Assembly (NCBI GenBank): GCA_964187785.1
Contig: OZ076421.1
Span: 10,540,001 to 10,604,000, forward strand
Source of the DNA: Amphiscolops sp. MND2022
Lineage: Eukaryota
DNA: 64,000 nt
Reading direction: 5' to 3'
Shown: piece after piece, positions 1 through 64,000 of the stretch
Position numbering within the stretch: the stretch's first letter is position 1
Layout of the letters: every line of letters begins with the position of its first letter
Made by a program: the position numbers and the translations under genes
Notes under the pieces: model-generated
The model's database searches: none
What the model was told of the DNA's origin: nothing
The model's input: only the letters and a program-made list of their open reading frames with translations

Positions 1-2342
1 TTTGCAATGACCCAGATACAAACTGGCAATACATAAGTGGGAAACCAGCACACAATCCATAGAATCCAGCTACTAGCCAGCGCAATCGTCAAGTTTCGAT
101 TTCGGGAAGCATTTTTTGAGCTTGTCGGAAAACCTGAAAGACTTTGAAATAGAAAAATCCAGAGATAAAAGCTGGTAGAAAAAGGCAGAAGACGCCTTCT
201 GAAACATTGGCAGCTAAATGTCGGTAGAAAACAAAATGGGTGCAGCTAAGATACCTTAAATCACCGGCTGCAACAGCTATCGCAGCGTGTACGCCAGTTA
301 CTACAATTGAAAGACAAATATTCCAACATTTACAGAAATCACTGCTTTTTTGTTTTTCGAAAACCCATTCATCGGATGAACAACTGCCATGTATCTGAAA
401 AAAGCGGCTGTAGTCAGACAAAGTCCTGTTTTAGGCATGAAATATTCTTGAAATGTAAAGAAAGTATGCAAGTAAAAGCTGATTAGAAAACAAACTTGTC
501 TGAAGTTCTGCAACATGTTTTTACAAAAATTTTTCAATTATGTTTTTTTTTGCAAAACATAGACAAAATAGTGTGTTTAAACTACAAATTGGTAGAATCT
601 TCAAGTCCGTAATTTCCTCAATCCAGCCCTGATTGAAAAGTTTCGATTCCACCTTGTGCTAAACTGAATTAGACCAAGGATTCCCATCTTTTGTTTTTTA
701 AAAAGTTGCTTTCGAAGTGTTTAGCAAAAAAGCCTTTGCGGAATGAGTCTTCCTTGTTTGTTTTTCAAAACTGGATTTTTTAAAAAGTGTTCGAAATTAC
801 AATTCAAAAGGTTCTTTATGCTTTAAGATAGGAAAAAACGTTTTCGAGTCTCAGCTGTCATCCTTCGGGGGTTTTAGGAACTATGCGATGAGACGGTTTT
901 CTCACTTTCGACCTTCCGCATATTCAAACATTTATGATGATTGATCTTTTTGAGCTTTGAGCGGAGCCCCAGTTTGAGTCGTTGCAGACCTGTCCAATGC
1001 AAGATTGATTTTTTGGTCTCTCTCTTTTGATGTTTTTCGAGTAATGATTCATCAATGCATTTGTCTCCAGTAATTGCTTTTTAATGGTCTGTTAACATCG
1101 GTAAAAAAGTCTATTCACTTTGAATTGATTTTGCAAACATCTGAGTCACCATTTTGAAAGAGCCTATGTTGAGTATTCCATGCCTTCTCTACCTGTCGTG
1201 TATTCATTCAAAGTTCGACGCAAAATATGTAAGGCACATGCAAAATTGGAGATTGGGAATATTCTGATGAATAACTCCAAGTAACTATACTTTTCAGCCC
1301 CTTCCAAGTTGATACTTGAAATCAGAGTCAAGATTTCGTAGATGGTGTTCCCAATTCCGGCTCCTATCACATCCACAAAGGCCTGCATCGAAAATAACCA
1401 AATTCGTTGCAAAAACAAGCGCCATAGATAAGAATAGTTCCGAACTGGAAAATACTCGAAAAAATTAAATTTTGAAAAAAAAATTATGTGCGGGAATGCA
1501 TGTTTTTGAGAAATGCCTTGTTATCAGTTGAAAAGCAGCGTCGGATCCGTTTTTTCATTTCAAGACATTTTCAAGCGTCATATGTATGTCAAGTGTTCTG
1601 GGTGAAAAATTTTGAGGCTCAAAAAGTGTAGTTTTCAAAATTGTAAGGGAGAGTTTTGGGATTTTTGAAAATCCAGTTTGTTGCAAAGTATCAAAAAATT
1701 GAAGGGGGGACCCTTTGGACACATTGAAAAATTTTTCTAAAAAGTCTCACAAAGCCTAAAAAGGGAGCGGGAAAAGTCTCATAGTGCCAAAAATTGGAAA
1801 GTGGTGACCCTTTTGCTTAGCAATGGTTTTGTATTTCTTGTTAGAGGCTTTGAATGCGTTCAAAAATCAAGTACTAAGTACTTTTGGTAATAGTGCACAG
1901 TGCACAAAAAGAACATATAGGATGAACCTCTGTGGTTTGAAGAAAAAGAAAGTAGCCACTGTAATAGTCGGGCACTTTTCACTAGAAAAGCGCCTACTAA
2001 AATCAGTCGCTGCTCTTTAAAATGTCAATGAGAGCGCTTCAATCTGCATCAATCATTGCTTTTATCAAAATTTCGATTGAATTGTGTGCAACGAATGTGG
2101 TGACGAGCCTGAAAAACGACTGGGAAAAGTAACCATGATCGCAGTTTGGGTTGACTCAGAATGGTGATGATGAGGACCAGATTTGCTAGGACACAAAATG
2201 AACTCATTGTGAATCCGAAAATGCTTTTGTAGAACACAACTGACTGGTACAACTCATTATCTATTGGAGATTCAGTTGCATCTTCGTACAAAACAAAACT
2301 CTGAGAAGATTCGATGTCAGAATAGATCATCGGAGTGGCCAT
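1..2342 (-). pseudogene. Rhodopsin-like (class A) GPCR gene, 3 exons, frameshifted; runs off the window start
   Basis: Exons 2342-2109 (TM1 ..VLANLVLIITILSQPKLR..), 1382-1193 (AFVDVIGA..) and 425-<1 join in phase. Exon 3 has TM3 'FRYMAVVHP' (DRY-like), an ECL2 Cys, TM5 'FCLFLP..FFYFKVF' and TM6 'WIVCWFP' (CWxP). These motifs need two frame changes, near ~320 and ~100. Confidence 0.75.
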
Positions 2343-2759
2343 TACAGATACGCTCCTGAAACTTCAAAAACAGAGTTTACCTTTTACTATAAGTAGAAAT
2401 TGTTGGAGTTGAATTTAGTCGTGTGAGACTTCGTAAAAGGTGTGATTTTTGGGATCTTAACGAACAAGCAACATTTTAAGGTTTGCAAAAATCACTCAAC
2501 TATATTATTTAAGCAGTCACCGAAATGGAGATATGATTTTACCCGGAATTGATGCCTCCGATATGATTTCACGTTAGAACATGATTGTGACAAAAAACAA
2601 GGAACCGCAATTTTGTTTCGACAAAATAAACAGCGGTTCAAATTGTCCGTGAAGTCGTTGTTTTTACACAGCGCTTTTTAAAATAGTGCACGACTTTTAC
2701 AGTGGCAAATTTTTTCTTTTATAAGTTTTGACAAAACAAAGGTCTCCATGACCATGTAA

Positions 2760-3285
2760 ACTCCTATTTGAATGTGATGATTACCCGTCAACAGATAATA
2801 AAAATGATCGAACCACGTCTACCCGACGAATTTTATGGGAAGCAGACTTTGAATACAAAGTATTTGAACCGAGTTAAGAAAACAGTCCGGTTACGGGTAC
2901 GCGACTAGTGAACGACGCCGCGAATGGTACAGCGGACAAAAACATTACCGAATCGAATGAACGCAGCAGTGTGGAAGCGAATGAGCACAGCAGCGTAGAC
3001 GAGAACGAACGCAACAGCGCAAAGGAGAATGAAATAAGGACGAGACCGGCCCGTAGCCGCGAGGAGCCCGCGCTCTCAGACGAATTGCCTAAGTCGGCGT
3101 AAAAAATTCAAGTGAGGTCACACAGAGTGAATGCAGCGATACCGATAATGTTTCAAAAATGGGCGGAAATATTACCGTTCCCGGAATATTGAATGATAAA
3201 AACAAAGAATATGCGACGACAGAGGAAGGAAACTGTTTTTTTCCACCTAACCATACCCCACTTTACTGATGAATACAGATACTAG
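2760..3285 (+). mobile_element. Decayed C-terminal tail of a Gypsy integrase (second family)
   Basis: Fragments 'ILWEADFEYKVF' and 'HFTDEYRY*' resemble the pol tail of the intact element here ('AWETEFGEVLF', 'LRPNPKPNVDPDFR'). Includes 24-bp coding repeats (NERSSVEA/NEHSSVDE/NERNSAKE) at ~2957-3035. Confidence 0.35.
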
Positions 3286-3835
3286 TCAAGGGAACGATTT
3301 ACGGATCTCAAGACATCAAATTTATGAATGCTCTGTCTGAATACGCGTTACATTCTCGTCGATTGGGCCATTTGAAGAGCAAGTGAAGTGCCCTATGATT
3401 GTTTCACTTGGGCCCATAGTGCTCGTCTGTGGCCCACTGGTCTGTTCATTGTCAGCAGAAAAAAACTCTGACACGTTCTCCTTTTTGGTCAACATATCCA
3501 AACCAAAAAGAATAAATCTTTCCGGCCAACTTCCTGAGTGTGAATCCAAATTACTGCATTAAAAACCATTCGAAGGTAAAACAAACTGAAACTCCAAGAC
3601 GTGAAAAATGGTATCGGGAAAAAAAAGGTCATGAAAAACTCGAACGTGATGAGAGCCCTGATCAAGCTTATTTCCGTTCAAAATTTAAAATAAGACCAGA
3701 TACTTAGCAAGCGATTGAATTGAACCGATGTGAGAGCACAGTGATGATCTTGATTCAAGGAAATCTGAATTAGGCTCTTACCGACTGTTGGTTTTTTCGT
3801 GAAGAAGGTGAGAAATGAGGTAAGCAGATTGTCCG

Positions 3836-6639
3836 TGTAAGGTAAAATGAAAAGGATATGATACGATTGAAAGATGAAACGGTTAATCAACAATTACAAA
3901 CTACAATTGTATTGACAAGGAGAGATGGAGTTCGTGGCTATTTGGACTGGGTAACAAATACGTGTCAATTTATGGATTTTATCAGAACGTGTGAGTAGAT
4001 GGAATCTCCAGAAAAAGCTTCTGTTATTGCTATTGGGAAATTATAAATTTTCAATATATTTCGTGTTAGCCTAATTCATTTCATAATATTTTGCATTATT
4101 TACCGTTGATTCATTATTGGATTATCATAGCAATTGCCGCGATTGAAGACGAAACGATGGAACACCCCCATTGGCTGATGAGAATCCGACGCTTGGCCGA
4201 CCAAAACCTAATTCATACAAAACTTATATTTAGAGCTCTTCGTTCATTTGATTATTGTTGTTGATGCGAAACAAAAAATCTGACCGAATACGGCTTTTTG
4301 CCGTTCAAGATAATTAACGTATTGGCGGAAAGCTGTATACATACGGTTATTTTCTTCGTGCTTTGTGCTATATTGTGTTGATGTGCTAATTTGATGCTCT
4401 GAAAACGAAGGCCGGTTACGGCAGGAGGCCAGCTACGGTCTTAATCGCAATTAAACTGCTGGTGCTGTTTACTTGTATTTTTGAGTGCTAACATTATGTA
4501 ATACGTCTGATAAACCTAATGATAGAATGACGAGGACTGCTTTATGCTCTGTACTGTTTACTTGTATGATTGCGCGCTAATTTCATGTAATTTAATGAGC
4601 CGGAAACGAACATCCGTCATGACGGTTAGTCACATGGCGGCAGTGGGCCAGTTACGGCCTTTATCTTTTCTTAAATGGTGGCGCTATTTGGTATTGTTGA
4701 AACAAGAACTACACCTGAAAATGAAACAAATGTGCCTCTTTGGCTCAAGCTTTGCTATCTATACCACGTAGTTATTTGTACGGTGATTGTGGTAAAGTAC
4801 GTCTTGACCTGCGTGTCAAAACTAAAAGCAATATGCATTCGTTAAATACATGAAATGGACCCATAGTCCCATTGGACCAACATGGCAAATTACATATACC
4901 TGTTAAATACATGTATTGTTGATATAAAAAAATACATGTAATAGATTGATGACCTAAATACATGTAGTTGATTGAATAGTGAACCTCGCTCTGTAAATGA
5001 ACATTTACATGATCATTGTTATCACTGCCTGGGTTTGTGACCCAGGCTGCCACCTGTGATCTTGTTTCATTTCATGTTTGATAGCCTGCCTTTCCAATTT
5101 AGTCGATGTAGCCGCGTTAGGCTTTCCAACCAATCAGAAAACGCGTTACATACTTGCAATATTTTATTCATTTAGTATGCAGTACTCATTTGCTATAATA
5201 AAAAGGCTGTGTCCGCCATATGCCTAACGAAGAACGGCAATGAAAGGCAATTGGCGGGATTAGGCCTTAATGTTAGAGTGAAGTATTTAATAATACAGTG
5301 TTTGACTCTATCGTTCATTTGCTGTAGCTGTAATTGAATGGCCGAGTACGGCCATGCACCGTAGACAGCCTGGCAGTAGACGGCACTTAGCCGAATAGGC
5401 CTTGTTATTACAAAATTCTGATGCTACTTTTTCCAGCGCTGTATTTTTAATGTTCCAATGCTTTCTAGCTTGGCGTTGTGGAAAACAGGTCCACATTTTA
5501 ATTGACCATTAAGAGGCGCTCTTATCTTATAGTATTAGTGCTGTGATTGAATACACGTACATGCTCAATTAAATTAAAGGCCAAGTACGGCCAAGTGCTA
5601 CGAGGAGACGGACAGCTAAGACGGTTGGCCGGCTACGGACTTCTTTTCTTCAAATTAAAATAGTGATGTTAAATGATTTATTGGTGCAAAGAATAATGTC
5701 AAGCCGCACTATTAGTCAATGAAATTAATATTCGGAACAACTATTTCAACTTTAGTTAAAATATGTTCCCCCTCATTTTTCCTTACCCGGAATACAATTA
5801 GACATTTGGGACGTCATGTCGTATGTAGTAAAACATGTGCATGTAAACATGTAAAACATTGAATTACATGTAGGTTGGATATTACCTTGTACTTGTAACC
5901 CAAGTCGATTTAGTAAACAAATACCGATATCCTTTGATACCTATTTTTAGAACACGGTTGTCGTCACGGCGCTATTTTCAGATGTTTGTGATCTAATCAT
6001 AGATTGATGATGTTCTAAATTATGGGTGTCATGGTAACTTGAGTAATTATACCTGGGACATGTAATCCACGGAACACAATTTGATTTATAACTCCAATAT
6101 TCAAAACGATTGTAAAACTCACTTTAATTTGTCATAAAAAAATTAATTAAATTCTTCCCTGCGAATACTTTCCTATGCTTTCAACAAAGAGAAAAACGAC
6201 TGAACTAGACATTCTAGAGATATGGAGATCGTACCAAATCTATCTCTCGGCTAAAATGACACCGAGTCCATTCCTACTTGAAAAATACTTTCGCTGCAAA
6301 TTGCGCAAAAGCATACGCAGTAGAATTGAGACTGCTAGGCCAGATAAACCCCTAGAGTCTATGGAAATGTTATCAGGGGAATTGAAAGATTTACTCATGA
6401 ACATCTTGCAAGTGCAGATTATTAGAGCGATCCATTCTGCGGTCAATGATAGAGTGATCCCCGAGATACAAAGTATTTTGGGTACGCTGTCTTCACGACA
6501 GAAGGACACTGAGTCCGATTCGTCCAATAACAAAAGCAAAATAAACGTGAGGAAACAAACGGATTAAAAACAAAACTTACAAAGAAGGACTCTAGATCAG
6601 CCTTTGAACTAAGAGACACGAAGGACCTAAGTCCTTACA
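3836..6639 (+). mobile_element. Probable 3' LTR (~2.8 kb) of a second Gypsy family, containing a gag-like N-terminal ORF remnant (6175-6567)
   Basis: Perfect 7-bp inverted termini TGTAAGG...CCTTACA. It follows an integrase-tail remnant and has a helical ORF near its 3' end, as in the LTRs at 20790 and 34953. No TSD and no clean PPT were found. Confidence 0.45.
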
Positions 6640-9600
6640 GACAATACAAAAGAGAAAACATCCAAATCATACAACAGCCAAACTATGGTACTTTTTTGGA
6701 CTATCTGTTTATCATAAATAGCAAATTAGCATAACGTAGTCAATTAACGCTCAGGTTGGTGAATTTGTTGTCTGCTCCTGAACCATGAACGTTTCTTCAA
6801 AAACGTCAGACTATCGTCACAATCATCAAATTTTAGTGTCTCTTGCTGATGATTTGTATGAAACAGGAATCTCCCTGAAGAAGAGTTTAAGCGAGTTAAT
6901 GCTTTTATAGAAAGATATCGAACTATTTTGTTACACATCGTTAGTTTGCGTATGCAAAAACCTTCAATTTAAGGTACCCGATGTTGATAATGGAGGTCGT
7001 CGCTACTCGAAAGGTTTCTCCAGACTGAAACCCAGTTTCATTAAAATCTTTTCTCGTAAAATGCCTGTCATACAATGACCATTTATAAAAACATCTCCTT
7101 CATACAATCACCATATATAAAACATTTAGTTTAATCATTGACCATATACGAAACAGTTAGTTCACAGCATGATAATAACGAATTAAGTGTTTTTTGTATG
7201 AGATAGTTTTCACATATGGAATTTTTGTATGGACTAAATGTTACGCCAACCCGCGACTTCCGCAACGTTCCATTGTTGAAATTTCACTGCTGTACTTGAC
7301 TGCTGTATTATTCTTTTTCCAAATAATATGGAAAAGGAGTCAGCGGAATTTTTTCAAAGGAGCGCAAATTTTTGATAGTTTGAGAATTCAATTTAAAATA
7401 TTTCGCTCGGTTTTACAACATTAACAAAGAGGTTAGGTCTATGGTTCTTCGGGAGCTCTGAGACCGAATGAACTTTGGGCACTCAGTATTCAATAACTAA
7501 GTTTTTTAGCTGCGAATGGTTAAATGCGATACTTTTGAAATCGAGTCCACTCTGTGGAACATACAGACAAACAATGTGAATAAATTTTAGTATTCGTAAA
7601 CAACGGATCTTAGTAGTTGAACCTTGGCATGTACTACCGACCAAAAAACTGAAACTATTCAAAAAGCGTCAACATACTTGGTGACGGTCGAAAATTGTGT
7701 TTGGCTGCTCAGAAAAGTGGAAGTGCTTTCTTGTATAAATGCAAAACAAACGTGGGAAAAATAGATGCGTATTGAACAACTTATTTACAGCTAGTTATTT
7801 AGAGCTTGTCATTGTTTTGAAAATTCGCTGTTTCGCGTTAGAGCATTATTATTTTAGAGCTGGTAACATCTCGAATTTTGAATTCAAAGCAAGAAATTTT
7901 AGTTTGCACCCATCAATGTAATGCACACCACCACGTAGGTGTATCGTCTCGTTACAGTATCTGTGTTATGACTTCAATTTTGAAAGACAAGACTGAACCT
8001 CTAGCCGATGATGAATATTGTGAAAATCATGTTCTATACGAATTACAGAAATTGCCAGCAGAAGTATAAACGACGCCCAGGACACCATACCCTAGTCGTC
8101 GGACTTTAGCCTCCATGAACTTTTTACATGTTGTATGGACGCATGCAGGGAAATTTTTTGAAGACTTACTAAAAAATTCAGGGATGATTAAGGGAAAAAT
8201 CTTGCAAAGCTTCTTTGCATCTTGGAAAATCTTGGAAGTTTTTCATTGCGCTTTTATAAAAGCTATACTGCGCTTACATAGAAACTCTCAAAAACCTCAC
8301 AGTACAAAAGTTACCCAAAAGGGGCCTTATGAGATTATTTTTACTGAAAACATCAAAAAACCCAAGTTTGTATTAAAATCTATTTTCCGATATTGTATAG
8401 GAAAACATTTTTTAAATAAGGGCGAACCTTGAGTGTCGGAAATTGCTTTTTCCTAACCTAAAACATCAACTTTCTGAATCTTTTCGAAAGTGCCCTACAA
8501 AACATCGCACAAGGCCAAAATCTGCGAACCTTTAGACTCGCAAACGCTCTCCTTTTGCTGAAAACATCAGACAATTAGAAAGAGCTCCCAAGAGAACTTC
8601 CAAGATTTTCCAAGATTCAAGGAAGCTTTACAAGATTTTTCCCTTCATGATCCCTGAATTTTTTAGGTCTTCAAAAAAAATTTCCCTGTGACTACTAGTG
8701 ACTACTCCGTGAAAGAAACTTGCTCTCCTAAAAAGTTTTAAGACCTTCAAAAGAAGCGTCATATTCAGAGTGCTATTTGGCTAACGGTGATTACATAAGG
8801 TACTTGCATGAGAAACTTACGCGTGAAAACAAAGTGATCGCGGTGATGAAGACGTGGAATTGTTTTCAGTTTTAATTCAAATAGTGAAGGCTGCATTGTA
8901 ATCCTACAAAATGTTTCCATGCACGGTCCCGGAATTTTCCATGTTTTATAAACAAATAGCCTGCATGTTTCCATGCAGCATGTAAAAAGTTCAAGCAACC
9001 TCGACTAGGGTTACAAAACTAATGCTTTGATTAGCGATTCTAACGAAAGCCGCTGATCAAAAATGACTGCACTAAATCATAGGAGCCAGTGAAAGGAAAA
9101 CAGAAAACAGTGAAAAAGTCTTCACATGTGTCGTGACTTGAATCACTCTGTGTGAATACTGCGGGGTGCAAAAAGTTCTCTCTCAAAGTTTTTCATTGTT
9201 GTGGATACGCTGTCTTCAGGACAGACGGACACTGAGTCCGATTCGTCCATTACCAAAAGGAAAATATACGTGAGGAAACAAACGGGTTAAAAACAAAACT
9301 TACAAAGAAGGACTCTAGGTCAGACTTTGAACCAAGAGACACGAAGGACCTAAGTCCTTACAGACAATACAAGAGAGAAAACATCCGAATCATACAACAG
9401 CCAAACTGTGGTACGTTTTTGGACTATCTGTTTACCTGAAATTGCAAATTAGCATAACGTAGTCAATTAACGTTCAGGTTGGTGAATTTGTTGTCTGCTC
9501 CTGAACCATGAAGGTTTCTTTCAAAAACGTCAGACTATTGTCACAATCATCGAATTTTAGTGTCTCTTGCTGATTTATATGAAACAGAAATCTCCATGAG

Positions 9601-10856
9601 AAGGGTTTAAGTGAGTTAATGCTTTTATAGAAAGATATCGAACTATTTTGTTACACATCGTTAGTTTGCGTATGCAAAAACCTTCAATTTAAAAGGTACC
9701 CGTTGTTGATGATGGAGGTCGTTGCTACTCGAAAGGTTTCTCCAGACTAAAACTCAGTTTCGTTATAATCTATCCTGGTAAAATGCCAGTCATACATTGA
9801 CCATTTATAAAAACATTTACTTCATACAATCACCATATATAAAACATTTAGTTTAAACATTGACCATTGAAACAGTTAGTTCACAGCATGAGAATAAAGA
9901 ATAATGTGTTTTTTGTATGAGATAGTTTTCATATATGGCATTTTTGTATGGACTAAATGTTATGCCAACCCAGGACTTCCGCAACGTTCCATTGTCGAAA
10001 TTTCACTGCTGTACTTGACTGCTGTATTATTCTTTTTCCAACTAATATGGAAAAGGAGTCAGCGGAATTTTTTCAAAAGCGCAAAGGTGCGCAAACTTTT
10101 TGTAGTTCGAGAATTCATTTTAAAATATTTCGCTCGCTTTGACAACATTAACAAAGAGGTTAGGTCTATGGTTCTTCGGGAGTTCTGAGACCGAATGAAC
10201 TTTGGGCACTTAATATTCAATAACTTGGTTTTTCTAACTGCGAAATGTTAAATGCGATACTTTTGAGATCGAGTCCTCTCTGTGAAACATACAGACAAAC
10301 AATGTGAACAAATTTTAGTATTCGTAAACAACAAATCTTAGTAGTTGAACCTTGGCATATACCACCGACCAAAAAATTGAAACTATTCAAAAAGCGTCAA
10401 CATACTTGGTGACAATAGAAAATTGTGTTTGACTGCTCAGAAAAGTAGAAGTGCCTTCTAATATAAATGTAAAACAAACGTGGGAAAAATAGATGCGTAT
10501 TGAACAACTTATTTACAGCTAGTTATTTAGAGCTTGTCATTGTTTTGAAAATTCGCTGTTTTGCGTTAGAGCATTATTATTTTAGAGCTGGTAACATCTT
10601 GAATTTTGAATTCAAAACAAGAAATTTTAGTTGGCACCCATCAATGCAATGCACACCACCACGTAGGTGTATCGTTACATTACAGTATCTGTGTTATGAC
10701 TTCAATTTTGAACGACAAGACTAAACATCTAGCCGATGTTGAATATTGTGAAAATCATGTTCTACGAATTACAGAAATTGTCAGCAGAAGTATAAACGAC
10801 GCCCAGGACCTACCCTAGTAGGACTTTAGCCTCCATGAACTTTTTACAAGTTGCAT
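6483..10856 (+). repeat. Direct repeat pair (~1.65 kb each): 6483-8134 and 9206-10856
   Basis: Near-identical sequence offset by ~2.72 kb, e.g. TACGCTGTCTTCA..GACACTGAGTCCGATTCGTCC through GGACTTTAGCCTCCATGAACTTTTTAC. Duplicated short ORFs appear in the ORF track. Confidence 0.9.
8090..9009. mobile_element. Nested MITE-like foldback elements
   Basis: Outer inverted ends CCCTAGTCG (8090) and CGACTAGGG (9009) with flanking inverted similarity. Inner ~95-bp imperfect inverted repeat CAGGGAAATTTTTT (8146) ... AAAATTTCCCTG (8688). No TSD found. Confidence 0.5.
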
Positions 10857-10879
10857 GAGAATTTTTTGTGGATTCCCCC

Positions 10880-11440
10880 AATAGTTTGTGCTTTAATATT
10901 ACCTCATAATACTTGAGATACACAATAATTCACCCTTCTACGAAGTTTCTGCTTGACCTTAAGCTCACACCTAGCAAAAAGTTAAATAACTTTACTCATG
11001 TTAAATAACAATGGTACAAGTTCACTAAAACCAGCTAAAACATCTTCCATTTTGATCACCGAACTACCCATCGATGTTTTATCACAGCCTTTTTCTCATT
11101 GATTTTGAAATCCTATGCTCGAAGTGACAATCTTCTTTTGTATTTTCAACTGGATCATGGTTTTCATAAAATTATGATTCAAATAGTTATTTGGCATGAC
11201 ATTCTGAACAACTCCTTGACTCCCTATAATTCTAATAACAATACAGCTTTAACCCCTTAAGAATTAGCAACTGAATTGCTGAAATATAAATCACGTATAA
11301 CAGCCCTATTGTGAAAGTATTGGTGCGCCCCATGCTTCATGATAAAGATTTCATTGTTCTTCGAGTCACAAAAACTCTTTTTTTCACGTAGACAACAACT
11401 ATATTCCTCTTTCCAATGAATATTTCCGATTTCATGCAGT
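10880..11440 (-). pseudogene. Highly decayed non-LTR RT fragment
   Basis: Residual motifs 'TIGLLYVIYISAI' (cf. GPLLFLIYINDI) and 'LKVKQKLRRR' (cf. L..RR). Many stops. Confidence 0.3.
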
Positions 11441-11929
11441 TGCATTATTTGAAATAAAGTCTTTATTGATTGTTTTGGAGCATCGAAAAAACCTTAAAGC
11501 TTCGTCTGAAAATACAAGACATTGCAGCAGGAAACCCTCCTAAAAAAGTTGATTGAAGAAGCTTTTGAAGCAAAGTTTAAACGCATAGTAACGTTAGAAA
11601 ATTTAATTTTAGTTTTATCCTGTGTGTTGAATTCGGTGTGGTCATTGGGCGATAAAGTCATCGGTGGAATATCAGAGTTGACTTTGAAAATTATTTACTT
11701 TATTTGTATACCGTTTGCGCTGGTCGTGTATAGTAATTTCGAGAAACGTCTGTAACTGAAAGTTGTATTTTCCACACAACCAGCCACTGGAGATCGAAAA
11801 CTTAATTCAGGGGGCTTCCTCCAAGATGCGGACCTAACGTATATTAACATATAAGTATGCAGATAACAGTACTTCTCTTTCAAGCAAAGAAAACCAAAGC
11901 ACATATCCAGAAAAGGCGGAAAACTATAC

Positions 11930-12420
11930 ATACAAATGGAGGCAGGTGCTGAATAAAGACAAAACTGAACATATAAATTTCTTAGAAGAAGTATATTAGT
12001 CCGACTAAAACTTTGTTAAGAGAAGTGAAAACTTGGCCTATGGTTCGAACGAGATTTGAGTTTCAAAACACATGATGCCATTATCTCTGCCTCAATGGTT
12101 AATTTCTGAAAAGAAACAAGTGTACTTATAACGCAAGGATTAAATCCACTTTACGCTGTACGTATCTTTGATTCATATGTGAAACCACGTGTCACGTACT
12201 GTATGGCTATTTGGTTTCATCAAAACATGACATCTCTGCACAAGATGTGGTGGAGTGTTCATAAATCTATCTTTAGGAAATAGCTTTAGAAACTACCACG
12301 TATCGAAACACGTAGTTAGTGTTTTTAGTTTAAATCAACTACACTAATCAAGTTTTATTGTTTCTACATTCAACTGCTAGAAGTGCAGATATTCTAAACC
12401 CAGGTAATTTTGCAATCATA
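11930..12420 (+). pseudogene. Decayed non-LTR RT C-terminal (thumb) fragment
   Basis: 'LNKDKTEHINF' (LNxxKT motif) and 'SFKTH...FDSYVKPRVTYCMAIW' (cf. Y.S.V.P.L.Y...W). Mirrored at ~58260-58750. Confidence 0.5.
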
Positions 12421-12511
12421 TGCCAACATAATATTATGGTGAGGTATTTTTTTGGTACACAAACTTTCAATTGTAAATGGTGATCCTGATGAAATTATGG
12501 CAATATACATA

Positions 12512-13005
12512 CGGATTCCGGACGTTTCGGCAAAAACATGGCGGCGGACGTTTCGGCAAAAAAATATGCCGAAATGTCTCAGGCTAAAAACATTTGCCGG
12601 AAAGTTTCGTATGATATGTGGGGCTTATCCGGTGTATGCACGATCGCCCTCACCGTCGCAAGAACCAGCTCCCACTACGATCGCTTCGCGATCTCTGTTC
12701 CCGCTGGGTCTTTGCTCCTGTTCGACCTCGCTTAGCCAGATGGGAATAAAAGCGGCCCCAAGGGGCTGCGGGGCACTAGAGGAATTGAGGACATATCCGA
12801 GGCACGTTTAATGCTTTGCATCATTCCTACTTTAATGGTCTTATCGTTATTCTTCAATTCCAGAATTCTACAAACTGGTATTCTACAAACTGGACACAAG
12901 CGGTTTGTAGAAAACCAAAAACAACACCTAGATAATGCGGGACGTTTCGGCGTGAAAACTATGCTGAAACGTCTCGAGTTTTTTTGCCGAAACGTCCTGT
13001 TCCCA
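12512..13005. mobile_element. MITE-like non-autonomous DNA element with a nested ~175-bp repeat
   Basis: Subterminal inverted repeats GGACGTTTCGGCAAAAA (12520) and TTTTTGCCGAAACGTCC (ends 12997), with extra GACGTTTCGGC motifs. Flanked by TACATA at 12506-12511 and 13006-13011 (candidate TSD). Confidence 0.6.
12631..12806 (+). repeat. ~175-bp dispersed repeat, copy 1 (others 14715-14888, 42091-42183 partial; mirrored 56026-56199, 57873-58048)
   Basis: Shared sequence TGTATGCACG..CCCTCACCGTCGCA..TTCGCGATCT..GCTCCTGTTCGACCTCGCT..GGACATATCCGAGGCACG in three unrelated contexts. Confidence 0.85.
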
Positions 13006-13143
13006 TACATACAATATGCTAGACAATCCTCAGTCAGTACAGAAGGAGGTGGATGAGTATTGCAGGCACTTATGGCAACGAGAAATAAAGCAATGTCTCA
13101 TGTACTCAAATTACTCAGGGCTTAAAGTAAGAAACAGCATCAT

Positions 13144-13529
13144 GGGGGGAGCATGGCGTAGTGATTAGAGCATTCGACCTGTACTGGGGCGGTATCAGGT
13201 TCGAATGTCTCTCAACTCACCATTGTTGGTCCTTAAGCAAGTCCTTCATCCCTAGCTTAGTGGTATGGTCAATGACACAAAATAACGCATTTGGCGGAGA
13301 AAAGCAAAACAAAAAGAGCAACGGTGAGCAGTCAGACCTTTGTGACCTTGAGCAAGTCACTTTGAAACCACAGCTTCAAGTCCACCATTACTTGACCACT
13401 TGGCTGCAAATATGGTACCATAGCTTGCTATGGGGAGATAAAATCCGAAAGGGCGCCGACTTAGAAAAGCAGAACTGCTTATTCGGCGTCCACCCCGCGG
13501 TGAGGGGGAAATTACCTTCTCTCTCTCTC
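13144..13529 (+). mobile_element. tRNA-derived SINE with CORE-like segment and (TC)n tail
   Basis: A-box-like TGGCGTAGTGATT and B-box GGTTCGAAT. TGTGACCTTGAGCAAGTCACTT at 13341-13362 resembles the MIR CORE. A 3' hairpin and (TC)n end follow. Confidence 0.65.
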
Positions 13530-14714
13530 ATCATGAAAATATTAGCACTATATCCTAGGAAAATTTCTCAAAACGCTACCTACATGTTCTAATGAATGAT
13601 TTTGAAGTACGCGAAGTATTATTCAGAAGTAATAAGAGCAAAACCGATATTTGTCCCTATTGTAGAGTTGTCGATGATACTGCACATATCTTATTTTCCT
13701 GTGTCTCATACCAAGAACACCGAAGGAGTTGCATTAAGGAGCTTAAAAATCAAAAAAACTGATGAAACGCTAGTAAGTTTGCTAAATTGCGAAAACAAGC
13801 ATGTTATAAGCGCGTTGGCTGGCTTTATTGCAAGCATCGATTAATTCTTATAATCCTGCAATCCTTACCTGCCTTCCTTCTGTGTCAATTCTTTTGTACT
13901 ACTTTCTTTGTTCTGGAATCAATGATAGAAAGTCATTTGTAGTGCCATATCCCGAAGGTTAATTGATCTCTTCTTTCTTCTTCGGCAAGGAGATAGAGCT
14001 TCATTGGTTACCAATTCAGGCCAAGTTCAATTGGTTACCAAGTTCATGTAGGGGTGGCTGTAAATAGGTCGATTTTTTCTGGTCGAAAGGACAGAGGTCG
14101 AACCTTGTGATCGAATTGCAGGGATTGAATGGAATGCGGTCGAATTTTATCGTGTTTGTTGTATGGCTCGGTCGCTCCGCTCCCTTCGCCAAATAGCAAC
14201 AATGAGGTATGGCCATATGGCACGTCGCTCCGCTTCGCTTCGCTCCTGCATTCAGGGCACTAGGGGTATGTGAACATATCTGACTACGTTATAAAAATTT
14301 CGATCCGAGTTGTTTCGATCCCATTCAAAAATTTGGTATGTCGACCTGAGGACTAACTCTGATTTTCGATCCCGTCCCTTCGACCTACTCCCGCCCACCC
14401 TTCATGTAGATCGTGAACATTTTTGGGCCGAGAACTTACCATCGAGGTATAGCACTCTTTTTTCGAGGATTTTTACTAGAATGCATCCGAGTCTTCTGAA
14501 CGGCACACTGTCCATTGTCTTTCGGTAAGGTAGGAGTGTACGCCTTTGATCTAATTCATTAGGTCTAATGGAATTAGATCTAACTTTCAGATCTAATTTA
14601 GGTCCAACTTTAAGTTCAACTTTCAGATCTAATTTCATCTAAAATACTTAGTCTAACCCCTTTATGATCTAACATGTGTTCTGAAAGCGAAAATATAATG
14701 TGATGCATGTGCGA

Positions 14715-14888
14715 TGTATGCACGCTCGCCCTCACCGTCGCAAAGACCAGCTCCCACTACAATCGCTTCGCGATCTCCGTTCCCGCTAGGTCATTGCTCC
14801 TGTTCGACCTCGCTTAGCAAGATGGAAATAGAGGCGGCCCCAAGGGGCCGCGGGGCACTAGAGGAAATGCGGACATATCCGAGGCACG
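14715..14888 (+). repeat. ~175-bp dispersed repeat, copy 2, inside an AGATCT-motif-rich element (~14530-15070)
   Basis: Same sequence as 12631-12806, with a perfect hairpin GCGGCCCC-AA-GGGGCCGC at 14834-14851. The flanks are arrays of AGATCT/AGGTCT motifs. Confidence 0.8.
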
Positions 14889-15059
14889 ATTTATACTTTA
14901 TATCACTTTTTAGTTATAGATCTTCATTGACATTTTTTTACTCAAATTAGATCAAATTAGAAGAGATTTGTAGACCTGATTATTTGGATCAATTTATTTA
15001 GATCTCAGTTTTGCCCCCTCTCTTAGATCTATATCATTAGACCTGATTCCACACACCTA

Positions 15060-15850
15060 TCAAAGTACACGTCATCAACCTCAGCTTTCTTGTCCAAGGC
15101 GAAAATTCATTGATCAAAAGCTTCAAGCAATTTCAGCAGAGTTCACCTTTTCCACAAGAAGCCACATTGGTTATCACTCAATTTATCATTGTCAATTAAG
15201 AACTTCGTAAATCGTTTTCTCAAAATTCGGTTCATAATTTTTGGGGGACGGTGGTCAGACTCATTTGGCGGTAGTTTTTTGCGTAAGATCTGCTTTCTGC
15301 TTCCTGACTTAAAATACGGCTCTACATTCGCTCTGGTCCAGGGCTCAACCATGATTTGTGAATGAAGTGATGCTAATTCTGCCCTTGTACTTTTTGGTGT
15401 TCTTGGTGAAAAGTTGTCCACTCCAGCCGACTTTGCTTTGTTAAGAAGAATTTTCTCGTTTTCGGTGAACTCAATGTTGGTATCCATAAGCTTTCTTGCC
15501 AAACCCAGGTCCTTCCGTTGCAAAAAGCGATTTGAAAAATAACGAAAGTTACTCAATTTGTAAAACATCGATTCTCAGAATCCGTGTCAGTGGAAGTGCA
15601 ATCTTTAGTTTTGATTGCTGGAACAGACTCCCTCCCTAACGATCTTCCACAGTCATGGCTCCAGATCGTCTTTGGTTTAACGTTTTTGCTTTCGGTTATA
15701 TACTAGTGTTTATCTGCTGCAAATTTCTCGGTTACCTCTTTCAACCATTTTCTACTAGTTTTGTATTTCTTGTTGTTCTCAAGAGACTTGTTTTCGACGT
15801 GATTCGTTCACTGTCTCCTCTTCTTTTTAAGCATTTTTGTGAGTCGTATA
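15060..15850 (-). pseudogene. Decayed LINE ORF2 fragment (APE-RT linker plus RT N-terminus)
   Basis: 'LKKKRRQ*..KKYKTSR..KPKTIW' (linker), then 'NKAKSAGVDNF.PR', 'WTRANV.PYFKSGS' and 'LSDNQCGF'. Confidence 0.7.
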
Positions 15851-15854
15851 TCGT

Positions 15855-16240
15855 CTTTGATTGTTGGATCTAATGTTCCCTTCTGGAACGAAGTTTTTTT
15901 ACTGATTGAGCGATGTTACTTTTGGGAAAAAGTCATATACCTCTCGACATCCAACCCCTCAACAGTCAAAATCCCAAAAACAATTGCAACTGCTAACGAT
16001 TCAATCACCAACCGACGTATCTATTGGCTGAACTTCGCTCTACATAAGCTTCTAGGCTCACTGAATCTACCCATTGTGTCACCAAATTTTAATCGTGATT
16101 TTGACACCAAGATATTCTGCCGTGACGGAGTTCACTTTTCCTTCTTTGGAAATCATATTTTCACCCGCATTCTGTCTTTCTATATTTCTCACTATAGTTG
16201 TAACTTTCTTCAAATGGAAATAATCCAATTGTACATATAA
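15855..16240 (+). pseudogene. 5'-truncated SGNH/GDSL-hydrolase-like ORF (putative ORF1 of the CRE-like element)
   Basis: Block III-like 'IVGSNV', 'NRRIYWLNFAL' and block V 'RDGVHFSFFGN'. The stop at 16240 lies 27 nt before the next ATG (16268). Confidence 0.55.
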
Positions 16241-16267
16241 CTGACCTGACAACCTTCCCTCAATTCC

Positions 16268-19200
16268 ATGGCAGATCAAACGCATTGTAGTAAATTCAAC
16301 GGGCATCTGAGGGGCGGAGGTGTATGGTGCAACGAGTGCGGCTACATTCATTAACGATGCAGCGGTCTGGCATCCGGACGAGACCACTACGCGAGTTTCA
16401 TCTGTCAAACCTGCAATCTTGCCGCCACCCCGCAAGACGACACCATCACACCGCCCGCAGCGACGCCACAAGCCAATCCGCTTACAACTGTAGAAATAAA
16501 CCAAAACGACCCTGACACCTCCCCTAATGTCACTCCGCCCACACCTGCTGACTTCTGGACGAAAATAACACCAACACATACTGACTTTATCAAAAAAGCT
16601 ACTCTGAAATAGTCCACTGGAAGCCCCAATTTGTCACTCTCAGCAAAAACCAAACTGGACATTGCTTCATCGAAAGCCTCCGCATTATCTTTGATGAAGT
16701 TGCCGAAAAATCGCGAAACTCGAATGTAGTAATTTACTCAGCGATGGTAATGCCCCATCTAGTTCTGGCCCGTACGAAAGAGAAACGTGAAACATCCATC
16801 GGAAAAACCATTCAAAGACGAATGGAAGCATGGCTTAGCTGCGAATTCGAGGCGCTCTTCAACGAAGCAAAGGCACTGCAGCTACGTACACCAAAAGTGC
16901 GGAAAACCCAGAACCCTGATGAAATGAAAAGTTTTGACATCCAAATGGCATCCGGGAAAATCTCAAATGCATTGCGGTGTCTGGATGAGTCTCAGAAAGG
17001 CAACGTCCTCTCGCTGCAAGAAAGAGTGGGAAACAAAACCGTAATGCAAATCCTTCAGGAGAAACACCCAAAACCGATGACATCAAAAGACAGCTACGTC
17101 ACTAACGAAAATGACCACACCCTGGAACACCATCACAGTATTTTCGACAAAGTCAACGCCTCGACAGTCCGAATAACAGCCATGGTAATGCAAGGTAGCC
17201 ACGGACCATCCGGCGTCGACGCCAACGACTGGCGCAGGTGGCTTTCACATTTCGGTCAAGCAACCACGAACCTCTGCAAGGCTCTTGCGGCATTTGCCCG
17301 GAGACTCGCAACAGAACAACTGCATGATCTAACTTCCTACAACGCATGTCGTCTCATACCGTTTGACAAAAACCCAGGTGTCAGACCAATCGGAGTGAGC
17401 GAAGTCATCAGACGCATAATCGGGAGGAACATTCTTCGATGCATCGGGAACGATCTCAAGATCTTGGGCCAGAATAGGCAACTCTGCCTTGGTCAAAAAT
17501 GTGGCATCGAACACGCCATTCACAGTCTACGTGAGACGTTCGAGCTGCCAGAGACAGAAGGGCTTCTCCTGATTGACGCCAAAAAGGCGTTCAATAATCT
17601 AAATAGGGATCTGGCCCTGAAAAAAATTCAGAAAACCTGTCCATCCATCATAACAGCGCTCCGAAACTCATATGGTACACCTTCAACCCATTACGTGAAT
17701 GGGATAACTCTCTTGTCGCAAGAAGGAACTACTCAAGGCGACCCTTTGGCTATGTCCATGTATGGCAATGCGCTTCTACCGTTAATGGACCTCGCGAACG
17801 AAGAAGGAGTGCTTCAAAAATGGTATGCTGACGATGGCAAGGTAGCCGGTAGCATCGAATCGCTCCGAAATCTCTTCGAAAAACTGAAGCTCCACGGTCC
17901 CGCATTTGGATACAACATCACTAAATGTCATCTCATCACGAAAGATTCCTCCATTGACAAAGCAAAAGAACTCTTTAAAGACGAGGATGTTGAACTAGTG
18001 GGAGGACACCGTGTACTGGGGTCCGTAATTGGATCGTCCGAGGCCTGTCACGCTTTCCGGTCCTCCAAACTCACTGAGTACACAAACTGAGTACATGAAC
18101 AACTTGCGTCACATGCGAAAAAGTCACCACAGAATGTCTATCATGCATTTACAAAAGGTGTTCAACACAAACTCACCTTCCTGTCAAGAACAACACCTGA
18201 CATGGAAAACACACTGCAAAAAACCGAATCTCTCTTAACGACGAATCTGATCCCTAACATCACCGGCCGTGGTCAGTTATCTATAGTAGAACGTTCTCTT
18301 TTCTCCCTAGCGCTCAGCAAAGGTGGGCTGAATATCCTTTCACCCGAAGACAGGAGAAACGATCTGCAGTGGTCAAAGGATGTTACTTCTCATCTAGATG
18401 AAGAGGATCTAACCACCGCTAAAGCGAAGCAACACTCAACAGTAAACATGATAAAGAAACAGAAGCAAGAAATTCAAAAAAACTAAGCTTGAAGAACTCA
18501 AATGCAACTTGAATGACGAACAACGACACGCAGTTACACTTGTTTCAGAAAAAGGAGCATCCAGCTGGCTAGCAGCCCTCCCACTGAAACGCTATGGTTT
18601 CACTCTTACGAAGTCTGAATTTCGGGACGGTCTCGCGCTGCGCTACGGTTGGGAGCCAAGGAACTTACCTCCAAAATGCCCATGTGGTGAACCCTTCACT
18701 GTTGCCCATTCCCTACACTGCGGAAAAGGAGGCTACACTCACATGAGACATGACGAAATACGCGATACGTTTGCAAAGATAATTAAAGGCGTTTGCTTCG
18801 ACGACGAGGTGGAGCCGAAACGTCAGAGGTTAGAAGGGGAATCCTTCGAATATAAATCAACTTTCACTGAAGATGAAGCTCGTCTCGATATCAGAGCAAA
18901 TGGACTCTGGGATTCACGATTCTCGAGAACGTTTTTTGACGTCAAAATTTTCAACCCACTGGCCAAGTCCTGTCCGGAAGAAGTAAAGGAAGCGTATAAA
19001 TATCATGAAACTTTGAAAAAAACTGAAGTACGAACAGAGAATCCTTGATGTGGAAAACAGCTCATTCAATCCTCTTGTCTTCGCGTGTTCAGGAGGCGCA
19101 GGTCCTTCAGCCTCGAAAGTTATGTCCCGACTTGCTCTGAAGATCAGCGAAAAAGGACATGACAGCTACTCGGAGCCATAGGATACATCAGGACGCAAAT

Positions 19201-19284
19201 TAGCTTCGCTTTGCTACGCAGTTTCGTGCTATGACTCAGAGGATCTCGATCTACTCGCCGTCAAACTGAGGAATCATCTATCTC
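16268..19284 (+). mobile_element. CRE-like RLE non-LTR retrotransposon ORF (PHD finger, RT, CCHC, restriction-like endonuclease), decayed
   Basis: PHD-like 'WCNECGYIH.RC..FICQTC'; 'YSEIVHWKPQF'; RT motifs 'GPSGVD', 'RPIGVSEVIRRIIG', 'GTTQGDPLAM', 'WYADDG'; 'CPCGEPFTVAHSLHC'; RLE 'RLDIRA..FFDVKIFNP'. Broken by stops and frameshifts (ORFs 16744-18090, 18202-18486, 18509-19048). Confidence 0.9.
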
Positions 19285-20582
19285 TTGGAAATATAGTACA
19301 TTCTGTCTTACTTGATCTATCTAAAGCTTCTGACTCACTTTCACATCAAATTCTTCTCAAGAAACTCGAATCGTTACATTTTTCACCTTCGGCTACACAA
19401 ATCGTGGAAAGTTTTTTAACAGGTCGATTGCAACAAGTCTCTGTGAATGGTGTTCTGTCTGAATGGATTGAATTGAAACAAGGTGTTTCCCCAAGGAACA
19501 GTCGTAGGACCATTATTTTTCAACCTGTATGTGAATGATCTTCCAGAACTTATAAGTAGACCTGCTCATGTATTACCGTATGCTGACGTTTGTTTAGTTT
19601 TCTGTAGTGATAAAAAATCTGAGATTGCTCTTGAAATATTGCGAGACAATATATATAAATTAGAAGAATACTTTTGTCTGAACAAGCTGAATTTAAACGG
19701 AAGTAAAACGAATTCATAACCTTCTCCCTCAAAAGATAAACGCCTCAACGACTCAGAAACAGTTACTGTGGGCTCCACCTTAGTAAAGAAATCAGACCAT
19801 TGCAAATACTTAGGTGTAACCATTGATAAACAGCTCGGGTTCCAAACACAAGTTAAAAAAGTGCTGAACAAAATGGCAGTTGGTATAAAAACTGTTGAAA
19901 CTGTCCAACACAGGTTTCCAACTGGGGTACTTCGCATGCTTTTCCACGCACTTGTGATGAGTCACCTGGAATATTTTCTATTGTTTTTCTTCAAAGTTGG
20001 TTCTTCTTTGTTGCTCTCACTAGAAAAACAGATGAATTGGGCTTTGAAAAGCGTGTTTTTTCGTTCGAATATCAAGTCATCTCATGAATTGAGAAAAAAC
20101 AAAGGTATAATCAGTATACGTCACTTGATTATGTTCAAATCCCTGATTTACTTCTTTCAGTACATTAATAATAAAAAAAAGCTTTCCAAAACCAGTTGAA
20201 GTTACCTACAGCAACATATCGAAGGAATTCCCGTACGAATCAAGTTGTTTATACGGGTAATTTTTCATCTGTTTCAACTTCATCATTCTTTCATTGTACT
20301 GCACTAAAGTGGAACTCACTACCACTACATATGCGAGATCCAAGTGTGAGTCTACATGTATTCAAAAGTAGATTGAAAATTCATCTGGAAAAAGAGTCAA
20401 ATGCAATTCCTATTCAAGTAGCTAGTACCTGGCGTGATTTCCGCTTCAAATAAACCTGTCTGTCTTTCTTTTAATTGTTGTAAAGTTCGAGAAAACTACT
20501 TATGCTTGCATAAGTCATGTACACTTATTGTATGGTAAGCTGTCAGCTATCCCCTCAGAGTGTTGTCTCTCTCTCTCTCTCT
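19285..20582 (+). mobile_element. 5'-truncated CR1/L2-group LINE fragment (RT C-terminal half and 3' UTR)
   Basis: 'VLLDLSKASD', 'QGTVVGPLFFNLYVNDL', 'YADV', 'LNLNGSKT', 'KYLGVTID', 'KWNSLP'. Several frameshifts; (CT)n at ~20567-20582. Confidence 0.8.
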
Positions 20583-20789
20583 GCAATGGTTGAAGACGGA
20601 AGGTTGTCGTGACTTACCTCGACGATCCTAATCTGGTGATTCCTGCGATATATTTACAGTCGATGTTTTTTAAAATTATGATACGATGCCCTTATCTATA
20701 AATCTCTCCTCCACTTGATGTTCTTGGTGCTTGTTTCATTCAGGGGACCGTTTTTGACACTGTATGGATGCTCTGCAGCTTGCAGCGAT

Positions 20790-23143
20790 TGTCACGACCC
20801 GCTCCCGGTCGTGGGTGTGAATGGTGTTTCGCCCTAGGAAGAGGCAGAGGAAGGGGATACTGCAAGTACCATTAAAATACTGACTAAACTAATATAATTC
20901 TACTTACAGCGCAGCTAAGATTATTTCGTAGACAATTTTTCAGAATAAGAATCTAACGTATGCGTCACGGAAGATTTTGAGAAATGATTTTTAGCTAAAA
21001 CTTCCGGTTAAAAGATTTCACGCTTAATAGATTTTCCATATCCGGTTTAATCTTCTGAAGTTCGCCATACTGATCTAATTACCAAAATAGACATTTAACA
21101 ACAGGGATTTTTCTTCAGTTCCACACTAAAATAAAACACATTTAAAATCCCGCAATCCCAACGGAATCCATACGATCTAAAAGGAAAAATACATAAAAGA
21201 CAGAGTTGTTTTGGTGTTTTCTGTGATAAAGTAGTTGTCAATACCCACTTAAGGCGCAATCAAGTGACTTAAGAGAGGATTTACAACGTAATGACGGCGT
21301 CACTCTACTGAGCTAAAATTAGATATTCTACTTTCGCGGACTAATAACGTCACCTCCTCGGCAGGATTATTCTTAGCTAGCGCGAGCGGTATTGAATTCG
21401 GTTGCCCCTAGCAACGCCAATCAGAATAAGAGAGAAAGAATGATTTCGCCTACGCGTTCCGCTCGCTTTCTGTCCACTCTGACCTACTAGCTATAAGCAA
21501 TCTTTATACGTACGTAGCAGTTACGTGGCGAATTGTAAAATTGTAGTCCACCTCTCTACTATAAGCAATCTTAATACATACGAAGCATTTACGAAGTGGT
21601 TTGAGAACATATAGTTAGGAAAGAATGGAACGAATGAAAGTTTAAGAGAATTTTTTCTGGTTCATTATTAGCTAAGGAATTTCTTGATTAGGTTTTAGAG
21701 GAAAACAGCTGCTCTGTAAGGAAGGATTATGAGAAGAACAAAGTTGTAATGTCCTGAATTCTATACTAATTTATTACGCCATTGCTATACTTCTTAAATA
21801 CTATTTTACGGAGTGTACCCGTAATTCATACCAATGCTTTCTTTGCAGTTTATGATCAGTTGATGGTGATGAATTTTGCACTAATCCTCGTAAACTTACG
21901 TCATGTTTTCTGTATGATAAAAGCTGTATTACTCAGGACCTAATTCCAAGTCACGAAGTGTATACGTAAATTATACTGATGTCTGTTTGATGCTAATTTT
22001 ATAACCTAACCCTAAATATGATGATGAATGAATGATCCCGAAAGCAATTTCGGATTTGTACCAGTTTTGAAAAGCCTTTGTTACATTGTTTTATTTTTAT
22101 TCTTGTGCTGTTGCAGTTAGTTAGTATTTGGGACATGATACGGAGTATTCCCGTAACCCAAGTCAATTATTATGTTGGATTTCATGTTTGTTGTATACTG
22201 AAGTCAGTCTGCCTTAATGCCCATCAGCATCATTTGTTTCTCGTTTCAAATATTCTCAACGGCGAATTTTCAGCGACGTATCGTTTCCGTCACCATTTTT
22301 GAACATCATCTTTTTCCTCAAAATTCCAACTCCTTGAGTTGGATACTGACTAATAGTTCACGCCGGCGTGCTTACGCCGATGAAAATGTCAGTTAGACTT
22401 CTATTTTACCGCGGTTTTGAAGATCAAACAGGAAATGGATTATCTGAACAAAAATGATTTCAACAAAGTCCCACGGAATGTTGACGCAACTAGGAATTTC
22501 GATACCTGAATTTATGTCGCCAGACTGAAATAATTTGAATCATCGGCGAATTTTGTTGAACAAACCCGATTTTTAAGATTCCTAGGAAATTTTAGGTGAG
22601 GAACAAATGATGCTAAGAAGGTATAAATATGAAGAGAAGACATGTATTTTTAGTTGAACTTGAATTTGTTTCAAAATTTTGTTGCTCGTTGAAATTACGA
22701 AAACTCAAAATTTCTTTGAAGAATTTAATTCTTGCCAAAGACTCTGATATCTCAACTTTTGAAAATGACGACAAGGAGCCAGAAGAGAAAAGCTATAGCC
22801 GAGTTAGCGTCGGGAGATTTTGAAGCTTCTCTAACTGAAAATAACTCCACCGAGAACCTGATACCTAGCTCTAGTAAAAACCCTAGACTTGAGCTTGAAA
22901 ACCTGGAGGAAATAAAAACAACTCTGAGAAAAGAGATAATGACTGATCTAATAAAAATATTAGCTGAAAATCAAAAGGAAATGCTCAAATTAATAGCACC
23001 TGCGAGTAAGAAACGCTCAGTTAATCCGAACTTGCAAGATTCTGATTCTGACCAAGAAAACATCTCCGTAGCAAGAACGTCCACCCCAGTCAAAACACAA
23101 ACTGCGACTAGTTCTAAAACGACACCGAACAATAGTCGTAACA
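20790..23143 (+). repeat. 5' LTR (2354 bp)
   Basis: Starts TGTCACGAC and ends GTCGTAACA (8/9 inverted match). Near-identical to 34953-37299. Confidence 0.97.
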
Positions 23144-24174
23144 TGGTGACAGAAGTCCTCAATGATTTCACTAACCAACCCACCAAAAGACCAAAAGCAC
23201 AACGTATACTCAGCGAACAACCAAAAGACCGACCATCCACGTCAAAGATACTGTTCGCACCACAACCGCAGACGTTCCCATCTGCCCACCCACTTCCGAT
23301 GCCGAAAGCCCTCACAGCTTCGCTTCCAGTTTTTGATGGTAAGTCCGAAAAATTTGAACTTTTTGAGGACTTGTTCCGAAACAATATTAAAATGTATCCC
23401 CACTTGACGGAAATCCAAAAAATCAACTACTTCCACTCACTACTACGCGGGAACGCACTCCAAGCGTACTGCAACTTAGACGACACTAAAAAAGACAATC
23501 TGGAAGAAGTCATAACAGCTTTCAAACGACGTTTTGGCGATTTTCAATCCTCCGCCAAAGCAAGATGCGAGTGGGACGCACTCCACTTTGACCCCACCAA
23601 ACAAAAACTACACGAATTCCTTGATATCCTACAAAAAACCGCCAAAGAAGCGTTTGGCTCTGAAGCACAGAAATTCATCGACAACGCAATCTACGCCAAA
23701 ATGCCCGACCACGTAAAAAAGATACTCAACAGGGCATACTTGGAGGATAAACCCTACAATGATATAATTCTCCACCTCGAACGGGAAATGCGATTAAACG
23801 GACTAGGAGCGCCCGATGAAACCACCCTAGTCCCACTCAACACAGTGGACGCTGTAGTGACGGAAGACAAAAAAGACCAACAACAACGAGGTCATTGTTT
23901 CCACTGCGGAAAATACGGCCACTATAAAGCACAGTGTCGCAGGCTCCAGAGAGAACGCTACAACAACGCCAAACCTCCTACCAAAGACTTAAACCAAAGC
24001 GAAGCCCCCAAACCCAAGTGCAATACATGCGGAAAAATGCACAAAACCGAGAAATGTTGGAACGGAGCAAATGCGGCAAATGACCCCAGACGAAAGAAGA
24101 GGGAATTCACCATCCCCACGGACAAAATCAGTGACGCCCCTGTCCCCACCGCCAACACCCAAACAAAAAACTAA
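22765..24174 (+). CDS. gag: Gag polyprotein (starts inside the LTR)
   Basis: Open from ATG 22765 (MTTRSQKRK) across the LTR end and PBS. Capsid-like 'LPVFDGKSEKFELFEDLF'; zinc knuckles 'CFHCGKYGHYKAQC' and 'CNTCGKMHKTEKC'. Confidence 0.92.
   Translation: MTTRSQKRKAIAELASGDFEASLTENNSTENLIPSSSKNPRLELENLEEIKTTLRKEIMTDLIKILAENQKEMLKLIAPASKKRSVNPNLQDSDSDQENISVARTSTPVKTQTATSSKTTPNNSRNMVTEVLNDFTNQPTKRPKAQRILSEQPKDRPSTSKILFAPQPQTFPSAHPLPMPKALTASLPVFDGKSEKFELFEDLFRNNIKMYPHLTEIQKINYFHSLLRGNALQAYCNLDDTKKDNLEEVITAFKRRFGDFQSSAKARCEWDALHFDPTKQKLHEFLDILQKTAKEAFGSEAQKFIDNAIYAKMPDHVKKILNRAYLEDKPYNDIILHLEREMRLNGLGAPDETTLVPLNTVDAVVTEDKKDQQQRGHCFHCGKYGHYKAQCRRLQRERYNNAKPPTKDLNQSEAPKPKCNTCGKMHKTEKCWNGANAANDPRRKKREFTIPTDKISDAPVPTANTQTKN
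23144..23156 (+). promoter_or_regulatory. Primer-binding site, probably tRNA-Leu
   Basis: TGGTGACAGAAGT immediately follows the LTR. It has one mismatch to TGGTGTCAGAAGT, the complement of a typical eukaryotic tRNA-Leu 3' end. Confidence 0.7.
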
Positions 24175-24212
24175 AATCGCCGCGTCTACGGTTCGGGGAA
24201 AATGTAGACGCG
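24165..24212 (+). promoter_or_regulatory. -1 programmed ribosomal frameshift signal
   Basis: In-frame heptamer A AAA AAC (24165-24171) directly before the gag stop. A perfect 9-bp stem CGCGTCTAC/GTAGACGCG (24181-24189 / 24204-24212) follows after a 9-nt spacer. Confidence 0.75.
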
Positions 24213-27200
24213 AGGGCGTACACCATCGAAGACCCCCCAAACAGATACGAGGAAGGATTTTTTCACAGAATGCAACGAAGAACCGACACAGGACTGGCAA
24301 CGTCGTTGGAACGTAGGCATGATACTTAGACACAATGCACGACACCCAGAAGACCCAATACCACTACCCCAATGGATAACGGAGTCGCCTGACAATTATG
24401 CCACACTGAAACGACCTCTGCCAGAATCCAAAACTGAACGAACATACATATATGACGTGGACTACAGATGTGATCCTTTGGACAACCCCCACATATACGA
24501 CCACAACAAACTTGCTTTCAAAATCCAGATACCAAACCCACAGCCTCAGCACAGAAAAACACATCATTTTCCACCACCGCCCGATATTGAAGAACCCAGG
24601 ACCTTCCCCAACAGTGCCCGTCACCGTCACGTCCACGCCCATAAACGCAGAGGACATCATTTGCATCGAAGATAAAACGTTGTGGCAACAGAAGCCTGAA
24701 GACCCAACCATTGATTCATCATCTCCACCGCCCACACAGACAGCACCAGCCACAGCGGTAACGAGAAGCAACGATGCAGAAATAGAATACCCAACATCAC
24801 TACCCGACGACCTAGACGTCATCAAGGAATTCATACAACATGACAAAGATGACGACTACATTCCGCTAATGTCAGCAATTACACTGAAAAAGAAAAAACG
24901 AATGCTTTTCTTACCAGTAGACTTCAATTCCGTCAAAATAGACGCCCTCGTCGACTCAGGTGCATACATCAACGCCATTAGTGAAAGAGACGCCGAAAAA
25001 TTCCGACAAGATGCAAACCAATGCATCATACACAAGGCACCCCCACCCCCTTTCAAGGTACAATATGCTAATGCTGAACTCGAGCAACCTCTGGCAACGT
25101 ATACATTACGTTTCAAAATTGGCAACTATACCTTAGAGGAAACGTTCATTGTCATGAACCAGGTGTCCTTCCCCATCATCGGACTAGCATTCCTACGGAA
25201 ACATGCCGCAATTCTCGACACTGCCCAGGGAACAATTGACTTCCCGAAGATTCAAATTACGATGGCACTCACAGACGAAATGCAAAAATGCAATCTGAAA
25301 CCTATCACCATTAAAACGGAAGCGAAACATACTATACCAGCACAAGCAACGCGAATAATATACGCAGTGATACCCGTGACAACAGAACACACCATCACAG
25401 GGACAATCCAGCCCCTACCACAATTCGACGAAAACTCAAAACTAATAGTAGCCCCAGCAATCACAACAGTCAGAAGCAAGAAAGTAGCAATCAAGGTCGC
25501 CAACACAACAGACTTCCCCTACACGATAGCTCCAGACACCAAGATCGCGGAACTACAAATTCTCAAACCAGAAGAAACGAAACTGATACGGCCTGTAGAC
25601 ATCGCTGCACTCAACCTTCTAACAGAGCACGACGATGTAGTCACATACATCAACGCACTTATGCAAGTCGACAAACCCGAAGATATTGAAGAAAAATTCT
25701 GGTTCCCAACCCCAGACAACCCTGGCAATGAACAAGAACACACCACCATACAAAAACGAATTTTGAAAGAACTACGAGAACTTGCCGAACTAGAAAAACT
25801 AGATCCAACTGAAAACGCTGAATCTCGACACAAATTCTTTTCGTTATTCAAATGGACTGACTCACTAATTACGGGCAAAGACCGTGAAAACCTTGAAAGC
25901 ACACTAGTCGAATTTAACGACATATTTGCCCGCCACCGTCTCGACATCGGAATGAACACGCAATTCAAAGTCAGCCTCACACCAAGAGATGATAAACCAG
26001 TATACACCCAGAGTCTACCAGTCCCAATCAATCTCAAAGAAGACCTGACAGTAGAGCTGGCCCTCATGCACAAATACGGCATCATCACGACACTCCCCTT
26101 CTCCAAGTACGCCAGTCCTATATTTGCACAACGGAAACCCAACGGCAAACTGAGACTACTGGTGGATCTGCGAAAAATCAACGCGCTCATAGCAGATGAC
26201 TACATCAACAACAACCACCCCGTCAGCACCCTCTCAGATGCGGCACAACACCTAGCTGGGAAAAAACTTTTCTGCAAACTCGACTGCTCCCAAGCGTACC
26301 ACTGCCTTCAAATGGCAGATCAAAGGTCAGTAGAATTACTTGCTTTTAACTTTGCTAGTAGAACGTTCGCCTACCGGCGCCTAGCCCAAGGACTAAGTAG
26401 AGCCCTCTCAGCCTTCTCAAGCTTCATGCGAGAGTACCTCGACGCCGTCATCAAAGCAGATCAGTGTGCACAGTATGTAGATGACATTGGTATTGCCGCA
26501 AATACGACGGAACAACTCATCAAGAACATTAGAGCAGTTTTCAAATGCAACAGACAAGCAGGCCTGAAATTGACAATCGAAAAATGTCATTTCGGAGTTA
26601 CACAAGTTGAATTCCTCGGCAGAACCATCACCCCAGACGGAATAGCACCGCAAGACCAGAAAGTCAAAAACTTCCTTTCTAAAGTCCGATTCCCCAAGTC
26701 CAAAAAACAGGTTCAAAAATACATCGGATTCGTCAATTATTATCGCAATTACATACCCCGCCTGTCCGAAAAACTCATAGGCATGTACGAACTCCTAAAG
26801 GCCGACGCCAAGATCAAAATATCCGAAGAACTCGTCGACAACTTCAAAGAAATCAATGACAGCCTAGCAGAAGCATGTGGCCTCGCGCTCCGACAGCCCT
26901 TAGCAGGAAAGCAATACGTTCTCATGACAGACGCAAGTTTTCGCGCATCCGGCTATGCCCTCATGATAGAAGAAAACGATGAAAAGAAAATACTATCCAA
27001 AAAGAAAACCTTCGCACCTGTCGCGTTTGGATCCCGTGTTTTTTCACCAGCACAACTGAAAAAGTCAATCTATTGCAAAGAATTTCTAGCCATATAACAC
27101 GCCTTCCTCGAATACAGCCATATATTATGGGAAGCGACAATACCGACGCTAGTTTTAACCGACAACCGTTCGGTCACACGATTTTTCCAAACGAAAACTA

Positions 27201-29413
27201 CACCACCTGCACTTTGGAATGCCTGCGACTTTGTACTCCAATTTAATTTCCGCATCATGCACGTAGCAGGGTCACAAAATACGGCAGCAGATTTCCTCTC
27301 AAGACTTGAACTCACACCTAAAGAGAAAGTACAACTGAAATTACGGGACGACATACTTACGGCACCGATAGAAGTAAACCTACAGTCATCGGATGTAGCG
27401 GACGAAGAACAACTTTTCTTCCTCCCAGATGAAGAGGAAGAATCAGAACAAGAAATCTTCGCTAGGAAAGCCCTCAGTAAACAACGTGCCAACGACGAAC
27501 ATGAAAAAGACCTTTCTACCAAAGTCACCGAAGTCATCAAAATACCCCTCAACTCCGCAGTATATGCATTCGGAGCGATCAAAGAAAACGCACGAATCAG
27601 AAATGAACAAGATGCGGACCCCCTACTGAAAGCGTTAAAACAACGGGTGTCGCACGAAGAATACGACAAACACCTACTAAAGACTGAACCACGGGGACGC
27701 CACCTACTACGCCACGAAGAAAGAATCATCATGAAAGATGGGGTACTAATGCGCAAATACTACGGTGAGGACGGATCAGTCACGCACAATCAAGTCATCA
27801 TTCCTAAACACCTTGTACCAGAACTCCTATCAACACTACATGGCAAGACAAATAAACATCCAGGAATAGCAAAGATGATACAAGAATGCCGAGCCAAATA
27901 CTATTTCCCGGGACTAGCACGAAAAATCCGCGCCTGGGTTACCAGTTGCCTAGACTGCATCGCCAACAAAAGAATCGACACGCGACAGATACGTCCCAAA
28001 ATGCTGAGCAACACTGAATTCACATTGGGACCAGAAGATTGCCTAGAAGTAGATATACTACCAAATCTACCATCCTCCAATGGATATCAGCACATCGTCA
28101 CGATGATGGACGTCTTCTCTCGTTATCTTTTCGCATACCCGACACAGGACATGACAGCAAAAACAGTCGCACGATGCATAATAGACGTCATGACACGACA
28201 CTGCTACCTACCGACCGTTATACTAACAGATAAAGGATCACAATTCAGGTCAGAAGTAGTCGACCAAATAGCACGAACACTCGATATACGAATAAGCCAC
28301 GCAACGACGAAACACGCTCAAACCATTGGCATCCTAGAAAGGACTCATGCCTCTTTAAAAACCTCCCTAAAGATATCGACGGGAGAACGACGATCCATGT
28401 GGCACAAATATGTCCAAATAGCAGTCATGAATGACAATACAAGCTACCATGAAAGTTTAGGCTGCGAACCTACAACAGTGTTCCACGGACGCATCCCGTA
28501 TAACATCCTAGACATCAAACTGGGACTAAAGCTGGAATGGAAAAAAGACAACAACGACGAACTAACGGATCAACTACAGAAGCAGATAGCTGAGATACAA
28601 CAAGCAGCTAAAGACAATCTCATGCAGTCATATCTCAAGTACAAACAATACTATGACAAGAAAGCGACTGCAACGCCACTCAAAGTGAATGACTACTGCT
28701 ACGTCTTGAATCCGAAAGCTGACAACCAGTCAATGAAATTCGCTTTCAAAGATTGCATCTGGACGGGTCCGTACATCGTCGTCAAAGTACTGTCCAACAA
28801 CAACTACGTTGTACGCCGCACAGGAACCCGCTACACACAAACCCTCCATAGAATTCGCCTAAGGCTATATGCGCCCAATCAGCGAGTACCTGATGTAACA
28901 GTCAGAAGGGAAGATTACCTTCCAGATCCAGAGGTTAAAACAACCCACAATGATTGGTACGCGCAAGCTTGGGAAACCGAATTCGGAGAAGTTCTGTTCG
29001 GAGACGCAACGGAAAACGCCAAAGAAGAAACTACAATCACAGAGATCACAGATACAATCGAAAATGACGAACCTACAACGCAAAATGACGTGGTTCAAAC
29101 AACCACAAGCGAGATCACAACGGAAAATGACGTGGCTCAAACAGCCACAAATGAAATAGCCGAAGGAGACAAAACACCCCCCGACAACGTAACGTCATTT
29201 AATCTGGATGTCAGTGACAATCCCTATATACTAACACCACCGCCTCTAGAAAGCCCTCCCAAAACGCCTGAACTACCGCCTATAGTCGTTGGATATAACC
29301 CTAGGAAAGTAGGTCGATACAATCTGAGACCTAATCCGAAACCTAACGTGGATCCTGACTTCAGAATGCTAGACTCAGCTACGACGGAAGAACTACGTCA
29401 AACTCACGCCTAG
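24171..29413 (+). pseudogene. pol: Pol (protease, RT, RNase H, integrase), disrupted in this copy
   Basis: PR 'ALVDSGA'; RT 'YVDD'; RH 'TDAS..KEFLAI..TDN'; IN HHCC 'LHG..HPG..CLDC', 'TDKGSQF', 'ERTH' and GPY motif. Frame changes near 24258-24263 and ~24605, and an in-frame TAA at 27095-27097. Confidence 0.92.
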
Positions 29414-29562
29414 AACGAAAAGTTCCTCATGTCAAACCGAACCGGAATGACTACGTTAATTATAACAAAAAATACAAATAAAATGCCAAAAACAACGCCA
29501 AAATATCATCAACAATAACAAACATCAAACAGTCTATAACCTATAAATGTCTACTATCACAA

Positions 29563-32500
29563 TTATGCCACTCTATGGACGACATCAGGATCTCGTTCCT
29601 CACTAGAATCCTTCTTCTGCCCCTTTGTACCACTTTTTGGTTTCTTCGACTGTCCAGAATGACTAGACTGACTAGATACCTTTTTCACAGACTTTGACCC
29701 GGACGCACCACCATGTATCGTAGTACTCCCGCTCTTACTCTTCTTCGAGGCGCCGCTCACATTACTGCCGGTCTCTGATCCAGAAGCCCCGACACTGCCA
29801 CGAGCACGTCTGTTCGCTTTATTGCACTCCACATAATACCTCTCTGAAGATTTGCGGCGTTCCAGCAAAAATGTAGAATACAATTTGCGATAGTTGGCGA
29901 TGAATGAGTCCACACCAGGATCACAGTAATTCTTCCAGAGATCATAGCCGGGAGTAATATAAAAGATCCCTGCAGTAACGATGGCATCTCGAACCGCATC
30001 CAAAGTCACATCAGTAAAGAACACCTGATGCTCATACCCCGCACACAAAACGTACGATTGCACTAAGCGTACGCAATCATGGAAGACAGCTTTACTCAAA
30101 GCACAGCCGCTCAGATCAAATGATACGGGAGGATACTGCACTGCGGGGACCCCAACTACAAGACAGCATAACTTCAGAACTCGGCACACTTCCGGACGAG
30201 CGACAAAGCTAAAGTCCTGCAGCAAATAGCGTACCACATCCGGGATCTCACTGGCATTCACGTCAGACCCTTCGTGCCACCTCCTTTTCTCCACCACGTA
30301 ACTGCTGAATTGAGCAATAGCAGCGTTCGAATCATCGGACGACAAAATTCCACAGGAAACCAATACTCCAGTAAGATCCGCAAATAAGGTAAACACGGAA
30401 TGGGCATCTCCCTCCAACAGAATCTCAGGACTGAAACTGCAGAGGCCTTTCGCCACAACAGATGACACACTAGGACTGTTCAAAATGACAGTGACCAGCT
30501 GATCCAGGAAATCACGACAATATCTACGGAACTCCTGAGCCTCAGACGTTTTTCCAGCGAGCAACTCACGACCGAAGTCACAATTGTCCAAGAAAGTCTC
30601 CATTGATGCAGCAGGGTATTCGGACATTTTCTTCACGTCCATGTACGCCTCCCAATCATGGATACCAGGCAATGACTCAATCTCCCGAGTCCGCAGAAGT
30701 AGACAATACACAAAATGACACAATTCACTGTAGCCATGGAAGCCGTAATCCTTTCGTTGCTGACGCATTTTCTCAAAATTAATTTGAACTAAAACACCAA
30801 CAAGGGTTTACAAAGATAACGCCGAACACTACAACCGAACACCAAACGCAATCAGACAATAACAAACGACACAATTATACTGGATAGATACAAGCATCAA
30901 TTGAGAACAACACCAATCAGCATCATACTTACAAGTGTCGAGAACAAATCGCAGCAGACCCAAGCGCTGCACGATCATGTTATCAGCAATCAGATGGCAG
31001 TCTGTCCCCAACATCTGGAAAAGAACAAAAACACAATCAAACCGACTATAGCTACAAACAACACGTGATGCAAACGACAAAGCAACCAATAAAAATACTA
31101 ACAGTAGCTGATTTGCCACGTGCTTCGGGATTGACAGTACAACGGATGTACGGACGAATTGAAGGCCAAAGACTAATCAAGTCCGTCAACAACTCGCGAT
31201 ACTCATAGAACTCAACGGAGCCTCTTCGAAGACATCTGCAGGGCACAACCTTGTCCTCCGTCCACTCCTCGTAAACAGCATTCCGGAGCCGTTGAATCAA
31301 ATACTCCACGATGGTAATAATATCTACCATCCCAAATATGTCCTGATGGGCTTGACGCAGGAACTGTATGAAGGTCTCCTCATTGAACTCGTGGTACACA
31401 ACAAAACGGCGACCATCCGAACGACTACTGCCCATCACACTCAGCAAACTGGGACTGGCACCACGAACAATCAACGGCAAATGCTTTGACTCCAAAACAT
31501 GGATCACGCGGGACAAGGGTACCAACTCTGCATCAGGAACGGGCTGCTCAATAGGCTCACTCCCCACACACACTTTCTTCAACTGATTACTTTCCCAAAA
31601 TAGGACGTAGCAACGCTCCACGAAAAGATCTTTCTCGAACTGGACACTATAGTCCTTGAACGTCGTTATCCCATTGACCATTAGACGGAGAACTCGAGGA
31701 GCAAGCCCCTGACAGAGAAACGACTAAAATACAAACGCCACAATGATTCGTTATACCTACGTCTGAAAGAGAAAAAAAAGAAAGGAAAAAGAGAGAAGAA
31801 GAAGAGCACAATAACTCCAAAAGAAGAACACTATTGAAAACAACAAATAAAACTGGGAAATTATGAACTCTCAAACTCCAAACGATGAACAGGAAGACAA
31901 ACACACAAAACACACAACTTACCACGGATTCCGAACGACTCCAATGCAAAGTGAAATCAGCCTTTTGCTTGTCCAGTGACACACAAAAGTGACTCCAGAG
32001 TTGCCGCACCAGAGCAAAATCGCCTCCACAACGCAACAAATCACAGAGACAGCCCACAAAGGTCATGAAGGGAATTTTTGATTCCACGCGGGAGTGTTTC
32101 GGCAGGAGATCCTCAGGAAACGGATACCCAGTACCCAGCTCAACGAAAGGCTTCGCGCGATACTCAGCAAGCTGCTCTTCACTTAGCTGCAAGGGCTCCA
32201 TCAGTTTGTTCAACACGGGCATGCCCATATGAACCCGGTATACGACATCCTTGTCCCAGTGACTGTCAGACCGGAAATGCCGAGCAAACTCTCGAGACCC
32301 CTGCGATCCCATGGCCACATCACGCTTACAGACCAGGCAATGAAAGTGAGTCCCGGCCCCCGTCTTTGATCCGCTCACGAAATCACGGTATGCGGAATGC
32401 AACGATAACATGCGTTTGCTCAACATGTTCTTGCGACTGTACTTTTTGGCTTTTGTGCGACTGCCAGTTTGCGCGTCCATCCTCGCTTTCAACTCACTGA

Positions 32501-33532
32501 AACCTGTAACACACGACAAACGGAATGACATCGTGGAAAACCATACCCTAAAAGCCCACCCTGCAACCAACCTATACATATAGTACAAACAAATACTCAC
32601 TATTTCGAATTGCCCGAGCAGTCCGCGTGTCAACTTCTTCCACAATCTGCTGACCCATCAACTTCAGACCCTGCGGACTCAACGTCAACTCGTCGTTACC
32701 TACAACACAATGACACTACAAAACAACCTTACAAAGTAGATGATTTCAAAAATCACACTATTTTAACTCGTCAAGATATTCGAACCCCACAACAATACCC
32801 GTGCAATAGTGTGATAATACAAAATGCACTAACTAATCCACCCCTCGGCAGGAGTCAATGGTGAAGGAGGAGGAGTATCGCCCGTTTTAGCTCGTTTAGG
32901 CGGTGTCGAAAAGCTCACGACCTGTGACCGCCTTTGACGAACTGAAGGACCTAAAACACAAACCCAATACTCCCATCACTAGCCACCTTTTTTCAGCGCA
33001 TTAATACGACAACGACAAAACCTACTAACTTGTTTCTTCCTCGGAGGGGGAATCAGTCTCACCTCCTCGAGACACAGCATCGAGTTGAGTACGAGAGCAA
33101 GTCGTAACAATATCCTCAGTAGGAGGAAATTCAGCGGGCACGGCCGACGTAGCTGCCTGGGCAAGCGCAGCCCTAAAGCCAGGAGGAGTTCCAACTGACA
33201 GGAGACTACTAGCTGGTGGCAAAACGGGAGAGGGATTTCCCACAACCAATCCAAGAGAAGTGGAAGGAAAACCAGGTTGAGCTACTGAAAATCAAGATCT
33301 GGATTCAGACGCGTCAGAGTTACGGGTAGGACCAAAAAGGCTGATCACCAAAAATACCAAGGTCCGGATTCCCATGGAAGTCAGAAAGGTTTTACCAACC
33401 TGAAGTAGACAATCCAACTACATTCTCCGTAGACACTATGTCATCTTCGGAATAATTGTAGCCAGTCTCATTTCCACTTATGTGACCAGAAGTTACAGCA
33501 GTGCCACGTTCTACCTCTTCTTGATCCATCAT
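29563..33532 (-). CDS. Antisense 8-exon gene: ~1037-aa zinc-finger plus hAT-transposase-derived protein
   Basis: Exons 33532-33400, 33284-33030, 32950-32834, 32699-32601, 32503-31923, 31723-31103, 31014-30933 and 30788-29563. All seven introns are GT-AG and phase-compatible (3114 nt, 1037 aa plus stop). Motifs: C2H2 'CLVCKRD..RHFRSDSH', 'WSRSESV|SFLCQGLAP', 'FWESNQLKK..GSEPI', 'LWPSIRPYI', 'EFRRYCRDFL..LCSFSP'. Confidence 0.8.
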
Positions 33533-34174
33533 ACCAGACACGAAGAAAGACGAATTGTCAAGGAAATCTAAAAGAAAAGAGAAATATAAAACAGAAACTA
33601 CACGGAACTATCACGGAAATCCTAAAAAGAAAATTGAAAAAGACGAAAACGCGTTACGTGAACGCATCTAATTAAAAGAACTTAATATCATTCTCACTCA
33701 AAAGGAAAAGGAACCATTCATAGCTTCATATCTCAAGCTTATCATAAGCATTGACGAAACAAAACGTTTCCAAAAACCCTACTGGTGGATAGACATTCAT
33801 CGAGAATTACTAAAGGAAATCATGGAAAAACATCAAGAGATCATGAAATACGGACGTAATTCGACAATGAAAATCAAAGATGTCATTACGCCATTAATCT
33901 AAAAGAGGACGAGAGCTAAAATTAGAAGTTTTCCTTAAGGATTTAAACCAATCACAGCACAGCAGGAAAGAGTTCGTTTCACCTAACTCGGGACGAACCG
34001 GAACGAAAACAAAATCGACCATTAAGAATTCGATGGAAATTACGAAAGAAAGCAAAGTGAAACGTTCATTTGTCGTTCAATTTTCACAAAGCTTGACCAG
34101 CGCTTCACTAATCTAAATAAACAATCTCGCCTGCATAAATTAAAGAAACTTCGCAATTTCTACCGCTTTAAAAA

Positions 34175-35038
34175 ATGGCAGGATATTCACTAGTCATCGA
34201 CATCTCATCAGATGAAGAAAATATGAGACATAGCACGCCATTGAAGACCGTACCGGTAAATATGGTCGGAAGACTTGACCTTAGTGACTCTTCCACGGAA
34301 GTTTACCGTGGAAGCGTCGCCGAATTAGAGTCAAGCCCAGAATCGCCAGCGAAAGAAACACCGACACCCAGGAAAAAGAAAAGGCTAACAAGAGTATCTT
34401 TTGCCCTACCCGAAGACGTCGACTCTGATGACTACTATGAAGAACCCGAGACTCCTACTCTTCCCCCTCAAAGTAAAGAAAAAGAAAATTTCCCCACACT
34501 GGGTAATGAAAGGAAACGAGGGACTATCGTGGCCCAGGGAGGAAACGGACCCTCCGCAGACGACTTAGAGGCCCTCTACGATCTTGACTTAGAAGACCGC
34601 CAATTTTTCAGGTCCCTAGGACGAGGAAATAACGTAACAAAGAAGCCAAGCCAGCCTCCTTTCAAGCCTTGCAGGAAAGTAAATACCCCCCTCACGCAAT
34701 TAGCAGACTCAAGCTTGAATGATCTGAATGAACCAATCAAGCCACCTGAAATCACCCAAGAGGAACGGGAACATTTCGAAAACATGGTGCGGGAACTTGA
34801 AGAAGAAGAAAAGAGAATTGCCCGTATGACTGCGGGGAGAGGTCGCGGCCCCCACCCGATGAGAAACTACCTAAGCCGACCCTCAGTGCTAGTCACAAAA
34901 GAAATTCCCCATTGCCACGGCCTACCAACGTATTTAGCGAGGAGAGGGGCCCTGTCACGACCCGCTCCTGGTCGTGGGTGTGAATGGTGTTTCGCCCTAG
35001 GAAGAGGCAGAGGAAGGGGATACTGCAAGTACCATTAA
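34175..35038 (+). CDS. Accessory ORF3 (287 aa, low complexity, unknown function) overlapping the PPT and 3' LTR
   Basis: Uninterrupted ATG-TAA ORF with 'VIDISSDEE' (SIM-like), 'PRKKKR' (NLS-like) and RG repeats. The last 28 codons lie in the LTR. Confidence 0.75.
   Translation: MAGYSLVIDISSDEENMRHSTPLKTVPVNMVGRLDLSDSSTEVYRGSVAELESSPESPAKETPTPRKKKRLTRVSFALPEDVDSDDYYEEPETPTLPPQSKEKENFPTLGNERKRGTIVAQGGNGPSADDLEALYDLDLEDRQFFRSLGRGNNVTKKPSQPPFKPCRKVNTPLTQLADSSLNDLNEPIKPPEITQEEREHFENMVRELEEEEKRIARMTAGRGRGPHPMRNYLSRPSVLVTKEIPHCHGLPTYLARRGALSRPAPGRGCEWCFALGRGRGRGYCKYH
34939..34952 (+). promoter_or_regulatory. Polypurine tract
   Basis: GAGGAGAGGGG followed by CCC, immediately before the 3' LTR TGTCAC. 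Confidence 0.85.
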
Positions 35039-37299
35039 AATACTGACTAAACTAATATAATTCTACTTACAGTGCAGCTAAGATTATTTCGTAGACAATT
35101 TTTCAGAATAAGAATCTAACGTATGCGTCACGGAATATTTTGAGAAATGATTTTTAGCTAAAACTTCCGGTTAAAAGATTTCACGCTTAATAGATTTTCC
35201 ATATCCGGTTTAATCTTCTGAAGTTCGCCATACTGATCTAAATACCAAAATAGACATTTAACAACAGGGATTTTTCTTCAGTTCCACACTAAAATAAAAC
35301 ACATTTAAAATCCCGCAATCCCAACGGAATCCATACGATCTAAAAGGAAAAATACATAAAAGACAGAGTTGTTTTGGTGTTTTCTGTGATAAAGTAGTTG
35401 TCAATACCCACTTAAGGCGCAATCAAGTGACTTAAGAGAGGATTTACAACGTAATGACGGCGTCACTCTACTGAGCTAAAATTAGATATTCTACTTTCGC
35501 GGACTAATAACGTCACCTCCTCGGCAGGATTATTCTTAGCTAGCGCGAGCGGTATTGAATCCCCTAGCAACGCCAATCAGAATAAGAGAGAAAGAATGAA
35601 TTCGCCTACGCGTTCCGCTCGCTTTCTGTCCACTCTGACCTACTAGCTATAAGCAATCTTTATACGTACGTAGCAGTTACGTGGCGAAATGTAAAATTGT
35701 AGTCCACCTCTCTACTATAAGCAATCTTAATACATACGAAGCATTTACGAAGTGGTTTGAGAACATATAGTTAGGAAAGAATGGAACGAATGAAAGTTTA
35801 AGAGAATTTTTTCTGGTTCATTATTAGCTAAGGAATTTCTTGATTAGGTTTTAGAGGAAAACAGCTGCTCTGTAAGGAAGGATTATGAGAAGAACAAAGT
35901 TGTAATGTCCTGAATTCTCTACTAATTTATTACGCCATTGCTATACTTCTTAAATACTATATTACGGAGTGTACCCGTAATTCATACCAATGCTTTCTTT
36001 GCAGTTTATGATCAGTTGATGGTGATGAATTTTGCACTAATCCTCGTAAACTTACGTCATGTTTTCTGTATGATAAAAGCTGTATTACTCAGGACCTAAT
36101 TCCAAGTCACGAAGTGTTTACGTAAATTATACTCATGTCTGTTTGATGCTAATTTTATAACCTAACCCTAAATATGATGATGAATGAATGATCCCGAAAG
36201 CAATTTCGGATTTGTACCAGTTTTGAAATGCCTTTGTTACATTGTTTTATTTTTATTCTTGTGCTGTTGCAGTTAGTTAGTATTTGGGACATGATACGGA
36301 GTATTCCCGTAACCCAAGTCAATTATTATGTTGGATTTCATGTTTGTTGTATACTGAAGTCAGTCTGCCTTAATGCCCATCAGCATCATTTGTTTCTCGT
36401 TTCAAATATTCTCAACGGCGAATTTTCAGCGACGTATCGTTTCCGTCACCATTTTTGAACATCATCTTTTTCCTCAAAATTCCAACTCCTTGAGTTGGAT
36501 ACTGACTAATAGTTCACGCCGGCGTGCTTACGCCGATGAAAATGTCAGTTAGACTTCTATTTTACCGCGGTTTTGAAGATCAAACAGGAAATGGATTATC
36601 TGAACAAAAATGATTTCAACAAAGTCCCACGGAATGTTGACGCAACTAGGAATTTCGATACCTGAATTTATGACGCCAGACTGAAATAATTTGAATCATC
36701 GGCGAATTTTGTTGAACAAACCCGATTTTTAAGATTCCTAGGAATTTTTAGGTGAGGAACAAATGATGCTAAGAAGGTATAAATATGTAGAGAAGACATG
36801 TATTTTTAGTTGAACTTGAATTTGTTTCAAAATTTTGTTGCTCGTTGAAATTACGAAAACTCAAAATTTCTTTGAAGAATTTAATTCTTGCCAAAGACTC
36901 TGATATCTCAACTTTTGAAAATGACGACAAGGAGCCAGAAGAGAAAAGCTATAGCCGAGTTAGCGTCGGGAGATTTTGAAGCTTCTCTAACTGAAAATAA
37001 CTCCACCGAGAACCTGATACCTAGCTCTAGTAAAAACCCTAGACTTGAGCTTGAAAACCTGGAGGAAATAAAAACAACTCTGAGAAAAGAGATAATGACT
37101 GATCTAATAAAAATATTAGCTGAAAATCAAAAGGAAATGCTCAAATTAATAGCACCTGCGAGTAAGAAACGCTCAGTTAATCCGAACTTGCAAGATTCTG
37201 ATTCTGACCAAGAAAACATCTCCGTAGCAAGAACGTCCACCCCAGTCAAAACACAAACTGCGACTAGTTCTAAAACGACACCGAACAATAGTCGTAACA
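34953..37299 (+). repeat. 3' LTR (2347 bp)
   Basis: Copy of 20790-23143. By eye it has ~14 substitutions and one 7-bp deletion (TCGGTTG). Confidence 0.97.
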
Positions 37300-38145
37300 G
37301 CGATCTGGCACCTTGCCTATCTTTTTGTGACTGCCCATGCTTCAACTCGGGCTAATTCCATTTCATGAAGACCCTTTTAAAATGGTTTCAGTTCGCACGG
37401 TCCTTATTTCAATAATTTTCCGGTCCTTCTTGTATCTACTTTTTTGCCTTCACCAATTCGATTGATACCTTTTTCTCGACATCCAGCTCTTCCGAAATCA
37501 TAATTTTCTCCATGAATGAATAACATTGCCTCAACATTTGTTTTTCGAAGTTAAGAGACTTTTCTTCACGTATGTTTCTACCTCGAAACATATTTCAGTT
37601 TCAGAGAGGCATGATCATTTTCTGCCAGGGGCTGTGAGTATTCAGTTTTTCCGCAGGTGTTGGCGCATCTGAAAACACAATATCTATTTGTGTTGTTGTC
37701 ATTTTTCCGTATTCGTGTTAGTCTGTTGATATGTTGGATTAGGAAAGACTGCGAAAAAGTACTCAGAAGCTCAGAAGTTCACTATACTGGCGTTCTATTG
37801 TGTTTCAACAGTCGGATTTTGAAACATTTAAAACACCAATATTGAATTTTCATAGACGCTTCCTTGGTAAATTCGTTAAGCATGTTCTCATTCTCGATAC
37901 TACGAATAGTGAGAAACGCGTTCGAATAAATTTGTAACCTTTTAGTTTTCGTCGGGAACCGAGCGATTGGTCGACAACTTTTTAGAGGCTTGTACGATTC
38001 GTCGACACGCTTACCAATTCGTCGACAAATTTCTTTACCAGTCGTCCAATAAGTTTCGTGATCAAAATTGGAAATATTTTGTTGTTTGTCGACCAGTGGT
38101 CCAAACTACTCTATCAAGGTATTGGTTGTCGACCAGTAGTCCAAA

Positions 38146-41100
38146 TGTGTTGTTGTTGTTGTAGTGGCTTTACAGCTAGGCTGAAGGGACTTCTCCCCGA
38201 CGGTTATTATCAGAATATCCTATTTGTGTTTCGGCAGTTTTGACAGTCACAGTATATTTGGTAGGTGCACAATTGATCTTCAAGATAGAGCTGGTGAAAG
38301 TATTGCCACATGAAGTCCAGAATTCTATTTTTGAGCCCCAAAGGTTCGAAAAATGCCACTCTCTCCGGAAGTTTGTTCGCAAGTCGACACGTTCTGAAAC
38401 AGAACTCGACGCGAGCTTTCTCAGTACGGGCAGTTTTTATATCAAACATCATTCTGCCCTTTTTAGACATTGTCGTTGTGATATTCAAATCAACCCCCGT
38501 GAAGCGCAATTCGTGAAAATATTTTGAGAGGAATAGTAGGTTCTTTAGTTGGAAGAACATAGGCACTGGTAGAAGATTGCATTTTAAGAGAAGCTCTTTG
38601 TGAGTCGAATGATAGTCATGACATACCTATTTGAGGACTCTTTTCTGGAAATTTTCAAGTAATTTTAAACTGGTTCGGGAAAGGCTGAAGCAGCAACAAG
38701 CAAATGACAGAAGTGGCAGTAGCATAGATTTATACAATTTTAGTCTGACTCGTATTTGTGTAGCGGAGGTTTTCCTTTTGATAAAGAAGAAAACTGTGTT
38801 GGCTTTACGAATTTTGCTTTCAATATGGGTTGACTATGACAAATTACTAGTTACCATCAATCCAAGATCTTTGGCAGATGTAAGTCCCAGGAGAGGTAAG
38901 TTACTCAAATAGAATTGTTCTTCCGTTGTGCCTCGGAATGTAACTATAAAACATTTTAGGTCCTTGACAGCAAAAGACATCCTGTTTTCCACTCCCCATT
39001 TAGTAAGGTTATGAGGTCTAATTGAAAATTTCTTTGTTGTTAATCACTATGCTTTTCAGGTCGTCGGCATACAAGAAAGGTTCACTCACTATAGATTAAA
39101 TATTTCGGTAGATCGTTGATAAATATGAGAAACATTAACGGTCCAATAACAGACCCTTGCGGCACTCCACTTGTTATAAGAAGTTGATCAGAGCGTTCAT
39201 TGCCACAACGGACAATTTGGTATCGATCTGTTAAGTAATCTTTGAGAACCTCCAGTAGACATCCACCAATCCCTATTTTAGATATTTTTTGAATTAACTC
39301 ATAGTGAGCAACTTTGTCAAAAGCTTTCGCCATGTCTGCATACAATGCAATGATGGATTTAGTTGTTGGGTCGTCATAGCTATTGTAAATTTTCTGTAAA
39401 AAAGAAAGCAAATTTGTTTCGACAGACTTGTTCTTGACAAAGCCATGTTGGGAAGAAGTTATTTGGTCAGAAAAACAGTCGTAGATATGCGAGTACAGAC
39501 ACTTTTCAAAGATTTTCTCGAATACATCAAGTATTGCTACTGGTCGGTAATTTGACACATCTTTCTTGCTAGACTTTTTGTGACTAGGTGAAATAGCGCT
39601 AATTTTCCACACTTTTGGTATTCTTTTCTGCCTTTTGATATTTCTGAAGATATGATTGAGTGCTTTGCTCAGAGGTGCAGCCAAGTTTTTGATCAACAAA
39701 GGCGGAATACCATCAGGGCCTCTAGATTTGGTCTCATCTAAATCTTCGATATATTTTCGGATAGTACTAACTGATGTCTCGAAATTTGTTGTTTTCGGGT
39801 CTTCGCAATATATATCACTTGGTGACGTGTTTTTCGGCAAATAAACAGATTGGAAGTAATTATTGAAAAGGTTTAACGTTTCTTTGACGCTGTTAGACTC
39901 TTGTCCGTTTAGAACAACTGTTCAAGGAAGAGCGGACTCTTTACTCATTCGTTTGAAATGTTTGAACATTAAATCAGTGTTTCTTGTTTCTGCAATTTTC
40001 GTTTGATAGTCATTTCTATCTTGTTCGCTCGATTTCCAAAACTCGGTTTCCAGTGTTTTAATTTTTTGGTTGCGGTACGCAGTTGGCTTCAACTTCAGTA
40101 ATTTCCTCTGTGTTTCAAGTTTTTTTAACAAGTGAGAGGTCTGCGGGGTGAACCAACTTGGTAACGTTTGTCTGTGAGTCGTTCGTCGGGGAACACATTT
40201 TTCAATATTATCATTGAGATAAACATAGAATTCGTTTACCATGTTATCTATGTTCGAGTAACAAGTCGGTTCGAAAGGAGAATTTTCCATAATCTTTAAA
40301 ACTTCATCATAATCAGCAGCATTGAAACTGTACGCAGGCTTTGTGGCAGTTTGTTGTGTATAGATGGGCATTTCAATTTCTAGGGCAACAGGAGTATGGT
40401 TTGATATATTGTACAATTTTTCAACAATATGATTTTCTTCGCATAGTATTGAGAGGTTTCTGTGTAAGGCAATATCTAGAGTGTTCTTCCCGCAAGTTGG
40501 AATAGTTACTGCTTGCTGTAGACAGTGTTTGTCAAAAAAGATCCAGGACCTCTCTCTCAAAATCATCTTCACTATGAAACGTATTCCAATTTGTTTGGGT
40601 GGGGGAAGTTTATATCTCCACAAAAAAGTATTTGATTTTTCTGGAATCTCGTTGACAATGTTAGCAACAATTCGAAATCACTCACAGTGTGTCGGTACAC
40701 GCTTTCTTTAGGGGGACTGTGAAATGCACAGATCATCAGCTTATCGTTGTTGATAGTAACTTCGACTGCCACACAACACTGGGGTAAGTTGTGCTCAATT
40801 TTTGAGGAAGAAATTTTTTGATACAGCAATAAGTGATCCACCACGAGTAGATATGTTCTCTTCTCTAGAGGGCCTATCAGCTCGATAAAGCTCATAAGTT
40901 TCAAGAAAAAGTTTTTTATCAGAGATATTTGAATGAAGCCAGGTTTCACTAACACATGCAGCTAGAAAACCGCCTCCAATTACAGCAGCAGAAAATTTTC
41001 TTCGCCTATCTTCATTTATCAAGCTTTTTGCATTTAGGACTAATATGTTCATTGAACATAGTCACTTGGCGGTAGGAGTAATTTCAATTCTGATATCTTT

Positions 41101-42097
41101 TTGGAAGAGTTCAAACTTTTTTAATTTGAGCACACTCCCGGCGACTCCAAATTCAATTAATTCTCGTCTCTTTTTCAAGCATGCATTTTCTTTGAACGCT
41201 TCCTCTCTCGTTAACGCTGGCAATATGTAGATATTTTTGTTCATCAGTTCTGTTCGTTTTTCGATACTTTTGGCAAAAATTGTTCGTTTTTCCCATTCAT
41301 TCAATACTTCAACCATTATTGTTCTGCGCTTTGATCTAGAATTGTCAAATTTTCCCAGTCTTTTCACATTAACTACTGGACTGGTGACTCCCAGTGTATT
41401 GAAAACATCTTTCAGTTTTTCATTTGTCAGTAGGATATTCTCTTTGTCTGGTTTATCAAAATCCTCAGGGATACCCTGAATTCGCAGACTTTTGTTGGTG
41501 TCGTGATCAACCTTTTTGGGGTTATGGTTTGGTATCTCAGCTTTTGAACCAGAGGGTACTTTGCTCTCAATAACCTTTGTAAGAGGTTTTTCAGACGAGT
41601 TCAATTTCATTTCCATCATCAGAGACATTTTTTCTCAATTTTTTCAAATTTCGCTCCAAGATCGGGAAATTGATACTTATCTTGAAGGTTTTGTGTGTTA
41701 ATGGCCTCCAGGACTCTATCACGCCTGTGGGTAGTCACACAATCGTCACAGAAAAGAACAACACTCACACAGAGCTCCTTGATTCCGTTAATAGCCACCG
41801 ATGAAAGACCAGTACACACTTCAGAAAGGTGCATCTCCAGGCTGCATCCCACACAGTGAAAGCTGCCACCCTTGCCGATGCCCTTCTTGCAGGTTTGCAA
41901 TTGACCATTTCAAATATGATGGGGTATTTTTGTATCGAATTTTTGTGTGAGCGAAAAGCGAGATCGAAAATGGATCGAAGGATTTGAGATCGAATTTTTC
42001 CGGTTTTGCTAGGTTTTTGCTCCTGTAAAGTGTTTAAAAGCGTTTAAAATTATTTAGGTAGTTTTCCCCACCTAATATGAAATCATATACGGTGTAT
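38146..42097 (-). mobile_element. CR1/L2-group LINE, near full length, decayed (left-arm copy)
   Basis: ORF1 has a PHD (41619-41900) and an RRM-like region (41062-41628). ORF2 has APE 'LNAKSL..SETWL..GDIN' and RT 'NYRP, QHGF, AFDKV, GVPQGSVIGP, YADD'. Ends in a (CAA)n tail. Frameshifts and stops present. Confidence 0.92.
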
Positions 42098-42183
42098 GCA
42101 CGCTCGCCGTATATGCACGCTTCGCGATCTCCGTTCCCGCTATGTCTTTGCTCCTGTTCGACCTCGCTCAGCAAGATGGGATA

Positions 42184-42383
42184 NNNNNNNNNNNNNNNNN
42201 NNNNNNNNNNNNNNNNNNNNNNNNNNNNNNNNNNNNNNNNNNNNNNNNNNNNNNNNNNNNNNNNNNNNNNNNNNNNNNNNNNNNNNNNNNNNNNNNNNNN
42301 NNNNNNNNNNNNNNNNNNNNNNNNNNNNNNNNNNNNNNNNNNNNNNNNNNNNNNNNNNNNNNNNNNNNNNNNNNNNNNNNNNN
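42184..42383. other. Assembly gap (200 N) at the symmetry centre of the inverted duplication
   Basis: Run of N. Confidence 1.
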
Positions 42384-45300
42384 ATACACCGTAAATGATT
42401 TCATATTAGGTGGGGAAAACTACCTTAAATAATTTAAACGCTTTTAAACACTTTACAGGAGCAAAAACCTAGCAAAACCGGAAAAATTCGATCTCAAAAC
42501 CTTCGATCCATTTTCGATCTCGCTTTTCGCTCACACAAAAATTCGATACAAAAATACCCCATCATATTTGAAATGGTCAATTGCAAAACCTGCAAGAAGG
42601 GCATCGGCAAGGGTGGCAGCTTTCAATGTGTGGGATGCAGCCTGGAGATGCACCTTTCTGAAGTGTGTACTGGTCTTTCATCGGTGGCTATTACCGGAAT
42701 CAAGGAGCTCTGCGTGAGTGTTGTTGTTTTCTGTGACGAGTGTGTGACTACCCACAGGCGTGATAGAGTCCTGGAGGCCATTAACACCCAAAACCTACAA
42801 TATAAGTATCAATTTCCCGATCTTGGAGCGAAATTTGAAAAAATTGAGAAAAAATGTCTCTGATGATGGAAATGAAATTGAACTCGTCTGAAAAACCTCT
42901 TACAAAGGTTATTGAGAGCAAAGTACTCTCTGGTTCAAAAGCTGAGATACCAAACCATAACCCCAAAAAGGTTGATCACGACACCAACAAAAGTCTGCGA
43001 ATTCAGGGTATCCCTGAGGATTTTGATAAACCAGACAAAGAGAATATCCTACTGACAAATGAAAGACTGAAAGATGTTTTCAATACACTGGGAGTCACCA
43101 GTCCAATAGTTAATGTGAAAAGACTGGGAAAATTTGACAATTATAGATCAAAGCGCAGAACAATAATGGTTGAAGTATCGAATGAATGGGAAAAACGAAC
43201 AATTTTTGCCAAAAGTATCGAAAAACGAACAGAACTGATGAACAAAAATATCTACATATTGCCAGCGTTAACGAGAGAGGAAGCGTTCAAAGAAAATGCA
43301 TGCTTGAAAAAAAGACGAGAATTAATTGAATTTGGAGTCGCCAGGAGTGTGCTCAAATTAAGAAATTTTGAACTCTTCCAAAAAGATATCAGAATTGAAA
43401 TTACTCCTACCGCCAAGTGACTATGTTCAATGAACATATTAGTCCTAAATGCAAAAAGCTTGATAAATGAAGATAGGCGAAGAAAATTTTCTGCTGCTGT
43501 AATTGGAGGCGGTTTTCTAGCTGCATGTGTTAGTGAAACCTGGCTTCATTCAAATATCTCTGATAAAAAATTTTTTCTTGAAACTTATGAGCTTTATCGA
43601 GCTGATAGGCCCTCTAGAGAAGAGAACATATCTACTCATGGTGGATCACTTATTGCTGTATCCAAAAGTCTTTCTTCCTCAAAAATTGAGCACAACTTAC
43701 CCCAGTGTTGTGTGGCAGTCGAAGTTACTATCAACAACGATAAGCTGATTATCTGTGCATTTTACAGTCCCCCTAAAGAAAGCGTGTACCGACACACTGT
43801 GAGTGATTTCGAATTGATGCTAACATTGTCAACGAGATTCCAGAAAAATCAAATACTTTTTTGTGGAGATATAAACTTCCCCCACCCAAACAAATTGGAA
43901 TACGTTTCATAGTGAAGACGATTTTGAGAGAGAGGTCCTGGATCTTTTTGACAAACACTGTCTACAGCAAGCAGTAACTATTCCATATTGCGGGAAGAAC
44001 ACTCTAGATATTGCCTTACACAGAAACCTCTCAATACTATGCGAAGAAAATCATATTGTTGAAAAATTGTACAATATATCAAACCATACTCCTGTTGCCC
44101 TAGAAATTGAAATGCCCATCTATACACAACAAACTGCCACAAAGCCTGCGTACAGTTTCAATGCTGCTGATTATGATGAAGTTTTAAAGATTATGGAAAC
44201 TTCTTCTTTCGAACCGACTTGTTACTCGAACATAGATAACATGGTAAACGAATTCTATGTTTATCTCAATGATAATATTGAAAAATGTGTTCCCCGACGA
44301 ACGACTCACAGACAAACGTTACCAAGTTGGTTCACCCCGCAGACCTCTCACTTGTTAAAAAAACTTGAAACACAGAGGAAATTACTGAAGTTGAAGCCAA
44401 CTGCGTACCGCAACCAAAAGATTAAAACACTGGAAACCGAGTTTTGGAAATCGAGCGAACAAGATAGAATTGACTATCAAACGAAAATTGCAGAAACAAG
44501 AAACACTGATTTAATGTTCAAACATTTCAAGCGAATGAGTAAAGAGTCCGCTCTTCCTTCAACAGTTTTTCTAAACGGACAAGAGTCTAACAGCGTCAAA
44601 GAAACGTTAAACCTTTTCAATAATTACTTCCAATCTGTTTATTTGCCGAAAAACACGTCACCAAGTGATATATATTGCGAAGACCCGAAAACAACAAATT
44701 TCGAGACATCAGTTAGTACTATCCGAAAATATATCGACGATTTAGATGAGACCAAATCTAGAGGCCTTGATGGTATTCCGCCTTTGTTGATCAAAAACTT
44801 GGCTGCACCTCTGAGCAAAGCACTCAATCATATCTTCAGAAATATCAAAAGGCAGAAAAGAATACCAAAAGTGTGGAAAATTAGCGCTATTTCACCTAGT
44901 CACAAAAAGTCTAGCAAGAAAGATGTGTCAAATTACCGACCAGTAGCAATACTTGATATATACGAGAAAATCTTTGAAAAGTGTCTGTACTCGCATATCT
45001 ACGACTGTTTTTCTGACCAAATAACTTCTTCCCAACATGGCTTTGTCAAGAACAAGTCTGTCGAAACAAATTTGCTTTCTTTTTTACAGAAAATTTACAA
45101 TAGCTATGACGACCCAACAACTAAATCCATCATTGCATTGTATGCAGACATGGCGAAAGCTTTTGACAAAGTTGCTCACTATGAGTTAATTCAAAAGGTT
45201 TCTAAAATAGGGATTGGTGGATGTCTACTGGAGGTTCTCAAAGATTACTTAACAGATCGATACCAAATTGTCCGTTGTGGCAATGAACGCTCTGATCAAC

Positions 45301-46333
45301 TTCTTATAACAAGTGGAGTGCCGCAAGGGTCTGTTATTGGACCGTTAATGTTTCTCATATTTATCAACGATCTACCGAAATATTTAATCTATAGTGAACC
45401 TTTCTTGTATGCCGACAACCTGAAAAGCATAGTGATTAACAACAAAGAAATTTTCAATTAGACCTCATAACCTTACTAAATGGGAAGTGGAAAACAGGAT
45501 GTCTTTTGCTGTCAAGGACCTAAAATGCTTTATAGTTACATTCCGAGGCACAACGGAAGAACAATTCTATTTGAGTAACTTACCTCTCCTGGGACTTACA
45601 TCTGCCAAAGATCTTGGATTGATGGTAACTAGTAATTTGTCATAGTCAACCCATATTGAAAGCAAAATTCGTAAAGCCAACACAAATTTCTTCTTTATCA
45701 AAAGGAAAACCTCCGCTACACAAATACGAGTCAGACTAAAATTGTATAAATCTATGCTACTGCCACTTCTGTCATTTGCTTGTTGCTGCTTCAGCCTTTC
45801 CCGAACCAGTTTAAAATTACTTGAAAATTTCCAGAAAAGAGTCCTCAAATAGGTATGTCGTGACTATCATTCGACTCACAAAGAGCTTCTCTTAAAATGC
45901 AATCTTCTACCAGTGCCTATGTTCTTCCAACTAAAGAACCTACTATTCCTCTCAAAATATTTTCACGAATTGCGCTTCACGGGGGTTGATTTGAATATCA
46001 CAACGACAATGTCTAAAAAGGGCAGAATGATGTTTGATATAAAAACTGCCCGTACTGAGAAAGCTCGCGTCGAGTTCTGTTTCAGAACGTGTCGACTTGC
46101 GAACAAACTTCCGGAGAGAGTGGCATTTTTCGAACCTTTGGGGCTCAAAAATAGAATTCTGGACTTCATGTGGCAATACTTTCACCAGCTCTATCTTGAA
46201 GATCAATTGTGCACCTACCAAATATACTGTGACTGTCAAAACTGCCGAAACACAAATAGGATATTCTGATAATAACTGTCGGGGAGAAGTCCCTTCAGCC
46301 TAGCTGTAAAGCCACTACAACAACAACAACACA
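42384..46333 (+). mobile_element. CR1/L2-group LINE, decayed (right-arm copy)
   Basis: Mirror of 38146-42097, with ORFs 42573-42863, 42854-43420, 43430-43912, 44067-45461 and 45913-46269. RT motif reads YADN here. (CAA)n tail. Confidence 0.92.
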
Positions 46334-47379
46334 TTTGGACTACTGGTCGACAACCAATACCTTGATAGAGTAGTTTGGACCACTGGTCGACAAACAACAA
46401 AATATTTCCAATTTTGATCACGAAACTTATTGGACGACTGGTAGAGAAATTTGTCGACGAATTGGTAAGCGTGTCGACGAATCGTACAAGCCTCTAAAAA
46501 GTTGTCGACCAATCGCTCGGTTCCCGACGAAAACTAAAAGGTTACAAATTTATTCGAACGCGTTTCTCACTATTCGTAGTATCGAGAATGAGAACATGCT
46601 TAACGAATTTACCAAGGAAGCGTCTATGAAAATTCAATATTGGAGTTTTAAATGTTTCAAAATCCGACTGTTGAAACACAATAGAACGCCAGTATAGTGA
46701 ACTTCTGAGCTTCTGAGTACTTTTTCGCAGTCTTTCCTAATCCAACATATCAACAGACTAACACGAATACGGAAAAATGCCAACAACACAAATAGATATT
46801 GTGTTTTCTGATGCACCAACACCTGCGGAAAAACTGAATACTCACAGCCCCTGGCAGAAAATGATCATGCCTCTCTGAAACTGAAATCTGTTTCGAGGTA
46901 GAAACATACGTGAACAAAAGTCTCTTAACTTCGAAAAACAAATGTTGAGGCAATGTTATTCATTCATGGAGAAAATTATGATTTCGGAAGAGCTGGATGT
47001 CGAGAAAAAGGTATCAATCGAATTGGTGAAGGCAAAAAAGTAGATACAAGAAGGACCGGAAAATTATTGAAATAAGGACCGTGCGAACTGGAACCATTTT
47101 AAAAGGGTCTTTATGAAATGGAATTAGCCCGAGTTGAAGCATGGGCAGTCACAAAAGATAGGCAAGGTGCCAGATCGCTGCAAGCTGCAGAGCCTCCATA
47201 CAGTGTCAAAAACGGTCCCCTGAATGAAACAAGCACCAAGAACATCAAGTGGAGGAGAGATTTATAGATAAGGGCATCGTATCATAATTTTAAAAAACAT
47301 CGACTGTAAATATATCGCAGGAATCACCAGATTAGGATCGTCGAGGTAAGTCACGACAACCTTCCGTCTTCAACCATTG

Positions 47380-48680
47380 CAGAGAGAGAGAGAGAGACAA
47401 CACTCTGAGGGGATAGCTGACAGCTTACCATACAATAAGTGTACATGACTTATGCAAGCATAAGTAGTTTTCTCGAACTTTACAACAATTAAAAGAAAGA
47501 CAGACAGGTTTATTTGAACCGGAAATCACGCCAGGTACTAGCTACTTGAATAGGAACTGCATTTGACTCTTTTTCCAGATGAATTTTCAATCTACTTTTG
47601 AATACATGTAGACTCACACTTGGATCTCGCATATGTAGTGGTAGTGAGTTCCACTTCAGTGCAGTACAATGAAAGAATGATGAAGTTGAAACAGATGAAA
47701 AATTACCCGTATAAATAAGTTGATTCGTACGAGAATTCCATCGATATGTTGCTGTAGGTAACTTCAACTGGTTTTGGAAAGCTTTTTTTTATTATTAATG
47801 TACTGAAAGAAGTAAATCAGGGATTTGAACATAATCAAGTGACGTATACTGGTTATACCTTTGTTTTTTCTCAATTCATGAGATGACTTGATATTCGAAC
47901 GAAAAAACACGCTTTTCAAAGCCCAATTCATCTGTTTTTCTAGTGAGAGCAACAAAGAAGAACTAACTTTGAAGAAAAACAATAGAAAATATTCCAGGTG
48001 ACTCATCACAAGTGCGTGGAAAAGCATGAGAAGTACCCCAGTTGGAAACCTGTGTTGGACAGTTTCAACAGTTTTTATACCAACTGCCATTTTGTTCAGC
48101 ACTTTTTTAACTTGTGTTTGGAACCCGAGGTGTTTATCAATGGTTACACCTAAGTATTTGCAATGGTCTGATTTCTTTACTAAGGTGGAGCCCACAGTAA
48201 CTGTTTCTGAGTCGTTGAGGCGTTTATCTTTTGAGGGAGAAGGTTATGAATTCGTTTTACTTCCGTTTAAATTCAGCTTGTTCAGACAAAAGTATTCTTC
48301 TAATTTATATATATATTGTCTCGCAATATTTCAAGAGCAATCTCAGATTTTTTATCACTACAGAAAACTAAACAAACGTCAGCATACGGTAATACATGAG
48401 CAGGTCTACTTATAAGTTCTGGAAGATCATTCACATACAGGTTGAAAAATAATGGTCCTACGACTGTTCCTTGGGGGGACACCTTGTTTCAATTCAATCC
48501 ATTCAGACAGAACACCATTCACAGAGACTTGTTGCAATCGACCTGTTAAAAATCTTTCCTCGATTTGTGTAGCCGAAGGTGAAAAATGTAACGATTCGAG
48601 TTTCTTGAGAAGAATTTGATGTGAAAATGAGACAAAAGCTTTAGATAGATCAAGTAAGACAGAATGTACTATATTTCCAA
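47380..48680 (-). mobile_element. Mirror copy of the CR1/L2 RT fragment
   Basis: Reverse complement of 19285-20582. A further partial copy lies at 50918-~51635. Confidence 0.8.
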
Positions 48681-51600
48681 GAGATAGATGATTTCTCAGT
48701 TTGACGGCGAGTAGATCGAGATCCTCTGAGTCATAGCACGAAACTGCGTAGCAAAGCGAAGCTAACTTGCGTCCTGATGTATCCTATGGCGTCCGAGTAG
48801 CTGTCATGTCCTTTTTCGCTGATCTTCAGAGCAAGTCGGGACATAACTTTCGAGGCTGAAGGACCTGCGCCTCCTGAACACGCGAAGACAAGAGGATTGA
48901 ATGAGCTGTTTTCCACATCAAGGATTCTCTGTTCGTACTTCAGTTTTTTTTCAAAGTTTCATGATATTTATACGCTTCCTTTACTTCTTCCGGACAGGAC
49001 TTGGCCAGTGGGTTGAAAATTTTGACGTCAAAAAACGTTCTCGAGAATCGTGAATCCCAGAGTCCATTTGCTCTGATATCGAGACGAGCTTCATCTTCAG
49101 TGCAAGTTGATTTATTTTCGAAGGATTCCCCTTCTAACCTCTGAAGTTTCGGCTCCACCTCGTCGTCGAAGCAAACGCCTTTCATTATCTTTGCAAACGT
49201 ATCGCGTATTTCGTCATGTCTCATGTGAGTGTAGCCTCCTTTTCCGCAGTGTAGGGAATGGGCAACAGTGAAGGGTTCACCACATGGGCATTTTGCAGGT
49301 AAGTTCTTTGGCTCCCAACCGTAGCGCAGCGCGAGACCGTCCCGAAATTCAGACTTCGTAAGAGTGAAACCATAGCGTTTCAGTGGGAGGGCTGCTAGCC
49401 AGCTGGATGCTCCTTTTTCTGAAACAAGTGTAACTGCGTGTCGTTGTTCGTCATTCAAGTTGCATTTGAGTTCTTCAAGCTTAGTTTTTTTGAATTTCTT
49501 GCTTCTGTTTCTTTATCATGTTTACTGTTGAGTGTTGCTTCGCTTTAGCGGTGGTTAGATCCTCTTCATCTAGATGAGAAGTAACATCCTTTGACCACTG
49601 CAGATCGTTTCTTCTGTCTTCGGGTGAAAGGATATTCAGCCCACCTTTGCTGAGCGCTAGGGAGAAAAGAGAACGTTCTGCTATAGATAACTGACCACGG
49701 CCGGTGATGTTAGGGATCAGATTCGTCGTTAAGAGAGATTCGGTTTTTTGCAGTGTGTTTTCCATGTCAGGTGTTGTTCTTGACAGGTAGGTGAGTTTGT
49801 GTTGAACACCTTTTGTAAATGCATGATAGACATTCTGTGGTGACTTTTTCGCATGTGACGCAAGTTGTTCATGTACTCAGTTCGTGTACTCAGTGAGTTT
49901 GGAGGACCGGAAAGCGTGACAGTCCTCGGACGATCCAATTACGGACCCCAGTACACGGTGTCCTCCCACTAGTTCAACATCCTCGTCTTTAAAGAGTTCT
50001 TTTGCTTTGTCAATGGAGGAATCTTTCGTGATGAGATGACATTTAGTGATGTTGTATCCAAATGCGGGACCGTGGAGCTTCAGTTTTTCGAAGATATTTC
50101 GGAGCGATTCGATGCTAACGGCTACTTTGCCATCGTCAGCATACCATTTTTGAAGCACTCCTTCTTCGTTCGCGAGGTCCATTAACGGTAGAAGCGCAAT
50201 GCCATACATGGACATAGCCAAAGGGTCGCCTTGAGTAGTTCCTTCTTGCGACAAGAGAGTTATCCCATTCACGTAAAGGGTTGAAGGTGTACCATATGAG
50301 TTTCGGAGCGCTGTTATGATGTTTGGACAGGTTTTCTGAATATTTTTCAGGGCCAGATCCCTATTTAGACTATTGAACGCCTTTTTGGCGTCAATCAGGA
50401 GAAGCCCTTCTGTCTCTGGCAGCTCGAACGTCTCACGTAGACTGTGAATGGCGTGTTCGATGCCACATTTTTGACCAAGGCAGAGTTGCCTATTCTGGCC
50501 CAAGATCTTGAGATCGTTCCCGATGCATCGAAGAATGTTCCTCCCAATTATGCGTCTGATGACTTCGCTCACTCCGATTGGTCTGACACCTGGGTTTTTG
50601 TCAAACGGTATGAGACGACATGCGTTGTAGGAAGTTAGATCATGCAGTTGTTCTGTTGCGAGTCTCCGGGCAAATGCCGCAAGAGCCTTGCAGAGGTTCG
50701 TGGTTGCTTGACCGAAATGTGAAAGCCACCTGCGCCAGTCGTTGGCGTCAACGCCGGATGGTCCGTGGCTACCTTGCATTACCATGGCTGTTATTCGGAC
50801 TGTCGAGGCGTTGATTTTGTCGAAAATACTGTGATGGTGTTCCAGGGTGTGGTCATTTTCGTTAGTGACGTAGCTGTCTTTTGATGTCATCGGTTTTGGG
50901 TGTTTCTCCGGAAGTTGAACTAACTTTGAAGAAAAACAATAGAAAATATTCCAGGTGACTCATCACAAGTGCGTGGAAAAGCATGAGAAGTACCCCAGTT
51001 GGAAACCTGTGTTGGACAGTTTCAACAGTTTTTATACCAACTGCCATTTTGTTCAGCACTTTTTTAACTTGTTTTTGGAACCCGAGGTGTTTATCAATGG
51101 TTACACCTAAGTATTTGCAATGGTCTGATTTCTTTACTAAGGTGGAGCCCACAGTAACTGTTTCTGAGTCGTTGAGGCGTTTATCTTTTGAGGGAGAAGG
51201 TTATGAATTCGTTTTACTTCCGTTTAAATTCAGCTTGTTCAGACAAAAGTATTCTTCTAATTTATATATATATTGTCTCGCAATATTTCAAGAGCAATCT
51301 CAGATTTTTTATCACTACAGAAAACTAAACAAACGTCAGCATACGGTAATACATGAGCAGGTCTACTTATAAGTTCTGGAAGATCATTCACATACAGGTT
51401 GAAAAATAATGGTCCTACGACTGTTCCTTGGGGGGACACCTTGTTTCAATTCAATCCATTCAGACAGAACACCATTCACAGAGACTTGTTGCAATCGACC
51501 TGTTAAAAAACTTTCCACGATTTGTGTAGCCGAAGGTGAAAAATGTAACGATTCGAGTTTCTTGAGAAGAATTTGATGTGAAAGTGAGACAAAAGCTTTA

Positions 51601-53865
51601 GATAGATCAAGTAAGACAGAATGTACTATATTTCCAAGAGATAGATGATTCCTCAGTTTGACGGCGAGTAGATCGAGATCCTCTGAGTCATAGCACGAAA
51701 CTGCGTAGCAAAGCGAAGCTAACTTGCGTCCTGATGTATCCTATGGCGTCCGAGTAGCTGTCATGTCCTTTTTCGCTGATCTTCAGAGCAAGTCGGGACA
51801 TAACTTTCGAGGCTGAAGGACCTGCGCCTCCTGAACACGCGAAGACAAGAGGATTGAATGAGCTGTTTTCCACATCAAGGATTCTCTGTTCGTACTTCAG
51901 TTTTTTTCAAAGTTTCATGATATTTATACGCTTCCTTTACTTCTTCCGGACAGGACTTGGCCAGTGGGTTGAAAATTTTGACGTCAAAAAACGTTCTCGA
52001 GAATCGTGAATCCCAGAGTCCATTTGCTCTGATATCGAGACGAGCTTCATCTTCAGTGCAAGTTGATTTATTTTCGAAGGATTCCCCTTCTAACCTCTGA
52101 AGTTTCGGCTCCACCTCGTCGTCGAAGCAAACGCCTTTCATTATCTTTGCAAACGTATCGCGTATTTCGTCATGTCTCATGTGAGTGTAGCCTCCTTTTC
52201 CGCAGTGTAGGGAATGGGCAACAGTGAAGGGTTCACCACATGGGCATTTTGCAGGTAAGTTCTTTGGCTCCCAACCGTAGCGCAGCGCGAGACCGTCCCG
52301 AAATTCAGACTTCGTAAGAGTGAAACCATAGCGTTTCAGTGGGAGGGCTGCTAGCCAGCTGGATGCTCCTTTTTCTGAAACAAGTGTAACTGCGTGTCGT
52401 TGTTCGTCATTCAAGTTGCATTTGAGTTCTTCAAGCTTAGTTTTTTTGAATTTCTTGCTTCTGTTTCTTTATCATGTTTACTGTTGAGTGTTGCTTCGCT
52501 TTAGCGGTGGTTAGATCCTCTTCATCTAGATGAGAAGTAACATCCTTTGACCACTGCAGATCGTTTCTTCTGTCTTCGGGTGAAAGGATATTCAGCCCAC
52601 CTTTGCTGAGCGCTAGGGAGAAAAGAGAACGTTCTGCTATAGATAACTGACCACGGCCGGTGATGTTAGGGATCAGATTCGTCGTTAAGAGAGATTCGGT
52701 TTTTTGCAGTGTGTTTTCCATGTCAGGTGTTGTTCTTGACAGGAAGGTGAGTTTGTGTTGAACACCTTTTGTAAATGCATGATAGACATTCTGTGGTGAC
52801 TTTTTCGCATGTGACGCAAGTTGTTCATGTACTCAGTTCGTGTACTCAGTGAGTTTGGAGGACCGGAAAGCGTGACAGGCCTCGGACGATCCAATTACGG
52901 ACCCCAGTACACGGTGTCCTCCCACTAGTTCAACATCCTCGTCTTTAAAGAGTTCTTTTGCTTTGTCAATGGAGGAATCTTTCGTGATGAGATGACATTT
53001 AGTGATGTTGTATCCAAATGCGGGACCGTGGAGCTTCAGTTTTTCGAAGATATTTCGGAGCGATTCGATGCTAACGGCTACTTTGCCATCGTCAGCATAC
53101 CATTTTTGAAGCACTCCTTCTTCGTTCGCGAGGTCCATTAACGGTAGAAGCGCAATGCCATACATGGACATAGCCAAAGGGTCGCCTTGAGTAGTTCCTT
53201 CTTGCGACAAGAGAGTTATCCCATTCACGTAAAGGGTTGAAGGTGTACCATATGAGTTTCGGAGCGCTGTTATGATGTTTGGACAGGTTTTCTGAATATT
53301 TTTCAGGGCCAGATCCCTATTTAGACTATTGAACGCCTTTTTGGCGTCAATCAGGAGAAGCCCTTCTGTCTCTGGCAGCTCGAACGTCTCACGTAGACTG
53401 TGAATGGCGTGTTCGATGCCACATTTTTGACCAAGGCAGAGTTGCCTATTCTGGCCCAAGATCTTGAGATCGTTCCCGATGCATCGAAGAATGTTCCTCC
53501 CAATTATGCGTCTGATGACTTCGCTCACTCCGATTGGTCTGACACCTGGGTTTTTGTCAAACGGTATGAGACGACATGCGTTGTAGGAAGTTAGATCATG
53601 CAGTTGTTCTGTTGCGAGTCTCCGGGCAAATGCCGCAAGAGCCTTGCAGAGGTTCGTGGTTGCTTGACCGAAATGTGAAAGCCACCTGCGCCAGTCGTTG
53701 GCGTCGACGCCGGATGGTCCGTGGCTACCTTGCATTACCATGGCTGTTATTCGGACTGTCGAGGCGTTGATTTTGTCGAAAATACTGTGATGGTGTTCCA
53801 GGGTGTGGTCATTTTCGTTAGTGACGTAGCTGTCTTTTGATGTCATCGGTTTTGGGTGTTTCTCC
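47961..53865. repeat. ~2.95-kb tandem duplication specific to the right arm (47961-50909, 50918-53865)
   Basis: Duplicated ORF sets at an offset of ~2957 bp. Junction reads CTCC-GGAAGTTG-AACTAAC. Confidence 0.9.
48690..50909 (-). mobile_element. Partial extra copy of the CRE-like ORF (RT to RLE)
   Basis: ORFs 49877-50890, 49481-49765 and 48940-49458. Confidence 0.85.
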
Positions 53866-54654
53866 TGAAGGATTTGCATTACGGTTTTGTTTCCCACTCT
53901 TTCTTGCAGCGAGAGGACGTTGCCTTTCTGAGACTCATCCAGACACCGCAATGCATTTGAGATTTTCCCGGATGACATTTGGATGTCAAAACTTTTCATT
54001 TCATCAGGGTTCTGGGTTTTCCGCACTTTTGGTGTACGTAGCTGCAGTGCCTTTGCTTCGTTGAAGAGCGCCTCGAATTCGCAGCTAAGCCATGCTTCCA
54101 TTCGTCTTTGAATGGTTTTTCCGATGGATGTTTCACGTTTCTCTTTCGTACGGGCCAGAACTAGATGGGGCATTACCATCGCTGAGTAAAGTGCTACATT
54201 CGAGTTTCGCGATTTTTCGGCAACTTCATCAAAGATAATGCTGAGGCTTTCGATGAAGCAATGTCCAGTTTGGTTTTTGCTGAGAGTGACAAATTGGGGC
54301 TTCAGTGGACTATTTCAGAGTAGCTTTTTTGATAAAGTCAGTATGTGTTGGTGTTATTTTCGTCCAGAAGTCAGCAGGTGTGGGCGGAGTGACATTAGGG
54401 GAGGTGTCAGGGTCGTTTTGGTTTATTTCTACAGTTGTAAGCGGATTGGCTTGTGGCGTCGCTGCGGGCGGTGTGATGGTGTCGTCTTGCGGGGTGGCGG
54501 CAAGATTGCAGGTTTGACAGATGAAACTCGCGTAGTGGTCTCGTCCGGATGCCAGACCGCTGCATCGTATATGAATGTAGCCGCACTCGTTGCACCATAC
54601 ACCTCCGCCCCTCAGATGCCCGTTGAATTTACTACAATGCGTTTGATCTGCCAT
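51640..54654 (-). mobile_element. Mirror copy of the CRE-like element with an uninterrupted PHD segment
   Basis: ORF 54310-54654 (MADQTHC..WCNECGYIHIRC..FICQTC), 52833-54179 (RT) and 51875-52414 (RLE). Confidence 0.9.
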
Positions 54655-54681
54655 GGAATTGAGGGAAGGTTGTCAGGTCAG

Positions 54682-55066
54682 TTATATGTACAATTGGATT
54701 ATTTACATTTGAAGAAAGTTACAACTATAGTGAGAAATATAGAAAGACAGAATGCGGGTGAAAATATGATTTCCAAAGAAGGAAAAGTGAACTCCGTCAC
54801 GGCAGAATATCTTGGTGTCAAAATCACGATTAAAATTTGGTGACACAATGGGTAGATTCAGTGAGCCTAGAAGCTTATGTAGAGCGAAGTTCAGCCAATA
54901 GATACGTCGGTTGGTGATTGAATCGTTAGCAGTTGCAGTTGTTTTTGGGATTTTGACTGTTGAGGGGTTGGATGTCGAGAGGTATATGACTTTTTCCCAA
55001 AAGTAACATCGCTCAATAAGTAAAAAACTTCGTTCCAGAAGGGAACATTAGATCCAACAATCAAAG
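54682..55066 (-). pseudogene. Mirror copy of the SGNH-like ORF
   Basis: Reverse complement of 15855-16240, with an extra frameshift. Confidence 0.5.
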
Positions 55067-55069
55067 ACG

Positions 55070-55860
55070 ATATACGACTCACAAAAATGCTTAAAAAGAA
55101 GAGGAGACAGTGAACGAATCACGTCGAAAACAAGTCTCTTGAGAACAACAAGAAATACAAAACTAGTAGAAAATGGTTGAAAGAGGTAACCGAGAAATTT
55201 GCAGCAGATAAACACTAGTATATAACCGAAAGCAAAAACGCTAACCCAAAGACGATCTGGAGCCATGACTGTGGAAGATCGTTAGGGAGGGAGTCTGTTC
55301 CAGCAATCAAAACTAAAGATTGCACTTCCACTGACACGGATTCTGAGAATCGTTGTTTTACAAATTGAGTAACTTTCGTTATTTTTCAAATCGCTTTTTG
55401 CAACGGAAGGACCTGGGTTTGGCAAGAAAGCTTATGGATACCAACATTGAGTTCACCGAAAACGAGAAAATTCTTCTTAACAAAGCAAAGTCGGCTGGAG
55501 TGGACAACTTTTCACCAAGGACACCAAAAAGTACAAGGGCAGAATTAGCATCACTTCATTCACAAATCATGGTTGAACCCTGGACCAGAGCGAATATAGA
55601 GCCGTATTTTAAGTCAGGAAGCAGATCTTACGCAAAAAACTACCGCCAAATGAGTCTGACCACCGTCCCCCAAAATTTATGAACCGAATTTTGAGAAAAC
55701 GATTTACGAAGTTCTTGATTGACAATGATAAATTGAGTGATAACCAATGTGGCTTCTTGTGGAAAAGGTGAACTCTGCTGAAATTGCTTGAAGCTTTTGA
55801 TCAATGAATTTTCGCCTTGGACAAGAAAGCTGAGGTTGATGACGTGTACTTTGATAGGTG
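55070..55860 (+). pseudogene. Mirror copy of the decayed LINE ORF2 fragment
   Basis: ORF 55353-55682 includes 'KNYRQMSLTT'. Confidence 0.7.
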
Positions 55861-57151
55861 TGTGGAATCAGGTCTAATGATATAGATCTAAGAGAGGGGG
55901 CAAAACTGAGATCTAAATAAATTGATCCAAATAATCAGGTCTACAAATCTCTTCTAATTTGATCTAATTTGAGTAAAAAAATGTCAATGAAGATCTATAA
56001 CTAAAAAGTGATATAAAGTATAAATCGTGCCTCGGATATGTCCGCATTTCCTCTAGTGCCCCGCGGCCCCTTGGGGCCGCCTCTATTTCCATCTTGCTAA
56101 GCGAGGTCGAACAGGAGCAATGACCTAGCGGGAACGGAGATCGCGAAGCGATTGTAGTGGGAGCTGGTCTTTGCGACGGTGAGGGCGAGCGTGCATACAT
56201 CGCACATGCATCACATTATATTTTCTCTTTCAGAACACATGTTAGATCATAAAGGCGTTAGACTAAGTATTTTAGATGAAATTAGATCTGAAAGTTAGAC
56301 TTAAAGTTGGACCTAAATTAGATCTGAAAGTTAGATCTAATTCCATTAGACCTAATGAATTAGATCAAAGGCGTACACTCCTACCTTACCGAAAGACAAT
56401 GGACAGTGTGCCGTTCAGAAGACTCGGATGCATTCTAGTAAAAATCCTCGAAAAAAGAGTGCTATACCTCGATGGTAAGTTCTCGGCCCAAAAATGTTCA
56501 CGATCTACATGAAGGGTGGGCGGAAGTAGGTCGAAGGGACGGGATCGAAAATCAGAGTTAGTCCTCAGGTCGACATACGAAATTTTTGAATGGGATCGAA
56601 ACAACTCGGATCGAAATTTTTATAACGTAGTCAGATATGTTCACATACCCCTAGTGCCCTGATGAATTGGTAACCAATGAAGCTCTATCTCCTTGCCGAA
56701 GAAGAAAGAAGAGATCAATTAACCTTCGGGATATGGCAGTACAAATGACTTTCTATCATTGATTCCAGAACAAAGAAAGTAGTACAAAAGAATTGACACA
56801 GAAGGAAGGCAGGTGAGGATTGCAGGATTATAAGAATTAATCGATGCTTGCAATAAAGCCAGCCAACGCGCTTATAACATGCTTGTTTTCGCAATTTAGC
56901 AAACTTACTAGCGTTTCATCAATTTTTTTGATTTTTAAGCTCCTTAATGCAACTCCTTCGGTGTTCTTGGTATGAGACACAGGAAAATAAGATATGTGCA
57001 GTATCATCGACAACTCTACAATAGGGACAAATATCGGTTTTGCTCTTATTACTTCTGAATAATACTTCGCGTACTTAAAAATCATTCATTAGAACATGTA
57101 GGTAGCGTTTTGAGAAATTTTCCTAGGATATAGTGCTAATATTTTCATGAT

Positions 57152-57535
57152 GAGAGAGAGAAGTTAATTTCCCCCTCACCGCGGGGTGGACGCCGAATAA
57201 GCAGTTCTGCTTTTCTAAGTCGGCGCCCTTTCGGATTTTATCTCCCCATAGCAAGCTATGGTACCATATTTGCAGCCAAGTGGTCAAGTAATGGTGGACT
57301 TGAAGCTGTGGTTTCAAAGTGACTTGCTCAAGGTCACAAAGGTCTGACTGCTCACCGTTGCTCTTTTTGTTTTGCTTTTCTCCGCCAAATGCGTTATTTT
57401 GTGTCATTGACCATACCACTAAGCTAGGGATGAAGGACTTGCTTAAGGACCAACAATGGTGAGTTGAGAGAGATTCGAACCTGATACCGCCCCAGTACAG
57501 GTCGAATGCTCTAATCACTACGCCATGCTCCCCCC
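57152..57535 (-). mobile_element. Mirror copy of the tRNA-derived SINE
   Basis: Reverse complement of 13144-13529; B box GGTTCGAATCTC. Confidence 0.65.
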
Positions 57536-57673
57536 ATGATGCTGTTTCTTACTTTAAGCCCTGAGTAATTTGAGTACATAAGACATTGCTTTATTTCTCG
57601 TTGCCATAAGTGCCTGCAATACTCATCCACCTCCTTCTGTACTGACTGAGGATTGTCTAGCATATTGTATGTA

Positions 57674-58167
57674 TGGGAACAGGACGTTTCGGCAAAAAAA
57701 CTCGAGACGTTTCAGCATAGTTTTCACGCCGAAACGTCCCGCATTATCTAGGTGTTGTTTTTGGTTTTCTACAAACCGCTTGTGTCTAGTTTGTAGAATA
57801 CCAGTTTGTAGAATTCTGGAATTGAAGAATAACGATAAGACCATTAAAGTAGGAATGATGCAAAGCATTAAACGTGCCTCGGATATGTCCTCAATTCCTC
57901 TAGTGCCCCGCAGCCCCTTGGGGCCGCTTTTATTCCCATCTGGCTAAGCGAGGTCGAACAGGAGCAAAGACCCAGCGCGAACAGAGATCGCGAAGCAATC
58001 GTAGTGGGAGCTGGTTCTTGCGACGGTGAGGGCGATCGTGCATACACCGGATAAGCCCCACATATCATACGAAACTTTCCGGCAAATGTTTTTAGCCTGA
58101 GACATTTCGGCATATTTTTTTGCCGAAACGTCCGCCGCCATGTTTTTGCCGAAACTTCCGGAATCCG
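57674..58167. mobile_element. Mirror copy of the GGACGTTTCGGC MITE
   Basis: Reverse complement of 12512-13005. Confidence 0.6.
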
Positions 58168-61100
58168 TATGTATATTGCCATAATTTCATCAGGATCACA
58201 ATTTACAATTGAAAGTTTGTGTACCAAAAAAATACCTCACCATAATATTATGTTGGCATATGATTGCAAAATTACCTGGGTTTAGAATATCTGCACTTCT
58301 AGCAGTTGAATGTAGAAACAATAAAATTTGATTAGTGTAGTTGATATAAACTTAAAACACTAACTACGTGTTTCGATACGTGGTAGTTTCTAAAGCTATT
58401 TCCTAAAGATAGATTTATGAACACTCCACCACATCTTGTGCAGAGATGTCATGTTTTGATGAAACCAAATAGCCATACAGTACGTAACACGTGGTTTCAC
58501 ATATGAATCAAAGATACGTACAGCGTAAAGTGGATTTAATCCTTGCGTTATAAGTACACTTGTTTCTTTGCAGAAATTAACCATTGAGGCAGAGATAATG
58601 GCATCATGTGTTTTGAAACTCAAATCTCGTTCGAACCATAGGCCAAGTTTTCACTTCTCTCAACAAAGTTTTAGTCGGACTAATATACTTCTTCTAAGAA
58701 ATTTATACGTTCAGTTTTGTCTTTATTCAGCACCTGCCTCCATTTGTATGTATAGTTTTCCGCCTTTTCTGAATATGTGCTTTGGTTTTCTTTGCTTGAA
58801 AGAGAAGTACTGTTATCTGCATACTTATATGTTAATATACGTTAAGTCCGCATCTTGGAGGAAGCCCCCTGAATTAAGTTTTCGATCTCCAGTGGCTGGT
58901 TGTGTGGAAAATACAACTTTCAGTTACAGACGTTTCTCGAAATTACTATACACGACCAGCGCAAACGGTAAACAAATAAAGTAAATAATTTTCAAAGTCA
59001 ACTCTGATATTCCACCGATGACTTTATCGCCCAATGACCACACCGAATTCAACACACAGGATAAAACTAAAATTAAAATTTCTAACGTTACTATGCGTTT
59101 AAACTTTGCTTCAAAAGCTTCTTCAATCAACTTTTTTAGGAGGGTTTCCAGCTGCAATGTCTTGTATTTTCAGACGAAGCTTTAAGGTTTTTTCGATGCT
59201 CCAAAACAATCAATAAAGACTTTATTTCAAATAATGCAACTGAATGAAATCGGAAATATTCATTGGAAAGAGGAATATAGTTGTTGTCTACGTGAAAAAA
59301 AAAGAGTTTTTGTGACTCGAAGAACAATGAAATCTTTATCATGAAGCATGGGGCGCACAAATACTTTCACAATAGGGCTGTTATACGTGATTTATATTTC
59401 CGCAATTCAGTTGCTAATTCTTAAGGGGTTAAAGCTGTATTGTTATTAGAATTATAGGGAGTCAAGGAGTTGTTCAGAATGTCATGCCAAATAACTATTT
59501 GAATCATAATTTTATGAAAATCATGATCCAGTTGAAAATACAAAAGAAGATTGTCACTTCGAGCATAGGATTTCAAAATCAATGAGAAAAAGGCTGTGAT
59601 AAAACATCGATGGGTAGTTCGGTCATCAAAATGGAAGATGTTTTAGCTGGTTTTAGTGAATTTGTACCATTGTTATTTAACATGAGTAAAGTTATTTAAC
59701 TTTTTGCTAGGTGTGAGCTTAAGGTCAAGCAGAAACTTCGTAGAAGGGTGAATTATTGTGTATCTCAAGTATTATGAGGTAATATTAAAGCACAAACTAT
59801 TGGGGGAATCCACAAAAAATTCTCATGCAACATGTAAAAAGTTCATGGAGGCTAAAGTCCGACTAGGGTAGGTCCTGGGCGTCGTTTATACTTCTGCTGA
59901 CAATTTCTGTAATTCGTAGAACATGATTTTCACAATATTCATCATCGGCTAGATGTTTAGTCTTGTCTTTCAAAATTGAAGTCATAACACAGATACTGTA
60001 ATGTAACGATACACCTACGTGGTGGTGTGCATTGCATTGATGGGTGCCAACTAAAATTTCTTGTTTTGAATTCAAAATTCAAGATGTTACCAGCTCTAAA
60101 ATAATAATGCTCTAACGCAAAACAGCGAATTTTCAAAACAATGACAAGCTCTAAATAACTAGCTGTAAATAAGTTGTTCAATACGCATCTATTTTTCCCA
60201 CGTTTGTTTTACATTTATACAAGAAGGCACTTCTACTTTTCTGAGCAGTCAAACACAATTTTCTATTGTCACCAAGTATGTTGACGCTTTTTGAATAGTT
60301 TCAATTTTTTGGTCGGTGGTATATGCCAAGGTTCAACTACTAAGATTTGTTGTTTACGAATACTAAAATTTGTTCACATTGTTTGTCTGTATGTTTCACA
60401 GAGAGGACTCGATCTCAAAAGTATCGCATTTAACATTTCGCAGTTAGAAAAACCAAGTTATTGAATATTAAGTGCCCAAAGTTCATTCGGTCTCAGAACT
60501 CCCGAAGAACCATAGACCTAACCTCTTTGTTAATGTTGTAAAACCGAGCGAAATATTTTAAATTGAATTCTCAAACTATCAAAAATTTGCGCTCCTTTGA
60601 AAAAATTCCGCTGACTCCTTTTCCATATTATTTGGAAAAAGAATAATACAGCAGTCAAGTACAGCAGTGAAATTTCAACAATGGAACGTTGCGGAAGTCG
60701 CGGGTTGGCGTAACATTTAGTCCATACAAAAATTCCATATGTGAAAACTATCTCATACAAAAAACACTTTATTCGTTATTATCATGCTGTGAACTAACTG
60801 CTTCGTATATGGTCAATGATTAAACTAAATGTTTTATATATGGTGATTGTATGAAGTAGATGTTTTTATAAATGGTCATTGTATGACAAGCATTTTACGA
60901 GAAAAGATTTTAATGAAACTGGGTTTCAGTCTGGAGAAATCTTTCGAGTAGCGACGACCTCCATTATCAACATCGGGTACCTTAAATTGAAGGTTTTTGC
61001 ATACGCAAACTAACAATGTGTAACAAAATAGTTCGATATCTTTCTATAAAAGCATTAACTCGCTTAAACTCTTCTTCAGGGAGATTCCTGTTTCATACAA

Positions 61101-61314
61101 ATCATCAGCAAGAGACACTAAAATTTGATGATTGTGACGATAGTCTGACGTTTTTGAAGAAACGTTCATGGTTCAGGAGCAGACAACAAATTCACCAACC
61201 TGAGCGTTAATTGACTACGTTATGCTAATTTGCTATTTATGGTAAACAGATAGTCCAAAAAAGTACCATAGTTTGGCTGTTGTATGATTTGGATGTTTTC
61301 TCTCTTGTATTGTT

Positions 61315-64000
61315 TGTAAGGACTTAGGTCCTCCGTGTCTCTTAGTTCAAAGGCTGATCTAGAGTCCTTCTTTGTAAGTTTTGTTTTTAATCCGTTTGTT
61401 TCCTCACGTTTATTTTGCTTTTGTTATTGGACGAATCGGACTCAGTGTCCTTCTGTCGTGAAGACAGCGTACCCAAAACACTTTGTATCTCGGGGATCAC
61501 TCTATCATTGACCGCAGAATGGATCGCTCTAATTATCTGCACTTGCAAGATGTTCATGAGTGAATCTTTCAATTCCCCTGATAACATTTCCATAGACTCT
61601 AGGGGTTTATCTGGCCTAGCAGTCTCAATTCTACTGCCTATGCTTTTGCGCAATTTGCAGCGAAAGTATTTTACAAGTAGGAATGGCCTCGGTGTCATCT
61701 TAGCCGAGAGATAGATTTGGTACGATCTCCATATCTCTAGAATGTCTAGTTCAGTCGTTTTTCTCTTTGTTGAAAGCATAAGAAAGTATTCGCAGGGAAG
61801 AATTTAATTAATTTTTTTATGACAAATTAAAGTGAGTTTTACAATCGTTTTGAATATTGGAGTTATAAATCAAATTGTGTTCCGTGGATTACATGTCCCA
61901 GGTATAATTACTCAAGTTACCATGACACCCATAATTTAGAACATCATCAATCTATGATTAGATCACAAATATCTAAAAATAGCGCCGTGACGACAACCGT
62001 GTTCTAAAAATAGGTATCAAAGGATATCGGTATTTGTTTACTAAATCGACTTGGGTTACAAGTACAAGGTAATATCCAACCTACATGTAATTCAACGTTT
62101 TACATGTTTACATGCACATGTTTTACTACATACAACATGACGTCCCAAATGTCTAATTGTATTCCGGGTAAGGAAAAATGAGGGGGAACATATTTTAACT
62201 AAAGTTGAAATAGTTGTTCCGAATATTAACTTCATTGACTAATAGTGCGGCTTGACATTATTCTTTGCACCAATAAATCATTTAACATCACTATTTTAAA
62301 TTGAAGGAAAGAAGTCCGTAGCCGGCCAACCGTCTTAGCTGTCCGTCTCCTCGTAGCACTTGGCCGTACTTGGCCTTTAATTTAATTGAGCATGTACGTG
62401 TATTCAATCACAGCACTAATACTATAAGATAAGAGCGCCTCTTAATGGTCAATTAAAATGTGGACCTGTTGTCCACAACGCCAAGCTAGAAAGCATTGGA
62501 ACATTAAAACTACAGCGCTGGAAAAAGTAGCATCAGAATTTTGTAATAACAAGGCCTAGTCGGCTAAGTGCCGTCTACTGCCAGGCTGTCTACGGTGCAT
62601 GGCCGTACTCGGCCATTCAATTACAGCTACAGCAAATGAACGATAGAGTCAAACACTGTATTGTTAAATACTTCACTCTAACATTAAGGCCTAATCCCGC
62701 CAATTGCCTTTCATTGCCGTTCTTCGTTAGGCATATGGCCGACACAGCCTTTTTATTATAGCAAATGAGTACTGCATAATAAATGAATAAAATATTGCAA
62801 GTATGTAACGCGTTTTCTGATTGGTTGGAAAGCCTAACGCGGCTACATCGACTAAATTGGAAAGGCAGGCTATCAAACATGAAATGAAACAAGATCACAG
62901 GTGGCAGCCTGGGTCACAAACCCAGGCAGTGATAACAATGATCATGTAAATGTTCATTTACAGAGCGAGGTTCACTATTCAATCAACTACATGTATTTAG
63001 GTCATCAATCTATTACATGTATTTTTTATATCAACAATACATGTATTTAACAGGTATATGTAATTTGCCATGTTGGTCCAATGGGACTATGGGTCCATTT
63101 CATGTATTTAACGAATGCATATTGCTTTTAGTTTTGACACGCAGGTCAAGACGTACTATACCACAATCACCGTACAAATAACTACGTGGTATAGATAGCA
63201 AAGCTTGAGCCAAAGAGGCACATTTGTTTCATTTTCAGGTGTAGTTCTTGTTTCAACAATACCAAATAGCGCCACCATTTAAGAAAAGATAAAGGCCGTA
63301 ACTGGCCCACTGCCGCCATGTGACTAACCGTCATGACGGATGTTCATTTCCGGCTCATTAAATTACATGAAATTAGCGCGCAATCATACAAGTAAACAGT
63401 ACAGAGCATAAAGCAGTCCTCGTCATTCTATCATTAGGTTTATCAGACGTATTACATAATGTTAGCACTCAAAAATACAAGTAAACAGCACCAGCAGTTG
63501 AATTGCGATTAAGACCGTAGCTGGCCTCCTGCCGTAACCGGCCTTCGTTTTCAGAGCATCAAATTAGCACATCAACACAATATAGCACAAAGCACGAAGA
63601 AAATAACCGTATGTATACAGCTTTCCGCCAATACGTTAATTATCTTGAAAGGCAAAAAGCCGTATTCGGTCAGATTTTTTGTTTCGCATCAACAACAATA
63701 ATCAAATGAACGAACAGCTCTAAATATAAGTTTTGTATGAATTAGGCCTTGGTCGGCCAAGCGTCGGATTCTCATCAGCAAATGGGGGTGTTCCATCGTT
63801 TCGTCTTCAATTGCGGCAATTGCTATGATAATCCAATAATGAATCAACGGTAAATAATGCAAAATATTATGAAATGAATTAGGCTAACACGAAATATATT
63901 GAAAATTTATAATTTCCCAATAGCAATAACAGAAGCTTTTTCTGGAGATTCCATCTACTCACACGTTCTGATAAAATCCATAAATTGACACGTATTTGTT
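61315..64000 (-). mobile_element. Mirror copy of the probable second-family LTR, cut by the window end
   Basis: Reverse complement of 3953-6639; ORF 61387-61779. Confidence 0.45.

Follow-up and report, generated by a model that had tools for sequence, protein, structure and literature searches.

The retrotransposon and its antisense gene

The window, that is the whole stretch of 64,000 nucleotides that was analysed, holds a 16.5-kb Ty3/gypsy LTR retrotransposon at 20790-37299 (Table 1). Besides TG...CA LTRs and a short TSD, the element carries a PBS and a PPT, and Pfam matches to gag, protease, RT, RNase H and integrase follow the gypsy order. A 5-bp TSD was present at 8/8 full elements of the family examined. 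The first ATG of gag lies roughly 126 codons before the LTR end, and the part of the frame at 22765-23143 is kept at 56–85% in other subfamilies. In the window copy the RNase H region of pol is interrupted by an in-frame stop at 27095-27097, while the antisense gene of the same copy is intact; the stop is private to this copy, a sense codon being found in 14/14 aligned close copies and in 26/26 diverged ones. The 287-aa sense ORF downstream is conserved and had no family match in Pfam; its distances follow those of integrase and not those of the antisense cassette.

The window from 3953 to 64000 forms a giant inverted repeat centred at about 42240 with arms 97–99% alike, which may in part be an assembly effect, the window containing 200 N bases. 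The LTR element is found in one arm only and its insertion was therefore later than the duplication. Further RT fragments (Pfam RVT_1) at 16585-18090, 39082-40677, 43875-45461 and 49877-54314 are duplicated across the repeat.

Between pol and the 3' LTR, on the minus strand, lies an antisense gene of 8 predicted exons (33532-29563) whose 7 introns are all GT-AG and whose exons join into a single open frame of 1037 aa without stops. Splicing through these 7 introns is predicted from the sequence. The donors of introns 1, 5, 6 and 7 and the acceptors of exons 2, 5, 6, 7 and 8 were identical in 10/10 aligned diverged copies, junctions 2–4 aligned poorly between subfamilies, and five tested splice dinucleotides were intact in 149/150 cases among 30 close copies. 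An initial annotation had placed an antisense hAT-like protein at 29900-32400, and every protein string that it quoted was located on the minus strand; the gene is indeed there, but its true extent is larger. The S/P/T-rich N-terminal stretch of about 200 aa with a PPKRAKT motif, also described there, was recovered as exons 1–4 (198 aa, S+P+T = 33%), with PPKRAKT falling in exon 3 and thus beyond that range.

Table 1. Features of the retrotransposon in window coordinates; the exons are those of the predicted gene model.
Feature	Position	Strand	Remarks
5-bp TSD	20785..20789; second copy 37300..37304	+	empty site present on the other arm of the inverted repeat
5' LTR, TG...CA ends	20790..23143	+	2354 bp; 99.1% identity to 3' LTR
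gag	22765..24174	+	first ATG inside LTR
pol, PR-RT-RH-IN	24410..29413	+	Pfam
Exon 8, helical insertion and C-terminal hAT region, S/G/K-rich tail, stop	29563..30788	-	E3 site ~30121-30135 without conserved acid
Exon 7	30933..31014	-	predicted gene model
Exon 6, RNase H-like first half	31103..31723	-	D1 site 31634-31636 (Glu), D2 31463-31465, CxxH 31376-31387
Exon 5, BED-like C2H2 finger and N-terminal hAT domain	31923..32503	-	ligand codons 32339, 32330, 32279, 32261
Exon 4	32601..32699	-	predicted gene model
Exon 3, basic NLS-like PPKRAKT	32834..32950	-	putative NLS role
Exon 2, S/P/T-rich	33030..33284	-	predicted gene model
Intron 1	33285..33399	-	unusually conserved, partly covarying stem
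Exon 1, start codon	33400..33532	-	predicted gene model
Candidate internal promoter, two CCAAT-type boxes	33940..34060		between antisense gene and 287-aa sense ORF; putative role
Sense ORF, 287 aa	34175..35038	+	head-to-head with antisense gene
3' LTR	34953..37299	+	LTR comparison

Relationship of the antisense protein to hAT-type transposases

By sequence, the antisense exons had no match in Pfam or PDB, Pfam zf-BED and PF04195 (the Retand-type TRP28 domain) did not match the window protein, and word-based protein searches for longer relatives were empty. Classical hATs proved too distant, as judged from HHalign against 8 classical hAT ORFs (E 0.48) and from exon profiles run against 30 classical hAT loci of the same genome (best E 0.28). 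A donor family was obtained by scanning a short motif pattern over the genome, which gave 4 sites, in decayed transposase ORFs, against 0 in the control. One decayed ORF retrieved 128 long proteins, and 119 of the 120 listed were aligned with exclusion of a kinesin fusion. Over the 779 columns of this alignment D211, D278, C310-H313 and R378-W379 were invariant and E662 was present in 118/119, the family motifs being D, D, CxxH, RW and ExGFS.

In this genome the family consists of internally deleted hAT5-like DNA transposons that Pfam does not recognise. The copies have CAGGG TIRs and a TSD of 5 bp in 6/11 cases and 6 bp in 2/11, the remaining 3/11 not being resolved. Links to classical hAT ORFs were weak (CxxH-RW E 6e-6, ExxFS E 0.0017); PF05699 was found in none of 32 donor-family proteins and a weak zf-BED in 3, and Hermes gave no match to the family. 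Families of hAT with a 5- or 6-bp TSD are named hAT5 and hAT6 in the text available from PMC12730594. On account of the CAGGG TIRs, the mostly 5-bp TSDs and the weak classical hAT links the donor is called hAT5-like, an assignment set by motifs, TIRs and TSD.

Exons 5–8, concatenated with X between them, matched the donor alignment in HHalign at 98.6% (E 6e-16), collinearly over 642 columns that span donor columns 15–731 of 779, compared with an E of 0.19 for the reversed donor control. Exon 8 by itself reached 97.5% (E about 5e-12 to 1e-11) with a score of 96 against at most 20 in 20 column shuffles, and the exon 5 finger an E of 7e-5 to 1.5e-4 with a score of 41 against at most 28 in the shuffles. 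Exon 6 alone was marginal (E 0.012–0.014; score 25.7, best shuffle 25.2), with 191 columns in the right order, and exon 7 alone had no match to the donor. The hAT resemblance noticed by eye in the initial annotation is accordingly beyond chance, and the profile comparison that it had called for finds a hAT-type DDE transposase family, at an identity of about 15–18%.

Structure models contributed less. The exon 6 model (pLDDT 46) has three strands followed by a helix, and Foldseek placed Hermes at ranks 2, 8, 20 and 35 with an E of 0.19 or worse, which is not significant, and the model is poor; a wide fold search with exon 6 returned generic helices alone, Hermes being absent from the listing. 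Exon 8 is modelled as all-helical (pLDDT 88) and had no PDB match in a fold search. An atlas search gave no usable match for exon 8 and, for exon 6, a lead at 0.85 to C21orf140-like and DDE_3/DDE_1 clusters that is to be read as a lead alone, and a metagenome scan yielded 83 pattern matches, 0 of them confirmed.

The donor residues D211, E212, D278, C310 and H313 occur at 0.00 in the antisense copies and E662 at 0.08; the zinc ligands C47, C50, H68 and H81 are kept in 93–96% of rows. The D1 position is Glu in 29/29 copies (posterior 0.73), D2, at exon-6 position 87, is V/L/C/R/S with Asp in 0/29 (posterior 0.45), and CxxH reads F-x-x-E/D (posterior 0.68), corresponding to F113-x-x-E116 of exon 6 ('FNEE'). 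The RW dipeptide occurs in 0/29 exon-6 copies (posterior 0.30); Trp154, invariant and set in W-x-E-D, may be the former RW Trp. SHG and ExGFS are gone as well, and E3 is without a conserved Glu at an unsure register (posterior ~0.17). The catalytic loss claimed in the initial annotation is thereby borne out: the donor alignment places its 'FEK' and 'VRG' at the FDE and SxDG (MDG) positions, and the absence of ERxFS agrees with that of ExGFS, albeit in the region of uncertain register. Its reading of 'VVYH' as CxxH was wrong by five residues, that His being present in 1/29 copies.

Mutation of the DDE residues of Kat1 abolishes cleavage, and hairpinning depends on CxxH, according to the accessible part of PMC4763223; in view of these mutant results, the loss of DDE and CxxH makes transposase activity very unlikely. 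No TIR pair with TSD was found around the antisense gene, and 16 nt shared by subterminal DNA of the donor and ~33815-33830 (E 0.002) are not kept in other copies and were put down to chance. Judged by its sequence, the antisense gene very probably descends from a hAT5-like transposase and has lost the catalytic residues.

Selection on and exchange of the antisense gene

Searches of the 1.07-Gb genome scored 122 of 7405 candidates for exon 8, at least 53 of which were full-length, at least 98% identical and stop-free, and 150 of 6075 candidates for exon 6. The gene was antisense and adjoined integrase at 30/30 diverged loci, one of them without exons 1–7, and the LTRs of family members were 96–99.9% alike. 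A representative library contained 695 exon-8 relatives, and the 10 that were looked up were ENA fragments; the library relative tested (n = 1) matched this genome at 40% at best, which indicates that other genomes carry the family.

The antisense frame is under purifying selection. dN/dS was 0.033–0.147 for the antisense exons in 9/27 exon comparisons, dS being saturated in the other 18, and 0.018–0.041 for integrase in the same analysis; at a dN of 0.05–0.38 as against 0.015–0.056, the antisense gene evolves faster. Among 30 young copies, shared synonymous to nonsynonymous variants stood at 23:3 in exon 6 and 46:10 in exon 8, compared with 24:14 in the integrase C-terminus; reading exon 8 on the other strand gave 8:42. 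The CpG observed/expected ratio was 0.9–1.1 and the excess of CpG mutations just 2.3-fold, so that, with no CpG depletion, there appears to be little methylation to counter.

Exchange of the antisense gene between lineages is cassette-like and independent of the LTR and pol. Integrase and exon-6 trees of 25 elements shared 2/22 splits, and each alignment rejected the tree of the other. Nine regions were compared in 17 of the 30 elements, namely those with all nine. Exons 5, 6 and 8 had 7–9 strong splits in common among themselves and 0 conflicts, as opposed to 0 shared strong splits and 3–10 conflicts with three LTR and three pol blocks (4–10 with the LTR alone), in copies that had been picked for antisense-gene diversity and with template switching favouring conserved flanks. 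LTR and pol distances correlated at 0.63–0.77 in the same 17 elements, and in a sliding scan the exchanged block ran from about 29.5 to about 33.7 kb.

The introns were likely gained after capture, inside the retroelement, since the donor ORF in this genome is unbroken across the positions of introns 5 and 6 and most donor-family proteins are single products of 757–855 aa on 2–5 kb contigs, in a search that selected long proteins. Splicing does not remove antisense-strand introns from genomic RNA, and they would therefore survive reverse transcription. No other non-coding part of the cassette is as conserved as intron 1, which carries the palindrome GACGCGTC; its mean p-distance over 22 elements was 0.097, compared with 0.31–0.43 for the exons and 0.14–0.16 for integrase, and it is a candidate regulatory DNA or RNA element. 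As 2/29 pairs of its stem covary and single-sequence folding z ranged from +0.8 to −1.4, a structured RNA is not established; Rfam gave no match.

Possible roles of the antisense protein

Our preferred reading, to which we assign a probability of roughly 45%, is that a dead hAT5-like transposase with introns and its own promoter forms an exchangeable anti-silencing or transactivating cassette, whose protein would bind DNA in the nucleus and, as a regulator, sustain transcription of the element. An ancestral hAT5-like element would have landed in reverse orientation between pol and the 3' LTR and shed its TIRs, and the introns would persist as they lie opposite the genomic RNA strand. The gene would be expressed from its own CCAAT-type promoter near 33940-34060, the first box of which was found in 21/22 aligned elements, and the protein might, as a multimer, bind a site common to all subfamilies and open chromatin. 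The regulatory part draws on the analogy with TnpA and with transposases that activate their cognate copies, dead ones turning into regulators (bioRxiv 10.64898/2026.08.24.746577, in the text available), and the antisense product of maize Grande is nuclear with its own promoter (PMC7264820). Against this stand the absence of co-segregation with the LTR and of lineage-specific protein-site pairing among 17 elements, the lack of tandem arrays and of CpG depletion, conservation of the whole C-terminal scaffold, which is more than DNA binding by the finger needs, and the low posteriors at D2 (0.45), RW (0.30) and E3 (0.17).

The conserved scaffold bears on a rather unlikely alternative in which a protein of the same origin acts on host factors, as a decoy or antagonist of the silencing machinery, and is exchanged as variants gain an edge. 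Its large helical domain, cassette swaps independent of LTR and pol and evolution faster than that of integrase would all fit, but the zinc ligands are kept, dN/dS is far below 1, and the swapping may merely reflect template switching in conserved flanks. A DNA-binding protein might equally repress the element, as self-restraint or copy-number control. All of the sequence evidence fits this equally well, and intron 1, being conserved, could serve for autoregulation; we nevertheless consider it unlikely, as the at least 53 near-identical copies and the similarity of the LTRs point to recent bursts with the gene intact. The finger and the NLS-like motif would also suit a protein that tethers the integration complex to chromatin or brings it into the nucleus, a role proposed for antisense ORFs (PMC7264820), but the conflict between its tree and that of integrase is unlike what an obligate partner would give, and this is quite improbable.

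The protein could also be a remodelled nuclease or metal-binding enzyme that uses new acidic residues where the active site used to be. E30 of exon 6, at the D1 site, and E115 are invariant (29/29), E116 is acidic in 25/29 copies and an exon-8 Asp near the E3 region in 71/90. With no acid at D2, with CxxH, RW, SHG and GFS all lost and with no TIR substrate, such an enzyme is very unlikely. A neutral passenger or a nested autonomous hAT insertion is scarcely credible. The protein is homologous to a DNA transposon of the same genome, but identity to the donors is low, selection is strong and 0/30 loci lie outside an LTR element; dN/dS and motif loss rule this explanation out. Neither a DDE triad nor TIRs with a TSD were found at the gene, and the domestication by a retrotransposon that the initial annotation had put forward agrees with selection and with the position beside integrase at all 30 loci.

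Relative to transposases of the hAT5/hAT6 type, the protein retains collinear homology from finger to C-terminus with donor copies that have CAGGG TIRs and 5–6-bp TSDs, but the gene lacks DDE, CxxH, RW and TIRs, moves by reverse transcription, and has seven predicted introns and an added S/P/T-rich head. Host-domesticated hAT genes such as SLEEPER and DREF are single-locus. So are the ZBED genes, which likewise put a hAT scaffold and BED-type finger to regulation and often keep DDE (accessible part of PMC3606216); in the present case it is a mobile element, present in hundreds of copies, that has done the domesticating. Plants and fungi are known to have antisense ORFs between pol and the 3' LTR (Retand TRP28 with PF04195, maize Grande gene23, RIRE2, Boty), and the text available from PMC7264820 and PMC11963269 states their origin to be unknown and a TE-insertion origin to lack support. 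Position, orientation, near-universal presence in copies and proposed DNA binding and regulation are alike in these sources, whereas the present gene lacks PF04195, consists of several exons and has a donor that could be named.

Spm TnpA and VANDAL VANC are likewise transposon-encoded accessory regulators, TnpA too being transposase-derived (bioRxiv 10.64898/2026.08.24.746577 and PMC5735166, as far as available), and VANC goes back to a MAIN-like host protein according to the accessible text of PMC13547354. As described there, both serve DNA transposons and match lineage-specific motifs, whereas in this case the carrier is a class I element and the protein, of class II, does not follow the LTR. 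Cassette exchange independent of LTR and pol disfavours a VANC-like lock-and-key on lineage-specific LTR motifs. The VANC analogy of the initial annotation is thus weakened in its strict form of co-evolution with own motifs, by the tree conflict with the LTR, the lack of CpG depletion and the absence of tandem arrays, none of which were found in the element. The ORF3 captures of rotifer LTR elements (env, GDSL esterase, DEDDy exonuclease) are similarly modular extra genes but, in the available portion of PMC5408684, not transposase-derived.

No published LTR element with a hAT-derived accessory gene was found in the open-access literature, Repbase Reports being outside its scope, so that the family may already be catalogued; nor was any report found there of an antisense LTR-element ORF traced to a DNA-transposon donor. 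The origin of this antisense ORF would be traceable in that donor family, lost residues and kept residues can all be named, and the gene suggests intron gain within a retroelement. It is a candidate transposon-encoded counter-silencing factor and would add a retrotransposon, as domesticator, to the hosts and DNA transposons in which a dead transposase has become a regulator. If the preferred reading is true, a retrotransposon domesticated a DNA transposon as an animal-type counterpart of TnpA/VANC across transposon classes, a model for the source of orphan antisense ORFs in LTR elements.

Given that no lineage-specific protein-LTR pairing was seen, any DNA target should be common to all subfamilies, and intron 1, a conserved promoter block of the LTR and a motif after the pol stop are candidates. 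The promoter-like block lies at 36480-36800 in the 3' LTR and, across 8 LTRs, has the palindrome TTCCTAGGAA upstream of a TATA-like box. The motif at 29432-29460, right after the pol stop, is near-invariant in the aligned elements and has a 13-nt look-alike at 33994.

Follow-up and report, generated by a model that had tools for sequence, protein, structure and literature searches.

The window analysed here, 64,000 nucleotides of Amphiscolops sp. MND2022 contig OZ076421.1, contains at 20790-37299 a single, young Ty3/gypsy element whose 5' and 3' LTRs (20790..23143 and 34953..37299, plus strand, delimited by comparing the pair) differ by 14 mismatches and 7 gap columns. The assignment to Ty3/gypsy rests on the LTRs, a GCGAT target-site duplication flanking the element (20785-89 and 37300-04), a PBS-like TGG directly after the 5' LTR (plus strand, 23144), a polypurine tract-like run (PPT; 34936..34952, plus strand) and a pol gene in the order protease-RT-RNase H-integrase. 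The gag and pol genes occupy 22765..29413 of the plus strand, with a single in-frame stop in pol at 27095-27097, and the element has no env. Two further genes sit between pol and the 3' LTR: an antisense gene (29563..33567, minus strand) and a sense accessory ORF of 287 aa (34175..35038, plus strand), the final 86 nt of which lie within the 3' LTR, as does a copy of the gag start. Acoel genomes are more than half repeats, mostly LTR retrotransposons (extract of PMC9911081).

Several other features of the element and its surroundings were recorded. Gag starts about 380 nt within the LTR (22765-23143) in a frame that crosses the PBS, and the repeat of this start in the 3' LTR (36921-37299) continues into flanking DNA as a 144-aa ORF. 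An A AAA AAC heptamer immediately 5' of the gag stop (24165-24174) resembles a -1 frameshift slippery site. The LTR carries a site, GTTRCCnnAGCAAC, that resembles the RFX X-box consensus, beside a CCAAT box (35555-35580 and 21399-21424); it is retained in 10 of 13 aligned lineages, and its left half is deleted in the 3' LTR of this copy. Together with ETS-like ACTTCCGG sites in the LTR, it may indicate expression in ciliated or sperm cells. Large inverted repeats span the window, and the element is inserted in one of their arms; near-identical pieces of 3.7-5.8 kb (97-99%) relate 37298-47180 to 14252-20795 and 47167-56662. Either the region was duplicated segmentally in inverted orientation, or the pattern is a feature of the assembly. 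Several copies of a dispersed repeat, each about 190-230 nt long, lie in both orientations at 12616-12842, 14698-14924, 42118-42181 and 55990-58063.

The accessory ORF begins at an ATG within AAAAATGG, with a stop codon shortly upstream, and its 287 codons remain open across the PPT and terminate 86 nt inside the 3' LTR, as an earlier note on this DNA had described; its description there as intronless also stands, on the basis of the continuous reading frame. The longest ATG-initiated ORF in 1000 shuffles of 33570-35100 averaged 77 aa, with a maximum of 210 aa. The ORF recurs in hundreds of scored copies, most of them intact. A search of the host's own genome returned 55 full-length matches at 93% identity or higher, 53 of them stop-free, a proportion that is inflated because the scored copies were the best 136 of 1878 candidates. 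Among best candidates only, further subfamilies were found at about 82, 73 and 55% identity, and database homologs down to about 28-29% identity map back to the host genome. Frame and ATG are conserved in the scored copies over 29-100% identity, the first ATG being absent in two of the first 30, and an open ORF of at least 205 aa with both an ATG and the SUMO-interacting motif (SIM) considered below was found at 47 of 51 loci examined. The copies form two clades, A (270-301 aa, to which the window copy belongs) and B (216-244 aa).

At most long loci the ORF adjoins the same antisense gene, with pol 87-96% identical in protein, and some loci are deletion or duplication derivatives. One of these (L040) has lost the body of the antisense gene and retains the accessory ORF with its upstream motifs, another (L071) lacks pol, and three (L033, L034 and L046) have duplicated antisense segments. 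Copies of the ORF also occur in tandem (C9:54627215-54659683, C13:16519447-16558351 and C1:92023364-92029420) at a spacing of either the element length or about 2.6-2.9 kb, suggesting a mixture of tandem elements and ORF-plus-LTR repeats.

Pairwise dN/dS among nine copies was 0.07-0.18 (bootstrap 0.07-0.15 for the pair L001 and L031), and the differences between L001 and L031 are heaped at third codon positions (25, 29 and 109 at positions one to three); the five other frames are closed by 6-21 stops. Over 110 non-independent pairs from 42 copies the median was 0.125 (range 0.08-0.55), compared to 0.044 for the integrase and 0.08-0.11 for two antisense exons. The test proposed in the earlier note, conservation of the ORF and dN/dS across copies, thus returned purifying selection, and we are practically certain that the accessory ORF is a protein-coding gene. 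It is not an env gene, a point on which the earlier note was also correct: the highest 19-residue hydropathy is 0.41 in this copy, with no signal peptide or transmembrane segment, and 0.21-1.48 across 46 copies, whereas an Env, an env-like protein or an sORF2-type fusogen would have such a segment. One portion of the frame is conserved mainly as DNA. Because pS is 0.19 over codons 255-267, the invariance of the C-terminal RGALSRPAPGR is mainly a DNA-level constraint imposed by the PPT and the LTR end, and the RG content of the protein is partly forced in the same way.

The accessory protein is predicted to be disordered, as AlphaFold2 with 24 homologs gave a pTM of 0.19 and a single confident helix at residues 195-220. 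Protein-level constraint is limited to islands of 5-10 residues with saturated synonymous sites, and the linkers have pN values of 0.28-0.38 (pS and pN pooled over 20 lineage representatives). The motifs described here were picked once the alignments had been viewed, using the consensus patterns for SIM, CDK-type, Polo-box, KEN and D-box motifs, and were counted in 46 intact copies (28 of clade A and 18 of clade B, with the truncated L042 excluded). Shuffled proteins yield STPxK at a rate of 0.02, KEN at 0.06, RVxF at 0.14, a generic SIM and a basic NLS at 0.30 each, and LxxIxE at 0.52.

The SIM-like sequence LVIDISSDEE was correctly reported in the earlier note, but it occupies residues 6-15 (34190..34219, plus strand), after a MAGYS start, rather than the very beginning of the protein. 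It combines a hydrophobic core with a Ser/acidic flank in a disordered region and is conserved at the protein level (pS 0.81, pN 0.02), which are the properties looked for in a SIM. Its presence in 46 of 46 intact copies is circular, those copies having been picked by the SIM; with a SIM-independent anchor, absent from 4 of 86 loci, the pattern [VI][VIL]D[VIL]SSD[DE] is retained in 79 of 82 copies, a count in which a few loci overlap. We therefore regard this as a motif conserved as protein, and the accessory protein probably binds SUMO. A complex prediction of SUMO with residues 1-110, made without alignments or folded controls, scored 0.00 and counts neither way. The host genome encodes SUMO, PP1 and B56, as any animal would, and relatives of the host SUMO were found in Convolutriloba macropyga (83%) and Symsagittifera roscoffensis (80%). 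Two host ORFs on C11 (L077 and L079) are each about 500 aa long and have an unrelated N-terminus followed by several ubiquitin-like repeats that have diverged.

Downstream of the SIM, STPLK (34232..34246, plus strand; pS 0.86, pN 0.06) resembles a CDK-type site and a Polo-box-docking S-T-P, and STPxK is present in 43 of the 46 intact copies (25 of clade A, 18 of clade B). The stretch TPRKKKR-LT-RVSF (34364..34402, plus strand) places a CDK-type site, a basic run and an RVxF PP1-type motif side by side. PRKKKR, at residues 65-70, had been listed as NLS-like; the sequence is present, but the basic K-K/R-x-K/R pattern is clade-specific (28/28 in A), and such an NLS is not universal because only 4/18 clade B copies have the basic run. 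In clade A the run leads into RVSF, KVSF, RVTF or KVTF, matching the PP1-docking consensus [K/R]x(0-1)[V/I]x[F/W] (extract of PMC6406801). RVxF is found in 27/28 copies of clade A and 9/18 of clade B; in half of clade B a CDK-type site is followed by RKITF or RKINF, and with a pN of 0.34 pooled over both clades the motif is not especially constrained. On balance, the sequences tip slightly toward PP1 binding in clade A.

A KEN-box-like motif (34481..34489, plus strand) is present in 27/28 clade A and 4/18 clade B copies, at residue 103, 124 or about 170 depending on lineage. Clade B has instead LxDxxN (18/18, and 0/28 in clade A), which lacks the D-box arginine; these shifts would be the turnover expected of linear motifs. 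The acidic helix noted earlier corresponds to the AlphaFold2 helix at residues 195-220 (34757..34834, plus strand), but copy counts confine it to clade A (20/28, compared to 0/18 in B). Two islands, YYEEP (34433..34447, plus strand; 45/46 intact copies, pS 1.05, pN 0.05) and EIPHC (34901..34915, plus strand; pS 0.83, pN 0.01), equal the SIM in conservation and have no partner assigned. L[ND]DLxE, which fits B56 docking, is found in 41 of 46 copies (LxxIxE consensus from the extract of PMC6406801), and GRG-type motifs are found in all 46.

Searches for relatives beyond the host returned little. Pfam searches with 24 members found no match, including no Nef and no foamy Tas or Bet family, and neither the ESM Atlas search nor the PDB sequence search found a relative, the latter including no Nef. 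A coiled-coil-like PDB match (E 0.007) was judged spurious, and a 20-column likeness to the Gag N-terminus was rejected at a probability of 9%. Pattern matches numbered 117 in metagenome contigs and 32 in viral contigs, none of them confirmed as a relative. A profile search of 1.84 billion representatives gave 177 matches; among the 150 listed, 137 were new, and every one of these aligns to the 99 homologs found first. In the literature searched, mostly titles and abstract openings, neither this accessory gene nor any retrotransposon accessory protein of the SIM/RVxF kind is described; the family could be present in repeat libraries that accompany acoel genome papers as supplements. Planarian Burro (extract of PMC6431247) and, with sORF2, Drosophila (preprint 10.1101/2025.03.14.642691) provide known cases of additional ORFs. 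Acoels are absent from the main text of PMC13524379, and the extract of PMC10144533 has SIM in a general sentence only.

The region upstream of the ORF suggests how it may be expressed. Both clades conserve TGACG motifs, one CCAAT box or two separated by about 70-74 nt, and a TCA[CT]TT motif about 47 nt beyond the second, in sequence where synonymous sites are saturated. In the window copy these define a predicted internal promoter at 33946..34075 (plus strand), with CCAAT at 33946-55, a second box at 34017-26 that reads CCATT, and the initiator- or branch-like TCA[CT]TT at 34066-75; the patterns used are the NF-Y and initiator consensus sequences. Dinucleotide shuffling of each copy puts two CCAAT boxes in 300 nt by chance in 2-11% of cases, so it is the fixed spacing across clades that constitutes real evidence. 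The motifs suggest an internal promoter, by analogy with those of foamy-virus tas/bet and the Tor env gene, and a layout closer to tas/bet than to a spliced nef. Alternatively, TCA[CT]TT could be a branch point before an acceptor: a good AG (CAG) follows it by 20-25 nt in several clade A copies, but no sense acceptor upstream of the ATG was scored in as many as 9 of 20 lineages. Spliced-leader trans-splicing is common in S. roscoffensis (extract of PMC9911081).

On the minus strand, a donor-like GTAAGT lies just beyond the ORF stop (35063..35070) and passes a simple score in 13 of 20 lineages, and acceptor-like sites occur in U3 (14-19 of 20 lineages) and at about 33807 (13 of 20); the same simple score flags other sites too. 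Tentatively, the antisense transcript may begin in the LTR, with the accessory ORF inside its intron, and the splice-like U3 sites favour such a start over a bidirectional internal promoter. The GTAAGT donor in clade A (35063-35072) is at the same time a plus-strand acceptor-like TTACAG with CTAAT upstream (14 of 20 lineages), and clade B retains the donor alone.

The antisense gene itself has eight predicted GT-AG coding exons on the minus strand (33567-33400, 33284-33030, 32950 or 32941-32834, 32699-32601, 32503-31923, 31723-31103, 31014-30933 and 30788-29563) that join into one open frame of 1034-1037 aa. Its protein has a CxxC..H..H finger. A test for the zinc finger, RNase H-like core and dimerisation domain of a hAT transposase saw this finger and, with the last exon alone folded (pTM 0.34, best Z 5.2), the fold search gave that exon no clear match. 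The first antisense coding intron (33290-33399) is nearly invariant among lineages whose exons are saturated, which suggests a cis-acting RNA or DNA element.

The earlier note had suggested that the accessory protein might partner the antisense protein, and this idea is weakened by comparing their histories. Distances between ORFs correlate with those of the adjacent 500 nt of LTR (Mantel 0.83) and of the integrase (0.77), and hardly with those of two antisense exons (0.12, p 0.02; 0.07, p 0.08). When trees of 21 copies were compared, the ORF tree was compatible with one of the 14 supported antisense splits and with 8 of 15 integrase splits. The ORF and antisense trees are thus incongruent, and the antisense cassette is swapped independently. 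This makes a co-evolving interface less likely, whereas the two proteins could still meet through an invariant motif. The two antisense exons tested hold no conserved SUMO-acceptor site.

A comparison of the accessory gene with known systems shows likenesses that are each partial. Nef overlaps the PPT, acts as a motif-driven adaptor, is myristoylated at an N-terminal Gly2 and has a folded core. The description of the accessory ORF as nef-like holds for its position over the PPT and U3, but Gly2, a fold and a Pfam match are all absent: the protein starts MAGY (MNGY, MNNY or MSNY in relatives), is predicted to be disordered and is encoded in an env-less gypsy element. HIV and SIV nef is likewise a sense accessory ORF overlapping the U3 of the 3' LTR, expressed from doubly spliced RNA, and its product targets CD4, MHC-I and SERINC (extract of PMC12789967). 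The same extract describes foamy virus tas and bet as 3' regulatory genes transcribed from an internal promoter, comparable to the one predicted here, with Tas trans-activating both promoters; no sequence match of the accessory protein to Tas or Bet was found in Pfam, and its element has no env.

Among retrotransposons, plant LTR elements carry conserved additional ORFs between pol and the 3' LTR, both env-like (aORF-3S) and of the aORF-3R type (Grande gene23, Retand); the sense ORFs are env-like, some with transmembrane segments, and the nuclear ones are antisense, Grande gene23 being nuclear with its own promoter (extract of PMC7264820). The accessory ORF shares with the aORF-3S position its occurrence in most copies and its purifying selection, as judged from best-scoring copies only, but it is sense and non-transmembrane, crosses the PPT and lies back to back with a spliced antisense gene. 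In the Oikopleura Tor elements, an animal example, the 3' gene is also under an internal promoter (extract of PMC4402516), but it encodes a membrane Env glycoprotein.

Host and viral scaffolds such as Repo-Man, KNL1, PML and Daxx with their SIMs, ICP34.5 and Vif are disordered proteins acting through RVxF, SIM, CDK or degron motifs. The RVxF and LxxIxE patterns are those of the extract of PMC6406801, and the accessory protein resembles the scaffolds by motif only, not by homology. Plant factors of the VANC type recognise specific DNA sequences with folded pockets and strip DNA methylation, whereas the accessory protein has no predicted fold. The plant DNA-transposon anti-silencing factors provide a case of transposon-encoded counter-silencing (extract of PMC11512509).

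Taken together, we tentatively propose that the accessory protein acts as an adaptor mimicking host motifs and works against SUMO-dependent silencing while cells are cycling, a mechanism that as a whole we consider plausible at somewhat less than even odds. The protein would be made early from its own internal promoter; its N-terminal motif would bind SUMO, with the following serines serving as CK2-type sites; CDK would phosphorylate it and Polo kinase would dock, plus PP1 in clade A; and APC/C would clear it through the KEN or D-box-like motifs. The outcome would be that dividing cells silence the element less tightly through SUMO. Promoter use, nuclear location, binding partners, cell-cycle timing and the anti-silencing outcome are steps that we infer. 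During Piwi silencing in Drosophila, scaffolds built on SUMO and SIMs bring in the H3K9 methyltransferase along with remodelers (extract of PMC8490990). A SIM that competes with these and is joined to a phosphatase dock would therefore likely weaken silencing; that SUMO plays such a part at acoel transposons is an extrapolation from the fly.

Other functions would account for part of the same evidence. Most of the conserved motifs apart from the SIM look like degrons or docking sites used in mitosis, and the B56-fitting L[ND]DLxE in 41/46 copies could be added to them, as would suit a Vpr/Vif-like modulator that titrates or redirects PP1, Polo kinase and APC/C, prolonging the transcription or integration phase, with the SIM serving only to localise it. 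However, the B56 pattern arises in 52% of shuffles, degrons may merely time the protein's own turnover and the SIM is the most constrained element, leaving a modulator of this kind rather unlikely. We find it unlikely, too, that the protein, perhaps brought in by the antisense zinc-finger product, trans- or co-activates the LTR and the internal promoter in the manner of Tas: the ORF tracks the LTR and integrase (Mantel 0.83 and 0.77) and hardly the antisense exons (0.12 and 0.07), one of 14 supported antisense splits fits its tree, the two antisense exons tested have no conserved SUMO-acceptor site, and the protein has no DNA-binding fold and, in clade B, no acidic helix. Such an activator would nonetheless be consistent with an acidic, disordered protein, CCAAT and TGACG motifs common to the LTR and the upstream region, an antisense gene that adjoins the ORF in most long loci examined, and a predicted internal-promoter layout like that of foamy tas/bet (extract of PMC12789967).

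The cell-cycle-type motifs and RG repeats might also belong to an MLV p12-like integration helper that anchors the pre-integration complex on chromatin that is mitotic or SUMOylated. Inheritance with the integrase (Mantel 0.77) would agree with this but follows from linkage, and the integrase psi-K-x-E site kept in 24 of 24 copies means little because the integrase is about 95% conserved as protein; a separate promoter, if the upstream motifs act as one, suggests an early regulator over a particle component, and we judge a helper quite unlikely. It is improbable that the protein is a self-limiting or RNA-level factor that restrains copying of the element, or whose RG repeats bind RNA or Tudor proteins and blunt cytoplasmic piRNA processing: GRG-type motifs occur in 46 of 46 intact copies, but RG content is partly forced by the PPT and LTR end, and the SIM and CDK-type motifs point to nuclear partners. 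Overlap of sense and antisense transcription could, for its part, yield double-stranded RNA, as discussed for plant elements (extract of PMC7264820). Hardly any weight can be given to the frame being a by-product of cis-acting DNA (PPT, LTR end and promoter) with no functional protein; codons 255-267 are DNA-constrained (pS 0.19), but elsewhere amino acids are kept despite saturated synonymous sites, frame and ATG persist over 29-100% identity, and dN/dS contradicts it.

In conclusion, an env-less, simple gypsy element appears to have reached the architecture of a complex retrovirus, with two accessory genes, a predicted internal promoter and an overlap with the LTR. The more ambitious version of our proposal is that an env-less animal clade has assembled a virus-style chain of mimicry (phospho-SIM, CDK and Polo sites, PP1 dock and APC/C degrons), expressed from a promoter that lies in an antisense-gene intron and acting at one defined stage of the stem-cell cycle to disarm silencing that depends on SUMO; as a whole we consider this version rather less likely than not. 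If true, the accessory protein would be a retrotransposon-encoded suppressor of animal SUMO/piRNA silencing, of which no example was found in the titles, abstract openings and extracts searched. Most of the constraint falls on four or five short motifs, making the protein a compact candidate in which each motif is separately testable, and the finding bears on how LTR elements pass silencing in stem-cell-rich animals.
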